Translations under genes and position numbers: made by a program | Source: Leidyana gryllorum EB-2025a | Lineage: Eukaryota; Protista; Apicomplexa | Reading direction: 5' to 3' | DNA length: 64,000 bases | Assembly: GCA_048772705.1 (NCBI GenBank) | Contig: JBLWGC010000204.1 | Location: 1-64,000, forward strand | Notes under the pieces: generated by a model | The model's database searches: none | Seen by the model: only the letters and a program-made list of their open reading frames with translations | What the model was told of the DNA's origin: nothing | Shown here: positions 1-64,000 of the stretch, piece by piece | How the letters are laid out: each line of letters opens with the position of its first letter | How positions within the stretch are numbered: the stretch's first letter is position 1

Positions 1-1256
1 CTGAGTGTATTCACTTCATTCACTGCCTGCGGTTGCGCTGAATTGGTGAGACGCAAAGGAATGCTGTTGGAACCGAAGTTCTCTGTGCAGAGAGATCGGG
101 GGACGGAGTCACTTCTGACTCTGATCTGGCGATCTAAAGGGCACCAACGTCTGTTTGGCTACGATCACTGGAAGATGCGGTACCAAAGATTGATTGGAGT
201 GTATTGAGGGGTAATGGAGAGAGTGTTTGAAGTTTCTCTGCGGCACATTCTCGAGCACAGATAGCTTTAGCATGAATGTGTACCATCCCATCTCGTCTTT
301 GAATCAAACGATCAATAGCCGAGTGCATAAACTCCCGAGTTCCGTCAGAATATGGGCAATGTGTTGTGCCGACCTTATGGTCTGGATGACCCACACGAGG
401 TGATGCAGAGCCCCAACAGCCCGAGTGCCTCGGTAAGCAGCCTTTGATGTTATCGTTGCCGGTCGGCACAGAGCGTACAGAACTCATAAGAGTACGCCTT
501 CCCTACTTGGGGCTGCTAAATGAGCCTGAATCTCCATTATACTGAGGACAGAAGAGTCTTGGGTTCCCCAATGGCGGGCACTGTTTGATATCACCAGCCC
601 AGTTGCCGCAGACTTCCACTCAGCGTAGTGTAGCGTTGCGGAGGCGTGACTTCAGGTGGTACCACATTACACAAGGGGCCGCACACTATTTGACCTTCTC
701 CACTGCTGCATATTTTGGAGTTATAAATGGCCGTGTAGAGAGAAACGTCAGCGGGAACGGTGTTTGGCGGCGAGCAGAGCGTGACTGGAAGGTACTGTTC
801 ATGAAGTTTGGACTGATGGGTCCCCGCTGGCGCGATGCATCTGGTGAAGAGAAACTCCGTGAGCTCCCTAGCCTCTGGTCAATACTGATGACCATCTTAT
901 GGGGTGTGCCTGGTGCTGGATGAGTCTGAATTTCGTCCCCTTAAAAGAGGTGAAACATATTTCCGCGCAGATCAGAGACCGTTGTTCATTGTTGGCCCCG
1001 TCAGAGCCGCGCTTCCCCTGCCATCGTTGCCAGCCCAGATTGATGACGTCCAACGGCAGCTACCTCCCCGGAGCAGCACGTCTGTCTTGTTGCGGGTGCC
1101 GGACACCCCAGTGCTCCCACAAAGCGATTCCTCTCATATCTACGTCGGACGACTGCAACGTAAAGGGAACGACCTGTCTGCGCGCATCACCCACACCTTC
1201 ATACAGCTCGCACACGAGTGTGTGCAGATCACGTCTCCACTCTGCAGTGATCCGGA

Positions 1257-3227
1257 ATGCCAAGCGACCACATTTGGACCCAAATTCTGTCTTTCCTACC
1301 GCTGTGGGAGCTGACAAGAGTGGCAGGAGTGTCTAAACAGGTCCACAATATTCTTCACTCGGAGAGCTCCTTATTAGTATCACAACGACTCAGCCTCTCT
1401 GCGCCACAGTGGGCCTGGGTGCAGCACGCCTCTTGGTTTGAAGCGTGGCTTCAGAGATCGTGTCCGCACCTGGAATCGCTGTACTGGGTTGTACATGAAC
1501 CTGAAGAACCCCTCGTCATTGATCTATTGCAGAAGATGTGCAACTGGGGTGTGCCGAGGCTGACGGAGGCAACCATAGACGGATACATGCAAACTGGTCG
1601 AAGTCATACTCTCAGTTTTCCCCATCTGAAGTATCTGGCGATACCTGCGACAATGATGAAGCACGAGTTGCATATTGATGCTCCGAAACTGGAATGTTTG
1701 GTTGTCAGAACTCACAAGCTGCATCTGATCCGCCACGATTTAGCTGCGGCTCTCCGCCGAGCTCTGGGTAACGGCTCCGAGGGTCTCATCATTTCGGTGA
1801 CGAAACCGCAATTCAACTTTTGGTTTTGTCGAGGTCGAGGCAATCCCCCTACTGTTGTTGACGGCGGGTGGAGGTCTTCTCGCTCTCTGGTGGAGTTTCT
1901 ACCCGCGGCCCGGCAGTGGACAAGCGGCCAAATGGCACTTCATAACCAGTTCGCATTCAGATGGCCGGATGGAGCCAGGTGAGGCCTTTTGATGACCTGC
2001 AGAGATACATAGCGCAGAGGGTCACAAAGTTTCTTGGAGTACCTCACAAGAGAGTGGACCGATCGGGAGTGTTATATGCACCCGATGTGTCGCAAATTTC
2101 TGCGTGGAACGCACTACAGTGAAGCGCTGGGTGCCCAACGGGTTGTCCGAGAGACGCAAGAAGATGGGAATGTGTTTCCACGAGTGTACTCAAACTCATC
2201 ATGGTTTCTATTGGCCCGGACTCAGGATTTGGAGACACATCCTCTCCCGTGGATGATCCTCCCCCTGATTGAGGCCCCTGCGGTATACCCTCCCACATAC
2301 TTTGGATTGGCGAATGATCAAACGGCTTATTTGAGTCCTACGGGCATCCGACACCAATTGGATTGGTCAGAGGTGACAAGAGTCCTCTATGTGAACGATG
2401 AATCCATACCGACTTTGACGAAGGGCACTATCGAATCTCTGCCCTTCGAGCAGCTGCAACGCATCGAGTTACCCCTGCAGGGATGGGCTCTCGTCGCAGC
2501 ACTTTCTGAAAGCGCACCCGCACACCGTTGGCCTCCCGATTGTGTCCGAGTGCTGTGCCTTCACGCTGATCGAAAAGACTCTCCAGTGACAATACGCCAT
2601 GTCATTGAGCGCTGTCAGATCCAATATGTCGCTGTCACCGACATCCCTCTGTGCGACGACTTGATAGCGTGGTTTATAGTGGGGCACTCCATTTGGCGAC
2701 GGAGAGGTGTACGAGTTCGATTCGGTCTCCAATGTGCTGCGCTTGCAGACTATCCGTGGCCTAAAGTCCAATTGGAAATGGTTTCGGGACGGTATACTGA
2801 AGCCACTCTCCGAGCTTTGCTGAAATACATTGGATGCCCAGCTGAACTGATGCCTAAGTATCTGACGGCCCAGTGTCCCAACTGCCCGGAGGAATGGGAA
2901 TGGCTGAAGTACCAAAGTATCTGGGTTGCTTTGAGTCACTCCTTCTACACTGACTGCAACAGTGTTCCGAGGATGTTTGTCAAGCAGTGGTACTCTAAGA
3001 TGTTGGAAGCGACATCACCTGAGGCTCAGACCTCTGTTGGAGGGATGTACCAAGGTGTTATACGGGTCTGTCCGAACGACGAGTGGTTCGCACGGATGCT
3101 GTTGGACCAACGGTTTAGCGAGTTGGAGCGTTTGAATTGTCCCGTGCTTCTGCCCGCTGTTTGTCCCCCGAGTATTCACGGAGAAGTGTTCCCCCAGGAC
3201 GCGAAGGAGGAGTCGGCCGATCCATGA
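1257..3227 (+). CDS. F-box/LRR-like protein, copy 1; exons 1257-1978 and 2018-3227 (643 aa)
   Basis: F-box-like N-terminus PSDHIWTQILSFLPLWELTRVAGVSKQVHNIL; LRR-like PHLESL, PHLKYLAI, IDAPKLECL. The two ORFs share a frame. ORF1's TGA lies in donor AG|GTGAG, and removing 1979-2017 (39 nt, ends CGCAG) removes the intervening stops. ORF2's listed start is TTG, not ATG. Confidence 0.8.
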
Positions 3228-3329
3228 CAAAGGTTTTAGCAAAGAAGAACACGTGGCCTCTTTGTCATCAGTGTGATGTGGACCATTTTTTGGGTGCTGT
3301 TCTTGAAAATGGGTCAGGTCATCGAGGGG

Positions 3330-3950
3330 TGATAAACGTCGCTGTGTGACATCAACCCTAAGATCGATCTTACTTTGTTGCCAATACGTTTGCTTCAAAG
3401 GATTCACATTGATATGGGATTTATAGTTTATGGAAATGTTGGTGCCCGGATCTCACTCGTGGTGATGGGTGTTTGGATGTGCGTCTAATTGAACCGTTCC
3501 ACATCGAGTGAGCCCTCAACGAGAAGCAGCTGTATGCAGCAAGCGCGAAAGCCGCAGATTTGTGGCTAAATATTCGCACCTGCGTTCGAAGGGTGAGTTC
3601 GAGAGGTTTCTGATTGTTGGAAAGTCTCGTAGGGCACTCATATGGATGGCTTTCCTGATCCATCAATGCAGAGAGAACGGTTGCAGAGGAGGATGTGCGG
3701 CTGGATGTGGGATTGGAAAGCTTCCGTGGAAGAGGTGGTGGGATTAGGGGCAGACAGACTGAGCTCGATTCTCGACAAAGCACCCAATCCAGTCTCGAGG
3801 GAGAAGGTGGCGGGGAGGCAATGGTTCAAGGCCTTCTGGCCCAACCGTCCGGGATGAGGTCTCAATCTGTGGTGGTCACTGACCCTTCACCTGCCCTTTG
3901 GGATTGCGGTGACATTGTAACGGGATGTGCGGTGGTGCATGGACAGGTTG
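3330..3950 (+). pseudogene. Decayed paralog of the F-box family C-terminal region (repeated in each unit)
   Basis: Fragments in shifting frames follow the family order (best-preserved copy quoted): LPIRLLQRI~LPFEQLQRI; LPWKRWWNRLRCKQTELDSRAL~YPWPKVQLEMVSGRYTEATLRAL; RQWFKAF~KQWYSKM; RNVQW~PNDEW. Confidence 0.5.
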
Positions 3951-5381
3951 GCGGAAAGGAGTCCGGAAGCGCCGGGAGGTAACAATGGGGCGACGGCCGT
4001 CAAGAATGGGACGAATAACCAAAGGTCGGCGACGGGCCAGAGGCAGAGCCAAGCGATGACTGCAGCAACTGACGGTGGTCCACTATGGTGACGCTGAGCA
4101 GCACTGAGTGTATTCACTTCATTCACTGCCTGCGGTTGCGCTGAATTGGTGAGACGCAAAGGAATGCTGTTGGAACCGAAGTTCTCTGTGGAGAGAGATC
4201 GGGGGACGGAGTCACTTCTGATTCTGATCTGGCGATCTAAAGGGCACCAACATCTGTTTGACTACGATCACTGGAAGATGCGGTACCAAAGATTGATCGG
4301 AGTGTATTGAGGGGTAATAGAGAGAGTTATTGAAATTTTTCTGTGGCACGTTCACGAGCGCAGATAGCTTTAGTTTGAAAGAGTACCATCCCACCTCGTA
4401 TTTAAAGCAAACGATCAACAGTTCAGTGCATAAAGCTCCAAGTTCCGTCGCAATATGGGCTATGTGTTGTGCCGACCTTATGGTCTGGATGACCGACACG
4501 AGGTGATGAAGAGCCCCAACAGCCCGAGTGCCTCCCTAAGCAGCCTTTGATGTTATCGTTGCCGGTCGGCACAAAGCGTACAGAGTTCATAAGAGTACGC
4601 CTTCCCTACTTTGGGCTGCTGGAAGAGCCTGAATCTCCATTATACTGGGGACGGCAGTGTCTTGGGTCCCCCAATGCTGGGCACTGCTCGATATCACCAA
4701 CCCAGCTGCCGCAGACTTCCACTCAGCGTAGTGTAGCGTTGCGGAGGCGTGACTTCAGGTGGTACGACATTACACGAGGGGCCGCACACTATTTGACCTT
4801 CTCCACTGCTGCATATTTTGGAGTTATAAATGGCGGTTTTGAGAGTAATGTCAGCGGGAACGGTGTTTGGCGGCGAGCAGAGCGTGACTGGAAGGTACTG
4901 TTCATGAAGTTTGGACTGATGGGTCCCCGCTGGCGCGATGCATCTGGTGAAGAGAAACTCCGTGAGCTCCCTAGCCTCTGGTCAATACTGATGACCATCC
5001 TATGGGGTGTGCCTGGTGCTGGATGAGTCTGAAGTTCGTCCCCTTAAAAGAGGTGAAACATATTTCCGCGCAGATCAGAGACCGTTGTTCATTGTTGGCC
5101 CCGTCAGAGCCGCGCTTCCTCTGCCATCGTTACCAGCCCAGAATGATGACGTCCTACGGCAGCTACCTCCCCGGAGCAGAACGTCTGTCTTCTTGCGGGT
5201 GCCGGACACCCCATGGACACAAAGATGGGGAGACAGTGCTCCCGGAAAGCGATTCCTCTCATATCTACGTCGGACGACTGCAACGGGAAGGGAACGACCT
5301 GTCTGCGCGCATCACCCACACCTTCAAACAGCTCGCACACGAGTGTGTGCAGATCACGTCTCCACTCTGCGGTGATCCGGA

Positions 5382-7352
5382 ATGCCAAGCGACCACATTT
5401 GGACCCAAATCCTGTCTTTCCTACCGCTGTGGGAGCTGACAAGAGTGGCAGGAGTGTCTAAACAGGTCCACAATATTCTTCACTCGGAGAGCTCCTTATT
5501 AGTATCACAACGACTCAGCCTCTCTGCGCCACAGTGGGCCTGGGTGCAGCACGCCTCTTGGTTTGAAGCGTGGCTTCAGAGATCGTGTCCGCACCTGGAA
5601 TCGCTGTACTGGGTTGTACATGAACCTGAAGAACCCCTCGTCATTGATCTATTGCAGAAGATGTGCAACTGGGGTGTGCCGAGGCTGACGGAGGCAACCA
5701 TAGACGGATACATGCAAACTGGTCGAAGTCATACTCTCAGTTTTCCCCATCTGAAGTATCTGGCGATACCTGCGTCAATAATGAAGCACGAGTTGCATAT
5801 TGATGCTCCGAAGCTTGAATGTTTGGTTGTCAGAACTCACAAGCTGCATCTGATCCGCCACGATTTAGCTGCGGCTCTCCGCCGGGCTCTGGGTGACGGC
5901 TCCGAGGGCCTCATCATTTCGGTGACGAAACCGCAATTCAAGTTCTGGTTTTGTCGAGATCGAGGCAATCCCCCTACTGTTGTTGACGGCGGATGGAGGT
6001 CTTCTCGCTCTTTGGTGGAGTTACTACCCGCGGCCCGGCAGTGGACAAGCGGCCAAATGACAGTTGATAACCAGTTCACATTCAGATGGCCGGATGGAGC
6101 CAGGTGAGGACTTCTGATGACTTGCAGAGATACATAGCGCAGAGGGTCACAAAGTGTCTTGGAGTACCTCACAAGAGAGTGGACCGATCGGGAGTGTTAT
6201 ATGCACCCGATGTGTCGCAAATTTCTGCGCGGAACGCACTACAGGGTACCGCTGGGTGCCCAACGGGTTGTCCGAGAGACGCAAGAAGATGGGAATGTGT
6301 TTCCACGAGTGTACTCAAACTCATCATGGTTTCGATTGGCCCGAACTCAGGATTTGGAGACACATCCTCTCCCGTGGATGGTCCTCCCCCTGATTGAGGC
6401 CCCTGCGGTATACCCTCCCACATACTTTGGATTGGCGAATGATCAAACGGCTTATTTGAGTCCTACGGGCATTCGACACCAAGTGAATTGGTCAGAGGTG
6501 ACAAGAGTCCTCTATGTGAACGATAAATCCATACCGACTTTGACGAAGGGCACTATCGAATCTCTGCCCTTCGAGCGGCTGCAACGCATCGAGTTACCCC
6601 TGCAGGGATGGGCCCTCGTCGCAGCACTCTTTAAAAGCGCACCCGCACACCGTTGGCCTCCCGATTGTGTCCGAGTGCTGTGCCTTCACGCTGATCGAGA
6701 AGAGTCTCCGGGGACAATACGCCATGTCATTGAGCGCCGTCAGATCCAATATGTCGCTGTCACCGGAATTCCTGGGTGCACTGAATTGACAGCGTGGTAT
6801 ATAGTGGGGCACTCCATCTGGCGACGGAGAGGTGTACGAGTTCGCTTCGGTCTCCAATGTGCTGCGCTTGCAGACTATCCGTGGCCTAAAGTCCAATTGG
6901 AAATGGTTTCGGGACGTTATACTGAAGCCACTCTCCGAGCTTTGCTGAAATACATTGGATGCCCAGCTGAAGTGATGCCTAAGTATCTGACGGCCCAGTG
7001 CCCCAAGTGCCCACAGGAATGGGAATGGCTGGGGTGGCTAAGCATCTGGGCTGATGTGAGTCGCTCCTTCTACACTGACTGCGACAGTGTTCCGAGGATC
7101 TTTGTCAAGCAGTGGTACTCTAAGATGTTGGAAGCGACATCACCTGAGGCTCAGACCTCTGTTGGAGGGATGTACAGAGGTATTATGCGGGTCTGTCCGA
7201 ACGACGAGTGGTTCGCTCGGATGCTGTTGAACCAACAGTTTAGCGAGTTGGACCGTTTGAACTGTCCCGTGCTTCTGCCCGCTGTTTGTCCCCCGAGTAT
7301 TCACGGAGAAGTGTTCCCCCAGAACGCGAAGGAGGAGTCGGCCGATCCATGA
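5382..7352 (+). CDS. F-box/LRR-like protein, copy 2; intron 6104-6142
   Basis: Same structure and length as copy 1; splice sites conserved. Confidence 0.8.
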
Positions 7353-9502
7353 CAGTGGTTTTAACAAAGAAGCACACGTGGCCTCTTCACCATCATTGTG
7401 ATGTGGGCGATTTTTGGGTGCTGTTCTTGAAACTGGGTCAGGTCATCGAGGGGTGATAAACGTCGCTGTGTGACATCAACCCTAAGATCGATCTTACTTT
7501 TTGCCAATATCTTTGCCTCAAAGGTTTCACATTGATATGGGATTTATAGTTTATGGAAATGTTGGTGCTCGGATCTCACTCGTGGTGATGGGTGTTTGCA
7601 TGTGCGTCTAATTGAACCGTTCCACATCGAGTGATCCCTCAACGAGAAGCAGCTGTATGCAGCAAGAGTGGAAAGCCGCAGATTTGTGGCTAAATCTTCG
7701 CACCTGCGTTCGAAGGGTGAGTTCGAGAGGTTTCTGATTGTTGGAAAGTCTCGTAGGGCACTCGTATGGATGGCTTTCCTGATCCATCAATGCAGAGAGA
7801 ACGGTTGCAGAGGAGGATGTGCGGCTGGATGTGGGAGTGGAAGGCTTCCGTGGAAGAGGTGGTGGAATAGATTGAGGTGCAAACAGACTGAGCTCGATTC
7901 TCGAGCTTTGGATACCCAAAGCACCCATTTCAGTCTCGAGGGAGAAGGTGGCGGGGAGGCAATGGTTCAAGGCCTTTTGACCCAACCGTCCGGGACGAGG
8001 TCTCAATCTGTGGTGGTCACTGACCCTTCAACTGCCCTTTGGGATCAGGTGACATTGCAACGGAATGTGCAGTGGTGCATGGACAGGTTGGGGGAAATAA
8101 GAGCTGAGAAGGCCCGCAACAGAGGGACGAATGACCAAAGGCATACGGCAGCGCCGGGAGGTGACAATGGGGCGACGGCCGTCAAGAATGGGACGAATAA
8201 CCAAAGGTAGGCGACGGGCCAGAGGCAGAGCCAAGCGATGACTGCAGCAACTGACGGAGGTCCACTATGGTGACGCTGAGGAGGACTGAGTGTATTCACT
8301 TCATTCACTGGCTGCGATTGGGCTGAATCGGTGAGACGCAAAAGAATGCTGGTGGAACCGAAGTTCTCTGTGGAGAGAGATCGGGGGACGGAGTCACTTC
8401 TGATTCTAATCTGGCAGTCTGGAGGGCCACAACATCTGTTTGACTACGATAACTGGAAGATGCGGTACCAAGATTGATTGGAGTGTATGGAGGGGTAATG
8501 GAGAGAGTTATTGAAATTTCTCTGTGGCACAGATAGCTTTAGCATGAATGTGTACCATCCCACCTCGTATTTAAAGCAAACGATCAATAGCTGAGTGCAT
8601 AAAGTCCCGAGTTCCGTCAGAATATGGGCGATGTGTTTGGCGACCTTATGGTCTGGATGACCGACACGAGGTGACGAAGAGCCCCAACAGCCCGAGTGGC
8701 TCGGTAAGCAGCCTTTGATGTTATCGTTGCCGGTCGGCACAGAGCGTACAGAGTTCATAAGAGTACGCCTTCCCTACTTTGGGCTGCTGGACGAGCCTGA
8801 ATCTCCATTATACTGAGGACGGAAGAGTCTTGGGTTCCCCGATGGCGGGCACTGTTTGATATCGCCAGCCCAGTTGCCGCAGACTTCCACTCAGCGTAGT
8901 GTACCTTTGCGGATGCGTGACTCCAGGTGGTACGACATTACACGAGGGGCCGCACACTATTTGACCTTCTCCACTGCTGCATATTTTGGAGTTGTGAATG
9001 GCCGTGTAGAGAGAAACGTCAGCGGGAACGGTGTTTGGCGGCGAGCAGAGCGTGACTGGAAGGTACTGTTCATGAAGTTTGGACTGATGGGTCCCCGCTG
9101 GCGCGATGCATCTGGTGAAGAGAAACTCCGTGAGCTCCCTCTGTGGGGTGTGCCTGGTGCCCCCTTGAGAGAGGTGAAACATATTTCCGCGCAGATCAGA
9201 GACCGTTGTTCATTGCCGGCCCCGTCAGAGCCGCGCTTCCTCTGCCATCGTTGCCAGCCCAGAATGATGACGTCCAACGGCAGCTACCTCCCCGGAGCAG
9301 AACGTCTGTCTTCTTGCGGGTGCCGGACACCCCATGGACACAAAGATGGGGAGACAGTGCTCCCGGAAAGCGATTCCTCTCATATCTACGTCGGACGACT
9401 GCAACGGAAAGGGAACGACCTGTCTGCGCGCATCACCCACACCTTCAAACAGCTCGCACACGAGTGTGTGCAGATCACGTCTCCACTCTGCGGTGATCCG
9501 GA

Positions 9503-11473
9503 ATGCCAAGCGACCACATTTGGACCCAAATCCTGTCTTTCCTACCGGTGTGGGAGCTGACAAGAGTGGCAGGAGTGTCTAAACAGGTCCACAATATTCT
9601 TCACTCGGAGAGCTCCTTATTAGTATCACAACGACTCACCCTCTCCGCGGCACAGTGGGCCTGGGTGCAGCACGCCTCTTGGTTTGAAGCGTGGCTTCAG
9701 AGATCGTGTCCGCACATGGAATCGCTGTACTGGGTTGTACATGAAGGTGGAGAACCCCTCGTCATTGATCTATTGCAGAAGATGTGCAACTGGGGTGTGC
9801 CGAGGCTGACGGAGGCAACCATAGACGGATACATGCAAACTGGTCGAAGTCATACTCTCAGTTTTCCCCATCTGAAGTATCTGGCGATAACTGCGACAAT
9901 GATGGAGCACGAGTTGCATATTGATGCTCCAAAGCTGGAATGTTTGGTTGTCGGAACTTACATGTTGCATCTGATCCGCCACGATCTAGCTGCGGCTCTC
10001 CGCCGAGCTCTGGGTGACGGCTCCAAGGGTCTCGTCACATCGGTGACGAAACCGCAATTCAACTTCTGGTTTTGTCGAGATCGAGGCAATCCCCCTACTG
10101 TTGTTGACGCCGGATGGAGGTCTTCTCGCTCTCTGCTGGAGTTTCTACCCGCGGCCCGGCAGTGGACAAGCGGCCAAATGGCACTTCATAACCAGTTCAC
10201 ATACAGATGGCCGGATGGAGCCAGGTGAGGACTTCTGATGACTTGCAGAGATACATAGCGCAGAGGGTCACAAAGTGTCTTGGAGTACCTCACAAGAGAG
10301 TGGACCGATCGGGAGGGCTATATGCACCCGATGTGTCGCAAATTTCTGCGTGGAACGCACTACAGTGAAGCGCTGGGTGCCCAACGGGTTGTCCGAGAGA
10401 CGCAAGAAGATGGGAATGTGTTTCCACGAGTGTACTCAAACTCATCATGGTTTCGATTGGCCCGAACTCAGGATTTGGAGACACATCCTCTCCCGTGGAT
10501 GGTCCTCCCCCTGATTGAGGCCCCTGCGGTATACCCTCCCACATACTTTGGATTGGCGAATGATCAAACGGCTTATTTGAGTCCTACGGGCATCCGACAC
10601 CAAGTGAATTGGTCAGAGGTGACACGAGTCCTCTATGTGAACGATAAATCCATACCGACTTTGACGAAGGGCACTATCGAATCTCTGCCCTTCGAGCAGC
10701 TGCAACGCATCGAGTTACCCCTGCAGGGATGGGCCCTCGTCGCAGCACTTTCCGAAAGCGCACCCGCACACCGTTGGCCTCCCGATTGTGTCCGAGTGCT
10801 GTGCCTTCACGCTGATCGAAAAGACTCTCCAGTGACAATACGCCATGTCATTGAGCGCTGTCAGATCCAATATGTCGCTGTCACCGACATCCCTCTGTGC
10901 GACGACTTGATAGCGTGGTTTATAGTGGGGCACTCCATTTGGCGACGGAGAGGTGTACGAGTTCGATTCGGTCTCCAATGTGCTGCGCTTGCAGACTATC
11001 CGTGGCCTAAAGTCCAATTGGAAATGGTTTCGGGACGGTATACTGAGGCCACTCTCCACGCTGTGCTGAAATACATTGGATGCCCAGCTGAACTGATGCC
11101 TAAGTATCTGACGGCCCAGTGTCCCAACTGCCCGGAGGAATGGGGATGGCTGAAGTACCAAAGCATCTGGGTTGCTTTGAGTCACTCCTTCTACACTGAC
11201 TGCAACAGTGTTCCGAGGATCTTTGTCAAGCAGTGGTACTCTAAGATGTTGGAAGCGACATCACCTGAGGCTCAGACCTCTGTTGGCGGGATGTATCAAG
11301 GTGTTATACGGGTCTGTCCGAACGACGAGTGGTTCGCTCGGATGCTGTTGAACCAACAGTTTAGCGAGTTGGACCGTTTGAATTGTCCCGTGCTTCTGCC
11401 CGCTGGTTGTCCCCCGAGTATTCACGGAGAAGTGTTCCCCCAGGACGCGAAGGAGGAGTCGGCCGATCCATGA
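9503..11473 (+). CDS. F-box/LRR-like protein, copy 3; intron 10225-10263
   Basis: Same structure and length as copy 1; splice sites conserved. Confidence 0.8.
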
Positions 11474-13599
11474 CAAAGGTTTTAGCAAAGAAGAACACGT
11501 GGCCTCTTCGTCATCAGTGTGATGGAGACCATTTGTTTGGTGCTGTTCTTGAAAATGGGTCAGGTCATCGAGGGGTGATAAACGTCGCTGTGTGACATCA
11601 ACCCTAAGATCGATCTTACTTTGTTGCCAATACGTTTGCCTCAAAGGTTTCACATTGATATGGGATTCATACTGTATGGAAATGTTGTTGCTTGGATCTT
11701 ACTCGTGGTGATGGGTTTTTGCATGTGGGGCTATTTGAGCGGTTCCACATCGAGTGATCCCTCAACGAGAAGCAGCTGTATGCAGCAAGAGTGGAAGGCG
11801 CAGATTTGTGGCTAAATCTTCGCACCTGCGTTCGAAGGGTGAGTTCGAGAGGTTTCTGATTGTTGGAAAGTCTCGTAGGGCACTCGTATGGATGGCTTTC
11901 CTGATCCATCAATGCAGAGAGAACGGTTGCAGAGGAGGATGTGCGGCTGGATGTGGGAGTGGAAGGCTTCCGTGGAAGAGGTGGTGGAATAGATTGAGGT
12001 GCAAACAGACTGAGCTCGATTCTCGAGCTGTGGATACCCAAAGCACCCAATTCAGTCTCGAGGGAGAAGGTGGCGGGGAGGCAATGGTTCAAAGCCTTCT
12101 GGCCCAACCGTCCGGGATGAGGTCTCAATCTGTGGTGGACACTGACCCTTCAACTGCCCCTTGGGATCAGGTGACATTGCAACGGAATGTGGAGTGGTGC
12201 ATGATGCAGCTGGGAGGGGGTCCGGAAGCGCTGGGAGGTGACAATGGGACGAATGACCAAAGGTAGGCGACGGGCCAGAGGCAGAGCCAAGCGATGGCTG
12301 CAGCAACTGACGGAGGTCCACTATGGTGACGCTGAGCAGCACTGAGTGTATTCACTTCATTTACTGCCTGCGGTTGCGCTGAATTGGTGAGACGCAAAGG
12401 AATGCTGTTGGAACCGAAGTTCTCTGTGGAGAGAGATCGGGGGACGGAGTCACTTCTGATTCTGATCTGGCGATCTAAAGGGCACCAACATCTGTTTGAC
12501 TACGATCACTGGAAGATGCGGTACCAAAGATTGATCGGAGTGTATTGAGGGGTAATAGAGAGAGTTATTGAAATTTCTCTGTGGCACGTTCTCGAGCACA
12601 GATAGCTTTAGCATGAATGTGTACCATCCCACCTCGTATTTAGAGCAAACGATCAATAGCCGAGTGCATAAAGTCCCGAGTTCCGTCAGAATATGGGCGA
12701 TGTGTTGTGCCTACCGTATGGTCTGGATGACCCACACGAGGTGATGCAGAGCCCCAACAGCCCGAGTGCCTCGGTAAGCAGCCTTTGATGTTATCGTTGC
12801 CGGTCGGCACAAAGCGTACAGAGTTCATAAGAGTACGCCTTCCCTACTTTGGGCTGCTGGAAGAGCCTGAATCTCCATTATACTGGGGACGGCAGTGTCT
12901 TGGGTCCCCCAATGCTAGACACTGCTCGATATCACCAACCCAGCTGCCGCAGACTTCCACTCAGCGTAGTGTATCTTTGCGGATGCGTGACTTCAGAAGG
13001 TGGTACGACATTACACGAGGGGCCGCACACTATTTGACCTTCTCCACTGCTGCATATTTTGGAGTTGTAAATGGCGGTTTTGAGAGTGATGTCAGCGGGA
13101 ACGGTGTTTGGCGGCGAGCAGAGCGTGACTGGAAGGTACTGTTCATGAAGTCTGGACTGATGGATCCCCGCTGGCGCGATGCATCTCGTGAACAAGAACT
13201 CCGTGGGCTCCCTAGCCTCTGATCAATACTGATGACCATCCTATGGGGTGTGCCTGGTGCTGGATGAGTCTGAACTTCGCCCCCTTAAGAGAGGTGAAAC
13301 ATATTTCCGCGCAGATCAGAGACCGTTGTCCATTGCCGACCCCGTCAGAGCCGCGCTTCCTCTGCCATCGTTGCCAGCCCAGTAAGATGTCGTCCAACGG
13401 CAGCTACCTCCCCGGAGCAGAACGTCTGTCTTCTTGCGGGTGCCGGACACCCCGTGCTCCCGCAAAGCGATTCCTCTCATATCTATGTCGGACGACTGCA
13501 ACGGAAAGGGAACGACCTGTCTGCGCGCATCACCCACACCTTCATACAGCTCGCACACGAGTGTGTGCAGATCACGTCTCCACTCTGCGGTGATCCGGA

Positions 13600-13761
13600 A
13601 TGCCAAGCGACCATATTTGGACCCAAATTCTGCTTTCCTACCGCTGTGGGAGCTGACAAGAGTGGCAGGAGTGTCTAAACAGGTCCACAATATTCTTCAC
13701 TCGGAGAGCTCCTTGTTAGTATCACAACGACTCATCCTCTCCGCGGCACAGTGGGCCTGGG
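13600..13761 (+). pseudogene. Truncated, frameshifted fourth copy of the F-box gene
   Basis: ATG at 13600; 1-nt deletion (CTGCTTTCC vs CTGTCTTTCC) at ~13633; sequence breaks off at ~13761. Confidence 0.85.
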
Positions 13762-15289
13762 CGCGCTGCAGGCTAGTCGGTTTGATGGTCCTCGCTCTTA
13801 TGTTCCACCCCTCGTGGGACAGGGAGCACTGCAGGATGGTGATTGATGTTAACCTTTATGTCTTCAGTCGGTGCGTTCTTTTTTGTGTTCAGTACCATCA
13901 GAGCTCGGTCGCGGAATGACCCTGGACAGTACGTATTCCCTTTCTGGCGGGCAGCGGCTCAGACGCAATGTTGGACGGCTGGAACGGGCCCACCAAGTGG
14001 CTGTGTGTCGCATCCGGCCGAGACACGTCGAACACCTATTGTAGGCGCACCGGCATGAGGTGCTTCTGGGACAACGGATCTCGGACAGAAGTGCGAGCGG
14101 AGGCTCCGAGAGCTTGTAGGCAGAACGGGTTTGCGTGCACTCAGCACATCCTGTCAGAAGAAAGCGCTTAAGCGTTGTAGTTAGGCCACGTTACGCCAGA
14201 TATTCTTCCCAAACTTGTTTGGAGCCACGAGTAGGACTTGAGCTGGTGAGAGTGAAGCAGGCAAACATTACAAACGGATGGCGGTGGTGAGTCGGAGGTC
14301 ACAAAGCTCAAGTAACTCACGACAAGTGTCGCACGAGTAGCTCTCGGCTCAGCCACTTCGAGTAGAAGGTGACATCAGGCATTGGGGTCTTCATCGGCTC
14401 CGCAAATGTATTTCCCATCCTGAGGAACCCCATCCGGCCAACTGGTTGCACCGCATATGCGAGGGACAGGCACAAGGTCTGTTGACGCAGCCGCTCTTTC
14501 AACCAGTGAACGATAGAGGGAGCTGATCGTATTACAAGTTGTGCTCTCAGAGAGTTCGGGTGAAGACACAGTAATGGGTTCGGAGTGTGGTGTAAAGATG
14601 GTGGTGTCAATCGTTTATCACACGCATGGAGGGGAGGTTTCCGGTTGATACCAACTGCAGTCCGGGCGAAACTACACTCTTGCACAATTAGAGCGGGACT
14701 AATTGCTTCCCACAGACTGCGAGCCACAGGGAGCAGCCGCGCAGAAACCTCAAATAACGGGAGGAATAAGTGTGGCGGGTGACAGAGTGGTTGGATAGAG
14801 CGGAGACAGAGCTCCCAGCCCTTACGCTTAATTTCTGCGCAGTGAGTTTTGATCTCGTCAGTCCCTGACCAGCAGGTTGGAGCTTGTGATGCATCATCGT
14901 GTAGGTGCTAGACGAAGTGCACGCATGTGGCATTCACGAGAATCCCATTTGGTCAAGCAACACAAATATGAGTGACAAAGTTGTTGAATATCTCAACAAT
15001 TCTCTATGTCACTAGAGAAAGAACTTTTTCATTTTACAACTGATCTGAGCTGTGAGGCTCGAGGAGTGATTATTTCAGATCGGACTCTGACCAATGTACC
15101 TCGTGTGCGACACACACACGCTGTTGTCCCAACTGCATTTGTGGGGTGAAGGATGTGTGTCACCTCACGTAATCTGAGGTCACCGGATTCTCGCTCGCCA
15201 CCGTAGACTGTGGTGCGATTGGAATGATCTAACGAGACCATCAACCCAGAGCCTCCCGATAGGCTGTGAGTTGGCATTCTGGATGGATG

Positions 15290-15670
15290 TGCCCAAGTTG
15301 CCACCCGATAGGAACGGGAAGTGAGGCTGCCACCGGGCTTAGCCACAACCCGATAGTGGTCAGCTTCTTTTAGTGTCGATGCATCCATCAGATACTCGCC
15401 ATCATAGACATGGACAGCCCAGCCAACCCAGCAACTCACGGTTCAACCTGGGGGGGGTATCGGGTGCCCAAGTTGGAAATCACACTCGGGCACCCGATAG
15501 TGAGGGTCGGTCGAATCGCACAATGTCTGCATTGTCGAGTGTCTGAAAGTACCCAAACCCCTTTACTATCGGGTGTCCAGTTGTGGTTCTGTCATGTGGG
15601 CACCCGATAGTACCAAACCCCCACACTATCGGGTGGGGCCCAACTTTGGCACCCGATAGTGCGGTGACGG
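15290..15670. repeat. Array of alternating inverted 10-mers (CACCCGATAG / CTATCGGGTG)
   Basis: Copies, some 9/10 matches, at ~15302(+), 15348(+), 15458(-), 15491(+), 15566(-), 15601(+), 15626(-), 15650(+). Confidence 0.85.
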
Positions 15671-15738
15671 TGCGGGTTCTAAAGTGTCACTGCATTCCGG
15701 TTGGATTTATGAATATATATAAGTTTTGTTCTATCTAA

Positions 15739-17151
15739 CTAAACGTTTATTGTGGTGAGATCTTCGAGAAGACGGCTTGCCGTTTTTGTACGATTGGATT
15801 CAATGTGAGATTGATGTTCCTGATAGAATGTTCGGGCATTCTTGAGGATATCGGGGTCGTTCATGCACCGTGAAAGTCGCTCGATTAACGTTTCACGATG
15901 CAACTCATTGGGTCCGTCGTCTTTGTGGGTCCAAAGATTGATGCCCACCTTCCACACCTTCTCTGCCAATTCGGCGTTCATGTGTTGGTCCGCGGCGACT
16001 GGGAGGAAGGCCAACGGGGCGGGGGTCAAAGACATTCCCTCGGACATACTGTTCCATCCACAGTGGGTGACGAACAATCGGATGGCGTGATGGGAGAGCA
16101 CAGCTCTCTGGTTGACCCACGGAGCTATACAGCATCGGTGTCCGAGTCGCTCCCTGAAACCAACCGGAAGGCCGTGAGCATCGGTTTCGCAGGGCGGTGG
16201 GCGTAGTGTCTCTGTGTGTTCCGCCTCCCTTTTCTCCTGATCGTTCCGATTCCTAAAGTAGAAGCCTCGTTCGCGGCAGGCCCACAGGAACGGCTGGCCA
16301 GTGGCTTCCAGTGCTTCAGCCAACTGCACATTGTCACACAGACTCAGATCCGCCCACGAGCCCAGAGCGATATAAATGACGCTGTTGGGCTGTTGCTGAT
16401 CCAGCCACGACAAGACTGGATCATTGGCATGCGAGGCTGAGTCCGGCGGCGGCGTTTCGAGATAGTCGTTGAGATAGCCCAATGCGTGTATGCCGCCTTT
16501 GGGCTGCAACGCCGTCGAGGTCAGTATATCGGTTTCGACGGTGTTTTTCAGCTCGAGGAACCCAGGCTCGCATGGGCTCTCATTGACGATGAGACTGCAA
16601 GTACTCGAGATTAGCTGACGTGCATGCTGGAAGAAACCCATCAACACGGGATCGTCTGGGAGGTCCGGAACGTTGACCGTCCCGAGCTTGCCGATGCCCG
16701 GGACGTGCAACTCCTCTCTCTTTCCGAATCCTTGCCACATCAGGTAGAAGCAGTACAGCGGGGAAGGGAAGAAGCAATAGTGTTTCACATTCAGTGTCTC
16801 CGCCACTCCTCGGGCCCATGTCGCGAAGGGGTCGTGGATGATAGCCCGCAAATCGAGCTTAGCGGCCTGCACTAACCCACAGTCGACCAGTGCCACACGA
16901 TTTTCGTGCAGCCATTCGAATTGTTTGTGATTCTGACGCCCCGCCATCACCTCCTTGGGTAAATCGACGGGCAAAATCTTAACGTGGGGGAACTCGTCCG
17001 TAGGAAGAACATTCCCGGGCGCCAACGATACCATCAGATGCGGTCGCAGAAGCCCATTACTGTAGCGGTGCAGAATTTCTCCAATTGCCATCATAGGACG
17101 GAAGTGGCCGTGGCCGTCAATGGTACACAAAAGAACATCAACTCCAGACAT
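15739..17151 (-). CDS. Family-1 UDP-glycosyltransferase, plant-type PSPG box, intronless
   Basis: GHGHFRP catalytic His region; WLDQQQPNSVIYIALGS; PSPG box WVNQRAVLSHHAIRLFVTHCGWNSMSEG...PVAADQ; 470 aa. Confidence 0.93.
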   Translation of the reverse strand: MSGVDVLLCTIDGHGHFRPMMAIGEILHRYSNGLLRPHLMVSLAPGNVLPTDEFPHVKILPVDLPKEVMAGRQNHKQFEWLHENRVALVDCGLVQAAKLDLRAIIHDPFATWARGVAETLNVKHYCFFPSPLYCFYLMWQGFGKREELHVPGIGKLGTVNVPDLPDDPVLMGFFQHARQLISSTCSLIVNESPCEPGFLELKNTVETDILTSTALQPKGGIHALGYLNDYLETPPPDSASHANDPVLSWLDQQQPNSVIYIALGSWADLSLCDNVQLAEALEATGQPFLWACRERGFYFRNRNDQEKREAEHTETLRPPPCETDAHGLPVGFRERLGHRCCIAPWVNQRAVLSHHAIRLFVTHCGWNSMSEGMSLTPAPLAFLPVAADQHMNAELAEKVWKVGINLWTHKDDGPNELHRETLIERLSRCMNDPDILKNARTFYQEHQSHIESNRTKTASRLLEDLTTINV

Positions 17152-17689
17152 TGTCCGTGTGTGAGATTGAATATATATATCGTTTCTGTGTGGAATGCAA
17201 AGGAGACGGCGTCTCCTTTTGGTTGATGAATCGGTGCGTCCGTCCGTCTGTCTGTCTCTGAGAGAGACTCACTGCCGTCTCAAGAATGAGCGTTAAGATC
17301 GCTTGAGATTGACTGTCAATCGCGATCTTTGAGTTTGAGCGAGTTTACTTTTGATACACAGACAGATCGATCGTTACAGTGCAACATGAAATCTATAGCA
17401 GTGCTACCATTATCGTCGTTTGTTTTGTTTGCCCACTCTGTACCTTCGACTGAGCACCTTTCGACATGTCGGACGTACTATAATAGACTCAGGCACGTAT
17501 TAAACATTCCAGACAGAGAAATAATCGCAGAGTGGGCGGCCCCTTCTGGCTGTCTTGAGACATTCTCAAAGCGACCAGGGAGAAAAGACACAGGCTACAC
17601 CCCGAAAGACTTCGGCTGTACGTAACGAAGATTGACCAAAAAGAGAACAGTTAGACCTGGGATCTGAGATGATAAGGATAAATGGACAT

Positions 17690-18589
17690 TTACTCTTCGT
17701 CAACAATGACGCGGAGGTTCTTGGGCATCTGATCAATGTGGATGAGAACGGCATCAGCTTCAGCATCGCAGTGCTCGCCGTTGCAGCAGTTCTCGCCAAC
17801 GCATCCACCGTCACAACGCTCGCCGTCGCAGTCGTTGTTAAGCACAGCTGAGATGGCAGAGGTCAGGGCGTTGCGCACGTTGCGGCTGTCCTCCTCGATC
17901 TTCCAGACAACACCGTTGTTGCCGAGGTCGCGGACGAGACGGCGGTAGATGGGAGCCACGTCCGCGGTCACCAGGAACACCGGGGTGATCTTGCGGGCAT
18001 CGAGCGCCTCCTTGACTTGTTCAACGCTGGGATAGTCTTCGCCCAAACAGTCAGCAACACCGTCACCGTTGTTCGCCGTCAGCTCAGAGTCTCCGGCTTG
18101 GTGGAACCCGGCGTCAGTAACGACCACCATGAGACGGTGGATCAGGTATCCGTTCGGGGTCTCGTCGGTTTCGCTCCAGTTGGTGTCGTTCGAGCGAGCG
18201 GCAGAGAGCATCGCTTGGAGCTGAGACTCGGGCCAGTCGCCACCGGAGTGGATCTTGGCGGCGTTGAAGGACTCGCGCAGACGAGAGGTGTAGCGAGTGA
18301 GTTTGTACCTGAGCTGATAGCAGTAGTCTTTGGACACCTCGTATCCGAATTTGTCAAGCGGCTTGTCAGTGAAACCAGCGAGCCCGAAACGAGAATGCGG
18401 GAACGTCCATTTGAGCTCTTCGATGGCATCCGGAAACTGTTGACGCAGAGAGGGCAGGTCATTCTCGAAGGAGAGCGAAAAATCTTGAAGCCAAAGGAGA
18501 TCAAGGGTGTGGTAGTAAGGGGCCAGCCCGAATGGGTGAGCGTCAATGAGGCCAGCGGCGAGGAAAACGGCGCAAAGTGACTTGAACAT
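17690..18589 (-). CDS. Secreted integrin-beta I-like (vWA) domain protein
   Basis: Signal-like MFKSLCAVFLAAGLIDA from ATG 18589; MIDAS DFSLS; FTDKP, GGDWPES, VVTDAGFHQAGD, DYPSV; Cys-rich tail; no TM segment. Confidence 0.88.
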   Translation of the reverse strand: MFKSLCAVFLAAGLIDAHPFGLAPYYHTLDLLWLQDFSLSFENDLPSLRQQFPDAIEELKWTFPHSRFGLAGFTDKPLDKFGYEVSKDYCYQLRYKLTRYTSRLRESFNAAKIHSGGDWPESQLQAMLSAARSNDTNWSETDETPNGYLIHRLMVVVTDAGFHQAGDSELTANNGDGVADCLGEDYPSVEQVKEALDARKITPVFLVTADVAPIYRRLVRDLGNNGVVWKIEEDSRNVRNALTSAISAVLNNDCDGERCDGGCVGENCCNGEHCDAEADAVLIHIDQMPKNLRVIVDEE

Positions 18590-19254
18590 TTCCAACAAGA
18601 ACGAATAAAAGTGTTGGTGAGAAAGAGAGGAGATGAGCTGTCTGATTTTGGTACCATTAGATTGGCGAGCATTACAAAGTCCCAACGCCCTGGGACAAGA
18701 TCTGTGTCACGGTGCATGTGTGTGTGAATTTGGGTTCCGCGATGGAAGGTGAGGAGAATACAGTCACGTGTTGTGAGAGCTTCAAAGCATCGGTGGTCGA
18801 CGGGTTATACACTTTGGCGCTGTTGCCGGTGACTTTACTGTTAGTTGTGGGACTGGGCGTTCAGATGGTGGGGTCGGCCGCACGAGATTGTGGGCAAGGA
18901 CTGAGGCGACGAGTGCGGTGGGGGTCGGTATCTTCCAAAAGTGACTGATGGCCAAGATATCTATCCTTCACCCTGGTTTCAATCCCAGAAGTGGAATCCC
19001 TACCTTCAACCCTCTACAGTTTATCTCTTCCGTTCTTGTTCGTTACTCCTGACTGACTGCACGCACGTATTCTAAAACTATCAGCCCGCGCGGGCGTGTC
19101 TCTGACCCACAAACTGACTCTCTGTCAACGCACAACTGTTGATCGATGTCAGATGCTTCGCTACTTAGGCTCTGATGGAAGCGAGAAATAGGACGCAGCG
19201 TCGACGGGAGGAGATTGGGGAGACTGGGAAGATTGCCAATTGGTTTTCTCTGTC

Positions 19255-19635
19255 TCACTCACTCACTCGCTCGCTTTCTCTCTCTCTCTCTCTCAAAATC
19301 TCTGACTGTCTCTCTCTGCCTCGTTTCGATCAGCCACACTCCTTCGAAGGTCGAAAGTATTGGCAACAACAACACCACATCACCAGACAGACACCACATG
19401 TAGACAGCGAGCGAAGGGTGCCGCCCGATTTATGATGTATTTGTTTGAAGTGGTCCATGAAGGAGCGTGAGGTGTGTAATATCACCGCACCACGCAAAAG
19501 GAGGGAACCTTCTCACACAAAACGCGAGAGGGACCTGTGTGGGTGTGTGTGGGGGTGTGTCAAGGGGTGTGAGAGAAGGTGTGTGAGAAATAGATGGATA
19601 GACAGACAGATGAATAGATAGATAGATAGATAGAA
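19255..19635. repeat. Microsatellite-rich intergenic stretch ((CT)n, GT-rich, (GATA)n)
   Basis: (CT)n at ~19277-19293; (GATA)n at ~19590-19633. Confidence 0.8.
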
Positions 19636-19724
19636 TGAGAATGAGTGAGAGAAGAGAGGACTAAAAATCCTATGCAGGTATACAGGAAGAGAGGTCTAGC
19701 ATTGGATGGTGACCTCCGACGATA

Positions 19725-20288
19725 TTACATCTCTCCACACTGGGAGATGATGACAGGCAGACGTGGTCGCTCAGTTCCAGCAAGACATGGCGTGTTCTCG
19801 ATCTTGCGAACCGTAAGAAGCGACTCATCGTTGAGTACTTGACCGAATACCACGTGTTTGTTATCCAACCAGGGAGCAGCGGCGCATGTGATGAAGAATT
19901 GGCATCCGTTAGTATTGGGTCCTGAATTAGCCATCGACAGCAATCCTGCCGATGAGTGCTTCAGCTCGAACGACTCGTCGTCAAATCGATCTCCGTAAAT
20001 CGAGACTCGTCCTGTACCGTCACCATTCAAAATGTCGCCACCTTGGACAACGAAATCTTTGATGATCCGGTGGAACGCGGCCCCTTTGTATCCCATCGGA
20101 GCGCGGGTACTTGAGTTTAGATGCTCGCCCGTACATAAGGCTCGAAAGTTCTCAGCCGTTCGTGGAGCGATATCCTTGAACAGCTCGATGTAGATACGGC
20201 CCATAGGGTGATCACCTATAGAAATATCGAGAAACACCACTGGGTTATTTGCATGTCTCTTCGGCTTGAACTCAGCTTTCAGAGCCAT
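19725..20288 (-). CDS. PPIH: Cyclophilin-type PPIase, cyclophilin H-like
   Basis: [61 protein letters not shown]-terminal ISQCGEM. Confidence 0.88.
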
Positions 20289-20436
20289 GACAAAGAAATT
20301 TTGCAGCGAGGAGCCGCCCAGCCCCTCCAGCTGCCAATAATACCCCGCCCACAAAGGACGTTGCAACATTGTGCTTGAAAATTCAGTAATAACATGCGCT
20401 GTTGACGCACTGTACAGGAAGAAGCGGCATTGTCTG

Positions 20437-21798
20437 TCACAACGTCACTTCTCCGCTCTCCCCTGTAGTCGAAGGCGGCACAGACCTCCGTAAACGATTA
20501 CTCCACCAGGCTTTCCGTGGGTGGGCAATCAGCGCCACAGCGCTGTTCTCAATGCCATCCCGTCCCTGCACAAAAACTGCTCTCAACAGCCAAACAACCC
20601 CTCCTCACCAGAACTGTAGGATACAGATATGGGCAAGGCTTGTATTTGCCCTCCACTATGAACTTGCACGGGTAAGTTCCGTCGGGCACATTGATGCTTG
20701 CTACAAACATCCTGCCCACACACCACGCTCACTCCCACACACAAATCTCGCCTCTCCTTACCGTCGCATCCGGCAGTAGCGTAAGCTTATTTCACGTTGC
20801 CAGGCAGGAATAGTGAAGCCGCCAATTACCTGCGCCACAAAGAGAGATCCGCCCATTTCACTCAGTTTCAAACTCACTTTCACGTCCAGCTTTTCCAGTT
20901 CCGCCTCGCTACGCTCCACCATTCCAGGCTCCCAGTAGGTGATTTTGCTCACGCAAACTTCTTCGAAAACAAATCGTCGAGTCCGATACCCTGATCACGA
21001 GGCAGAAAACCCATTCCACACCGCCACATCCTCGCTCCCACTCACCTCGCCAGACGCGTTGGATAATCAGAGCTGCTATTTGACGGACCTCAGCCAGAGC
21101 TTGAATCTGATATCATGACCAATCGAATAACCAATATGCGCTTCTCGTCTCCAGCTAACAAACACCGCCCCCCACCACACACACCAAGACACAGGTGAAG
21201 ACAAAGACAAAGACGAAGATGAGATAAGATCTCTCTCTCCATCACATCTCTGTGCAAAATGAACATTCACTTACCAATGAACGCAGCTCTTGACCTCGAT
21301 CACGTTGTCTTTCCCGCCACGCTTGAACAATGGATGTCTGCAATTTCCAGCATTATAGCAGGGGAGGAAGAAAGGAGGCAGAGGATGGCAAAGATGGAGG
21401 GCACGAAGGGAGGACAGCCTACTCACCACTGCTTGTTCGGGTGTGGGGCGTATTCTGGATGGGCGGCGACCTGCCCAAGCGCGACGCAAAGCAGTGACGG
21501 CCTGATCCTCCGTGCGCTGAGGAATATGGCCGAGGGATGCCGATCGTTGGAACGGCCCCCCGCCCTCGACAAAAGCTAAGCGCAGTTTGGACCGACCGCT
21601 ACTCGACTGACGACAATACTGTGGGGGTATTACTGCCGAGTCGTCTTCTTCGCTAGCCGCGGTCGTTGCACTGGAGTCGGCAGCGAAAGGAAACATATCT
21701 TTGTAGGTTCGATGTCTTGGGGAGGACCGCACAGAGGTGCGGTAAAACCCCCAAGCAAAAGGGTCTGCTACAGGACTCAAGCACTTGGTGGTCGTCAT
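20437..21798 (-). CDS. Multi-exon protein with IQ motif(s) and C-terminal CBM48/AMPK-beta-type glycogen-binding domain; 5' end uncertain
   Basis: Manual splicing (introns 21274-21107, 21045-20991, 20761-20712, 20608-20566, plus one upstream) gives [16 protein letters not shown], then [11 protein letters not shown]...[16 protein letters not shown]...PTVLGRDGIEN. Confidence 0.72.
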
Positions 21799-22198
21799 GT
21801 TACCAAAAACACCACCTCACATAAATGCTACGTACAACCAAGGACAGCAGGCAGGAGTGTGCGGCTGTCACGTGAAAAAGGATCCATCACAGGTCGAAAA
21901 GCAGTCTTCTGGCTGCAATCTTCTTCTTCCCCCGTCTTTGAATCACGATCTCTCGTGTATCACTTTCAACGTCTTCCTGCTCTCGTCGCTGCAGTGATGC
22001 CATCACTGTACTCGCACTCAGATATGACACAGACGAGGCAGTATTGCGTCCCAAAGTACCACCCCCAACTCGCCTGCAACAAAGAATCATCTCACCCTCT
22101 CCGTCCAATTCGCACAACACACAGCCACCCTCGCCGGCATCACCACACGAGCCTCAACAACTTTCCCCCCCCAATAATCTTCGCATCAATCCGATCAC

Positions 22199-24595
22199 TT
22201 ACCAATTCCCAGCTAGAGGATCTCTGGGTGCCAGTGATGGAGCCGCTTTGGGTCTCACAGGACTTTCTAACAATGGGTAATGTTCTTGACCGAGGTCGCC
22301 GTTCTTAGCACGCTGCAAAAATGTTTGTCCACCTGCTGGACTCGCAGGAGGAGGGATGACCGGGGCGCTCTGCACGCCTGAACAACCGGCCAATGAAGGA
22401 AATTCGGCTGGGACGTCAAGATCTCTTGGCCTCGCGAGATTCATTCCACCGCCCAGCCCACTCGGTAGCTCAGTGTTGGCCGTCTTCTCTTGCTGCTCGC
22501 CGCCGCATAGGTCCAGAGAAAAGTACGTCCACTTACTATCTGTTTGGCATACTGCCTGTCCGTCTTCGCGCGCCGTTTCTCTTCGCGTCGAAATCGTGCA
22601 AACGCTTCAGTAAAGAGACTCTGGTAGGCTAAACGTGTAGACTCGCATAACACGCCGCTCAAGTCGGCGTCATAAAAGCTTATAGATAGACCAGATGGAA
22701 GGTGTGCCAAGAACGGGTATCTGGCCGCATCATGAGAGACTCTGGAAATCCTTACCGTGACTTCTTGTTGACTCGATCCAGTATCACGGACGAACCCAGA
22801 AGCAATCGTACATTCGATACAATAGGCATTAGATTACCGAAATTACCACCGGCTTGATGTAGCAACGCCTTGAGAAATAACGGATTTAGGAACACCAACT
22901 GTGTATCCCAACTTTGATAGAAATGGAAGCCTTCGTTCTTGTTGGTCACAAGCTCCGATACTTCCTTGATAGTCAGGTCCACAACTGGCGGAGTAGTGTT
23001 TACATTCGACCTGGATGCTGCAATCTGGACAAAATCGCGCCAAGCCTCCAAATTCCATACGAGCGGCCGGCTCGTCGCCAAGTCCTCCAACTGAAAACCG
23101 TCAATGACCACCCACCAGCCAACAGACTTACGATCTCCCAAGGAGCGTGCATGGGGCGACCCTGACAAGCTGCATCGAATTCGGCAACGGCTTCAGCTTC
23201 TAGGACCATTGCGTCGCCTTTCAGCTGGTCAGCCAATATATCCACTGCCTGCAGCGTGGCATCAGTCATCTCGCTCGCGTACCCAAACTCCACACACAAA
23301 CGTCGCTGATGAACTGCAATAGGAGGTGACAAAAAGTAGCTTTCAACTTGATCAATTCAAATGGGGCAGTGAGAGAGGAAGTGAGTGCGAAGACGAATCG
23401 TTGAAGTCGCTCTTCAAACTGATCCGTTGACCAGTCAGTCAGCTTGGCGATGAACATCCAACAGACGGCGAGACTGACGAACACAATATGTGTGTGCACA
23501 CGCATTGCCGTTGGAGACAGGGAGAAAGGGGGTGGGAGGTCGCCATCGTAGGCCGACCGGCTCATGGATCTGGCTGTGAAGGTGCTTACTGAGTCGTTTT
23601 AGCTCATCCCTGATGAATTTCGTTTCGTCTTCCAGGACTGTGATCCGGTCAAAGGGTGACGCGTCATCCACGGAAGTCGCAAGGGGGGTTTGCAGTTCGC
23701 GACTGCGATATATGTGTACAAAGGACCACTGCTCTTTATCGAGGACGTCATGGGGTTGGAAGCGCACTGGTCGTAGATCCTCCGAGAACAATGTCTCTGC
23801 ACACAACGGACACTTCGCAGGCTCCGTACGACCTTGACGCTCTTTTTCAGCCGCAAAGAACTGCAAGAGGCAAGTCCAACAATACACGTGACCACATCTT
23901 GTTATCCTTGGGCAAACTGCGAAAAAAGTAGCGATGAGGGCGGAATGGAAGAAGTCCGACGAGAGTGAGTCAGTCACTTTGCAGATTGATCGCACTGATC
24001 AGGGAAGCACTGACTAACTGACGAGACCCCCCTTCGCACAAAATCTAAGACTTACGGTGACACAATTCTAGACATATAGGACAGGTAGTGGGATCGCCAT
24101 AAACATCAGCAGCAATAACACTTGACCAATCAATGGGTTCATCTCCGTCTTTCATGAGTTCAGTGACATTGGGGCATTTCTTATTGACATATATTCGGCA
24201 AGCAGCCTGCCAGAACTTCTCCCTCAGTCGCGCTCCCTGGATGTCCTGACGTCGGTGCGGACGCGAGTATTGTGGCCGAGATCGAGACTGGAAGTTGGAT
24301 GATTTGAAGAGGTCGTGGGGGGATATCTCGGTGCCACGAGCTTTGCGTCCAGACTTCGGTTTCGGGTGGCTTGACGACGTCGGGACATTCTGGCTAGGAG
24401 AGTCTGGGGGGAGAGAAGCATTCGCCGCGGCGGCCTCTGACGTGGATGGGGCGATGGTAGGGGTTGGCTCCATGCTTGACGATGGAGCTGTTTGGTGGAT
24501 TGCATTGCACTGTTCGTGAGGTCTTGCTTGCTCATCCCCTGCTGACGCACTACTGCAAATTATTAAATACTTATTGAGACGCACCTCTGGTCCAT
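22199..24595 (-). CDS. RNF10/Mag2-like C3HC4 RING E3 ligase, multi-exon
   Basis: CPICLE | PRITRCGHVYCWTC...KCPLC...DLRPV; FYQSWDTQLVFLNPL; RYPFLAHLP; short introns between ORF pieces. Confidence 0.8.
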
Positions 24596-24640
24596 GCTCA
24601 GCAACTTCGTTTATATGGGTCCAAAAAGCTACAGAAAAGT

Positions 24641-25471
24641 CTAAACGCTCGGTGGGGGCCTGACCATGATCCAGAACACTAAGTCGGTGTCCGGAACTGC
24701 ATACTCGGCCACCAGTTCGAACCCAAACTTGCGATATATGGCCACGTTCTTCTCAAGTGAGGTGTGTAGGTGGACTGGCAACTTGCCTCCCCCGTGCTGC
24801 AACACAGTTAAGAAACACATCGCCGCCACGCCACAGTGAAGCACATTTTAGTGAAGCGTCGACCGCTAGTGCTCCGGCGGGCGCACTTGCTGTCCCTCAT
24901 CGACTTTCGACGAACACTCCCTCTCCAGTTCGGCGCACGGACAATGGACACAGCGACGAACACGTACCTCGTCGATGCGACGCAGAGCTTCCGCGAATAA
25001 GGCCTTCCCCAGGCCCTTGCCCTGGTGCTCAGGGTGCACAGCGAGGAACCCTAACCTAGCATATGGTCCCTCAATAGTCCAGATATTATGGAGATTCTTC
25101 TCGATCTCGAGGTAAGCGGGTCCATAAATTCCTTGGGCCCGCGCAAGTCCCTCCATATCCATTTGTGGTTCGTCGTACCACCAGAACGCTACACCCGAAC
25201 AGTCATCAGAGACAAGACTCTGTCCAGTGTTGATACCACCATGAGCAAAGATTCGACTCATCTCAGTATGAGCCCTCTTACGATCTGGGGGATCGAGGTT
25301 CTGCAGCGTATAGTTCTCATATGGATAGTCGTAGAACGCGCGATGCAAAGTTTCTGTCACAGCGGCCATGTCGTCTTGGGTGGCAGCGCGAAGAGAAACT
25401 CGGTTCTTCGGCTGCTGCCGCCCTATACCTATTGAATTGGCCTTGTTCACCTGCGCAGTATCTGTTATCAT
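24641..25471 (-). CDS. GNAT acetyltransferase 1 (intron 24967-24797)
   Basis: Motif A FLAVHPEHQGKGLGKAL; motif B LHTSLEKNVAIYRKFGF. Confidence 0.88.
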
Positions 25472-25637
25472 TGGTAAAAGACTAAATTTGCAAATTGCCC
25501 TTCTCGTTCTGCAGCGGCTATGCCAAGTGAGCTACTTGTCAGTCGTGTCTCCACGCAACGCAATCAGCACACACACGTCTCGCGTGCGACAATTGATAAC
25601 AAATCATGCTGTCAAGTGCAAAACCTTTATTAAGGGA

Positions 25638-26322
25638 CTACTCGGTGGTGGGTGGTCTCCTTATCATGATCCAGAAGTCCAGATCATCGCGATGTACTTC
25701 TGCTTCAATGTCAAAACCAAACTTCTTGTAGATTTGCACGTTCTTGGGCACCGATGTATGTAAGTGGATGGGTAGCTTGCCCTGTCCACGCTGCAGGGCA
25801 CTCATCCTCATTTGGTCCACTGGGCAGGCTTACCTCTTCGATTTGTCGAATGGCCTCGAGTAGCAAGGCTTTACCAAGGCCCTCCCCCTGATGCTGAGGG
25901 TGAACGGCAAGGAAGCCGATCATGGCAACCGGACCTTGAGGCTTCCATGCCTCATCGATGCTGTGTTCAATTTCCATAAATACTGTGAAAGCCTCGCCTT
26001 TGACTTCGCGCACGGTGTCTAGATCCGACTCAATCTTGTCGTACCACCACAGAATGACCCCTGCTCCCTCGTTGGCGATAGCAGTGTGACCAGTCTTGAT
26101 GGCATTGGCACAGATCGATTGTGCGAGCTTTTTCTGCGCTTCTTGGCGCCTTTCGGGGTCGAAAGCACCCATCACATAACGTTGGTAAGGGTAGTCTTGG
26201 AACGCCAACTGTACTGTTTCCGACATAGCCGGGATGTCGTCAGGCGTTGCGTCACGAACATTGATAACGGGGCGAGTGATAGGAGTGGACACGTCCGCTC
26301 GTACTGCCGGGGCCAACAACAT
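25638..26322 (-). CDS. GNAT acetyltransferase 2 (intron 25833-25791)
   Basis: FLAVHPQHQGEGLGKAL; LHTSVPKNVQIYKKFGF; first ATG 26322. Confidence 0.88.
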
Positions 26323-26619
26323 TGCCACTCCGTCGAAATAATTTCTGTTGGGCGACAAGGGTTGTATGCGGGCGCCACGCTTCCCAAAGTGTCCAAGTCT
26401 GTCATTACTGGTGGCGTGGCTTTCTATATCTGAATGATCTATCGGTTGGATGATTGAGGGCCAATGGAAGGTTCACCATTACTCGTGAAAAAAAGTGGAG
26501 TACGGGAGATGGGTCGGAGAGTTCGGAAGTCCGATTATTAGCAGCCCTTCAATGTCTCCCCCATGGGGACAGCGAAACCAAAAATCGTCACACCGCTTGT
26601 CTCCATTGGTCGGCCGACA

Positions 26620-28585
26620 TCACTGAAGAGAGGGACAGATGGGGACAGGTAGCCATTGGGTCAATCCGGAATTGTCGGTGGACTTCGGGGTGGGGCCCTT
26701 CAGACCACAGCCGTCGACCCATTTCTCAGGAACCACAGACGGCACCACCATGGGCACACCCCAGTCTCTTAGGTCTTTGTACTTGCGGGTCACTACTCGT
26801 TCGAGGAAGCATGGCGATTGGAGATCCAGCCAGCCGAGAGTACATGAGGAGAAGTTCTCGTTGGGAACCGCTATCAATGGGGTGGCGGCGAGAATCTGTG
26901 CGTACCATTCTCGAAACTCTTTCCTTTTATGGGGAGGGATACGTCCGACATCCAATACCGGAGTGTTGGATGCGAATAACCAATTCGGCAAATAGTTTCC
27001 CCATAGATGGAACTGATCCGGATCTCCCTCAGTCGTCAAACGGTGTATCTCCTCTGCACTCCCCTCCTCTTCGTCCCAGCCGAACTCCTCCAAAAGCAAT
27101 CTCAGAGTGGACTCCGTGTATTCCCCACGAACGAGCTCCAGCAGTACCACCGACCACGGGTGGAGGTGATATCCTACACACGGAAGACAAATTCGAACCC
27201 GTCTGTTGCGTGCGTGCTGTACCACGTAAGCTGTCAAATACAGCCACAACAGATGAGCCGTTGAGCTGATTGCATCGTCCAATGTAACATAAGTGACTTT
27301 AGTCATCAAAAGGAGCGACAACCAATGGCCGGCGTTCTCCATTGTTTCGGGAAGGTCGTGGTATTCGGGCACCATCAAGATGGCTGTGTCGTCGGGTCTG
27401 AGAACGTCAGTATCCAACTCAAACTTCGGGACCTCCACCGACGATATCTCAACACGACGTCCATCGGGTGTCTCATAAGCGCGGATGGCTGGGCCGCCGT
27501 AAACATCACCCCAATACCGATCGATCACTGAGTTTGGGAAGGTCACCTCGTTGTCAGAGAAAGTCGCGCTTTGCCCCCTTCGCCAGGCAACGGGAACAAA
27601 TGAGACCCACTCTGGGACGTTTGCGATGTCGAGTGTCACACAGAGAGAGAGTCCCAAAGGATACTGCAGCATTCTTGATACGCAGACAAACGACGTAAGG
27701 AATATGAATCACAGATCATCCGTCGAAGTGGGGACGATAGGGTCGACACAGATCTCATCCACTGCTCCTGAATCGAGTCAGCGACATCATCTGCGTCTTC
27801 GCTTCAGTGGAATATTATCAGCCCTCAGTCGTGATGAAGTCTCACCTGTCCTCTGTGGGCCACGTCTCATAGAGATCCCAACCGATGGGCGTGGCCGATA
27901 TCACTCTGTCTTCTCCGACTATTTCGCGGAGGAGACGGAGTTCCCAATCTCCTGGGCACGGGGCTTCAGAGATCACTAAGATCCATTCTGTACCATTGAT
28001 CAGAAGAATGGCCAATATATCATCATCAGCTTTGGCAGCCTCGTTTGCTTCGCTTAATTGTTCTCCCAGCGACCGAATCAACGGACTGTCGAATATGTCC
28101 AGATCCGACAGGCGAATGGCCAGCTGCTTCAAAACCGGAGTAGAGAAGCGCTTCATTGGGTGGAGACTGAATGCGGCACAGTTCAGATACTCCAGGTGAG
28201 GGGCGACGACGCTGGTGGCCACTAAAGAATAGTACGGAAATGGCTCCTCCATCTGGACAATGAATTGTTTGGCCGATTGGAGCCAGCGGAGCCAAATGTC
28301 ATCCAACGTGTGAGCTAAAGTCCGCGCAGTGCTCCGAGAGGTCGCAGTGATTCTCACCGTATCCACTCTTTCACGGAAGCACCACTCCAGCGACGTCCGA
28401 CCCCACTCCCACTCGTCACTGAAGCAATCAGACCCGTGAATATGAAGGGATGGGGCGGGCGCATATTCACTGTAGAGTACACTGTCAGGTTTGTCGAGGG
28501 CGTTCAGCACCGTGAGAGCTTCAATGAATCGTAGAAACCGACAGATCTGTGCTATGCAAATTGAGGGGAGTGGTGATTGTGTCAT
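26620..28585 (-). pseudogene. Divergent member of the F-box/LRR-like family; intron 27845-27802; frameshift near (CT)n at ~27642-27651
   Basis: LPSICIAQICRFLRFIEAL, VLYSE, APHLEYL match exon 1. Exon ends WPTEDR at AG|GTGAG as in the array copies (WPDGAR). LELVRGEYTESTLRLLL, REWYAQILAATP and VPMVVPSVVP match exon 2. Confidence 0.72.
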
Positions 28586-28813
28586 GTGTAGTTTTGGGGT
28601 CACTGATGAAAGCGCCCCAACACGCGTTGTTGCGTTGACAACCCCCCATTTCCCCATTTCAACCCACTGTTCGTCTCTCTATCTCTCTCTCTTTACTCGA
28701 GATTGTGAACCTGCTGTCGTTTACTCTACGTCTAAAGACTACTCATTGTTCCGAGGGGGAATGGAGTTCAACTGGTCTTCAAGCGGTGGGGCAGTGCCAC
28801 CTTTGAGTCAGAA

Positions 28814-29512
28814 TTACACAACTTGAGATTTCGCAGTGGGACTGCGAATCATTACCCAGAAGACGAGATCGTCACGTTTGTACTCGCCTTTGACCTCAAA
28901 ACCGAACTTTTTGTAGATTTGGACATTCTTCGGCAATGAGGTGTGCAGGTGGACAGGCAATTGGCCCTTTCCGTGCTGAGGGTGGGTGGGTGGATGGGGG
29001 TTAGGTGGGCCGTTGCTCACCTCCTCGATTTGACGAAGGGCTTCTGTGAGAAGAGCTTTGCCAATGCCCTTATTTTGATGGTCGGGATGGACACCTAAAT
29101 AATGAATCATTGCTATGGGTCCCTCAACGGGCCAGAGAGCCTCCACTCCCTCTTCAATTTCCAGGAATTCGGGATAGGTGATGCCTTTGACAGCCTTGGT
29201 GGCTTCAGGATCGATATCGATCTTGTTGTACCACCACAAAATAGCTCCGGCGCCGTCGTTGGCCACGGCTGTGTGACCGGTTTTCAAAGCGCTGATGCAT
29301 ACATTGCGACAGACGTGCTTATTAAAGGCAGTCGCAGTTGTGGCGTCCAAGCTACGAAATAGATATCTTTTGTAGGGATAGTCTTTGAATGCCGCATGGA
29401 CTGTATGAGCCAAAATGTCAATGTCGCCATCAGTTGCGGGACGTATGTTTATCTTTTGCTTTGACGAGTCATTGGGCAGGACACCCGTGGTTACATTAGC
29501 CTCTGAAACCAT
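28814..29512 (-). CDS. GNAT acetyltransferase 3 (in-frame 45-nt intron 29020-28976)
   Basis: YLGVHPDHQNKGIGKAL; LHTSLPKNVQIYKKFGF; GTGAGC..CTCAG intron at the same site as in GNAT 1 and 2. Confidence 0.88.
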   Translation of the reverse strand: MVSEANVTTGVLPNDSSKQKINIRPATDGDIDILAHTVHAAFKDYPYKRYLFRSLDATTATAFNKHVCRNVCISALKTGHTAVANDGAGAILWWYNKIDIDPEATKAVKGITYPEFLEIEEGVEALWPVEGPIAMIHYLGVHPDHQNKGIGKALLTEALRQIEEVSNGPPNPHPPTHPQHGKGQLPVHLHTSLPKNVQIYKKFGFEVKGEYKRDDLVFWVMIRSPTAKSQVV

Positions 29513-29550
29513 ATTTGCCTAATCACTCAATTTTTCTGCTCCACTGCACC

Positions 29551-29892
29551 ATGAGTGTATTGGAGAATTGGGTCAAGGCGTGTATTGCGTCTTGTTCAAC
29601 TGATCCCGACAATGAGATTGTAGTCAATCCGGATCCACCACCCCCCATACTCGATGACTGGCCGTCTCAGCCGCTGTCTCGATCACACCCCCCACGGCCC
29701 AGTCGATGCGGCACCCTTGGCTTCTCGACCCATGCTGTCATCACCCCGGACCAATCTATGGTGACACTGAGTGACAGCATTCCCTCTGCCCCCGAATCTA
29801 TGGAGTCTCTATTGCGATTTTCGGACGGGGAGATGTCAAACTTCCACTCAGCACAGCCTGTCAGCTCTTTCAACGACAAACCCCCCCAATGA
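29551..29892 (+). CDS. Small hypothetical protein
   Basis: ATG-initiated 113-aa ORF filling the gap between two genes; no motif. Confidence 0.3.
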   Translation: MSVLENWVKACIASCSTDPDNEIVVNPDPPPPILDDWPSQPLSRSHPPRPSRCGTLGFSTHAVITPDQSMVTLSDSIPSAPESMESLLRFSDGEMSNFHSAQPVSSFNDKPPQ

Positions 29893-29895
29893 CAA

Positions 29896-30917
29896 TCACT
29901 CCTTTGGAAGACTTATCGGAGGCACTTGAACCGTCTTTTTAGGCGTCTTCTTGGGCGTCTTTTTGGGCGTCTTCTTGGATACCTCCTCAGGCACCTTGTC
30001 AGGCACCTTCTTAGGCACCTTCTCAGCCTCCTCCTCCTCGTCCACCGCCGCTGCGTCGGGCCCTTTGGACCCACGTGCATTCTTGGAGCGAGCTTTGGCC
30101 GCTCTTTGATTCAATTGACGCTCAGACGTGGGACGGGTCTCCTTGACCGCCGCCTCCTCCTCCGCTGGACTGACTGTGGGCCGCTCTGGGAGGCCAGTGT
30201 GCCAATTGCGCCAGGCCCCTTGCGGTTTCACCCGGAAACCTTCCTGCTTCAGCTCGGCGAAACGCTTGGCAGCAGGACTGGCGCTCTCGATCGCACCATA
30301 GATCTCCTCGTGCATCATTTCTTTCCATTGCTCCACCGAACGTCTGAAAGCTTCTTTCTCAGCCCGCATCCGTTCTTTGACAGTGTAGTCGTAATCGTGT
30401 GGTTGGGGTTCAGGAGGAGAGAGGTCCCTTGGGGGAGCGTCGCCGATCTTCCCCGACTCGGCCGATTGTAGCTCCGGCCTAATCAGGATGGTTGTGGGTG
30501 TTTGCCAGTCCCTTTGACGAGTGACCTTCGGGCATCGTCGCCGGATAGTGGGCCATACGTAATTCTTATTGGAAGTCGCTCTCACCCACTTTAACCTCTC
30601 AGCTTCTTCGCGTTCAGCCGCCGTTATGCTCAATTCCGGTCGCGGTCGAAGATGTTGAAGTTGCACACTTGTTTTCTAAAGGAAAGCCGAGTCTGATGAT
30701 ATCTTTCTGCCACTATACAACTCACCCGTTTTACTCTGGGGCCCGGCGGGTCGGCAGGTTTGTAGTCGGGGGCGACTCCAGTCATCGTGCTCGCTTCCAC
30801 CACCGTTGGGCGCAAACTTTGAGTTGTGGACGACTTGCCCCCGCTCTCGGCCTCGTGAGTCGTGTCAGCCGCCTCGCCGGCGGAGGGAGCTTTATTCGGG
30901 GTACGTTTAGGCGGCAT
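29896..30917 (-). CDS. Hypothetical charged protein with KKTP/KVP repeats, probably two exons
   Basis: MPPKRTP... ORF plus 256-aa ORF separated by a short intron-like gap; C-terminal KKTPKKTPKKTPKKT. Confidence 0.55.
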
Positions 30918-31062
30918 TCGTTGTGTTTCTGTGCGCGTGTCTGTCGTCCATTGTGTTCATGCATCACTGGAAAAAAGTGGGCCTAAGGCCTGACAAAGAT
31001 CAGTGTCTGTCCGTCTGTGAGTAGCGTAAGAGCTCACGGGCGCGGCGTGGGGTTTTTTGGTC

Positions 31063-33064
31063 TTATTCTGCGTACTCCCCCGTCCGACACATCCCTAACA
31101 GTGAGGTCCCACCAACACTTCCTCGAATAACACATCCCCATACGGCGTCCTCCGCAGCAAATGCAAACGCGGCCGCTGTTCTTTGGTCTTCCGCGACATC
31201 ACCTCTGCACGAAAACCAGTCGAATGTGAAAAGTTGATCTGCAATCATTACCGGATATGGGGTGGTCAGCCATCATCAATGGATAGAGTCGGAGCGGTCG
31301 TCTCAGGGGCGGCGGGGTACTCAAGGACTTCTCGAACGCCGTCATGTAGGTGATCTTTGGCGGCGGTAGGGGTTCTGCGAGGCGGAGTCGTTGGCAGCGG
31401 TCTAAGGGGGGTCCTCACCGGTGGTGTCGTGTAGATTTGTGATGAATTCTCGATCATCTTTGAGGGGTAAAAATGCCTTCAATTCCTTCTGATACAAATC
31501 ATTGAGGTGATCGCGATCTTGAATCACTGTCTTTTGGGCCCTGAGCCTCTCTTGAGCCCGTAAGCGCAGCAATGGCTCAAAGTTCTGTACACCCTCACTC
31601 GCCCACTCACACGGCAACCACATTCCTCCGTGGCCGTCTCGATGGGTGTCAAAGTCCCATATTCCGGGGGGAGGCACAATGTCGTCCAACGACGAGTTGG
31701 GCTGTCCGAGTCTCTTTGCGTCAGAAGGTTCAGGTGCTGCTCACCATAGGGACATACCAAGCCGTGGGTTTATAGAGGGGTACTTCTTGACGGAAGAGTC
31801 GCTGGGCTCCCAGATCGACCATCCGCATACTCTGTGGCGCGTCCAGGAGCTCATCGCTCTGGCCTTGACCTGTTCGAAGCATTACCAAACAAGGTACCAA
31901 ACAAGGTGCACATTGGGGTGTGGGCTACAGACCCAAACATTGGTGATTGTGATGTTGATCGACAAATTACAAGTACCAAAAATGAGACCTCCTCTCAGAT
32001 TTGTGGTGTTCAACGAAGAGGTCCCCCGTTGAATAGATTCTTGTTGGGGGCAAAGGCTGGCTGGCGGGCCCGGGCAGACAGATGAGGACAGTTTTAGTGG
32101 ATCGCTGAATTAGAGCGAATCAACTGGCGGGCGGTGCGTAGTATTTGGGATGGGGTGGAAAGCGATTTGGAGTCCAGAAAACTTCGTTGGGCGGCATCCG
32201 GCCGACATCCTGTCCGTCCCACTGACTGGAGTCGCCTGATGTCTCTCTGAATGTCATTGTATGTGACGAGACGCTCGGGGGGAGGATAGCTTCTGATGAG
32301 TGACTGGAGCTTCTCTGAGGGGGTGTTCGGTCGTGGGTGTCTCTCATTCGGGGAGTGAAGTCGCTATCTGCGCCAGGACAGTGGTCGTGGTGGGGAAGTG
32401 AGTGTCCCAGGGGGTACCCTCGGGGAGGGGGTCCTGGAGGACATCCTCCTCCAGGATACCCTCCCGCAGGGTACCCTGGGGGGGGATGTCCCTCGACGAC
32501 TCGTGGGGGCTTATAGAGGCGTCGGTCGAATCGCGGTTGATCCTCAAAGTCGCACTGCGGCTGATCGTCTGGACAGCAATAGTTGGAGTTGAGACCCGAG
32601 TACCAACAACGAAGTTTGTTGCCCAATAAACCCGCCAGTTGAGAGATAGCAGTGGCGATGGGCAGGAGATCAGGTTCGGTTTTCCTTTTAACCAATACCT
32701 TCACGGTGGGCGGTGTGAAGGGCAACGGATGGGTCAGATAGTATTGATCCCCCAAATGGTGCATAGCAATATAGTCGATGCAATAGTCGTAAGTAGAATC
32801 TATCACATTTGAGGGGTGGCCTATCGGCCGAGGAGAGCCGGTCTGAGTTGATGCCAGGGATGAAGGTGTCGGGTACTGTTGTTGTTGTTGTTGTTGCTGT
32901 TGTTGACGATGACAGCACTGTTGACGAGGTGAGGGCTTCGCGGGGGCATAGTGACGGGGTGTTAGATGTGTGCTGGGGCCACCGCCAACCTCTAACTCAT
33001 GCAAATCGGATTGAGATCCAGCCCCGAAACAAGTTGTGTCCACACAAGCAATTATAGCCTCCAT
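31063..33064 (-). CDS. Hypothetical multi-exon gene(s), poly-Q and Pro/Gly-rich
   Basis: 314-aa ATG ORF with a Q10 tract and GYP repeats; downstream ORF pieces bounded by GTGAG donors; exon structure unresolved. Confidence 0.4.
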
Positions 33065-33093
33065 ATTCCTTCGCGCGCAAGTGCTCCCTCAAC

Positions 33094-33912
33094 ATGCACC
33101 TAAGCTATCTCACTTTGCTCCTACCCTTTGTGACTGGTTCGCTGCGAGACTATTTTGGCCCGACTCCGACAGAAGAGTCTCTGAAGGAGTATCGACCTCG
33201 TAGCCCACAAGTCGCTTGGGTTCAGGACCTACAGGTAGAGACCACTGAAGGGGCTTCCGGTCTGCCAGTGCGAGTGTCTGCGCTGACCGAGCCAATCCAT
33301 GTGGAGGCCGAGGTCAGCCACTGGCGGGTCCAATCGACCACAGAGGAGAGTAATACGTTATCTACACCTGCTGTTGCTGACGAAGGTAAGGTAGAAGAAA
33401 GTAATGGGTGGGGTGGATGGTTCCACTTTGGGGCGTCGATACCACATACTTCACCCCGAAACGAGACGCTAAGCAACAACAATTCGTCCCCAATTGGTCG
33501 GTTAGACCGCATTTTAATGGAGATCCCCCAACCGCATCGGTTTGTGGTGGCATCAAATGTGGATTCCGAGACTCAGCAAGAATTGGCCATCAAGTTGACG
33601 GACTTTTACGCACAGTGCCTCGCTGCCGCGGGTATGGTGGGCCCTGAAAGTCAGCCAGAGATCTCGCCGAGCTGTGATCTACCCAAATTGGCTCAGATGT
33701 GCAGATTGCCAACCCAAGGATGTCATGTGGCCGCTGGTTATCTATGGAACTGTGCTGCAAGTCATGCTGTGGAAGCCGGTTGTACGACGTTCGTGCCATC
33801 TATAATCGGTGCCGAGTGCAATCAGACCGTCGGGAGACTTCTCCTCTGCCTTACAGGGTTAGAGAAGCCCGACTTGAGCATCAAGGACGGTTTGACACGC
33901 ATCTGCCAGTAG
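33094..33912 (+). CDS. Predicted secreted protein with Cys-rich C-terminal domain
   Basis: Hydrophobic N-terminus MHLSYLTLLLPFVTG; Cys confined to the last ~100 aa. Confidence 0.65.
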   Translation: MHLSYLTLLLPFVTGSLRDYFGPTPTEESLKEYRPRSPQVAWVQDLQVETTEGASGLPVRVSALTEPIHVEAEVSHWRVQSTTEESNTLSTPAVADEGKVEESNGWGGWFHFGASIPHTSPRNETLSNNNSSPIGRLDRILMEIPQPHRFVVASNVDSETQQELAIKLTDFYAQCLAAAGMVGPESQPEISPSCDLPKLAQMCRLPTQGCHVAAGYLWNCAASHAVEAGCTTFVPSIIGAECNQTVGRLLLCLTGLEKPDLSIKDGLTRICQ

Positions 33913-33928
33913 CTAATTTTTTTCGAAC

Positions 33929-36328
33929 ATGGTCTCCTTCTCGTGTGATACATGCCTCGACATCGTCAAGAAACCTCAGTTGGACCGCCACTGCAATCAA
34001 AAGTGCCCTAATGCCTACTCCTTCACCTGCGTAGATTGCAGCAAGTCCTTTACAGGCACAGAACTCAAGAATCATACCCAATGTATCACAGAGAAAGCCA
34101 AATACGAGAAGAAGACCCCGCCTGCACACCCCCCTGTCCCTAAACGAGTGTTCGCCGAAGACCAACAAACCACACCAGCCAAACGTTCCGCACCCTCCAC
34201 CACTGTGAAACCAGCCAAGAAGGCCAAATTGGACAAAAAGCTCACCAAATCATCCGATGACAAGGACAAGAAGGCTGCCAAGAAGGCCAAAAAGTCCAAG
34301 AAGCTCAGCAGCAGTTCGAGCTCCTCTAGCAGCTCGAGCTCCAGCTCCAGCAGCTCGAGTTCGTCTTCCGAAGAAGAAACCACTGCGGTGGTCAAGAAGG
34401 GCAAACCAGTCTCATCTTCCAGTTCCTCGTCTTCATCGAGCTCTTCATCATCTTCTTCGTCTTCATCGTCTTCGTCTTCCACTTCAAGCTCTGAGGATGA
34501 GAAGCGGGTAGCCGCCAAGGCGTCGGTGATCACGACAAAGCCGTCTGCCTCCTCCTCGTCCTCTAGTTCGAGTTCCTCATCGTCTTCCTCAGATGAGGAG
34601 TCCCAGATGGCCGAACCGGCGAAGGTTGCTGTTCCCAAGAAGACTTCGTCTTCTTCTTCATCTTCTTCATCTTCTTCGTCTTCATCTTCTTCTTCTGCGT
34701 CCTCGTCCTCTTCGAGCGACAGCAGCAGCTCCTCCGATGAGGAGAAGGCGGCAGCAGTGACTGAGAAGACTGTAACGAAGAAGTCTTCCAGCAGTTCGTC
34801 GTCGAGCTCATCGTCTGACGAAGAGGAGAAGCCGCAAGCGGCTGCCAAAGCGAAGAAGAGTGCGAGTTCGTCTTCTTCATCGAGCAGCTCTTCGTCGAGC
34901 TCGTCCTCCTCAGAAGACGAGGTCGAGAAGAAGGCCGCCGCTAAACCCACCAAGGCAGTCGAGAAGAAAGCTGTTGAGAAGAAAGTTTCGTCTTCTTCCT
35001 CTTCTTCTTCTTCCTCGTCGTCCAGCGACTCTGACAGTTCGGAGGATGAGGTGAAGCCCGCAGCCGTGGCCAAGAAGGCACTTTCTTCTTCCAGTTCGTC
35101 GTCGTCGTCGTCTTCCTCTTCGTCCTCCAGCTCCAGTTCATCTGAGGATGAAGCTCCAGCTGTGGCGAAGGCTAAGCAGAGTTCAAGTAGTTCGTCTGCG
35201 AGCTCGTCGTCAAGCAGCTCTTCTTCTGAAGACGAAGCCGTGCCGGTTTCCGCTGCGAAGAAAGCGGCATCATCGAGTTCTTCATCTTCGTCGTCGAGTA
35301 GCAGCAGCGATTCGAGTTCGTCTGATGATGAGGAGGAGAAGTCGGCGACAAAGGTGAAGGCCGGTCGCCAGAGCAGCTCCAGTTCGAGCTCGAGCTCCAG
35401 CAGTGACGAGTCGGACATTGCTGAGAAAGCTAAAGTTACCACAGCGGCCGCAGCATCGTCGTCGTCTTCATCTGAGAGCAGTGATTCCGAGTCGGATATA
35501 TCGAAGAAGGCGGTGGCGGTTGACAAGACGCCTCTTCCGGTCGGAAGGAAGGGTGCATCGTCGTCCAGCTCCTCTTCGTCGTCGTCTTCTTCATCAAGCA
35601 GCTCCTCTTCTTCGTCCTCGGAGAGCGACTCGGAAGATGAGATTGCCGAGAAGCAGCCTGTTGTGGCGGCGAAAGCCGACAGCTCGTCGAGCAGTAGTGA
35701 GAGCGACAGCGATAGTGACGACGCAATGGAAGAGAAGCCTACAATTAAGACTCAATCTAAACCCCCCGCCTCCTCGTCTTCTTCTTCTTCTTCCTCGTCT
35801 TCGTCGGACGACTCTTCGTCTTCTGAGGATGAGGCCCCCGCCCCCAAGAAAGTTGCTGAGGTGAAGAAGGCGTCGTCTTCTTCCTCTTCGAGGAGTAGCA
35901 GCAGCAGTTCGTCGAGTTCCTCAAGCTCTGACGAGAGCAGTTCCTCTGAGGAAGAGACAATGGTCGAGAAGGCTGTGGAGAAAAAGGCAGCAGCGGTTTC
36001 GAGCTCGTCTTCGTCCTCGTCCTCGTCGTCCTCAAGCGACTCTTCGTCGTCCTCTGACGAGGAGACAACGAAGCCCGCTGCCGTGACAACAGCTAATGTC
36101 CGCAGCTCGAGCTCCAGTAGCAGCAGCAGCAGCAGCAGCAGTGATTCGTCATCATCGTCGTCGAGTGACTCTGACTCTGAGTCTGACGTTGCTGCCAAGG
36201 CGAGCCGGAAACGAAGTTCATCAAGCAGCAGTGAAGAGGAGCCACCGGCGAAGAAGGGGCGGTCATCCTCGTCGAGTTCGGACGACAGTAGTTCGAGTGA
36301 TAGCAGCAATTCGAGTGACAGTGATTAA
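33929..36328 (+). CDS. LYAR-type double C2HC zinc finger protein with Nopp140/Srp40-like Ser-acidic/Lys-Ala repeats
   Basis: MVSFSCDTCLDIVKKPQLDRHC...FTCVDCSKSF...HTQCITEKAKY; about 20 poly-Ser-acidic blocks alternating with basic spacers. Confidence 0.88.
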   Translation: MVSFSCDTCLDIVKKPQLDRHCNQKCPNAYSFTCVDCSKSFTGTELKNHTQCITEKAKYEKKTPPAHPPVPKRVFAEDQQTTPAKRSAPSTTVKPAKKAKLDKKLTKSSDDKDKKAAKKAKKSKKLSSSSSSSSSSSSSSSSSSSSSEEETTAVVKKGKPVSSSSSSSSSSSSSSSSSSSSSSSTSSSEDEKRVAAKASVITTKPSASSSSSSSSSSSSSSDEESQMAEPAKVAVPKKTSSSSSSSSSSSSSSSSSASSSSSSDSSSSSDEEKAAAVTEKTVTKKSSSSSSSSSSSDEEEKPQAAAKAKKSASSSSSSSSSSSSSSSSEDEVEKKAAAKPTKAVEKKAVEKKVSSSSSSSSSSSSSDSDSSEDEVKPAAVAKKALSSSSSSSSSSSSSSSSSSSSEDEAPAVAKAKQSSSSSSASSSSSSSSSEDEAVPVSAAKKAASSSSSSSSSSSSSDSSSSDDEEEKSATKVKAGRQSSSSSSSSSSSDESDIAEKAKVTTAAAASSSSSSESSDSESDISKKAVAVDKTPLPVGRKGASSSSSSSSSSSSSSSSSSSSSESDSEDEIAEKQPVVAAKADSSSSSSESDSDSDDAMEEKPTIKTQSKPPASSSSSSSSSSSSDDSSSSEDEAPAPKKVAEVKKASSSSSSRSSSSSSSSSSSSDESSSSEEETMVEKAVEKKAAAVSSSSSSSSSSSSSDSSSSSDEETTKPAAVTTANVRSSSSSSSSSSSSSDSSSSSSSDSDSESDVAAKASRKRSSSSSSEEEPPAKKGRSSSSSSDDSSSSDSSNSSDSD

Positions 36329-36382
36329 GAAGAAAGCAACCAGGTGTCTAATGTTATATGTTCTACGTTTTTGTTTGATCGA

Positions 36383-38894
36383 TCAATCGTCGTCTTGCAG
36401 CGGGAGCTTGAGCTCGAACCTAATCAACACTCTGATAAGAAGAAACCGGCGCGAGTTTGATGAGAGAGAGAGGTGTATACTTCTTCTCACCGATCGTGGC
36501 CCACAGTTGTAACCCGCCACCAGTCTTCCGAGATCCGGCGCACAGCGAGACCAACTAGTTCCCGGCATAGAGCGGGTAAACTGTATGCTCGATCAGGTGC
36601 GGGTACTCTCATGGAAATAGTTCCTGCTGTGCCACCGAAAGGTATAGGAAGCTCATCATCGTCCGTCGATTGACGCGCGTTCACGCGATGCATTGACAAA
36701 GCAGACAGGTGCGCTTCCGTTGGAATAGATAGGAGCGGCTGCAGGAATGAGAGATGGATCTAACGTACGGAGAGAGACACCAAACCGCCCGCCCGACCGA
36801 CAGGGCGCTCCTTTCGGTGCAACTTACCACAAGCCAATAGTTCTCATTCGCGGGCGAGCGATGTAACTGAGCGATGCCAACCGTAGATGCCTCCCAGAGG
36901 GCACAAAATACAAGGCCTGCGTCAGTCTGCACGCTAAGAAGTGAAATTCGCGAGATGGGATCCCCCCAGCGCTCAAAAGCAGACATCATCAGCGGGCTCT
37001 GAAGGGTAAATAGAGTGAGTGACTGACACACACACTCTCAAACTCACGGAGGCTTGAAGTTGCCAGTCGCCCTGGTCATTGAGAACCGGAATGAATACCG
37101 ATAGACTGAACTCAGCTGATTGGATTATCACAAGATCGGCCAGTTCGTGATTAAGGTGAGCAGCACGCTTCTGAGAGGCCCGATCAGCCGCTTGACTTCG
37201 CTTTTCCGCGTCCGCAAAGTTCCAAGGATCACGAACCACCGCTGTCTTGACGTAAACTGATGGTCTTAATTGCAATTGTTCACATTCCCAGCCTCGCTCT
37301 TCTGGCCATCGTCCCACTGGGGCTTGTGGGATTGTGAGGGGTAGTTCAATGATGTTATTAGTCGTTTCGTGATGCTCCTGCGACTGAGGAGTATTACCCT
37401 CAGCCACAGTAACCTCATCTTCTTCGTGCTGAGTTTCGTCAGCTCTCTCGTCCTCCTCAGTAATCTCTCTGTCAAATTCTTCTTCTGAGGTCGGACCTAT
37501 TGATTGTGATGCGAATGTCGGTAACGATAGTGAGTCATATGAATCTTCTGCAGGACGCAGTGTCCTTCTCAATCGACGAAGCCACATTCGTCTTGTTGTG
37601 GGGTCCAGCGCACCACCCTGGCGCCAATACGGCGGCTGACTCAATGTCGGTAGTCGGCGTGCAAGGTCCTCCTCGCCTTCCCATCGCTCGACTTCATCGA
37701 ACAAATCGTCTTCTGCCATGTCTAAAACCTCCCCGTCGGCTTCGTTGATTCCGCCGACAGCCTCTCCCCTCAGATCCTCAGTTTCCTGTGTTCGATCAGC
37801 ATTGGAAGTCGGCGAAACGCGACGAGCAGCGCTGCGTCTCATCCAACCAACGCCCCAGCCCCATGAGCTATTCTGCCCGCTCTTGGCGATACATTTCCCT
37901 TCTTGCGAGTCCCTGCCATCAGTGTGCACAAGAAGGAGACACGTGTGTTCACTTACCACACACATATAGTAGTGTCTATGGACGTGGTTGCCAGCAGCGC
38001 TCCTGAAGGAGAAAAGGCGATGGCCGGGATATTGTGACGATGGCCTGCGAATTCCGTCAGGCCTCGTTTGGAATTGTCAACAGTGGCCTGAGTTTCTCCC
38101 TCTTGCAGACTGAAGATACTGATCTTCAATACGTTGTGGGCATTGGTTCCCACTGCCAGAGTGAAGGGATCTTTTGGATGCAGACTGAGGGCCCATGCGG
38201 AAGGGTCAGGTGTCCCAGTTTGCTAAAAGCTGTTGTTGACGCGAGGGACTGCTGATGCCCACTTACGATCAGAAGTCGTCTGTGAGCGTTAAAAAGCGTC
38301 TCGGGTGTTCGAGTGGCGGCTGCTGTCAACCAAAAGACATAGACCTGAGGGGGGCGAAGATGAAGACAGATATGTGGTTCGAGGAGGTTGACCTACCGCG
38401 CCGCTAAAGGTGGCTGCCATGAGTACCGAGCATTGATCGCTCTCTTCGCATCTGAGGTGATTGATGGGGGCGTCGCCATGAACCGAAAAAGTGGCACAAG
38501 CCTTTGGGTATGCGGCTATTCCTTCGTCGCTGCTGATGAGTGCCCCAGTGACAGGGTGCAACGTCCACGCATAGATCTGAGCGAGTGTAGGTGGAGTAAC
38601 AGATGCTTACTGTGCGGGCTGAGGCGAGGAAAAGGTACTGGTCGTTTGCGTCAATGGCAAGAGCATTGATGGCGCTGGTGGGGGGAAGACATTCCGGATC
38701 TATTCGACCCTCCCAGACCTATTTTAGATTGAGACGCTGCACGGAAGAGACCAACCTTCCTAAGTTTACAGTCGTTAGGGCAAAAATCAACCATTTTGGA
38801 GATATGACCTGATGGCAGCAGCAGAAGAATCAGCAGTCGGGACCTCCCCGCGTCGTCACGTATATCTGGTCGCGGGTAAGCAGGGCTCTGGCAT
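36383..38894 (-). CDS. WD40-repeat protein (possibly Crt10-like), multi-exon; ends approximate
   Basis: GHRHNIPAIAFSPSGALLATTSIDTTICVW; AINALAIDANDQYLFLAS; PINHLRC. Confidence 0.6.
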
Positions 38895-38992
38895 CTAATG
38901 GGCTTCAGGAAGGTCGAGCGTCTGCTTTTTTGAGACCGTCCGCACGTGGGTCACATGCCCCAGAAGTGACCAGCAGATGCCTTCGAGCAAGG

Positions 38993-40649
38993 ATGCTCGC
39001 CATTCGGTCTCTCTGCGCGCTCAAGGTCTTTTCCACCTTCTCTTCTGTACACTCCCGCTCATTACGCTTCCCGTTGTTTACACATACTACCGAATGTAAG
39101 TTGGCTCTCTCAAGTCTCCGGTAGAAAAGCACATATCCAGAGTTCCTCCTGTGGCTCGGCTCATCGGGTTGGACGTGGTAGCCTACGTTGGCGGCATAAA
39201 GAATGCAGCACCGGTTGAGCACGTCGCCAGCCAGTTCCTCTCCGGCGTCCTGTTTGCGCTGGCTTTACTGACATTGGGAGCCCTGCTGACCACCAGTATC
39301 CGAGATCCCGGCCGAGTACCCCGTGGGTACCACTGGATCGCCACGGCTTCACGACGGGGCTCCAAATTACGACACCTCCCTGATCGCGACCATTGGACAG
39401 TCTTCGTACCCACCTTCCCCGACTCCTCATTCGCACCCGCACTTCACGCTACGCCCCACTACGGTTCTCGTCTCTACAAAGAGCTCACCAAACATAGTGT
39501 CTTTACCGTTACCACCGGCGTTACTCACAAACACGCCTACATCATTCCCTCTAAAGCTGTGAACGAATGGATCACCTACTTGCAAAGGAATGAAGTCACC
39601 TCACGACCGACGTGCTCCACGGCCGCGGATGATCACTGTCGAGTCGACACAGAGTCACAACGGATCACTATCGAAGCTGCTGGAATACCCACCGAAGTCT
39701 TGGCCAAAGTCAATGACGTCAATGTACTTCTCAAGTGGTGCAGTAAGCAACACTACTGCCCAGAGCTCTAACACACACACACTCCCTTGCTCTGCAGCAA
39801 TTTGCAGACATGTGCGACTACCCCGTACTCGTCACTGCCGGAACTGCCAGTGTTGTGTGGATCGCTTTGACCACCACTGTGTCTGGTAGGTCAGGTTGTC
39901 GGTGGGTAATCAACTCGTCAGACAGGGTGTGCAATTGTGTTGGACTACGGAACCATCGCTACTTCTTGGCCTTTGTGGCCCTAACGTTCCTATTGGACGT
40001 TTACATTGCCCTCCTCTCAGCCATAGCAATAAAGGTGAGCGACAAACGCGCACTGCGAGCGTTCTATCCAACCAATTATTTCTTCTTCTTCTCTTTCAGC
40101 ACGAGTGGTGGCAAACGGCCACTAGCCACAACACTTCCAATGGTTCAAGGTTGGCTATAGCTAGCTATGTGATCGCTGCGGGCAGTCATTGGTGGCATGT
40201 GGTGTCCGACATCCCAGGCATGTGAGTTTGCGTGATTGTGTGAGAGAGCTTTCTTATCCCGTCTCATTGTTGGTGCAGAGTGACATTATGTACATTTACG
40301 GCGCTAATGCTCGTTCCGTTGGGAAACCTGGCGCTGTTCCACTTTGTATTACTGGGCAGCAACCGGACCACCACGGAAGAGGTATGTTCAGGTTTATGTA
40401 TTGGAAGTGATCGCGTTGGCGGCGGTGCAGATGAGGGAGCAGAACGTGACGTCGAACCCTTATTCTCAAGGAACACTGCGCAATTTACTCTGGTTATTGT
40501 GGAAGCGTCCTCCACCGTCCCTGATGGATAGATGGGGCCAAATCCGAGTGATCTCGAGCCGGGGTTGGCGATCATCCCGCCAGGCGGAGATTGAAGAGAC
40601 TAGACACGCGCTTTGCGAACCATTGGTGTCGGACAGCGAAGTTGATTGA
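38993..40649 (+). CDS. DHHC palmitoyl acyltransferase, multi-exon
   Basis: CRHVRLPRTRHCRNCQCCVDRFDHHCVW | VCNCVGLRNHRYF; DPG; TTTEE; NPYSQG. Confidence 0.92.
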
Positions 40650-40789
40650 GAGAAAAATCGAATAAGAAGAGAAGAATATAATGAAAAAGAAGAACGACAT
40701 TCTATCGGGAAGACAATATATACACACACCACACACACGCATACACATACACCTCTCTGTTGACGAGCGCGCAGGCTGCGTGCTCATCT

Positions 40790-43097
40790 TCATTCCTTGT
40801 TGATCTCCTCCAGAGTCTTCCCGGTGAGGTCGGGCACACAAAATACAACGAAAGCTAGAACCAAAAGAGAAGTCCCCGTCAGCAGGGCGAAAGTACCTGT
40901 CAGAGTCGCGATACAGTAGTGTAAGGAAAAGTAAGAGACACACGAGCCTACCAGTAGCTGTCATAGCGAGGACGAGGAGTCTAAAGGCGAGTTGGAAGGC
41001 GAATGACAGAATCCAGAAGGTTGCAATGGTGACACCCATGCCAATACCCCTAATCGATGATGGAAGTACCTCACTGGCGACCACAAACATGAGTCCTGCC
41101 CAACTGATATTCCAACAGAACATGAGCCCCCAGAGGAGGATCATCACTAAAGTACTCTGCGGGGTGGTGGGGAACTTGGCGAGATCTTGGCCATCCTCCT
41201 CTGAGTACGCAGGGCAGCCTTGGAACTGACCGACTTTGAAGGTGATCTATCATCATCAAGAAAGAACAAGGATGAATGTCTAATCCCAATGAGGAGATCA
41301 CTCACGGCTAAGCCGATATGACAAAGGAGGGTGCCTGTGGTACCGCAGATCAAAGGAAAGCGTCGCCCAACTTTCTCCAAATACAAAAGCATCAGGGTCA
41401 CGCCGGCAAGCTGTAAGTATTTAGACACACAAGTATTAGGGCCGCCAAGAGGTAAGAGTCTCTCTCACCTTGACTACACCTATCATGACGCCAGTGAAGA
41501 GAGGGTCGCATATGTCGCCCATCCGCATCAGATCCACCGAGTAATACAGAATGGTGTTGGCACCCGTGAAGTTTTGCGAAATAGCGCAGCCGCATGCGAC
41601 AAACAACGCCTTCTTGAAGCTCAAGAGGCGTCTTATGCCACTGAAACCCTCATAATTCAGGATTTTCGACCCCATAAAGTTGAGACGTTTCCCCCAAGTC
41701 AAGGTGCCTTCGTTCCGAGCTGCCTCCATTTCCTCCGCATGCCGTCTCTGTTGCTCCTCTCGACGCCGCTGCTTAGCTTCTTCCCGCAACTCCTGTTCTT
41801 CCATCAAATTCAGGAGAGTTTGGAGAGGGGGCTGCCGTTTGGAGGGAACAGCCTCGCTGGGAGAGTCAATCGACACTCTCGAGGGTGACCGAGAATTGAT
41901 GTTGACCATTGCCGACCGTAGTTCCAAATCGAGATTCAGGTGATCGATTGGTCTACCCATCTCGTCTGCTTCACTCAATAGCATTTTCGTAGCCCTAACG
42001 CGAGAGAGTCGGGACATATCACTGCCGGAAACACAGGACATATCCGCTAGTAACAACGAGTCAACAATGGCATTCCGAGACTCTGTCTCCACGTCGTCCT
42101 TTGTACCCCCACAGATCGGCCGTTGCCCAGCTATTCTCTCAAGCGCTATCCGCGCCTTCCGGACTTTCTTGTGACTCACTAACCACCGCGGAGACTCCGG
42201 AAGGAGAATAGTACCCAATAATTGCAGCACAGCTGGGATACCAGCCGCCAATAGGAGCCATCTCCAATGATGGACTGGATTCACTAAATAGGCTACAGCA
42301 TAGGCCGCCAGACACCCAATGCACTGAGCTACTTCCTGACATGTCACAAGTACCCCTCGCACGTCAGCAGGCGAAACCTCCGCCATATACGTCGGAAACA
42401 CAACGAAACCCATCCCTATTCCCACTCCCAGAAGCGAGCGACCGATCAACATACCCTACGACAGAGAAAATGTGTCCACGTCTACACTGGGGGGGGTGTG
42501 TGTGTGTGTGTCGACTCACAGTGTAAGTCTGAGACAGAGCCATCATGGTGGCGGCTCCAGCGAAGAAGATATCGGATGCGACCAGAACAGCTCTTCGCCC
42601 GAATTTGTCGGCTGCCCAGCCTCCCGCGAGCGATGATACCATGGCGCCAGGAGCCAAGATGGCTACAAAGAGCTCGTTCATGATGCAAGGGCGGGCGTCC
42701 GAGAGACCCTCTCCGACTGGCCCGGGGCACACACCAAAATGATCGCGGATAGGCCCCAGAACCACTGCCACAATGCAGAGATCGTAACCCATCAAGAAAC
42801 CAGTCACAGCTGTGACCAGCACCATCATTGTTAGGAACACACTCGGTCTCTCGTTGTTGGTCTCTTCAGTGTCATCTTCCTCATCGATCACCTCCAAGGC
42901 GTTTTTGCTGTCACGTCGGTGTTGGACACAGACACTCAAACCTCTCCTCACCTCGCACCGTTCTCTAATATGGCGTCTGTCATTTCTACTTCGGCAAACT
43001 TGTCCCCATTCACCTTTAATGGAGGTGAAGGTGCTGTGGACACCACAGCGGCTGAAGGGAGGTCCCCTTCAGCAGGATTGACGGGTACTTTGAGCAT
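40790..43097 (-). CDS. MFS sugar porter family transporter, multi-exon
   Basis: GFLMGYD, ADKFGRR, YMAEVSPADVRG, LPESPRWL, QNFTGANTILYY, EVLPSSIRG, PDLTGKTLEEI. Confidence 0.93.
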
Positions 43098-43125
43098 AGG
43101 ATGAAATGCACCAGTGCATGCAAAA

Positions 43126-45544
43126 TTAGATCTGAGGCGGATGACTCGCCCAAAGCGTATCGTCCGCGTTGTCTAATTCCCAGAAGTCTCCTTTATCCCT
43201 TGTCCACGCCTCATCCCATGGATCGGCCAGTGTGTCTTTCATGACCACACCTGATCCTTCCTCTTCTTTGATAAAAGGCATGTCGGATGGGAAGGGTAAA
43301 TCCTTCTCATCATCGGTTGGGCTTCGCAACAGATCAGAAATGGGTCCCTCTGCCGGATTAGGCGGAGGAGGAGCCTCCTTCTCAACGCTTCCAGACTCGC
43401 TCAATGATTGTCGTCTCATAGTGCCTTCATTCGGAAGGGGTGCCTTGTCTGCGACCAAAGTCGTAACAGCTTCGTCAGGCCAAGGCATTCCGCCGTCGCC
43501 CTCTGTAGCCGACCAGCCTCCCCACTCAGTGTCGGGCTGACCAGAATCGCTCGGCTTTTGAGCCTCCTCCTGGTCGAAACCCATGAAAAAAGATGTACTC
43601 GGATCCACATCTGTGTGAAACCAATCTGCGGCAACGACACCCTCCTCCTTCTTAACTGCAGCTTTCTCCTTCTCGACCACAACGACACTGCCCCTCGGCG
43701 GTACGGGACTCGAGGTTCCGTCGCCTCCCGGGAACGGAATCTGTTCATCGCTCTTTCGTTTTGCCGTCACACTCACTGCCGCCGCCGCCGAAGAAGAAGA
43801 AGAAGGCTCATCCGCAAATATGTCGTTAGACTGCCAGGGATCTTCAAACACAGACCGTTGGGCCGAAGCGGTCGCCGTAGTGACATGAGACGGCAAATGT
43901 TGACCCGTGAGGCTGTCGCTGGTCTTGGGCCGACTCCTCGTTTTGGTCCCAGACCGATGTGGCAGACGCATGCTCCCACCACCATCCGGTGACGTTGCCT
44001 GATTATTGGATGCCCCGGGAAGTGGTCGAGGGTGCACACTTTTGCTGCCTTTGGATGAGACAGCACAGCTGCCGCCGAATGGATCTGTGGACGCGATTCC
44101 AAACGCATCCTTGGGACTCAATGTTGCTGGCGGCGGACTCGCCGGCGACAAATTCACTTCATCATCCTCCCCCCAGAAAGCGGCAGCGCCCACTGACGCT
44201 GTCATTTTCTTGGGTACCGGGATCACTGTGTCAGGATGTGGGTGGACCACCTTCTCCACCTCAAATGCGTCTCCAGCAGTCAACGATCTCCCGCCTTTCT
44301 CCTGACTCGTTCTCGTCGTAGACTCACTGCTCACGCTGGACATCACTTCGAAGTGTTTCCGCAGCTTCGACTTCTTCTTCGAGTGCTTTCTGCGAGGGAG
44401 TATCTCTTCACTGGTGTCGTCAGAAGTAGATGAGGTGGAGATTAGCGAGGACCGTCCTCGAGTTGAGGAGGTGGTCTGCGTCCCGCACTCCTTCATCACA
44501 GACGCCGTCGTCGAGCCACCAGCTGGATTCACATTCTCCTTTGGAAGCGTCATCAAGATCTCCACCTGGTAAACCCCAACAACACAAGTGACCGAACAGT
44601 GTGTAGCAACAGCAACGGACCTTTATCTGTGGTCCCTGAGAGTCTTTGTGGTCCATCTGCCGCCACCCTTTGTGGAAGAAAATGGAACACGGGAAGTCCC
44701 CAGGGATCCCCTCTTGGATTTCGACAAGCTCGTTCATCCCGATCATGCTGTCTCCCACACGCTTGTCATCACGCTGTCGGACGTCAAAACGGGGTACAGT
44801 GGGCGGAAATGACTTTGTCTTACGATAGTATGTCGTTCCCAGAGGTGTATTCTGATCCAACTCCTGCTTGGATGGAAATTGTCGAATTCGAAGGTCGTTC
44901 GGAACGCCGGGTCAGAGCCCCCTAAATGCCATGACAACAACTGTACCGCTACCATAGTTACATCCGACACTAACCATCATACCACCCGCTCCTCTGACCC
45001 GCACGTCCATCGACCCGCACTTCAACCGCGTGTAGAGATGTCGACGATCGGGTGTATCTTGCCCCCTGTTCAAGAATAGCGTGTGTGCTCCATCGCACAC
45101 GAATGACAGCCTCCGGTTATTACCTCAATATAAACGCTCAGCGAAGGCTGTAGATAGAAGCGAAAGGGTCGCGTGCCAATGTTGGTGATGTTACGGTATT
45201 TGCTGAGCTCCATGAAATGATCGCGTCGTGTGGACCGTCTGGGTGTCATGGAAGCCGTAGCTATCACTTGAGATGCCACTATAGCTCCTCCTCCTCGTTG
45301 AACAAGAGACTGTGTAAAGCTCCGTAGCGCGGCCTTATAAGCGACAAGTTCAATAGTGGGTCACGGGCCTTACATCACGGTCCCAGTCATTGGCGACGAG
45401 CAGACTGTGTGCCCGCGCAGGGCTCAATTTAGTGCTTCTAGCAACATGATGGAGGTCGGCACTCTCTTGGGAAGTCAAATGTTGATCTCGGACATATCTG
45501 GCGATGATCGCTGAGTCCATGGCCTGAAATTTCGAGGGCATCAT
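43126..45544 (-). CDS. Multi-exon protein with possible C2-like region and long disordered tail with DPF/DPW motifs; start uncertain
   Basis: RFDVRQRDDKRVGDSMIG resembles a C2 strand; 479-aa low-complexity last exon with DPF, DPW x2, DIF, WGGW. Confidence 0.5.
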
Positions 45545-47673
45545 GCGGCTGTTGCCAGGTGTATTCATCCTGGCATTTGTTGTTCGGCTCCTCGTAGCAC
45601 TATGCCTAGGTGCCCCAAGGTCCTCATTCTCTCTACACAGCCCAAATGGAAGGATTAACAAATTGACCTATCCTCTCTTTACAGAGTTCTCGATGCAGAC
45701 CAGACAATCCTCGCCTGACGTCGCCGAAATTGTGCTTGACTATCTATCTCCCATATCGGGTACTGATAAGCCCCCACTACCTATGACCCTCGAGGCCGCC
45801 AGAATAGCCGCCCATGATGCACGAGAGACTCCTGCCCTGACCCTACTCCTACACAAGCTTTTTCGTCGTCTCGCTCCCCACCGGGGTTGGTGGATATGGT
45901 TCTTTGTCAGCACTATTGCTGACATGTTTGTCGGTCTGCTGATGGGACGTCTCACTGTTCGCGCGCGCAGCATTGAAAGATCGCCCTTCAGTGTTTGGGA
46001 GAATCAGAAAAGGCGATTGGAAGAAGTCAAAACTGACGGCGAATGGCATCTGCCGCGGCAAGAAAAGCTGCTCGAGCTCTCAACTCCATCGCCTCTCGCT
46101 GTCACTGCCATCTACGTCCTCAATCCACTATCAGTAAGTGACCTCAATCCTCTCTGTGTCGCAGTTCGACCACCTTTCCTCTCCCCGTCACTGCTTCTCC
46201 GTCTCTCAGATTATCAGTACCGGGATGGCCCCAAGTGCCATCCCATTGGCCCTCGCAGCGCTGATGGTGGCGGTGGTGGCCCACCTCGAGCACGTTAGAA
46301 GACTTCACGAACCAATGACAGCCCACAAACATCTCGTTATCGGAGCTATCGGGCTCGGGACCTATCTGGCCCTCACTAACAGTATTGTGGCTCTGGCGCT
46401 GCCCATAACTCTTGGAGCACTTTATACCTCTCGAAATCCATTCCAAGAAGTGAAGCGAGGCAAAGTCATGCGCTTCCTGAGTTGGTTCGGAGACGGGCTG
46501 GGTATCTGCGCTGCCTCAATTGCAATCGCAACCATCCTGACCTTCCTGAGCTATGCCGCTTGTCAACTCGGTCTGTCTTCATTCCTGGTGAGAGGCTCTG
46601 AAGTCCCAGCGTAAAAATCAAAGCTACACAGACAGAGGAATTCCGATTTGTCAAGCGCGAGTGGTCATACAATGCGGACACACCAGACGCTGGAACGACT
46701 TGGCTGATGATGATAGCAATGTTCCCTCACGCCCGGTTGGCCTTCATTATCTTCTTAAATGTAAGCATTGGCCGGGAGGGGTCAGCGGATGGGAGTGACA
46801 CCGTCAATTCGTCTCAGACCCATCTGATTATCCACGCGTTGCCGCTCACAATGAGGTGTCATGACTATATCCGCCACATGCTGCCGTTTCTGGTCATTGT
46901 AAGTGGATGTCTGTGAGGCAACTGATCACCATCACTTGCGCAGTTGGTCCCTATGTTTGAACGCCAAGTCGGACTGCCGCATTGGGCCGCCGTGATCGCC
47001 GGACTTATGATATATCAGGATGTCCTACTGCAATACCGCCCCACTCTCGTGATGGTGAGCCGGATGGGAGTCACGACTATGAGAGTGATTCTGTTGTTTG
47101 ATCAGTTGATAGTGGCCGCCGCTGGATGGGCCCTCCAATCTGGGATTTTCGAAGTTTGGCTGGAGTATGACATATGTAGGTCGCCACTGATTCAGAAAGT
47201 CTCTGCTAATGATCTCTCCTCCTTGAAACACAGCCAACTCGACCATTGCGTTCAATACCACAGCCATCCCCGCGATATTGTGCGCCCTGATCACGGTGCA
47301 AGCGATCAGCTCCATGCAGAAAGCCAATGAGACGTTGGTGATGCCAACTGAGGAGCCCATTCGACCCTTCTCGAGCAAGACAGCTCCCTCGAGCCGTGAA
47401 TGGCATACGCCCAAACTCAGGTCGCCTCGGGGCGGCAAAAGCCCATATGAACGCTCGTCCGGAGATCGAAGTCGTCGAAGCCGACATGGATCAACTAGCC
47501 ATGGCACCCCATCGGATTTGGGGTCTTGTAGTGGCGACAGAGAAAGGAAGAAGAAGTCTCGATCTACGTTCACATTTGATACCCCGTGTGCTTCAGAAAC
47601 GGGAGGCAGTGATAGTAGAAGAAGGCACAAGACCCGTCCACCTTCTAGACACGGCAATTTGTTGGTGCAGTAG
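45543..47673 (+). CDS. GPI transamidase subunit PIG-U-like membrane protein, multi-exon
   Basis: Multiple TM segments; YVLNPLS and PDAGTTWLMMIAMFPH resemble PIG-U YLLNP and PNxGLxWYFFxEMF motifs. Confidence 0.62.
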
Positions 47674-49434
47674 AGGTGGGGACGAATTCCATCATAACAC
47701 CGAAATGATCCGAGGGATGCAATGGCAATGAATTCTCGTCCACCACCTTAGTGCCCGTAAGTCGCATCCAAGACGGCTTCCATCCGGCTGACTTGAGATA
47801 GAAACGATCGAATCGCAATCTGGGTCGCTGTTTTCGTTTCCCATAATTGTGGTTGATGAGCATATCCCAGGTATATCTAGCGTTGGTGGGTTTGCCCAAC
47901 AGTTCCCATACGTCACTCCGTTTGAAGGAAGCTGCCAAGGTTAGCCAAAATGAGGCTGGAATCGCCACCTACCATTCATTTTCTCCACTTCAGAATCCCT
48001 TAAATTCAAATCGCCGCCAAACAGTACTATATAGTCCTTTCCGCTGCTGCATTGATCAAACGATGATTCAGACGTGTGTCTCGCGCGCATACACACTCAC
48101 GCTCGTGCTGCCAAGTCTATCCAATCATTCACCAATCGGAGCTGATTTTGCCGCTCCGCGGCACTAGATACACAGCTTTCGAGATGGCTGTTGGCGATCC
48201 AAACATTGGTCCCAGGACAATCCCTCATTGACAACTTGACCGCCAGCAGGTGTCTTCCCATGACGGATTTGGGGAAGTGGTAAGTCGCTCCAATTTGACA
48301 TTTCCCCTTGGACGTCACGCTGCTGATCCCAGGCGGATACTCCACATCAAAGTGAAATCTAGATACCAATGTTATATTCCAATAAGGCATTCGCGTCTTC
48401 TCGAGATCAATCTGGTGATTTCGAGAGGGTCGCCAGTTCGTCTTCTCCGCAGGTGTGAATATCCAGTAGCTGTTCCCCAAATACTTCTCATAAACCCCTT
48501 GAGTCGGCTGAATAACTTCCTGCAACATCACCACCAACGGCTTTGACTTTCGAATCTCATCGATTACTCCGAACGTTCTTCCCAATAGTTCCCGTTCATC
48601 CAAACCGTCCACATTCCAACTCAGCACAGTCAAAGGCGTCGGTCCATCCAGCGAGCTCTCAGAGTTAGACCGCTGTAAGGGCGGTCGGTGGGTGGCCGGG
48701 CGCTGGAAAGTCTCATTCGGAGTCTCATCATCATGTGCGGGGTCAAGTGCCGCCATCATCTCTCTCTGCAGCAAGTAGGGCTCCTGTGGCAACAGATTGG
48801 GCTCTTTCTGCTGAAGGGCTTCTTGCTGCAAAATTGAGGACAATTCCGAGGGCTGTGAGCGGCTGGCGCCTCGCAGCTGCGGCCGGCACACTGGATCGGG
48901 CGGCACCCTCGTCTGTGTTATGCTAACTGGGACGCGTTGGCCAGCGGCGTGCCCCGCTTCCACCATATATTGGAGCAGCTGGCAGGCGTCACTGACTCCG
49001 AGAGGCATTTCAGCATCACCTGGATACCGCTGTGCGGAGTCGGAGGGGGGTTGGGTGGTGGGGATGGGACGCATGTCAACGTCAGAGTCTTCAGAATCAG
49101 GAATGAGAATGGTGACGGCATCATTGGAAGGGGGCGAGTTCGGGCGCCCGGCTGCCATAAAGGTGGATTGCATTGGCACTTCGATGGCGGAGCGACTGGG
49201 GGATTGTTGAGTGGACGACATTGGGCCACTGTTCATCCCTTCGGATCGTCGTACCTTGAAAGCATCGGGTTGAGTGCTCGCAGCGGGGCTGACTAAAAGT
49301 GAAGGAAATACAATATCGTGACAATTCGCACCTCGTTTCCTCGGATTGCGCTGCTCTGGCTTGGAGCTGTTGGTGGCTTGTTCTTTTGCCCTCCTCCACC
49401 TGGCTGCCAGGAGAGCTTTCGTCTCGGGGTCCAT
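47645..49434 (-). CDS. TDP2: Tyrosyl-DNA phosphodiesterase 2-like EEP nuclease
   Basis: VLSWNVDGLD, VMLQEV, MGRHLL, NSHLES, TWD, RFDR, PSDHFG. Confidence 0.85.
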
Positions 49435-49821
49435 TTTTTTCACTTGAATGGATGCTCGAAAGCGCCCTCACTCAATGATGGAGCGCGACGAAGATTCTCC
49501 CGTCGCGGTACAATGTGGCGAGGTGGTTACTTTGTGTGACTCGGAGCATTTGCAGCTCCCCCCGCCTTACCCAAACGGTGTTCGGGTCCCCGATGCTGAT
49601 GATATTAGAGTCAAACTGGCCGTGCTGTCAAGGAGTGAGTTGACGATATTCTTTCGAGAGACTACCTACACTCATCGTTTACAGGCGAACTATGCGACCT
49701 CGTTGTGGCAGCCGCTGTTGAGGACGAAAAGGTCCAAGAATTGATAGATAATTTGTATCTTCAGGCCATGATGAAGGGTGTGCGAGATGCTGCACCACCT
49801 GCAACCTCCCAAGACTGAGTT

Positions 49822-50406
49822 GTGATGTTCAGAGTATTATATCCCGATGCAGTCTCGGGGCCGGCGCCTGTGATCGAATTTAAGGGCCGCAAACGATATG
49901 AGACCATTGGATGGATCAACATGGCATCATCTCTATTCGGTCAAGCTATCCTGTTTCTGGGTGTGAATCACAATGAAGCCACTGGCCAAGCGGCTCCCCG
50001 ATACATTTTATGTCTCTCGGTTCTCTGCTTTGTAGTGGGAGCTATGGCACTGTGCTGTTCCCGGAGATACAAAGGCGGGATTACGGACAGAGAGGCGCTA
50101 CGGACCCTTAGACAGTTCTGTTTACTCGCCGCAATTCAGTATAGTGCATTAATAGTAGGCGGAGTTTTGCTGCGCAGAATATGGCAGGCCAAACGAGACC
50201 CCAGCAAGGTGTACTACTACCTTATGATACACAATCCCTGGATAGCCCAAAGTGTGATTTTTATGACCACCCTCCACGCAGTCTGCGTATTCGCAACCAC
50301 CTATGCTGGCATCATTCTAATCACAGTCGACCTCATTGAACTCAGTCGCGATGCAAAAGGGCGCCAACGTCATCATCTCCACTCTCGCGCACTCAGTCAG
50401 TCCTGA
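49822..50406 (+). CDS. Small multi-pass membrane protein
   Basis: About four hydrophobic segments in a 194-aa ORF; an upstream exon at 49448-49744 is possible. Confidence 0.55.
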   Translation: MMFRVLYPDAVSGPAPVIEFKGRKRYETIGWINMASSLFGQAILFLGVNHNEATGQAAPRYILCLSVLCFVVGAMALCCSRRYKGGITDREALRTLRQFCLLAAIQYSALIVGGVLLRRIWQAKRDPSKVYYYLMIHNPWIAQSVIFMTTLHAVCVFATTYAGIILITVDLIELSRDAKGRQRHHLHSRALSQS

Positions 50407-50426
50407 TCATCGTCGATCACCGATCA

Positions 50427-51637
50427 TCAATCATCGTCTCCCTCGTCATCGTCCCATGACGCTCCCGGTACCTCGCCCTTCTCGCTGGGCGGACGAGGGA
50501 ACGGAGCTTCGGTCAAATTCTCCGTATCCCGCTCATCGCTGACCCCACCACATCCTCCTCCTCCTCCACCACCACTACCACCAGGGGCGACTGTTACGAG
50601 ACCGGGACCACTGTCGTCTAATTCAGCGTCCAATATTCGAGCGTGCTCGGCGAACAAGGCTCTCAATACGTCACCCGTTACCACCGGCACCTTTCTCTGC
50701 GTCAGCTCAGCCATCACCCTCTGTTGGTGGGTCGTCGGAAGAAACTCCACGGGTTCCACACTTACCCGCAGGATGGTTCGCAAGCGACCAGAGGCCTCAG
50801 CGGCACGCTGAACCAACTCAGCAGGCACTTTATCGGCGGCAGCAGCAGCCTCTTCTTCCACAGCAGCATCGAGTATAGTCCACATCTCCTTGAGATCCAC
50901 AGAATCCTCTCCTTCCTCATCACTCGACTGTCCGCTCTCGGGCTCCGTCCGGTACTTTCCAATATGCAATTGATCCAAAGTCACGTGGACGAGCCGAGAA
51001 CGAGATAAGAATACCACAGGTAACGTTTCAGCCTCGAATTGTTCATAAGCTTCATATTGCAGCTGCGTCATTAATATCTGATCACCATCAGATCGATCAA
51101 TGCCCACTCACCTCCCAAACCGGTACATCTGGACGCTCCGCGCTTAGGGCATCCAACTCTATAAGACATTCCTCGTCAATAGTCTCCTGCGGAACATTGC
51201 TTTTTACGTCCGCCCAGGCCTCCTTGAGGGTGCGACAACGTTCGCCGTAGCGCGCGATCACCGCAGGCCACCAAATGGCTGTCGAATTTACTATGTGAGC
51301 TGTGGGCCCTCCATTATCTGAAGATTCTCCTTCTGTATCGTCATCAATTTGTTCGATCCGCTGCACTTCGTACTGCAAACACGTCCGTCTTTCAATCCAT
51401 CTCTGTTGCAACACGTACCCGAACGAATATGCGCTGTCCGACCGTCAAGTCTGTCTCATTTTGTAAGACTGACTCTGCCCACTCCCAGCTCCGCGACTCT
51501 TTCTCCGCTTTCCGACGCTTGAAGGATTGAAGGTACTCAGCCACTGATTTTTTGCTCGGGGAGGCTGGCCGAGGCCGTTTTTTAGTATCGGGCGTAGCCA
51601 TGGGTACTATTTGTGGGTCCGCCCCATCTTGGGTCAT
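50427..51637 (-). CDS. Putative nuclear protein with PWWP-like domain, multi-exon
   Basis: KKRPRP NLS-like; VGQRIFVR...WWPAVI...VVFL pattern across exons. Confidence 0.5.
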
Positions 51638-51660
51638 TGGAGATGACTCAAAAAAAAAAC

Positions 51661-53079
51661 TCAGTCCGACTTGAACCATGGATGACTCAAAGCATCATTC
51701 GCCGATATCCGCTCTGACGGTTCCCACCTCAAACACTTATCCACCAGATCCACCAAATCCATGTCTTGAGTCCCGAGAACAGCTGTCAGTGCAGCTTTCC
51801 GGTCTGGCACCACCCATTGAGGAAACGCCCCCTAATATCAGTACCATATAAATCCCACCACACATTCCTACCTGAAAGTGGGGTAATTGGATTCCTGAAC
51901 TCCACGTGGTCTGGGTCGGGGTTCCCAGCAGCTTAAAGATCTTGAACAGTGTCCCGACCTCGCAGTCACCGGGGAACAAAGCTCTGCCAGTTACCATCTC
52001 CGCCAGAATGCACCCCATCGACCAGATATCTACTCCTTGGCCATATGCGAGGGTACCCAAAAGCAATTCTGGAGGTCGATACCTAACAACGGGGCAGGAG
52101 ATCAACAACACTCTTCCCACCAACACACTCACCAAAGAGTAATCACCTCCGCAGTCAGCATTTGGGTTGAAAGCTTATTGCTCCGAGCCAAACCCAAATC
52201 AGCAATCTTCGCAGTTGCATCCTTCCAATTGTAGAAAATATTGAAAGCCATCGGATTAGCCTCAGCCAAAATCGGTGCAAAGTCGGCCTGCTCAGTGCCA
52301 CCACCACCCCCTCGAGTCATATCTGTGAAAGTCGGGCGCGCAACCTGAGTTAAAGCATCACTTGGAAGGGTCAGCAAAATGTTCTGTGGCTTCATATCCC
52401 GGTGCAACACATTCATTGCATGACAGAAATGCAGTCCACGCAATATTTGACGCATGAACTGCTTCGTCTGCCTCATTGGTAATCCGCGCTCCGCGGTGCA
52501 ACCACATCTTTTGTGGGCGTTCATTACAGTCTTCACATATTGGCGCAGATCCATCAAACAAAACTCAAAGATCAACCACAATTGAATCGTTGGGAACGTT
52601 GTAAAGTAGACATCCTCCAACTTTACAATATTAGTGTGGTGAAGTCCCCGTAATAACAGCATTTCTCGAACGGCTGTGGTAGATACACCTGTCGCTGCCA
52701 ATGTGTCGGAGCCCTCCGTTGTCAATCGAATCTTCTTCAGCGCCACCGGCATACCTGCAATCCATCCAGTCACCACATGTCGTGCAACACGCAAACCGAG
52801 GTCCCAGATCTATCTCTGTTGTACCGCCCCCCACTCACCATCCCCCGATCGGAAAGCTTTGAATACAACACCATAAGTACCCTCTCCGATCTGAGTGAAA
52901 TTTTCAAATCGCTCGAGAATCCATGCTGCTGTTGCTGCAGTATCGATTCCAACGCGTTTTGCGTCAATTCTCGGCGCCACACGACCAGCCGGTATGATGG
53001 GCGGGATTTTGCCAGGCGTTGGCTTCACCTGTCGTCGTGTTCGTCCGAAAATGTTGTATACAAATGAATCCTTAGCCAT
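51661..53079 (-). CDS. Cdc2-related cyclin-dependent kinase, multi-exon
   Basis: IGEGTYGVVFKA, VALKKIRL, GVSTTAVRE, HRDMKPQNILL, ADLGLAR, EVITLW|YRPPE, FPGDCE, RISANDALSHPWF. Confidence 0.93.
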
Positions 53080-53098
53080 ACTGAGCGCCAAAAAATAA

Positions 53099-54634
53099 TC
53101 ACAAACCCTTGAAGCGCTGCACTACTCTTTCGCCCTCTTCTCTGTAGTCTTCAATTGTCACCCACGAATCCCTCTGACTCTCGCGCAGATCGGCAAAGAT
53201 CTTTCCCCCCAGCCAAGCGGCGTAAAGTCTCATTTCGTCAGCCACGACACTGCGCAAATGGCATTTAGATCGAGCAAGAGGATCTCAGATGTTACTCACT
53301 TGAGGATGTTCTGCTTCGCCGGAGGGATAACTTGCAACAGGTCTTCCCGTAACCGCTCACGAAGACCAGCAAAGACAGAGGTCCCGCCAGCGAGCACCAC
53401 GTTCTCCAACAACTTAGTCCTCAGATCAATAGGCGATTTCTGCTCAGTTAGTATCTCCACAGTACTTCGGCCACTGCATTACGCACCTGGAAGCTCTCCA
53501 TAATCAAGTCATAGAGGGGCGCATGATCTTTGTCAATGAGACTGGGGTTGAACAGAGGCTCTGGGCAGTAGAATCGTTCGTGGCCCAATGTCACCTCTCT
53601 GACCGGGAACCAGAATTGATAAGCGTGAGCTCCCCGACAACTTACTTTGATCCATCGCGTAACTGGAAGCCATCGGGGAAGACATATGTCATATCCAAAT
53701 CATTTCGAAGGTCCTCGGCTGCAATCAAACATCACCGGACTCTCGCGACGACTTACACGCGGGGTCCAATGCCACATAGCAATACTGCTCTTTGATCAAC
53801 CGACAATATTCCTGCCACAAACAGATGGATTGGCTGCAGACCGGTGGATACTTACAAAATCATCTCGGGTGGTCAGCGGATGACCATTGTTGCAGAGAAG
53901 CTTCTGGAGGTACATAGTCAATTCTTGGCCTCCGCAATCAACTCGTCGTACAGCTTCTCTGATTGCCTGCCCTGCCAGTCTTTCACCAATCACCAGGGCG
54001 CAAGTACTCACCCTCCACAGCTGGAATGACTTGAGTAACTCCTTCGCCAATCTCGACAGCCACCCCAGTTGTGCGTCCAACTCTGTAGAACACCGATTGT
54101 GCACTCCTCATGCCAAACCCAGCCTGCTTACGCATAGAGTGACAAGACGCCCTGCACAGCCAAGCAGACCTCCGATGCGCTGTAGATTTCGAACATTGTC
54201 TCTATCATGCGCTGTTGGTGCAGTTCCGATGCCAAAGGCGGCTGGGTGATCAACACAGGCCGCATTTCCGGGTTCATGCCATGATTCTCTTGAAATGCGT
54301 GATTCCACACCTCATCCATCTGCAGAACGACACGTAAGCCGCACACGCATTGAGAGGCATACCATGGCCCAGTCTTCAATGTGTCCGTGGTCAATGGGGT
54401 AGAAGAAACTCAGGTGCTTCCGAGCTTGAACGGCTTCCATACCCGTGAAGCACGGCGAGCCGGGGTACTTATCCTCATATCTGCGTCTAGGTTTGCCAAC
54501 CAGCGACGGAAAAATCAGAGTAGGCTCCGGCTGGTCCGTCAAACCTGGTGACCGTCAAAGATAAGAAGTGATCTCCTACCAGCTTTGATAAATCCGGATC
54601 CGACGTCAACCACTATCGCGTCATTCATGGACAT
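53099..54634 (-). CDS. ALP1: Actin-like protein, apicomplexan ALP1-like, multi-exon
   Basis: IVVDVGSGFIKAG, FPSLVGKPRRR, FYPIDHGHIEDW, PVLITQPP, GVLSLYA, VVLAGGT. Actin family is clear; the ALP1 subfamily call is from recall. Confidence 0.75.
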
Positions 54635-54742
54635 CAGAACGAAAATTATACAAAAGTAACCTATCTCACAGCGCTGGCCCCCTCGCTCGGCCTTCGTTCG
54701 CTACCTTCGCTTTCGATCGGACAAACAGCACACACCCTGCAC

Positions 54743-55889
54743 ATGGCGACTGCAGAGATAACTAATCGCTACAAGGCGCTGGAACAGGATGAGTGGGTCT
54801 TGAATACCAAATCGGACCAGTTGGTGAGTTTTGAGGCTGGCCTCATTATGCTTCATTGACCGGCAGCCTGGTTACGTGTCAGTCCAGCTCAAGGAGGTTT
54901 GGGAGATGTATAAGAAGCAGGAAGCATGCTTCTGGGTGGCGGAAGAAATTGATTTGGCTCAGGATCTGACTGATTGGGACCGGTTGAATGACGATGAGCG
55001 GCATTTCGTGAAGCACGTCCTTGCCTTCTTCGCAGCAAGTGATGGCATAGTTCTTGAAAACTTGGCCGGCCGCTTTCTGCGTGAAGTGAAGGTGCCCGAA
55101 ATTCGTGCCTTTTACGCATTCCAGATCGCAATGGAAAATGTACACAGTGAAACCTATTCGCTACTGATTGACGAGTATATTCGAGGTGATGATATAGAGA
55201 AAATGCGGTAAGGGTGCGTCAGAAGTTTCCCCACATTCACCGATCTTTCAGCCTATTCAAAGCAATTGAGAGCGTCCCAGCCGTAGAGAAGAAAGCCAAA
55301 TGGGCAGTCAAATGGATGAACCATACTAACTCGTTTGCCGAGCGCGTGGTGGCTTTCTGTGCGGTTGAGGGCATTCTCTTCTCAGGAAGCTTCTGTGCGA
55401 TCTTCTGGTTGAAGAAACGTGGCTTGATGCCTGGGTTGACCTTCTCGAATGAGTTGATCAGCCGGGATGAGGGTCTGCACACAGATTTTGGGGTCCTGCT
55501 GTATTCAATGTTGGACCACAAGCTTCCAGATGCGGTTGTGACTCAGATTATTCGGTAAGTGGTTGATGAAATCTCACTACCATCGCATTGTGCTGTGCAG
55601 AGAGGCCTTGGATGTTGAGAGGGAGTTTATTTGCGAAGCACTTCCGGTGGACTTAATTGGGATGAACTCGAGAACCATGGCTCAATATCTGGAGTTTGTT
55701 GCCGATAGACTGCTAGAGTGTCTTGGCTGCACGAAGATATATAACGTTAGCAACCCCTTCGACTGGATGGAACTCATCAGCCTCCAAGGAAAGACTAATT
55801 TCTTTGAGAAACGAGTTGGAGACTACCAGATGGCCGGAGTGATGGCTCAGACGGAGGAGCAAAAGTTCTCCCTCGACGCAGACTTCTAG
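54743..55889 (+). CDS. RNR2: Ribonucleotide reductase small subunit R2, four exons
   Basis: [65 protein letters not shown]; introns of 43, 44 and 46 nt. Confidence 0.97.
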
Positions 55890-56579
55890 GACCTTATCGC
55901 TTTGCTCGAGAGACTGTGGAGTTGCTTATGTTTGTTTGCTAAAGGACTAAGTTATTACAAGACATTCGAAGTGACACGTCTGTTTGGCGGCTGGCCCCTG
56001 TAATATGCACGGGTTATGTATTATTGCTGACCACACAGACAGCAAGTGGCATCGGGGACTTCAATGTACTACACCAACTACTGGCTGATTTGGGGCGTAT
56101 ATTGGCATTGGAAGTATCTTAAATCGTGATCGGAGCCAAAAGGGAGTTTGCATCGCCCAGACGGCCCTGCCCGTTGGGGTTCTTCTAGATCTCTATTGTT
56201 CGTTGACTGTGGTTAGTCAACAGGGGTTAGTAGAAGGTTTCGGTGTGTAAGGTTCTTGAGGGATATGAGGTCACGATCTCCCGCTGCTGAAACTTGAGAG
56301 AGAATGTTTGGATTAGATTTCAAACCAACGACCAGTGCGGTATGTATTACGGGAGCGAGTGTATGGTAACTCTTCTGACTGATTGCACTAGCCTGAGGCG
56401 GTGGTGTGTGGGTGTGGGCGTGGGTAAGGATAGAATGATTCTCTCTCTAGATTGGGTAGAGCTGATGAGGTATGTGGTAGGTTATGAACCTCTCTTGTAG
56501 CGCACGTGCAGCCCAGGTTGTTGCTTTAATGAGTGCGCCAGATCTCTGCGGAATCCATGATGATGTGTTATGTCAGTGA

Positions 56580-59015
56580 TCACTTACTTCGATTCAAATC
56601 ACGGGTGATGTCGGCTTTGGGCCGGTAGCGCCATCCACCGTGGCGGACGGGTGGTTGCGCTGGGATTTGCGTCTGCCTGTCAGTCTTGGCTTTGTTCTTG
56701 TCCGTGGATTCTTGGTCCGGTTCCGTGATGATCCAGGTAGGATCTTGCCATTTACGGGTGAGCTCTTGATCGGTATGATCGACCTTGACGAGATCGAGTT
56801 CGCGCATGATGACTTGGTGTTTCTGCGTCAGCTTGTGAACGGGGAGGTAATGTGTGGCAGGACGTATTTTGCCGCAGTATTCGAAATGTTCGTACAGACT
56901 TGAGAAGAGTGCATGGCGGACGAGAGTGGTTTTATGGCCCACGATGACCAGATGCTTTCGGGCTCGCGTGATGGCAACGTTCAGCCGTGTTTCACTCTTC
57001 AAGAAGCCAATGTAATGGCTGGGATTATTTCGAACGAGATTGATGATAATGACGTCCCTTTCTCCTCCCTGGAAGCCATCAACAGTACTGATAAGGATTT
57101 TGTCGAGGAAGTCTCTGTGGTCATGTTTCAGGGATGATTCTGCCAACTTTCTGAGCAGAAGCACTTGTTTCTTATATGGGCTTATGATTCCGAGATCTTC
57201 AATTTTCGAACTTCTTGAGAGAAGACGAGTTTTGATGTATTTGATAGTGATTATCGCTTCGGCGAGGTTGCAGTAGCTATGCTCTTCCAAATAGCGTAAA
57301 TCGCGTTCGTTGTCTGTGACGAGCTCCTTGAGGTCCGTTTGGCTCCTGGACTCGGGGCAGGCCTCGGTGATGCCGGAAGTGTCGATCCATAGTAGCGGCG
57401 AAATGCCATCGGAGATGCGAGTGTCGCGGACCTTCTTGTGAGCCTTCAGTTCACCGTTATAGAAACGTTCTGAGCTCCACATACTGATGGTCTCATTAGA
57501 CCGGAATTGTACTTTGAGCGTAAAGGCGAGTTCTCTACCGTTCTTCTTCATTAGCTGTTCCATGAGCGATTTGCCGGGTATGTCTTGGTTCCTGGAGGTC
57601 GGCCCCAACTGGAAGTGGTCGCCTGCCATGATAAGGCGGTCTCCTCGACGGATTGGTATCAAACAGTCGACTTCGAGAGACTGGCCGGCTTCGTCGATGA
57701 TGACATAATCGAATTGGTCCTTGATGGCAGAGTCGGCGGCAGAGGAACAGGTTGTGAAGATGGCCTGAGCACTTTTGAAGGTTCGCCTTTTGATGTCGCG
57801 CGATAAGTCTTTCTGACGAGCGCGTAGCTGACACAAAGCGGTGTGGTCGATTTTGATCTCGCCGTCCTCGTCGGCTTCCTCAATGTCACTGTAGTCGTCT
57901 GGTTCACTTTGCTCGGCGGATTCGGCGTCGTCTTCTTGGATTGAGGGGAAAGAAACACGTAGTTTTCGGTTGATGCTCTCGAGTTCTTCCCAAGCGGGAT
58001 CTCGGGTCATTTTGGCAGTGAGGCCGTAGTGGCTGCCTATGGGGCTCGCTTTCTCCAAGTTGCCGACCCGTAGAAGGCGGGGAGTGATGGACTCTGCGAG
58101 CTCCACCACCCTCTCCAACAAGTTGTCGACAGCCACATTCGAGCCGGCGCAAATCAGTAGCCGTTTCTTTGCTTTAATTAGGGCGATGATGGCCACCGCG
58201 AGTGTAGTCGTCTTGCCCGTCCCCGGGGGTCCGTGAAGAATTGCCACTGGGGTTCGGGTGACGAGAAATTTGACCGCGTCTTCTTGGTGTGGATCCAAGC
58301 CAGGCGGGACTCGGATAGTCAGCGGGATGACCTTTGGTCTCGCGTCGGATTTGAATATAAAGTCGAGTAGTGGTGTCGAGCTCAACACCGGGCCGCATAA
58401 ATCTCTCAAGACTTCCTCTCGTCGTTTGTGAGTCACGTCCGACACGCTGACGCCCAGAGTAATGAGCTTATTCTCGAACGTGGCTCTGTGTAGATCGAAT
58501 TCCGATTCGCCAACAGCAATATATATTGACGTTTTGACGATTCTGGCAATGCTGGCCCCACACAAAAACTCTGACTCCTCAAGAGTCGCTCCTTCACTCT
58601 CTATGTGGAGACTGCAAGGATCACCATCAGAATAAGCCAGGAGTCCCATCACCTTCCCATCTTCCTTACGGAATTCCAGAATGATTTTACCATCTTCCCT
58701 CTCCCGATATTTCATCAATTTGAGTCCTTTGATGGCCTGGCCTCGTTTAGCCAAACCATTGGAAGTGATCCCAGTTCGCAGCGCGTCAGTCTCCAACTTC
58801 TCCTCCCTCCGCTCAGCCAAGACGTACTTTCGTTGGCGTTCCGTCCACTCCAAATAACCGTCTTGTCCGCCCTTGCTCGCGGGGTCGAAGAAGACATCGG
58901 TCTTTCGGGTCGCAGATGCTGAATCATCCGGTGTCCCGGTTTCAGTACTCGCGCTATCCGGAGACGACTTGCAGCTCAGCTCCACAGACTCACATCGAAC
59001 TAAATTGAGCGTCAT
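56580..59015 (-). CDS. Upf1-like SF1 helicase (IGHMBP2/Hcs1-like), paralog 1, intronless
   Basis: HGPPGTGKT, SNVAVDNL, IIDEAGQ, GDHFQLGP, QFRS, TVDGFQGGERD, RLNVAITRAR. Confidence 0.93.
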   Translation of the reverse strand: MTLNLVRCESVELSCKSSPDSASTETGTPDDSASATRKTDVFFDPASKGGQDGYLEWTERQRKYVLAERREEKLETDALRTGITSNGLAKRGQAIKGLKLMKYREREDGKIILEFRKEDGKVMGLLAYSDGDPCSLHIESEGATLEESEFLCGASIARIVKTSIYIAVGESEFDLHRATFENKLITLGVSVSDVTHKRREEVLRDLCGPVLSSTPLLDFIFKSDARPKVIPLTIRVPPGLDPHQEDAVKFLVTRTPVAILHGPPGTGKTTTLAVAIIALIKAKKRLLICAGSNVAVDNLLERVVELAESITPRLLRVGNLEKASPIGSHYGLTAKMTRDPAWEELESINRKLRVSFPSIQEDDAESAEQSEPDDYSDIEEADEDGEIKIDHTALCQLRARQKDLSRDIKRRTFKSAQAIFTTCSSAADSAIKDQFDYVIIDEAGQSLEVDCLIPIRRGDRLIMAGDHFQLGPTSRNQDIPGKSLMEQLMKKNGRELAFTLKVQFRSNETISMWSSERFYNGELKAHKKVRDTRISDGISPLLWIDTSGITEACPESRSQTDLKELVTDNERDLRYLEEHSYCNLAEAIITIKYIKTRLLSRSSKIEDLGIISPYKKQVLLLRKLAESSLKHDHRDFLDKILISTVDGFQGGERDVIIINLVRNNPSHYIGFLKSETRLNVAITRARKHLVIVGHKTTLVRHALFSSLYEHFEYCGKIRPATHYLPVHKLTQKHQVIMRELDLVKVDHTDQELTRKWQDPTWIITEPDQESTDKNKAKTDRQTQIPAQPPVRHGGWRYRPKADITRDLNRSK

Positions 59016-59455
59016 CGCTCGCAAGATTTTTAGTTCTAATGTTATGATTCAATGGCTGGTTTGCCAGAAACAGACTTTCGTCAGCCTCAAGCCGCTGATG
59101 CCAAGAAATACAAGTTTGAATAGAGTAGAAATCCCCCTTTATTCACTATCACTCATCCCAAACACCGAACACTGATGAACAAACTCTGCCGACAAGTGAG
59201 TGAACAGAGAAAATCCCAAAATGGTGGCAGACATCAGTGCGCGACAAACAGATGCCTCTCACACGAGATCTCGGCCAAGATAACGTAAGGCTCGCCCCAA
59301 CAACTCTCGTAGTGTCGACACCCAGAGAGACGCTTTATTACTTTGTTCGCCGGGAGTGTTCTCAAAAGGATGATTAGTGAGTGAGTGTTCTGGGGGGTGT
59401 TGAATAAATTTGTTATAAAACACTATAAGGGCTGTGGTTTGAGGGAGTTATAGAG

Positions 59456-62326
59456 TCAATTCTGGAACAAAGGAGGAAAATCTTCGTCATAATCGCCGTT
59501 CTCTAATAATGGATAGTAGAATGACTCTGTTGTGTGGGCTTCGGCGGCCGGCTGATGTGTCAGCTTTTCCAGCCGGGGAAGTCTGAGACGGTCGGAGAGT
59601 TTATTGTGACGCTTTCTCAAGGATGACGGTCTGAGGACAGTGTCACCACTAACGATCCTCCCTTTGTTTCGGACATGATTGAATAAGCTTTTGAACAGAG
59701 TAGAGCGCTTGAAGGTATCCCAGTTCCCAACGATGATCAAATGACGTCGAGCCCTGGTGACAGCTACGTTAAGTCGGTTGGGATCTTTGACAAAGCCCAA
59801 TCGATTGTCCGGGTTAGACCGAACGAGGTTCAATATGATGACATCCTTTTCACCCCCCTGAAACCCGTCGACCGTCGCCACGCGTATTCTGTCGACAAAA
59901 TTATCCTCTCGCAGAGGGACTGAGTCTTTCAAAAGTTCCTGCAGAAGAGACACCTGCTTTTTGTACGGACTGATGATTCCAATGTCCCCAATTGACGACC
60001 TCAGTGGCAACAGCGTCCTGGCAATGTACTCCACTGTCAGGATAGCCTCTCCCACATTGCACAAACTATGTTCCTTCAAAGCTTCAACTTCTGCTGCATC
60101 ACTGGTCAAAAGTTCCGATTGATCTGTCGCGCCTCGGAGCTCCGGACAATTCGCCGCCATTGTATTGATCCATTGGAGGGTGGGCAACTCCTTTGTCGCC
60201 TGGGTGCTCTCAACCGAGTCGTGCGCTTGAACTCGACTCTCATAGAACCGATGAGAGCTCCAGTCGCTGATTTTGTTGTTCGATCGGAACTGAATTTCTA
60301 ACATTGTTGAGAGCCCTCTCGATGGGTCTCGCATCAAATGTTCCATCAACGTGCTTCCTCCGACTTCGTTGTTGCGCACAGTTGGACCCAACTGCTGATG
60401 GTCGCCTGCCAGAATGAGTCTTTTGCCCAATCTGGCGGCGCCCAAAGCGTCAATCTCCAAACACTGTGCAGCCTCATCAATTATAACGTAATCAAATGTG
60501 CACTGCTCCAATATTGCACCCGAGGCCAAGCTACACGTGGTAAAGATCGCTCGCGCCTTCCTGATTGTATCGGCGGTTATTTGAGACTTTAAACGCCGTT
60601 CTTGGTGTGTCAACTCCGCGTAGGTCAGTACCGACACGGGATAAGCTCCCTCATCGGACTCGTACAAAGAGAAGTCAGAATCACTGTCGCTCTCCGAGGA
60701 GGAGTCAACACCAAAACTTTCGCCGGACTCGATCTCCTCCGAGTCATCAATCGCACTCTCACTCTCCGCCGGCGGTTCAGTGGCACCCAGCAGCCGTCCA
60801 ATTGCCTCTTTTTCTTTTCTCAGTCGGGATTCGACCACTTTTCTCCAGTGGCGATATCTATCATGTCTCTGTTCCATTGTTGAAAGCAGGACGGATTGGA
60901 CGCCTTCACTGGCCTTATCGGCACCCGCAATACGGAGAACCCATTTCTTCTTGACCTCTTGGAGCTGCATTACCGTCTCGAGCAGATTATCGACAGCAAC
61001 GTTCGAACCCGCGCAGATCAACAGTTTGCGCTGAGGCGAGTCTTTGATAAGGGACAATATCAAAGCTGCCAGAGTCGTAGTCTTGCCCGTGCCTGGAGGT
61101 CCGTGAAGAATAGACACCGGGCTTCGCGTGAGCAAAAACTTGATAGCATCCGTTTGACCGGAATGGAGACCGTCGGGGATATCAGCAACGGGAGTCGCGA
61201 GGACGTCGGCCTTTCTCCTCGATCTCAGACAAAACTCTATAAGCGGGGCCGACGGCAGTTTGGTGTCCTCCAGACTTTTCAATATCTTTTTCCGTCGGTC
61301 ATTACACGTGTTGGCAGTACTCCCTCCGATCGCCACAGTACCTTTCGCTATCTTTTGCTGCTCTCTTCTGACAATTCGCGTATCCACCGTCACACAGACG
61401 GTCGACTGTGAAATTCGATGGATCACTCCCGTTCCGATCTGCTCCAGTTGGCCCAATGCCTTGGATGAACCAGACGCGGTGTCCTCGAGGTACAAACTGC
61501 ACAAATCTCCCTTCTTGAACAAAGATATGGGCATTCCGTGCCCCATTGTGGTAAACTCTAATATACAAATACCGGAATGCGCACCGGCCTTCTGGCTGAG
61601 GTATGTAAGACCTGTCAGAGCCTGACCTCTTCGCGCTAAACCTGCAGCAGTGATCTTTGTCCGCAGAGACACAGACTCTTGTCCATCGAAGCTCAGCTCA
61701 GCATTGATTAGTTCTTCTTGATGCTGCTTCCACTCCTCATATTCACTCTCGATGCTTTTCGGCTTCACTTCTTCCTTTACAGCGACGTCAGCAGCGGTCT
61801 TTGAGACTGAAGAGGCAGCTGCTACAGCAGCGGTCTTTGAGAGTGAAGAGGCAGCTGCAGCCGTCTTCCATACTGAAGGGACCTTAGCAACGGCTTTTTC
61901 GGCGGCTGGAGCAGCTGTAGGGGCTGTCTTCCATTCTGAGACTCCCGCCATCTTTGAGAGTGCAGACCCTGTCTTCTGCCGCACTGACGACGATCCGGCA
62001 GTTGTGCCAGGCTTCGAGACTGGAGAGACCACAACGGCGGTCTTCCACACTGAGGAAAGACCAGCAGCGGCAGTCTCTGCGGCTGGAGGGACCACAGCGG
62101 CTGTCTTCCATATAGAAGAAGTAACAACAGCGGCAGTCTCTGCAACTGGAGGGACCACAGCGTTAGTCTTCCACACTGAGGAGATGCCAGTGACAGCCCT
62201 CGGGACTGGAGGGACCACAGCAGCAGGTCTGGCTGGTGGCTTCCAACAGCTCCGATCAGTCTGCTTCGATATGTGTGCAGAACCACCGAGGCGATCGGGG
62301 CCGATCAATGGGGGGAAGTCATCCAT
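59456..62326 (-). CDS. Upf1-like SF1 helicase, paralog 2, with N-terminal peptide repeats
   Basis: Same seven motifs; N-terminal SSVWKTAAVV-type repeats. Confidence 0.93.
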   Translation of the reverse strand: MDDFPPLIGPDRLGGSAHISKQTDRSCWKPPARPAAVVPPVPRAVTGISSVWKTNAVVPPVAETAAVVTSSIWKTAAVVPPAAETAAAGLSSVWKTAVVVSPVSKPGTTAGSSSVRQKTGSALSKMAGVSEWKTAPTAAPAAEKAVAKVPSVWKTAAAASSLSKTAAVAAASSVSKTAADVAVKEEVKPKSIESEYEEWKQHQEELINAELSFDGQESVSLRTKITAAGLARRGQALTGLTYLSQKAGAHSGICILEFTTMGHGMPISLFKKGDLCSLYLEDTASGSSKALGQLEQIGTGVIHRISQSTVCVTVDTRIVRREQQKIAKGTVAIGGSTANTCNDRRKKILKSLEDTKLPSAPLIEFCLRSRRKADVLATPVADIPDGLHSGQTDAIKFLLTRSPVSILHGPPGTGKTTTLAALILSLIKDSPQRKLLICAGSNVAVDNLLETVMQLQEVKKKWVLRIAGADKASEGVQSVLLSTMEQRHDRYRHWRKVVESRLRKEKEAIGRLLGATEPPAESESAIDDSEEIESGESFGVDSSSESDSDSDFSLYESDEGAYPVSVLTYAELTHQERRLKSQITADTIRKARAIFTTCSLASGAILEQCTFDYVIIDEAAQCLEIDALGAARLGKRLILAGDHQQLGPTVRNNEVGGSTLMEHLMRDPSRGLSTMLEIQFRSNNKISDWSSHRFYESRVQAHDSVESTQATKELPTLQWINTMAANCPELRGATDQSELLTSDAAEVEALKEHSLCNVGEAILTVEYIARTLLPLRSSIGDIGIISPYKKQVSLLQELLKDSVPLREDNFVDRIRVATVDGFQGGEKDVIILNLVRSNPDNRLGFVKDPNRLNVAVTRARRHLIIVGNWDTFKRSTLFKSLFNHVRNKGRIVSGDTVLRPSSLRKRHNKLSDRLRLPRLEKLTHQPAAEAHTTESFYYPLLENGDYDEDFPPLFQN
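61780..62225 (-). repeat. Coding ~60-bp degenerate tandem repeat in helicase 2
   Basis: GTCTTCCA...GGAGGGACCACAG units recur; they encode SSVWKT.AVVPP. Confidence 0.8.
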
Positions 62327-62510
62327 TCTCGGGGTTCAAATCAAACAACGGGATCGTCAACCACCCAAAAACTGTAATAAACACGAGCCGAACCGTACAT
62401 AAAATAGCAATCATGTGAACTCAACTTATCGCTCAGATCGTTTATGAGATCGCAATCAGCCATAACGGCTTTGGAATCTCTCGCTGACCACATACTTTCA
62501 ACCTTCGCTA

Positions 62511-64000
62511 TCATCGAGATGGTCTCTTCCATTTGCTTTTCATTGCAGGGTAGACGCGGTCGTCGCCCGCCAAACTCGGGAAGTCCTCTTCTCCACGATT
62601 CTCCTCGACCCGAGCGGCCGCCTTTGGTGGTGGAGCCCGAGGAGACTGCGGTTTCTTTGTGGGTGCAAACCGAGCCTTAGGCCTCGCAGCACCGGAGGGT
62701 GCTGTGTTCCCTCGAGACACTGTTGTATTGGAGGATTTTCCGGGCGACACGTTGCCGTTAGACCTCCTATCCCTCCATGGTGTAGCCTTGGAGCCCCCCC
62801 GCTGCCAAATGGGGCTGCTCGCTTTGACTGTCCCGGAGGGGTTGCTCGCTTTGACTGTCCCGGAGGACCCCACGGGCCATTTCGGTGGTCCTCGTGGTGT
62901 CTTCTTGACCCCTCCGTCGGGCTCCAGGGGTGGGGCAGCGGCGCCTCGTACCACCGTCGGTTGCGGAGGATCTCGAACCCCCCCTTCTCCAGCCGGATTA
63001 ATCCTGACCTCAGGGTGAGTCGTGACAGTGTGCTTTCCACCACCATGTTTCCCTCGGTCCGGTCCGCCAGCAGCCTTCCACTGCGCTGTCTTCGACGGAG
63101 TCGACACCTTCCCCAATAGGGATGGGAACTGGTTGGCGTTCTGCATGTCCGGCAAGCTCGAAAGCTCTGGAGGAGCGGTGGGTCGAGTGGGAGAGTCTCG
63201 GGGCGTTCGTCGACCGCCTCTGGAGAATGTTCGACTCCCTGTGGTGGGTTGTAATGCAAAACGGACACAGAGATCGTCATAACGTGATCTCCATTTGTTT
63301 GATTCAAAAGCGGACCCACAATCTGTGATCTTTCCAGACTGTTGTATGTGGGTGTACAGCGAGTCGAATAGAGGATTACATCCGAATGTGTTCCAGTTGC
63401 CGAAGATGGCCAGATGCTTACGAGCTCTCGTCACGGCGACATTTAGTCTGTTGGGATCTTTAACAAATCCAATGCTCTTATTCGGATTACATCGGACGAG
63501 GGTGAGGATGATAACATCTCGTTCCCCGCCTTGGAAGCCATCGACAGTGGACACTAAAATCTTCTTGTCGAGGCCTTCTGTTCGGAGCCCAGCGTCGTCG
63601 GCGATGAGCTCTTCGATTAATCTAACCTGTTTCTTGTAGGGAGCGATAATACCGATGTCGTTCAATGACTCGTTCAACGGTAACAGCTTCTTTCGCAGAT
63701 ACTCCAAGGTCAGAAGAGCTTCGCCCAAATTGCAGTAGCTGTGCTCCTCGAGATATTGAAGCTCGGACTGCTTAGCAGTCAGCAGAGTGGATGAATCGGT
63801 CACAGCTTTCAGTTCCGGACAGTCTTTCTCCACAGTGTTGAACCACTCCAAAACAGGCAGCGTTGGAGACACTCTTATGTCTCTAACAGAATGATGTGCC
63901 ATGACGCGTCCGTGGTAGAACTGTTTCGAGCTCCAATCACTAATGTGCTGATTCGATCGGAATTGGACTGTGAGCATTGTCGAGAGATGACGCGACTCGT
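62511..64000 (-). CDS. Upf1-like SF1 helicase, paralog 3 (3' part; runs off window)
   Basis: QFRSN, IGIIAPYKKQV, TVDGFQGGERD, RLNVAVTRAR; disordered C-terminal tail. Confidence 0.9.
   Translation of the reverse strand, partial: ESRHLSTMLTVQFRSNQHISDWSSKQFYHGRVMAHHSVRDIRVSPTLPVLEWFNTVEKDCPELKAVTDSSTLLTAKQSELQYLEEHSYCNLGEALLTLEYLRKKLLPLNESLNDIGIIAPYKKQVRLIEELIADDAGLRTEGLDKKILVSTVDGFQGGERDVIILTLVRCNPNKSIGFVKDPNRLNVAVTRARKHLAIFGNWNTFGCNPLFDSLYTHIQQSGKITDCGSAFESNKWRSRYDDLCVRFALQPTTGSRTFSRGGRRTPRDSPTRPTAPPELSSLPDMQNANQFPSLLGKVSTPSKTAQWKAAGGPDRGKHGGGKHTVTTHPEVRINPAGEGGVRDPPQPTVVRGAAAPPLEPDGGVKKTPRGPPKWPVGSSGTVKASNPSGTVKASSPIWQRGGSKATPWRDRRSNGNVSPGKSSNTTVSRGNTAPSGAARPKARFAPTKKPQSPRAPPPKAAARVEENRGEEDFPSLAGDDRVYPAMKSKWKRPSR

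Follow-up and report, generated by a model that had tools for sequence, protein, structure and literature searches.

A tandemly expanded family of two-exon F-box/LRR genes, putative SCF substrate receptors, in the gregarine Leidyana gryllorum

The window analyzed here, a 64,000-nt stretch of Leidyana gryllorum DNA, begins with a tandem array of two-exon F-box/LRR genes (Table 1). These genes probably belong to a lineage-specific expansion of substrate receptors for the SCF (Skp1–Cullin–Rbx1) ubiquitin ligase, with a variable target-binding surface.

In a unit-versus-unit comparison, the units of the array were ~93% identical across their full length of ~4.12 kb. The first base of the array is the contig edge, beyond which it may extend upstream, and its 3' end is a partial fourth unit, in which the gene has a 1-nt deletion after approximately codon 11 and loses similarity to the other copies near codon 56. 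The 2.15-kb spacer of the unit differed by 5.5–6% with many indels, close to the dS of 0.04–0.07, and thus appears to diverge like neutral DNA; no conserved ORF or homologue was detected in it. Spacers of different arrays were unrelated, except for a short palindromic motif upstream of the ATG. This motif had five matches in the window (0.38 expected), four of them preceding the four copies, and was present upstream of every close-clade gene examined, making it a candidate shared regulatory element, either promoter or 5'UTR. The array contained no short tandem repeats and had no match in Rfam. The seven array-bearing contig ends examined had no telomeric repeats, so these arrays look like assembly breaks rather than subtelomeres.

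Table 1. Positions of the family's features in the window.
Feature	Position	Strand	Remarks
Tandem array	1..13764	+	Units of ~4.12 kb; three genes complete, the fourth truncated
5' motif, copy 1	1210..1225	+	Palindromic, GCACAC-N4-GTGTGC type; ~47–32 nt upstream of ATG
Exon 1, copy 1	1257..1978	+	F-box, about five LRR strands, low-confidence linker
F-box, copy 1	1257..1376	+	aa ~2–40; LRR strands follow at aa ~41–192
Intron, copy 1	1979..2017	+	39 nt in phase 2, of the form GTGAG...CAG; from comparison with paralogues and related species
Exon 2, copy 1	2018..3227	+	Family-specific C-terminal region
5' motif, copy 2	5335..5350	+	
Exon 1, copy 2	5382..6103	+	
Intron, copy 2	6104..6142	+	39 nt; from comparison with paralogues
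Exon 2, copy 2	6143..7352	+	
5' motif, copy 3	9456..9471	+	
Exon 1, copy 3	9503..10224	+	
Intron, copy 3	10225..10263	+	39 nt; from comparison with paralogues
Exon 2, copy 3	10264..11473	+	
Truncated fourth copy	13600..13764	+	5' motif (13553–13568) and ATG (13600) kept
Distant solitary paralogue	26620..28585	-	F-box/LRR exon starts at 28585; donor at 27845; C-terminal region ends at 26620

Each complete unit contains two ORFs in the same frame, at 1257–1982 (241 aa) and 2034–3227 (397 aa from a TTG), 5382–6107 and 6159–7352, and 10228 as the end of a first ORF starting at 9503, followed by 10280–11473. An earlier note on this DNA had placed a 39-nt GT..AG segment between the two ORFs in all three copies, and its coordinates were borne out: removal of the segment takes out both in-frame stops, leaving 643 codons and one terminal stop. 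Restoration of the frame alone is weak evidence for an intron, because 71–84 GT/GC..AG pairs near each junction do likewise. The form AG/GTGAG...CAG was found at the same codon, in phase 2, in 24 of 24 distinct close paralogues from the window and eight other contigs, which share 52–59% protein identity between arrays; the intron is 39 nt long in 10 of them and 38 nt in 14, with an array-specific inner sequence. Distant paralogues (~20–30% identity) mostly had GT(A/G)AG candidates of 37–62 nt near the same position, as did contigs from related species, where one candidate was 38 nt long and of the same form. The Skp1 gene of this genome has introns of 39 and 55 nt, and the modal intron length in Gregarina niphandrodes is 37 nt (PMC9250747). 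Some members carry both halves in a single ORF, including members of 658–665 aa on contig C35, a 684-aa frame on C33, and P0012, P0015, P0017 and P0019 from other samples. Because the intron site is conserved in paralogues and related species and single-ORF members occur naturally, the comparison makes one spliced, two-exon gene per unit very likely, as the note had proposed. The alternative, either read-through of the stop codons or a pair of neighboring but separate genes (an orphan and an F-box/LRR stub), draws on the many GT..AG pairs that restore the frame by chance, but is almost certainly wrong: the donor and acceptor hold their place at a single codon although the sequence between them varies in content and length, the 38-nt introns shift the frame and thereby exclude read-through, and the second ORF lacks a conserved ATG.

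The F-box plus LRR layout read from the exon 1 sequence was supported by Pfam, PDB profiles and the predicted fold. On the window protein, the F-box model PF00646 scored 20.2 bits (E 5e-4), just below the cut-off of 20.5, in the Pfam protein scan, and 23.2–23.6 bits, above the cut-off, for the window copies in the genome scan, which also placed it above the cut-off at ~45 other loci. It was matched by 38 of the 44 exon 1 members, with paralogues reaching 30.7 bits. The assignment is therefore borderline for the window copies alone and clear for the family. The model of exon 1 has helices at residues 4–11, 16–25 and 27–34 (pLDDT 80–91), forming the three-helix fold of an F-box, and in the structure search it aligned from residue 1 with FBXL3/5/17/2. 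An LRR solenoid of only about five repeats, with parallel strands in the model and an LxxLxL pattern conserved at residues 72, 102, 124 and 145, lies directly C-terminal to the F-box, and LRR proteins dominated the profile and structure match lists. PF24758, a plant FBD-associated LRR model, matched 13 of the 44 members weakly.

Exon 2 encodes an alpha/beta and helical region of ~400 aa, of which the last 150 aa are helical. In copy 1, beta–alpha repeats (~2304–2753) are followed by a helical part with a conserved ELxxGxY(T) motif. The C-terminal region had been described as unassignable to a known family, and our searches agreed: no significant match was found in Pfam, NCBIfam or PDB sequences, or in the Foldseek PDB, Foldseek viral, VIA wide and ESM Atlas shape and feature searches, and a word-based search gave no homologue. 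None of the 47 exon 2 members matched the FBD, FBA or FTH Pfam models at E≤0.5. Fold comparisons gave TM-scores ≤0.37 and rmsd of 5–7 Å, which is background. Exon 2 has six strands spaced 19–31 aa apart, with one clear LxxLxL (residue 146), and the beta–alpha repeats in its middle part may be degenerate LRRs; the profile-profile match of exon 2 to the exon 1 LRRs was not significant (prob 0.5%), and LRR folds scored no better than TIM barrels among its structure matches.

Whole-genome profile searches gave 115 matches for exon 1 and 114 for exon 2 in the Leidyana gryllorum assembly (15.5 Mb, 237 contigs). After allowing for fragments, these correspond to ~90–100 loci on >25 contigs, ~35 of them in the close clade, although some contigs could derive from a single array or represent duplicate haplotypes. 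The family is thus far larger than the three copies from which a lineage-specific expansion had been suspected. About half of the loci were read at the sequence level; most lie in tandem arrays, and several are frameshifted or contain stops. In the solitary paralogue of the window, the frame appears to shift at a CT dinucleotide run near 27650, which would reflect either a pseudogene or an assembly error. In some members the F-box is preceded by a long N-terminal extension (L040 1628–4261 and L041 70–4440, 877 and 1456 aa; G000:C177:71032, a 1372-aa frame). Between intronless family copies on contig C35, two unrelated ORFs of 304 and 209 aa lie at positions 4514–6054 (-) of the piece L013.

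Among 1.84 billion representative proteins, the exon 2 profile matched 14, none of them named from Toxoplasma, Plasmodium or reference gregarine sets. Eight of the 14 were traced, to three sequencing samples, one of which contains an array syntenic with contig C177 (L036 vs L029) at 32–42% identity. By this sampling, the family appears so far to be restricted to one eugregarine lineage. The contigs L035–L037, L040 and L042 (ERR10900103/ERR10900105) have SMART-type adapter ends yet unspliced multi-gene stretches, which suggests that they stem from mixed libraries or from amplified single-cell DNA. We detected one Skp1 locus and at least two cullin loci in the genome. The Skp1 (G000:C230 ~901,300–901,900, L033) keeps a C-terminal NDFSP-type proline, the site of hydroxylation/glycosylation in Toxoplasma and Dictyostelium.

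Copies grouped by array in the trees of both exons, and the two exons disagreed in their branching within arrays, a pattern that local duplication and conversion would produce. Array-specific clades, truncated copies and frameshifted copies were all present. Selection was analyzed with our own implementation of codon models, whose M0 likelihoods equaled those of IQ-TREE, handling the exons separately. The estimates of omega were 0.40 and 0.48. M2a was preferred over M1a (LRT 58 and 92) and M8 over M8a (LRT 59 and 84), and the tests remained significant with one gene per array, at 12.7 (p 4e-4) and 21.0 (p 5e-6). Mean omega was 0.69 in the LRRs, 0.32 in the exon 2 helical core, 0.86 in the exon 2 C-terminal part and 0.25 in the F-box, which is under purifying selection. 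Positively selected sites were called in exon 1 at 46–50, 78–82 and 130–132, at or just after LRR strands, and at 193–194, and in exon 2 (numbered from position 2019) at 31–36, 310–314 and 346–352; the selection results are qualified by conversion and by an indel near 130–132, and the site calls are empirical-Bayes. The selected patches in exon 2 are sequence signs of a binding role, consistent with part of the earlier proposal of a novel substrate-binding domain; that the domain is a new fold is less well sustained, given the possible degenerate LRRs in its beta–alpha repeat. The 114–115 matches, array clades, constrained F-box and significant M2a and M8 tests together form the pattern of a fast tandem F-box expansion.

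We propose the following mechanism for a 643-aa protein that would be intracellular. The N-terminal F-box would dock on the single Skp1 of the SCF complex, as suggested by F-box homology and purifying selection, and the LRR arc and the C-terminal region would together form a variable surface that binds the target protein, as suggested by where selection acts. By analogy with what is established for this class, the bound target would be ubiquitinated and then degraded. The family grows by tandem duplication, with copies homogenized within arrays and some copies dying, as the array-specific clades and the truncated and frameshifted copies show. A diversifying surface suggests changing targets. 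Within the SCF-adaptor explanation, our guess, held at slightly below even confidence, is that the targets are foreign or selfish proteins within the parasite cell; no virus, selfish element or linked toxin was found, and the role against viruses raised in the earlier note is speculative.

SCF adaptors directed at the parasite's own proteins, a sub-case that differs in target class alone, are a possible but not the favored reading. Roles could include stage-specific turnover, partner or self-nonself recognition and incompatibility when cells pair and form gametes, or antidotes of toxin–antidote pairs. The 5' motif shared across the close clade hints at joint regulation, possibly with stage-specific expression, and there are precedents in nematode F-box/solenoid antidotes and hybrid-incompatibility genes and in plant self-incompatibility detoxifiers (PMC12680543). 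Against this, ~100 diverging copies exceed the housekeeping turnover need in Toxoplasma, whose total of putative F-box proteins is 18 (PMC6685633), and the window unit has no linked partner gene, its neutral-like spacer matching no other array. A toxin gene linked within the unit was rejected on the same grounds, the spacer having no conserved ORF. Somewhat more doubtful is the most specific version of the foreign-target idea, a cell-autonomous immune receptor repertoire of ~100 SCF adaptors with a new target-binding fold, placed under common control by the shared palindromic element and marking viral, hyperparasite or selfish proteins for degradation.

We consider it unlikely that the F-box-like bundle has lost Skp1 binding, with the proteins serving as decoys or LRR-type scaffolds, or that the C-terminal region functions as a cryptic enzyme. 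No part of exon 1 is under stronger constraint than the F-box, and the conserved positions of exon 2 are mostly Trp, Pro, Gly, Tyr and Leu; no catalytic constellation was seen, two homologues have Gln or Ser in place of E253, and the fold matches are at background. Slightly less credible still are host-directed effectors, exported to hijack the SCF of the arthropod host in the manner of some intracellular bacteria and viruses. A large, variable, positively selected family in a parasite genome would fit such a role, and Chlamydiae have ubiquitination-related expansions (PMC4209131). However, an F-box that starts at residue ~2 makes export unlikely, since there is no space for a signal peptide, whose absence had already been remarked upon; the models have no transmembrane stretch, and the parasite encodes its own Skp1 and cullins. 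The dispersal of many arrays and the duplication of the entire unit might indicate that the gene is cargo of a mobile element or an endogenous virus, but we rejected this as highly improbable, since there are no inverted repeats ≥60 nt, second conserved ORF or viral fold match, unit length varies between arrays (about 2.2–4.1 kb) with unrelated spacers, and another species has an orthologous array in synteny.

Several other genes in the window were noted. Adjoining the array is a single-ORF, 470-aa UDP-glycosyltransferase (15739–17151 (-); PF00201, E 4e-13), an unusual gene in an apicomplexan and possibly a detoxification gene or a lateral transfer. An integrin-beta VWA domain protein with a signal-peptide-like start (17690–18685 (-); PF00362) had homologues at E≤1e-20 in gregarines only, with 55–57% identity to Protomagalhaensia, Blabericola and Gregarina proteins and 92% to one further sample; because its relatives are gregarine, sequence comparison places the organism among the eugregarine apicomplexans. 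Three paralogous GNAT acetyltransferase genes (24866–26358 and 28814–29512 (-); PF13508 confirmed for one) lie on either side of the distant F-box paralogue. At 33929–36328 (+), an ordinary-looking 799-aa protein has a LYAR-like zinc finger pattern at its N-terminus and, beyond it, Ser-rich acidic/basic blocks (Nopp140-like). Another local expansion, a tandem of about three superfamily-1 helicase genes (56580–63977 (-); AAA_11/AAA_12, Upf1/IGHMBP2-like), is conceivably related to RNA surveillance.

Apicomplexan F-box repertoires are thought to be small. With the 6,000–7,000 genes of Gregarina niphandrodes as an assumption, ~1–1.5% of the genes would belong to one positively selected F-box family. 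The SCF-receptor expansion would then be an independent case of the nematode and plant type in a single-celled parasite with a single Skp1, and would point to an unrecognized genetic conflict in gregarines, involving a hyperparasite, a selfish element or mating incompatibility. A practical limit is that gregarines are hard to culture and manipulate.

The FBXL receptors FBXL3, FBXL5, FBXL2, FBXL17, SKP2 and TIR1/COI1, to which exon 1 matched best in the profile and structure searches, share its order of an N-terminal F-box with LRR strands directly behind it. The apicomplexan F-box proteins (TgFBXO1 and 17 others; Plasmodium FBXO1) belong to the same phylum and use the same SCF core, and their C-terminal regions are often unrelated to those outside protists (PMC6685633), but the Toxoplasma repertoire of 18 is mostly single-copy, in contrast to the many loci of one family in the gregarine. 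The earlier note had seen here a candidate for an undescribed system, which does not hold, since nematodes and plants are already known for fast-evolving tandem expansions of F-box genes whose C-terminal domains are specific to the family. The novelty lies in the apicomplexan setting, as we found no report of F-box expansion in gregarines, and the C-terminal region without a family match. The expansions in Caenorhabditis (FBA/FTH, KSS/KSL) and plants (F-box/LRR/FBD) share with the gregarine family the tandem clusters and birth–death evolution, together with a constrained F-box and a positively selected substrate-binding region (PMC8120010, PMC12680543). In C. elegans, this pattern has been read as adaptation in substrate recognition, possibly immune (PMC8120010), and roles as antidotes and incompatibility genes have also been described for divergent F-box/solenoid proteins (PMC12680543). 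The gregarine C-terminal region is unrelated to those of the nematode and plant families, the organism is a unicellular parasite with a genome of 15.5 Mb, and a single Skp1 was detected, whereas nematodes expanded Skp1 too. By analogy, the gregarine family works in the same way as these nematode and plant expansions but is not a member of their families.
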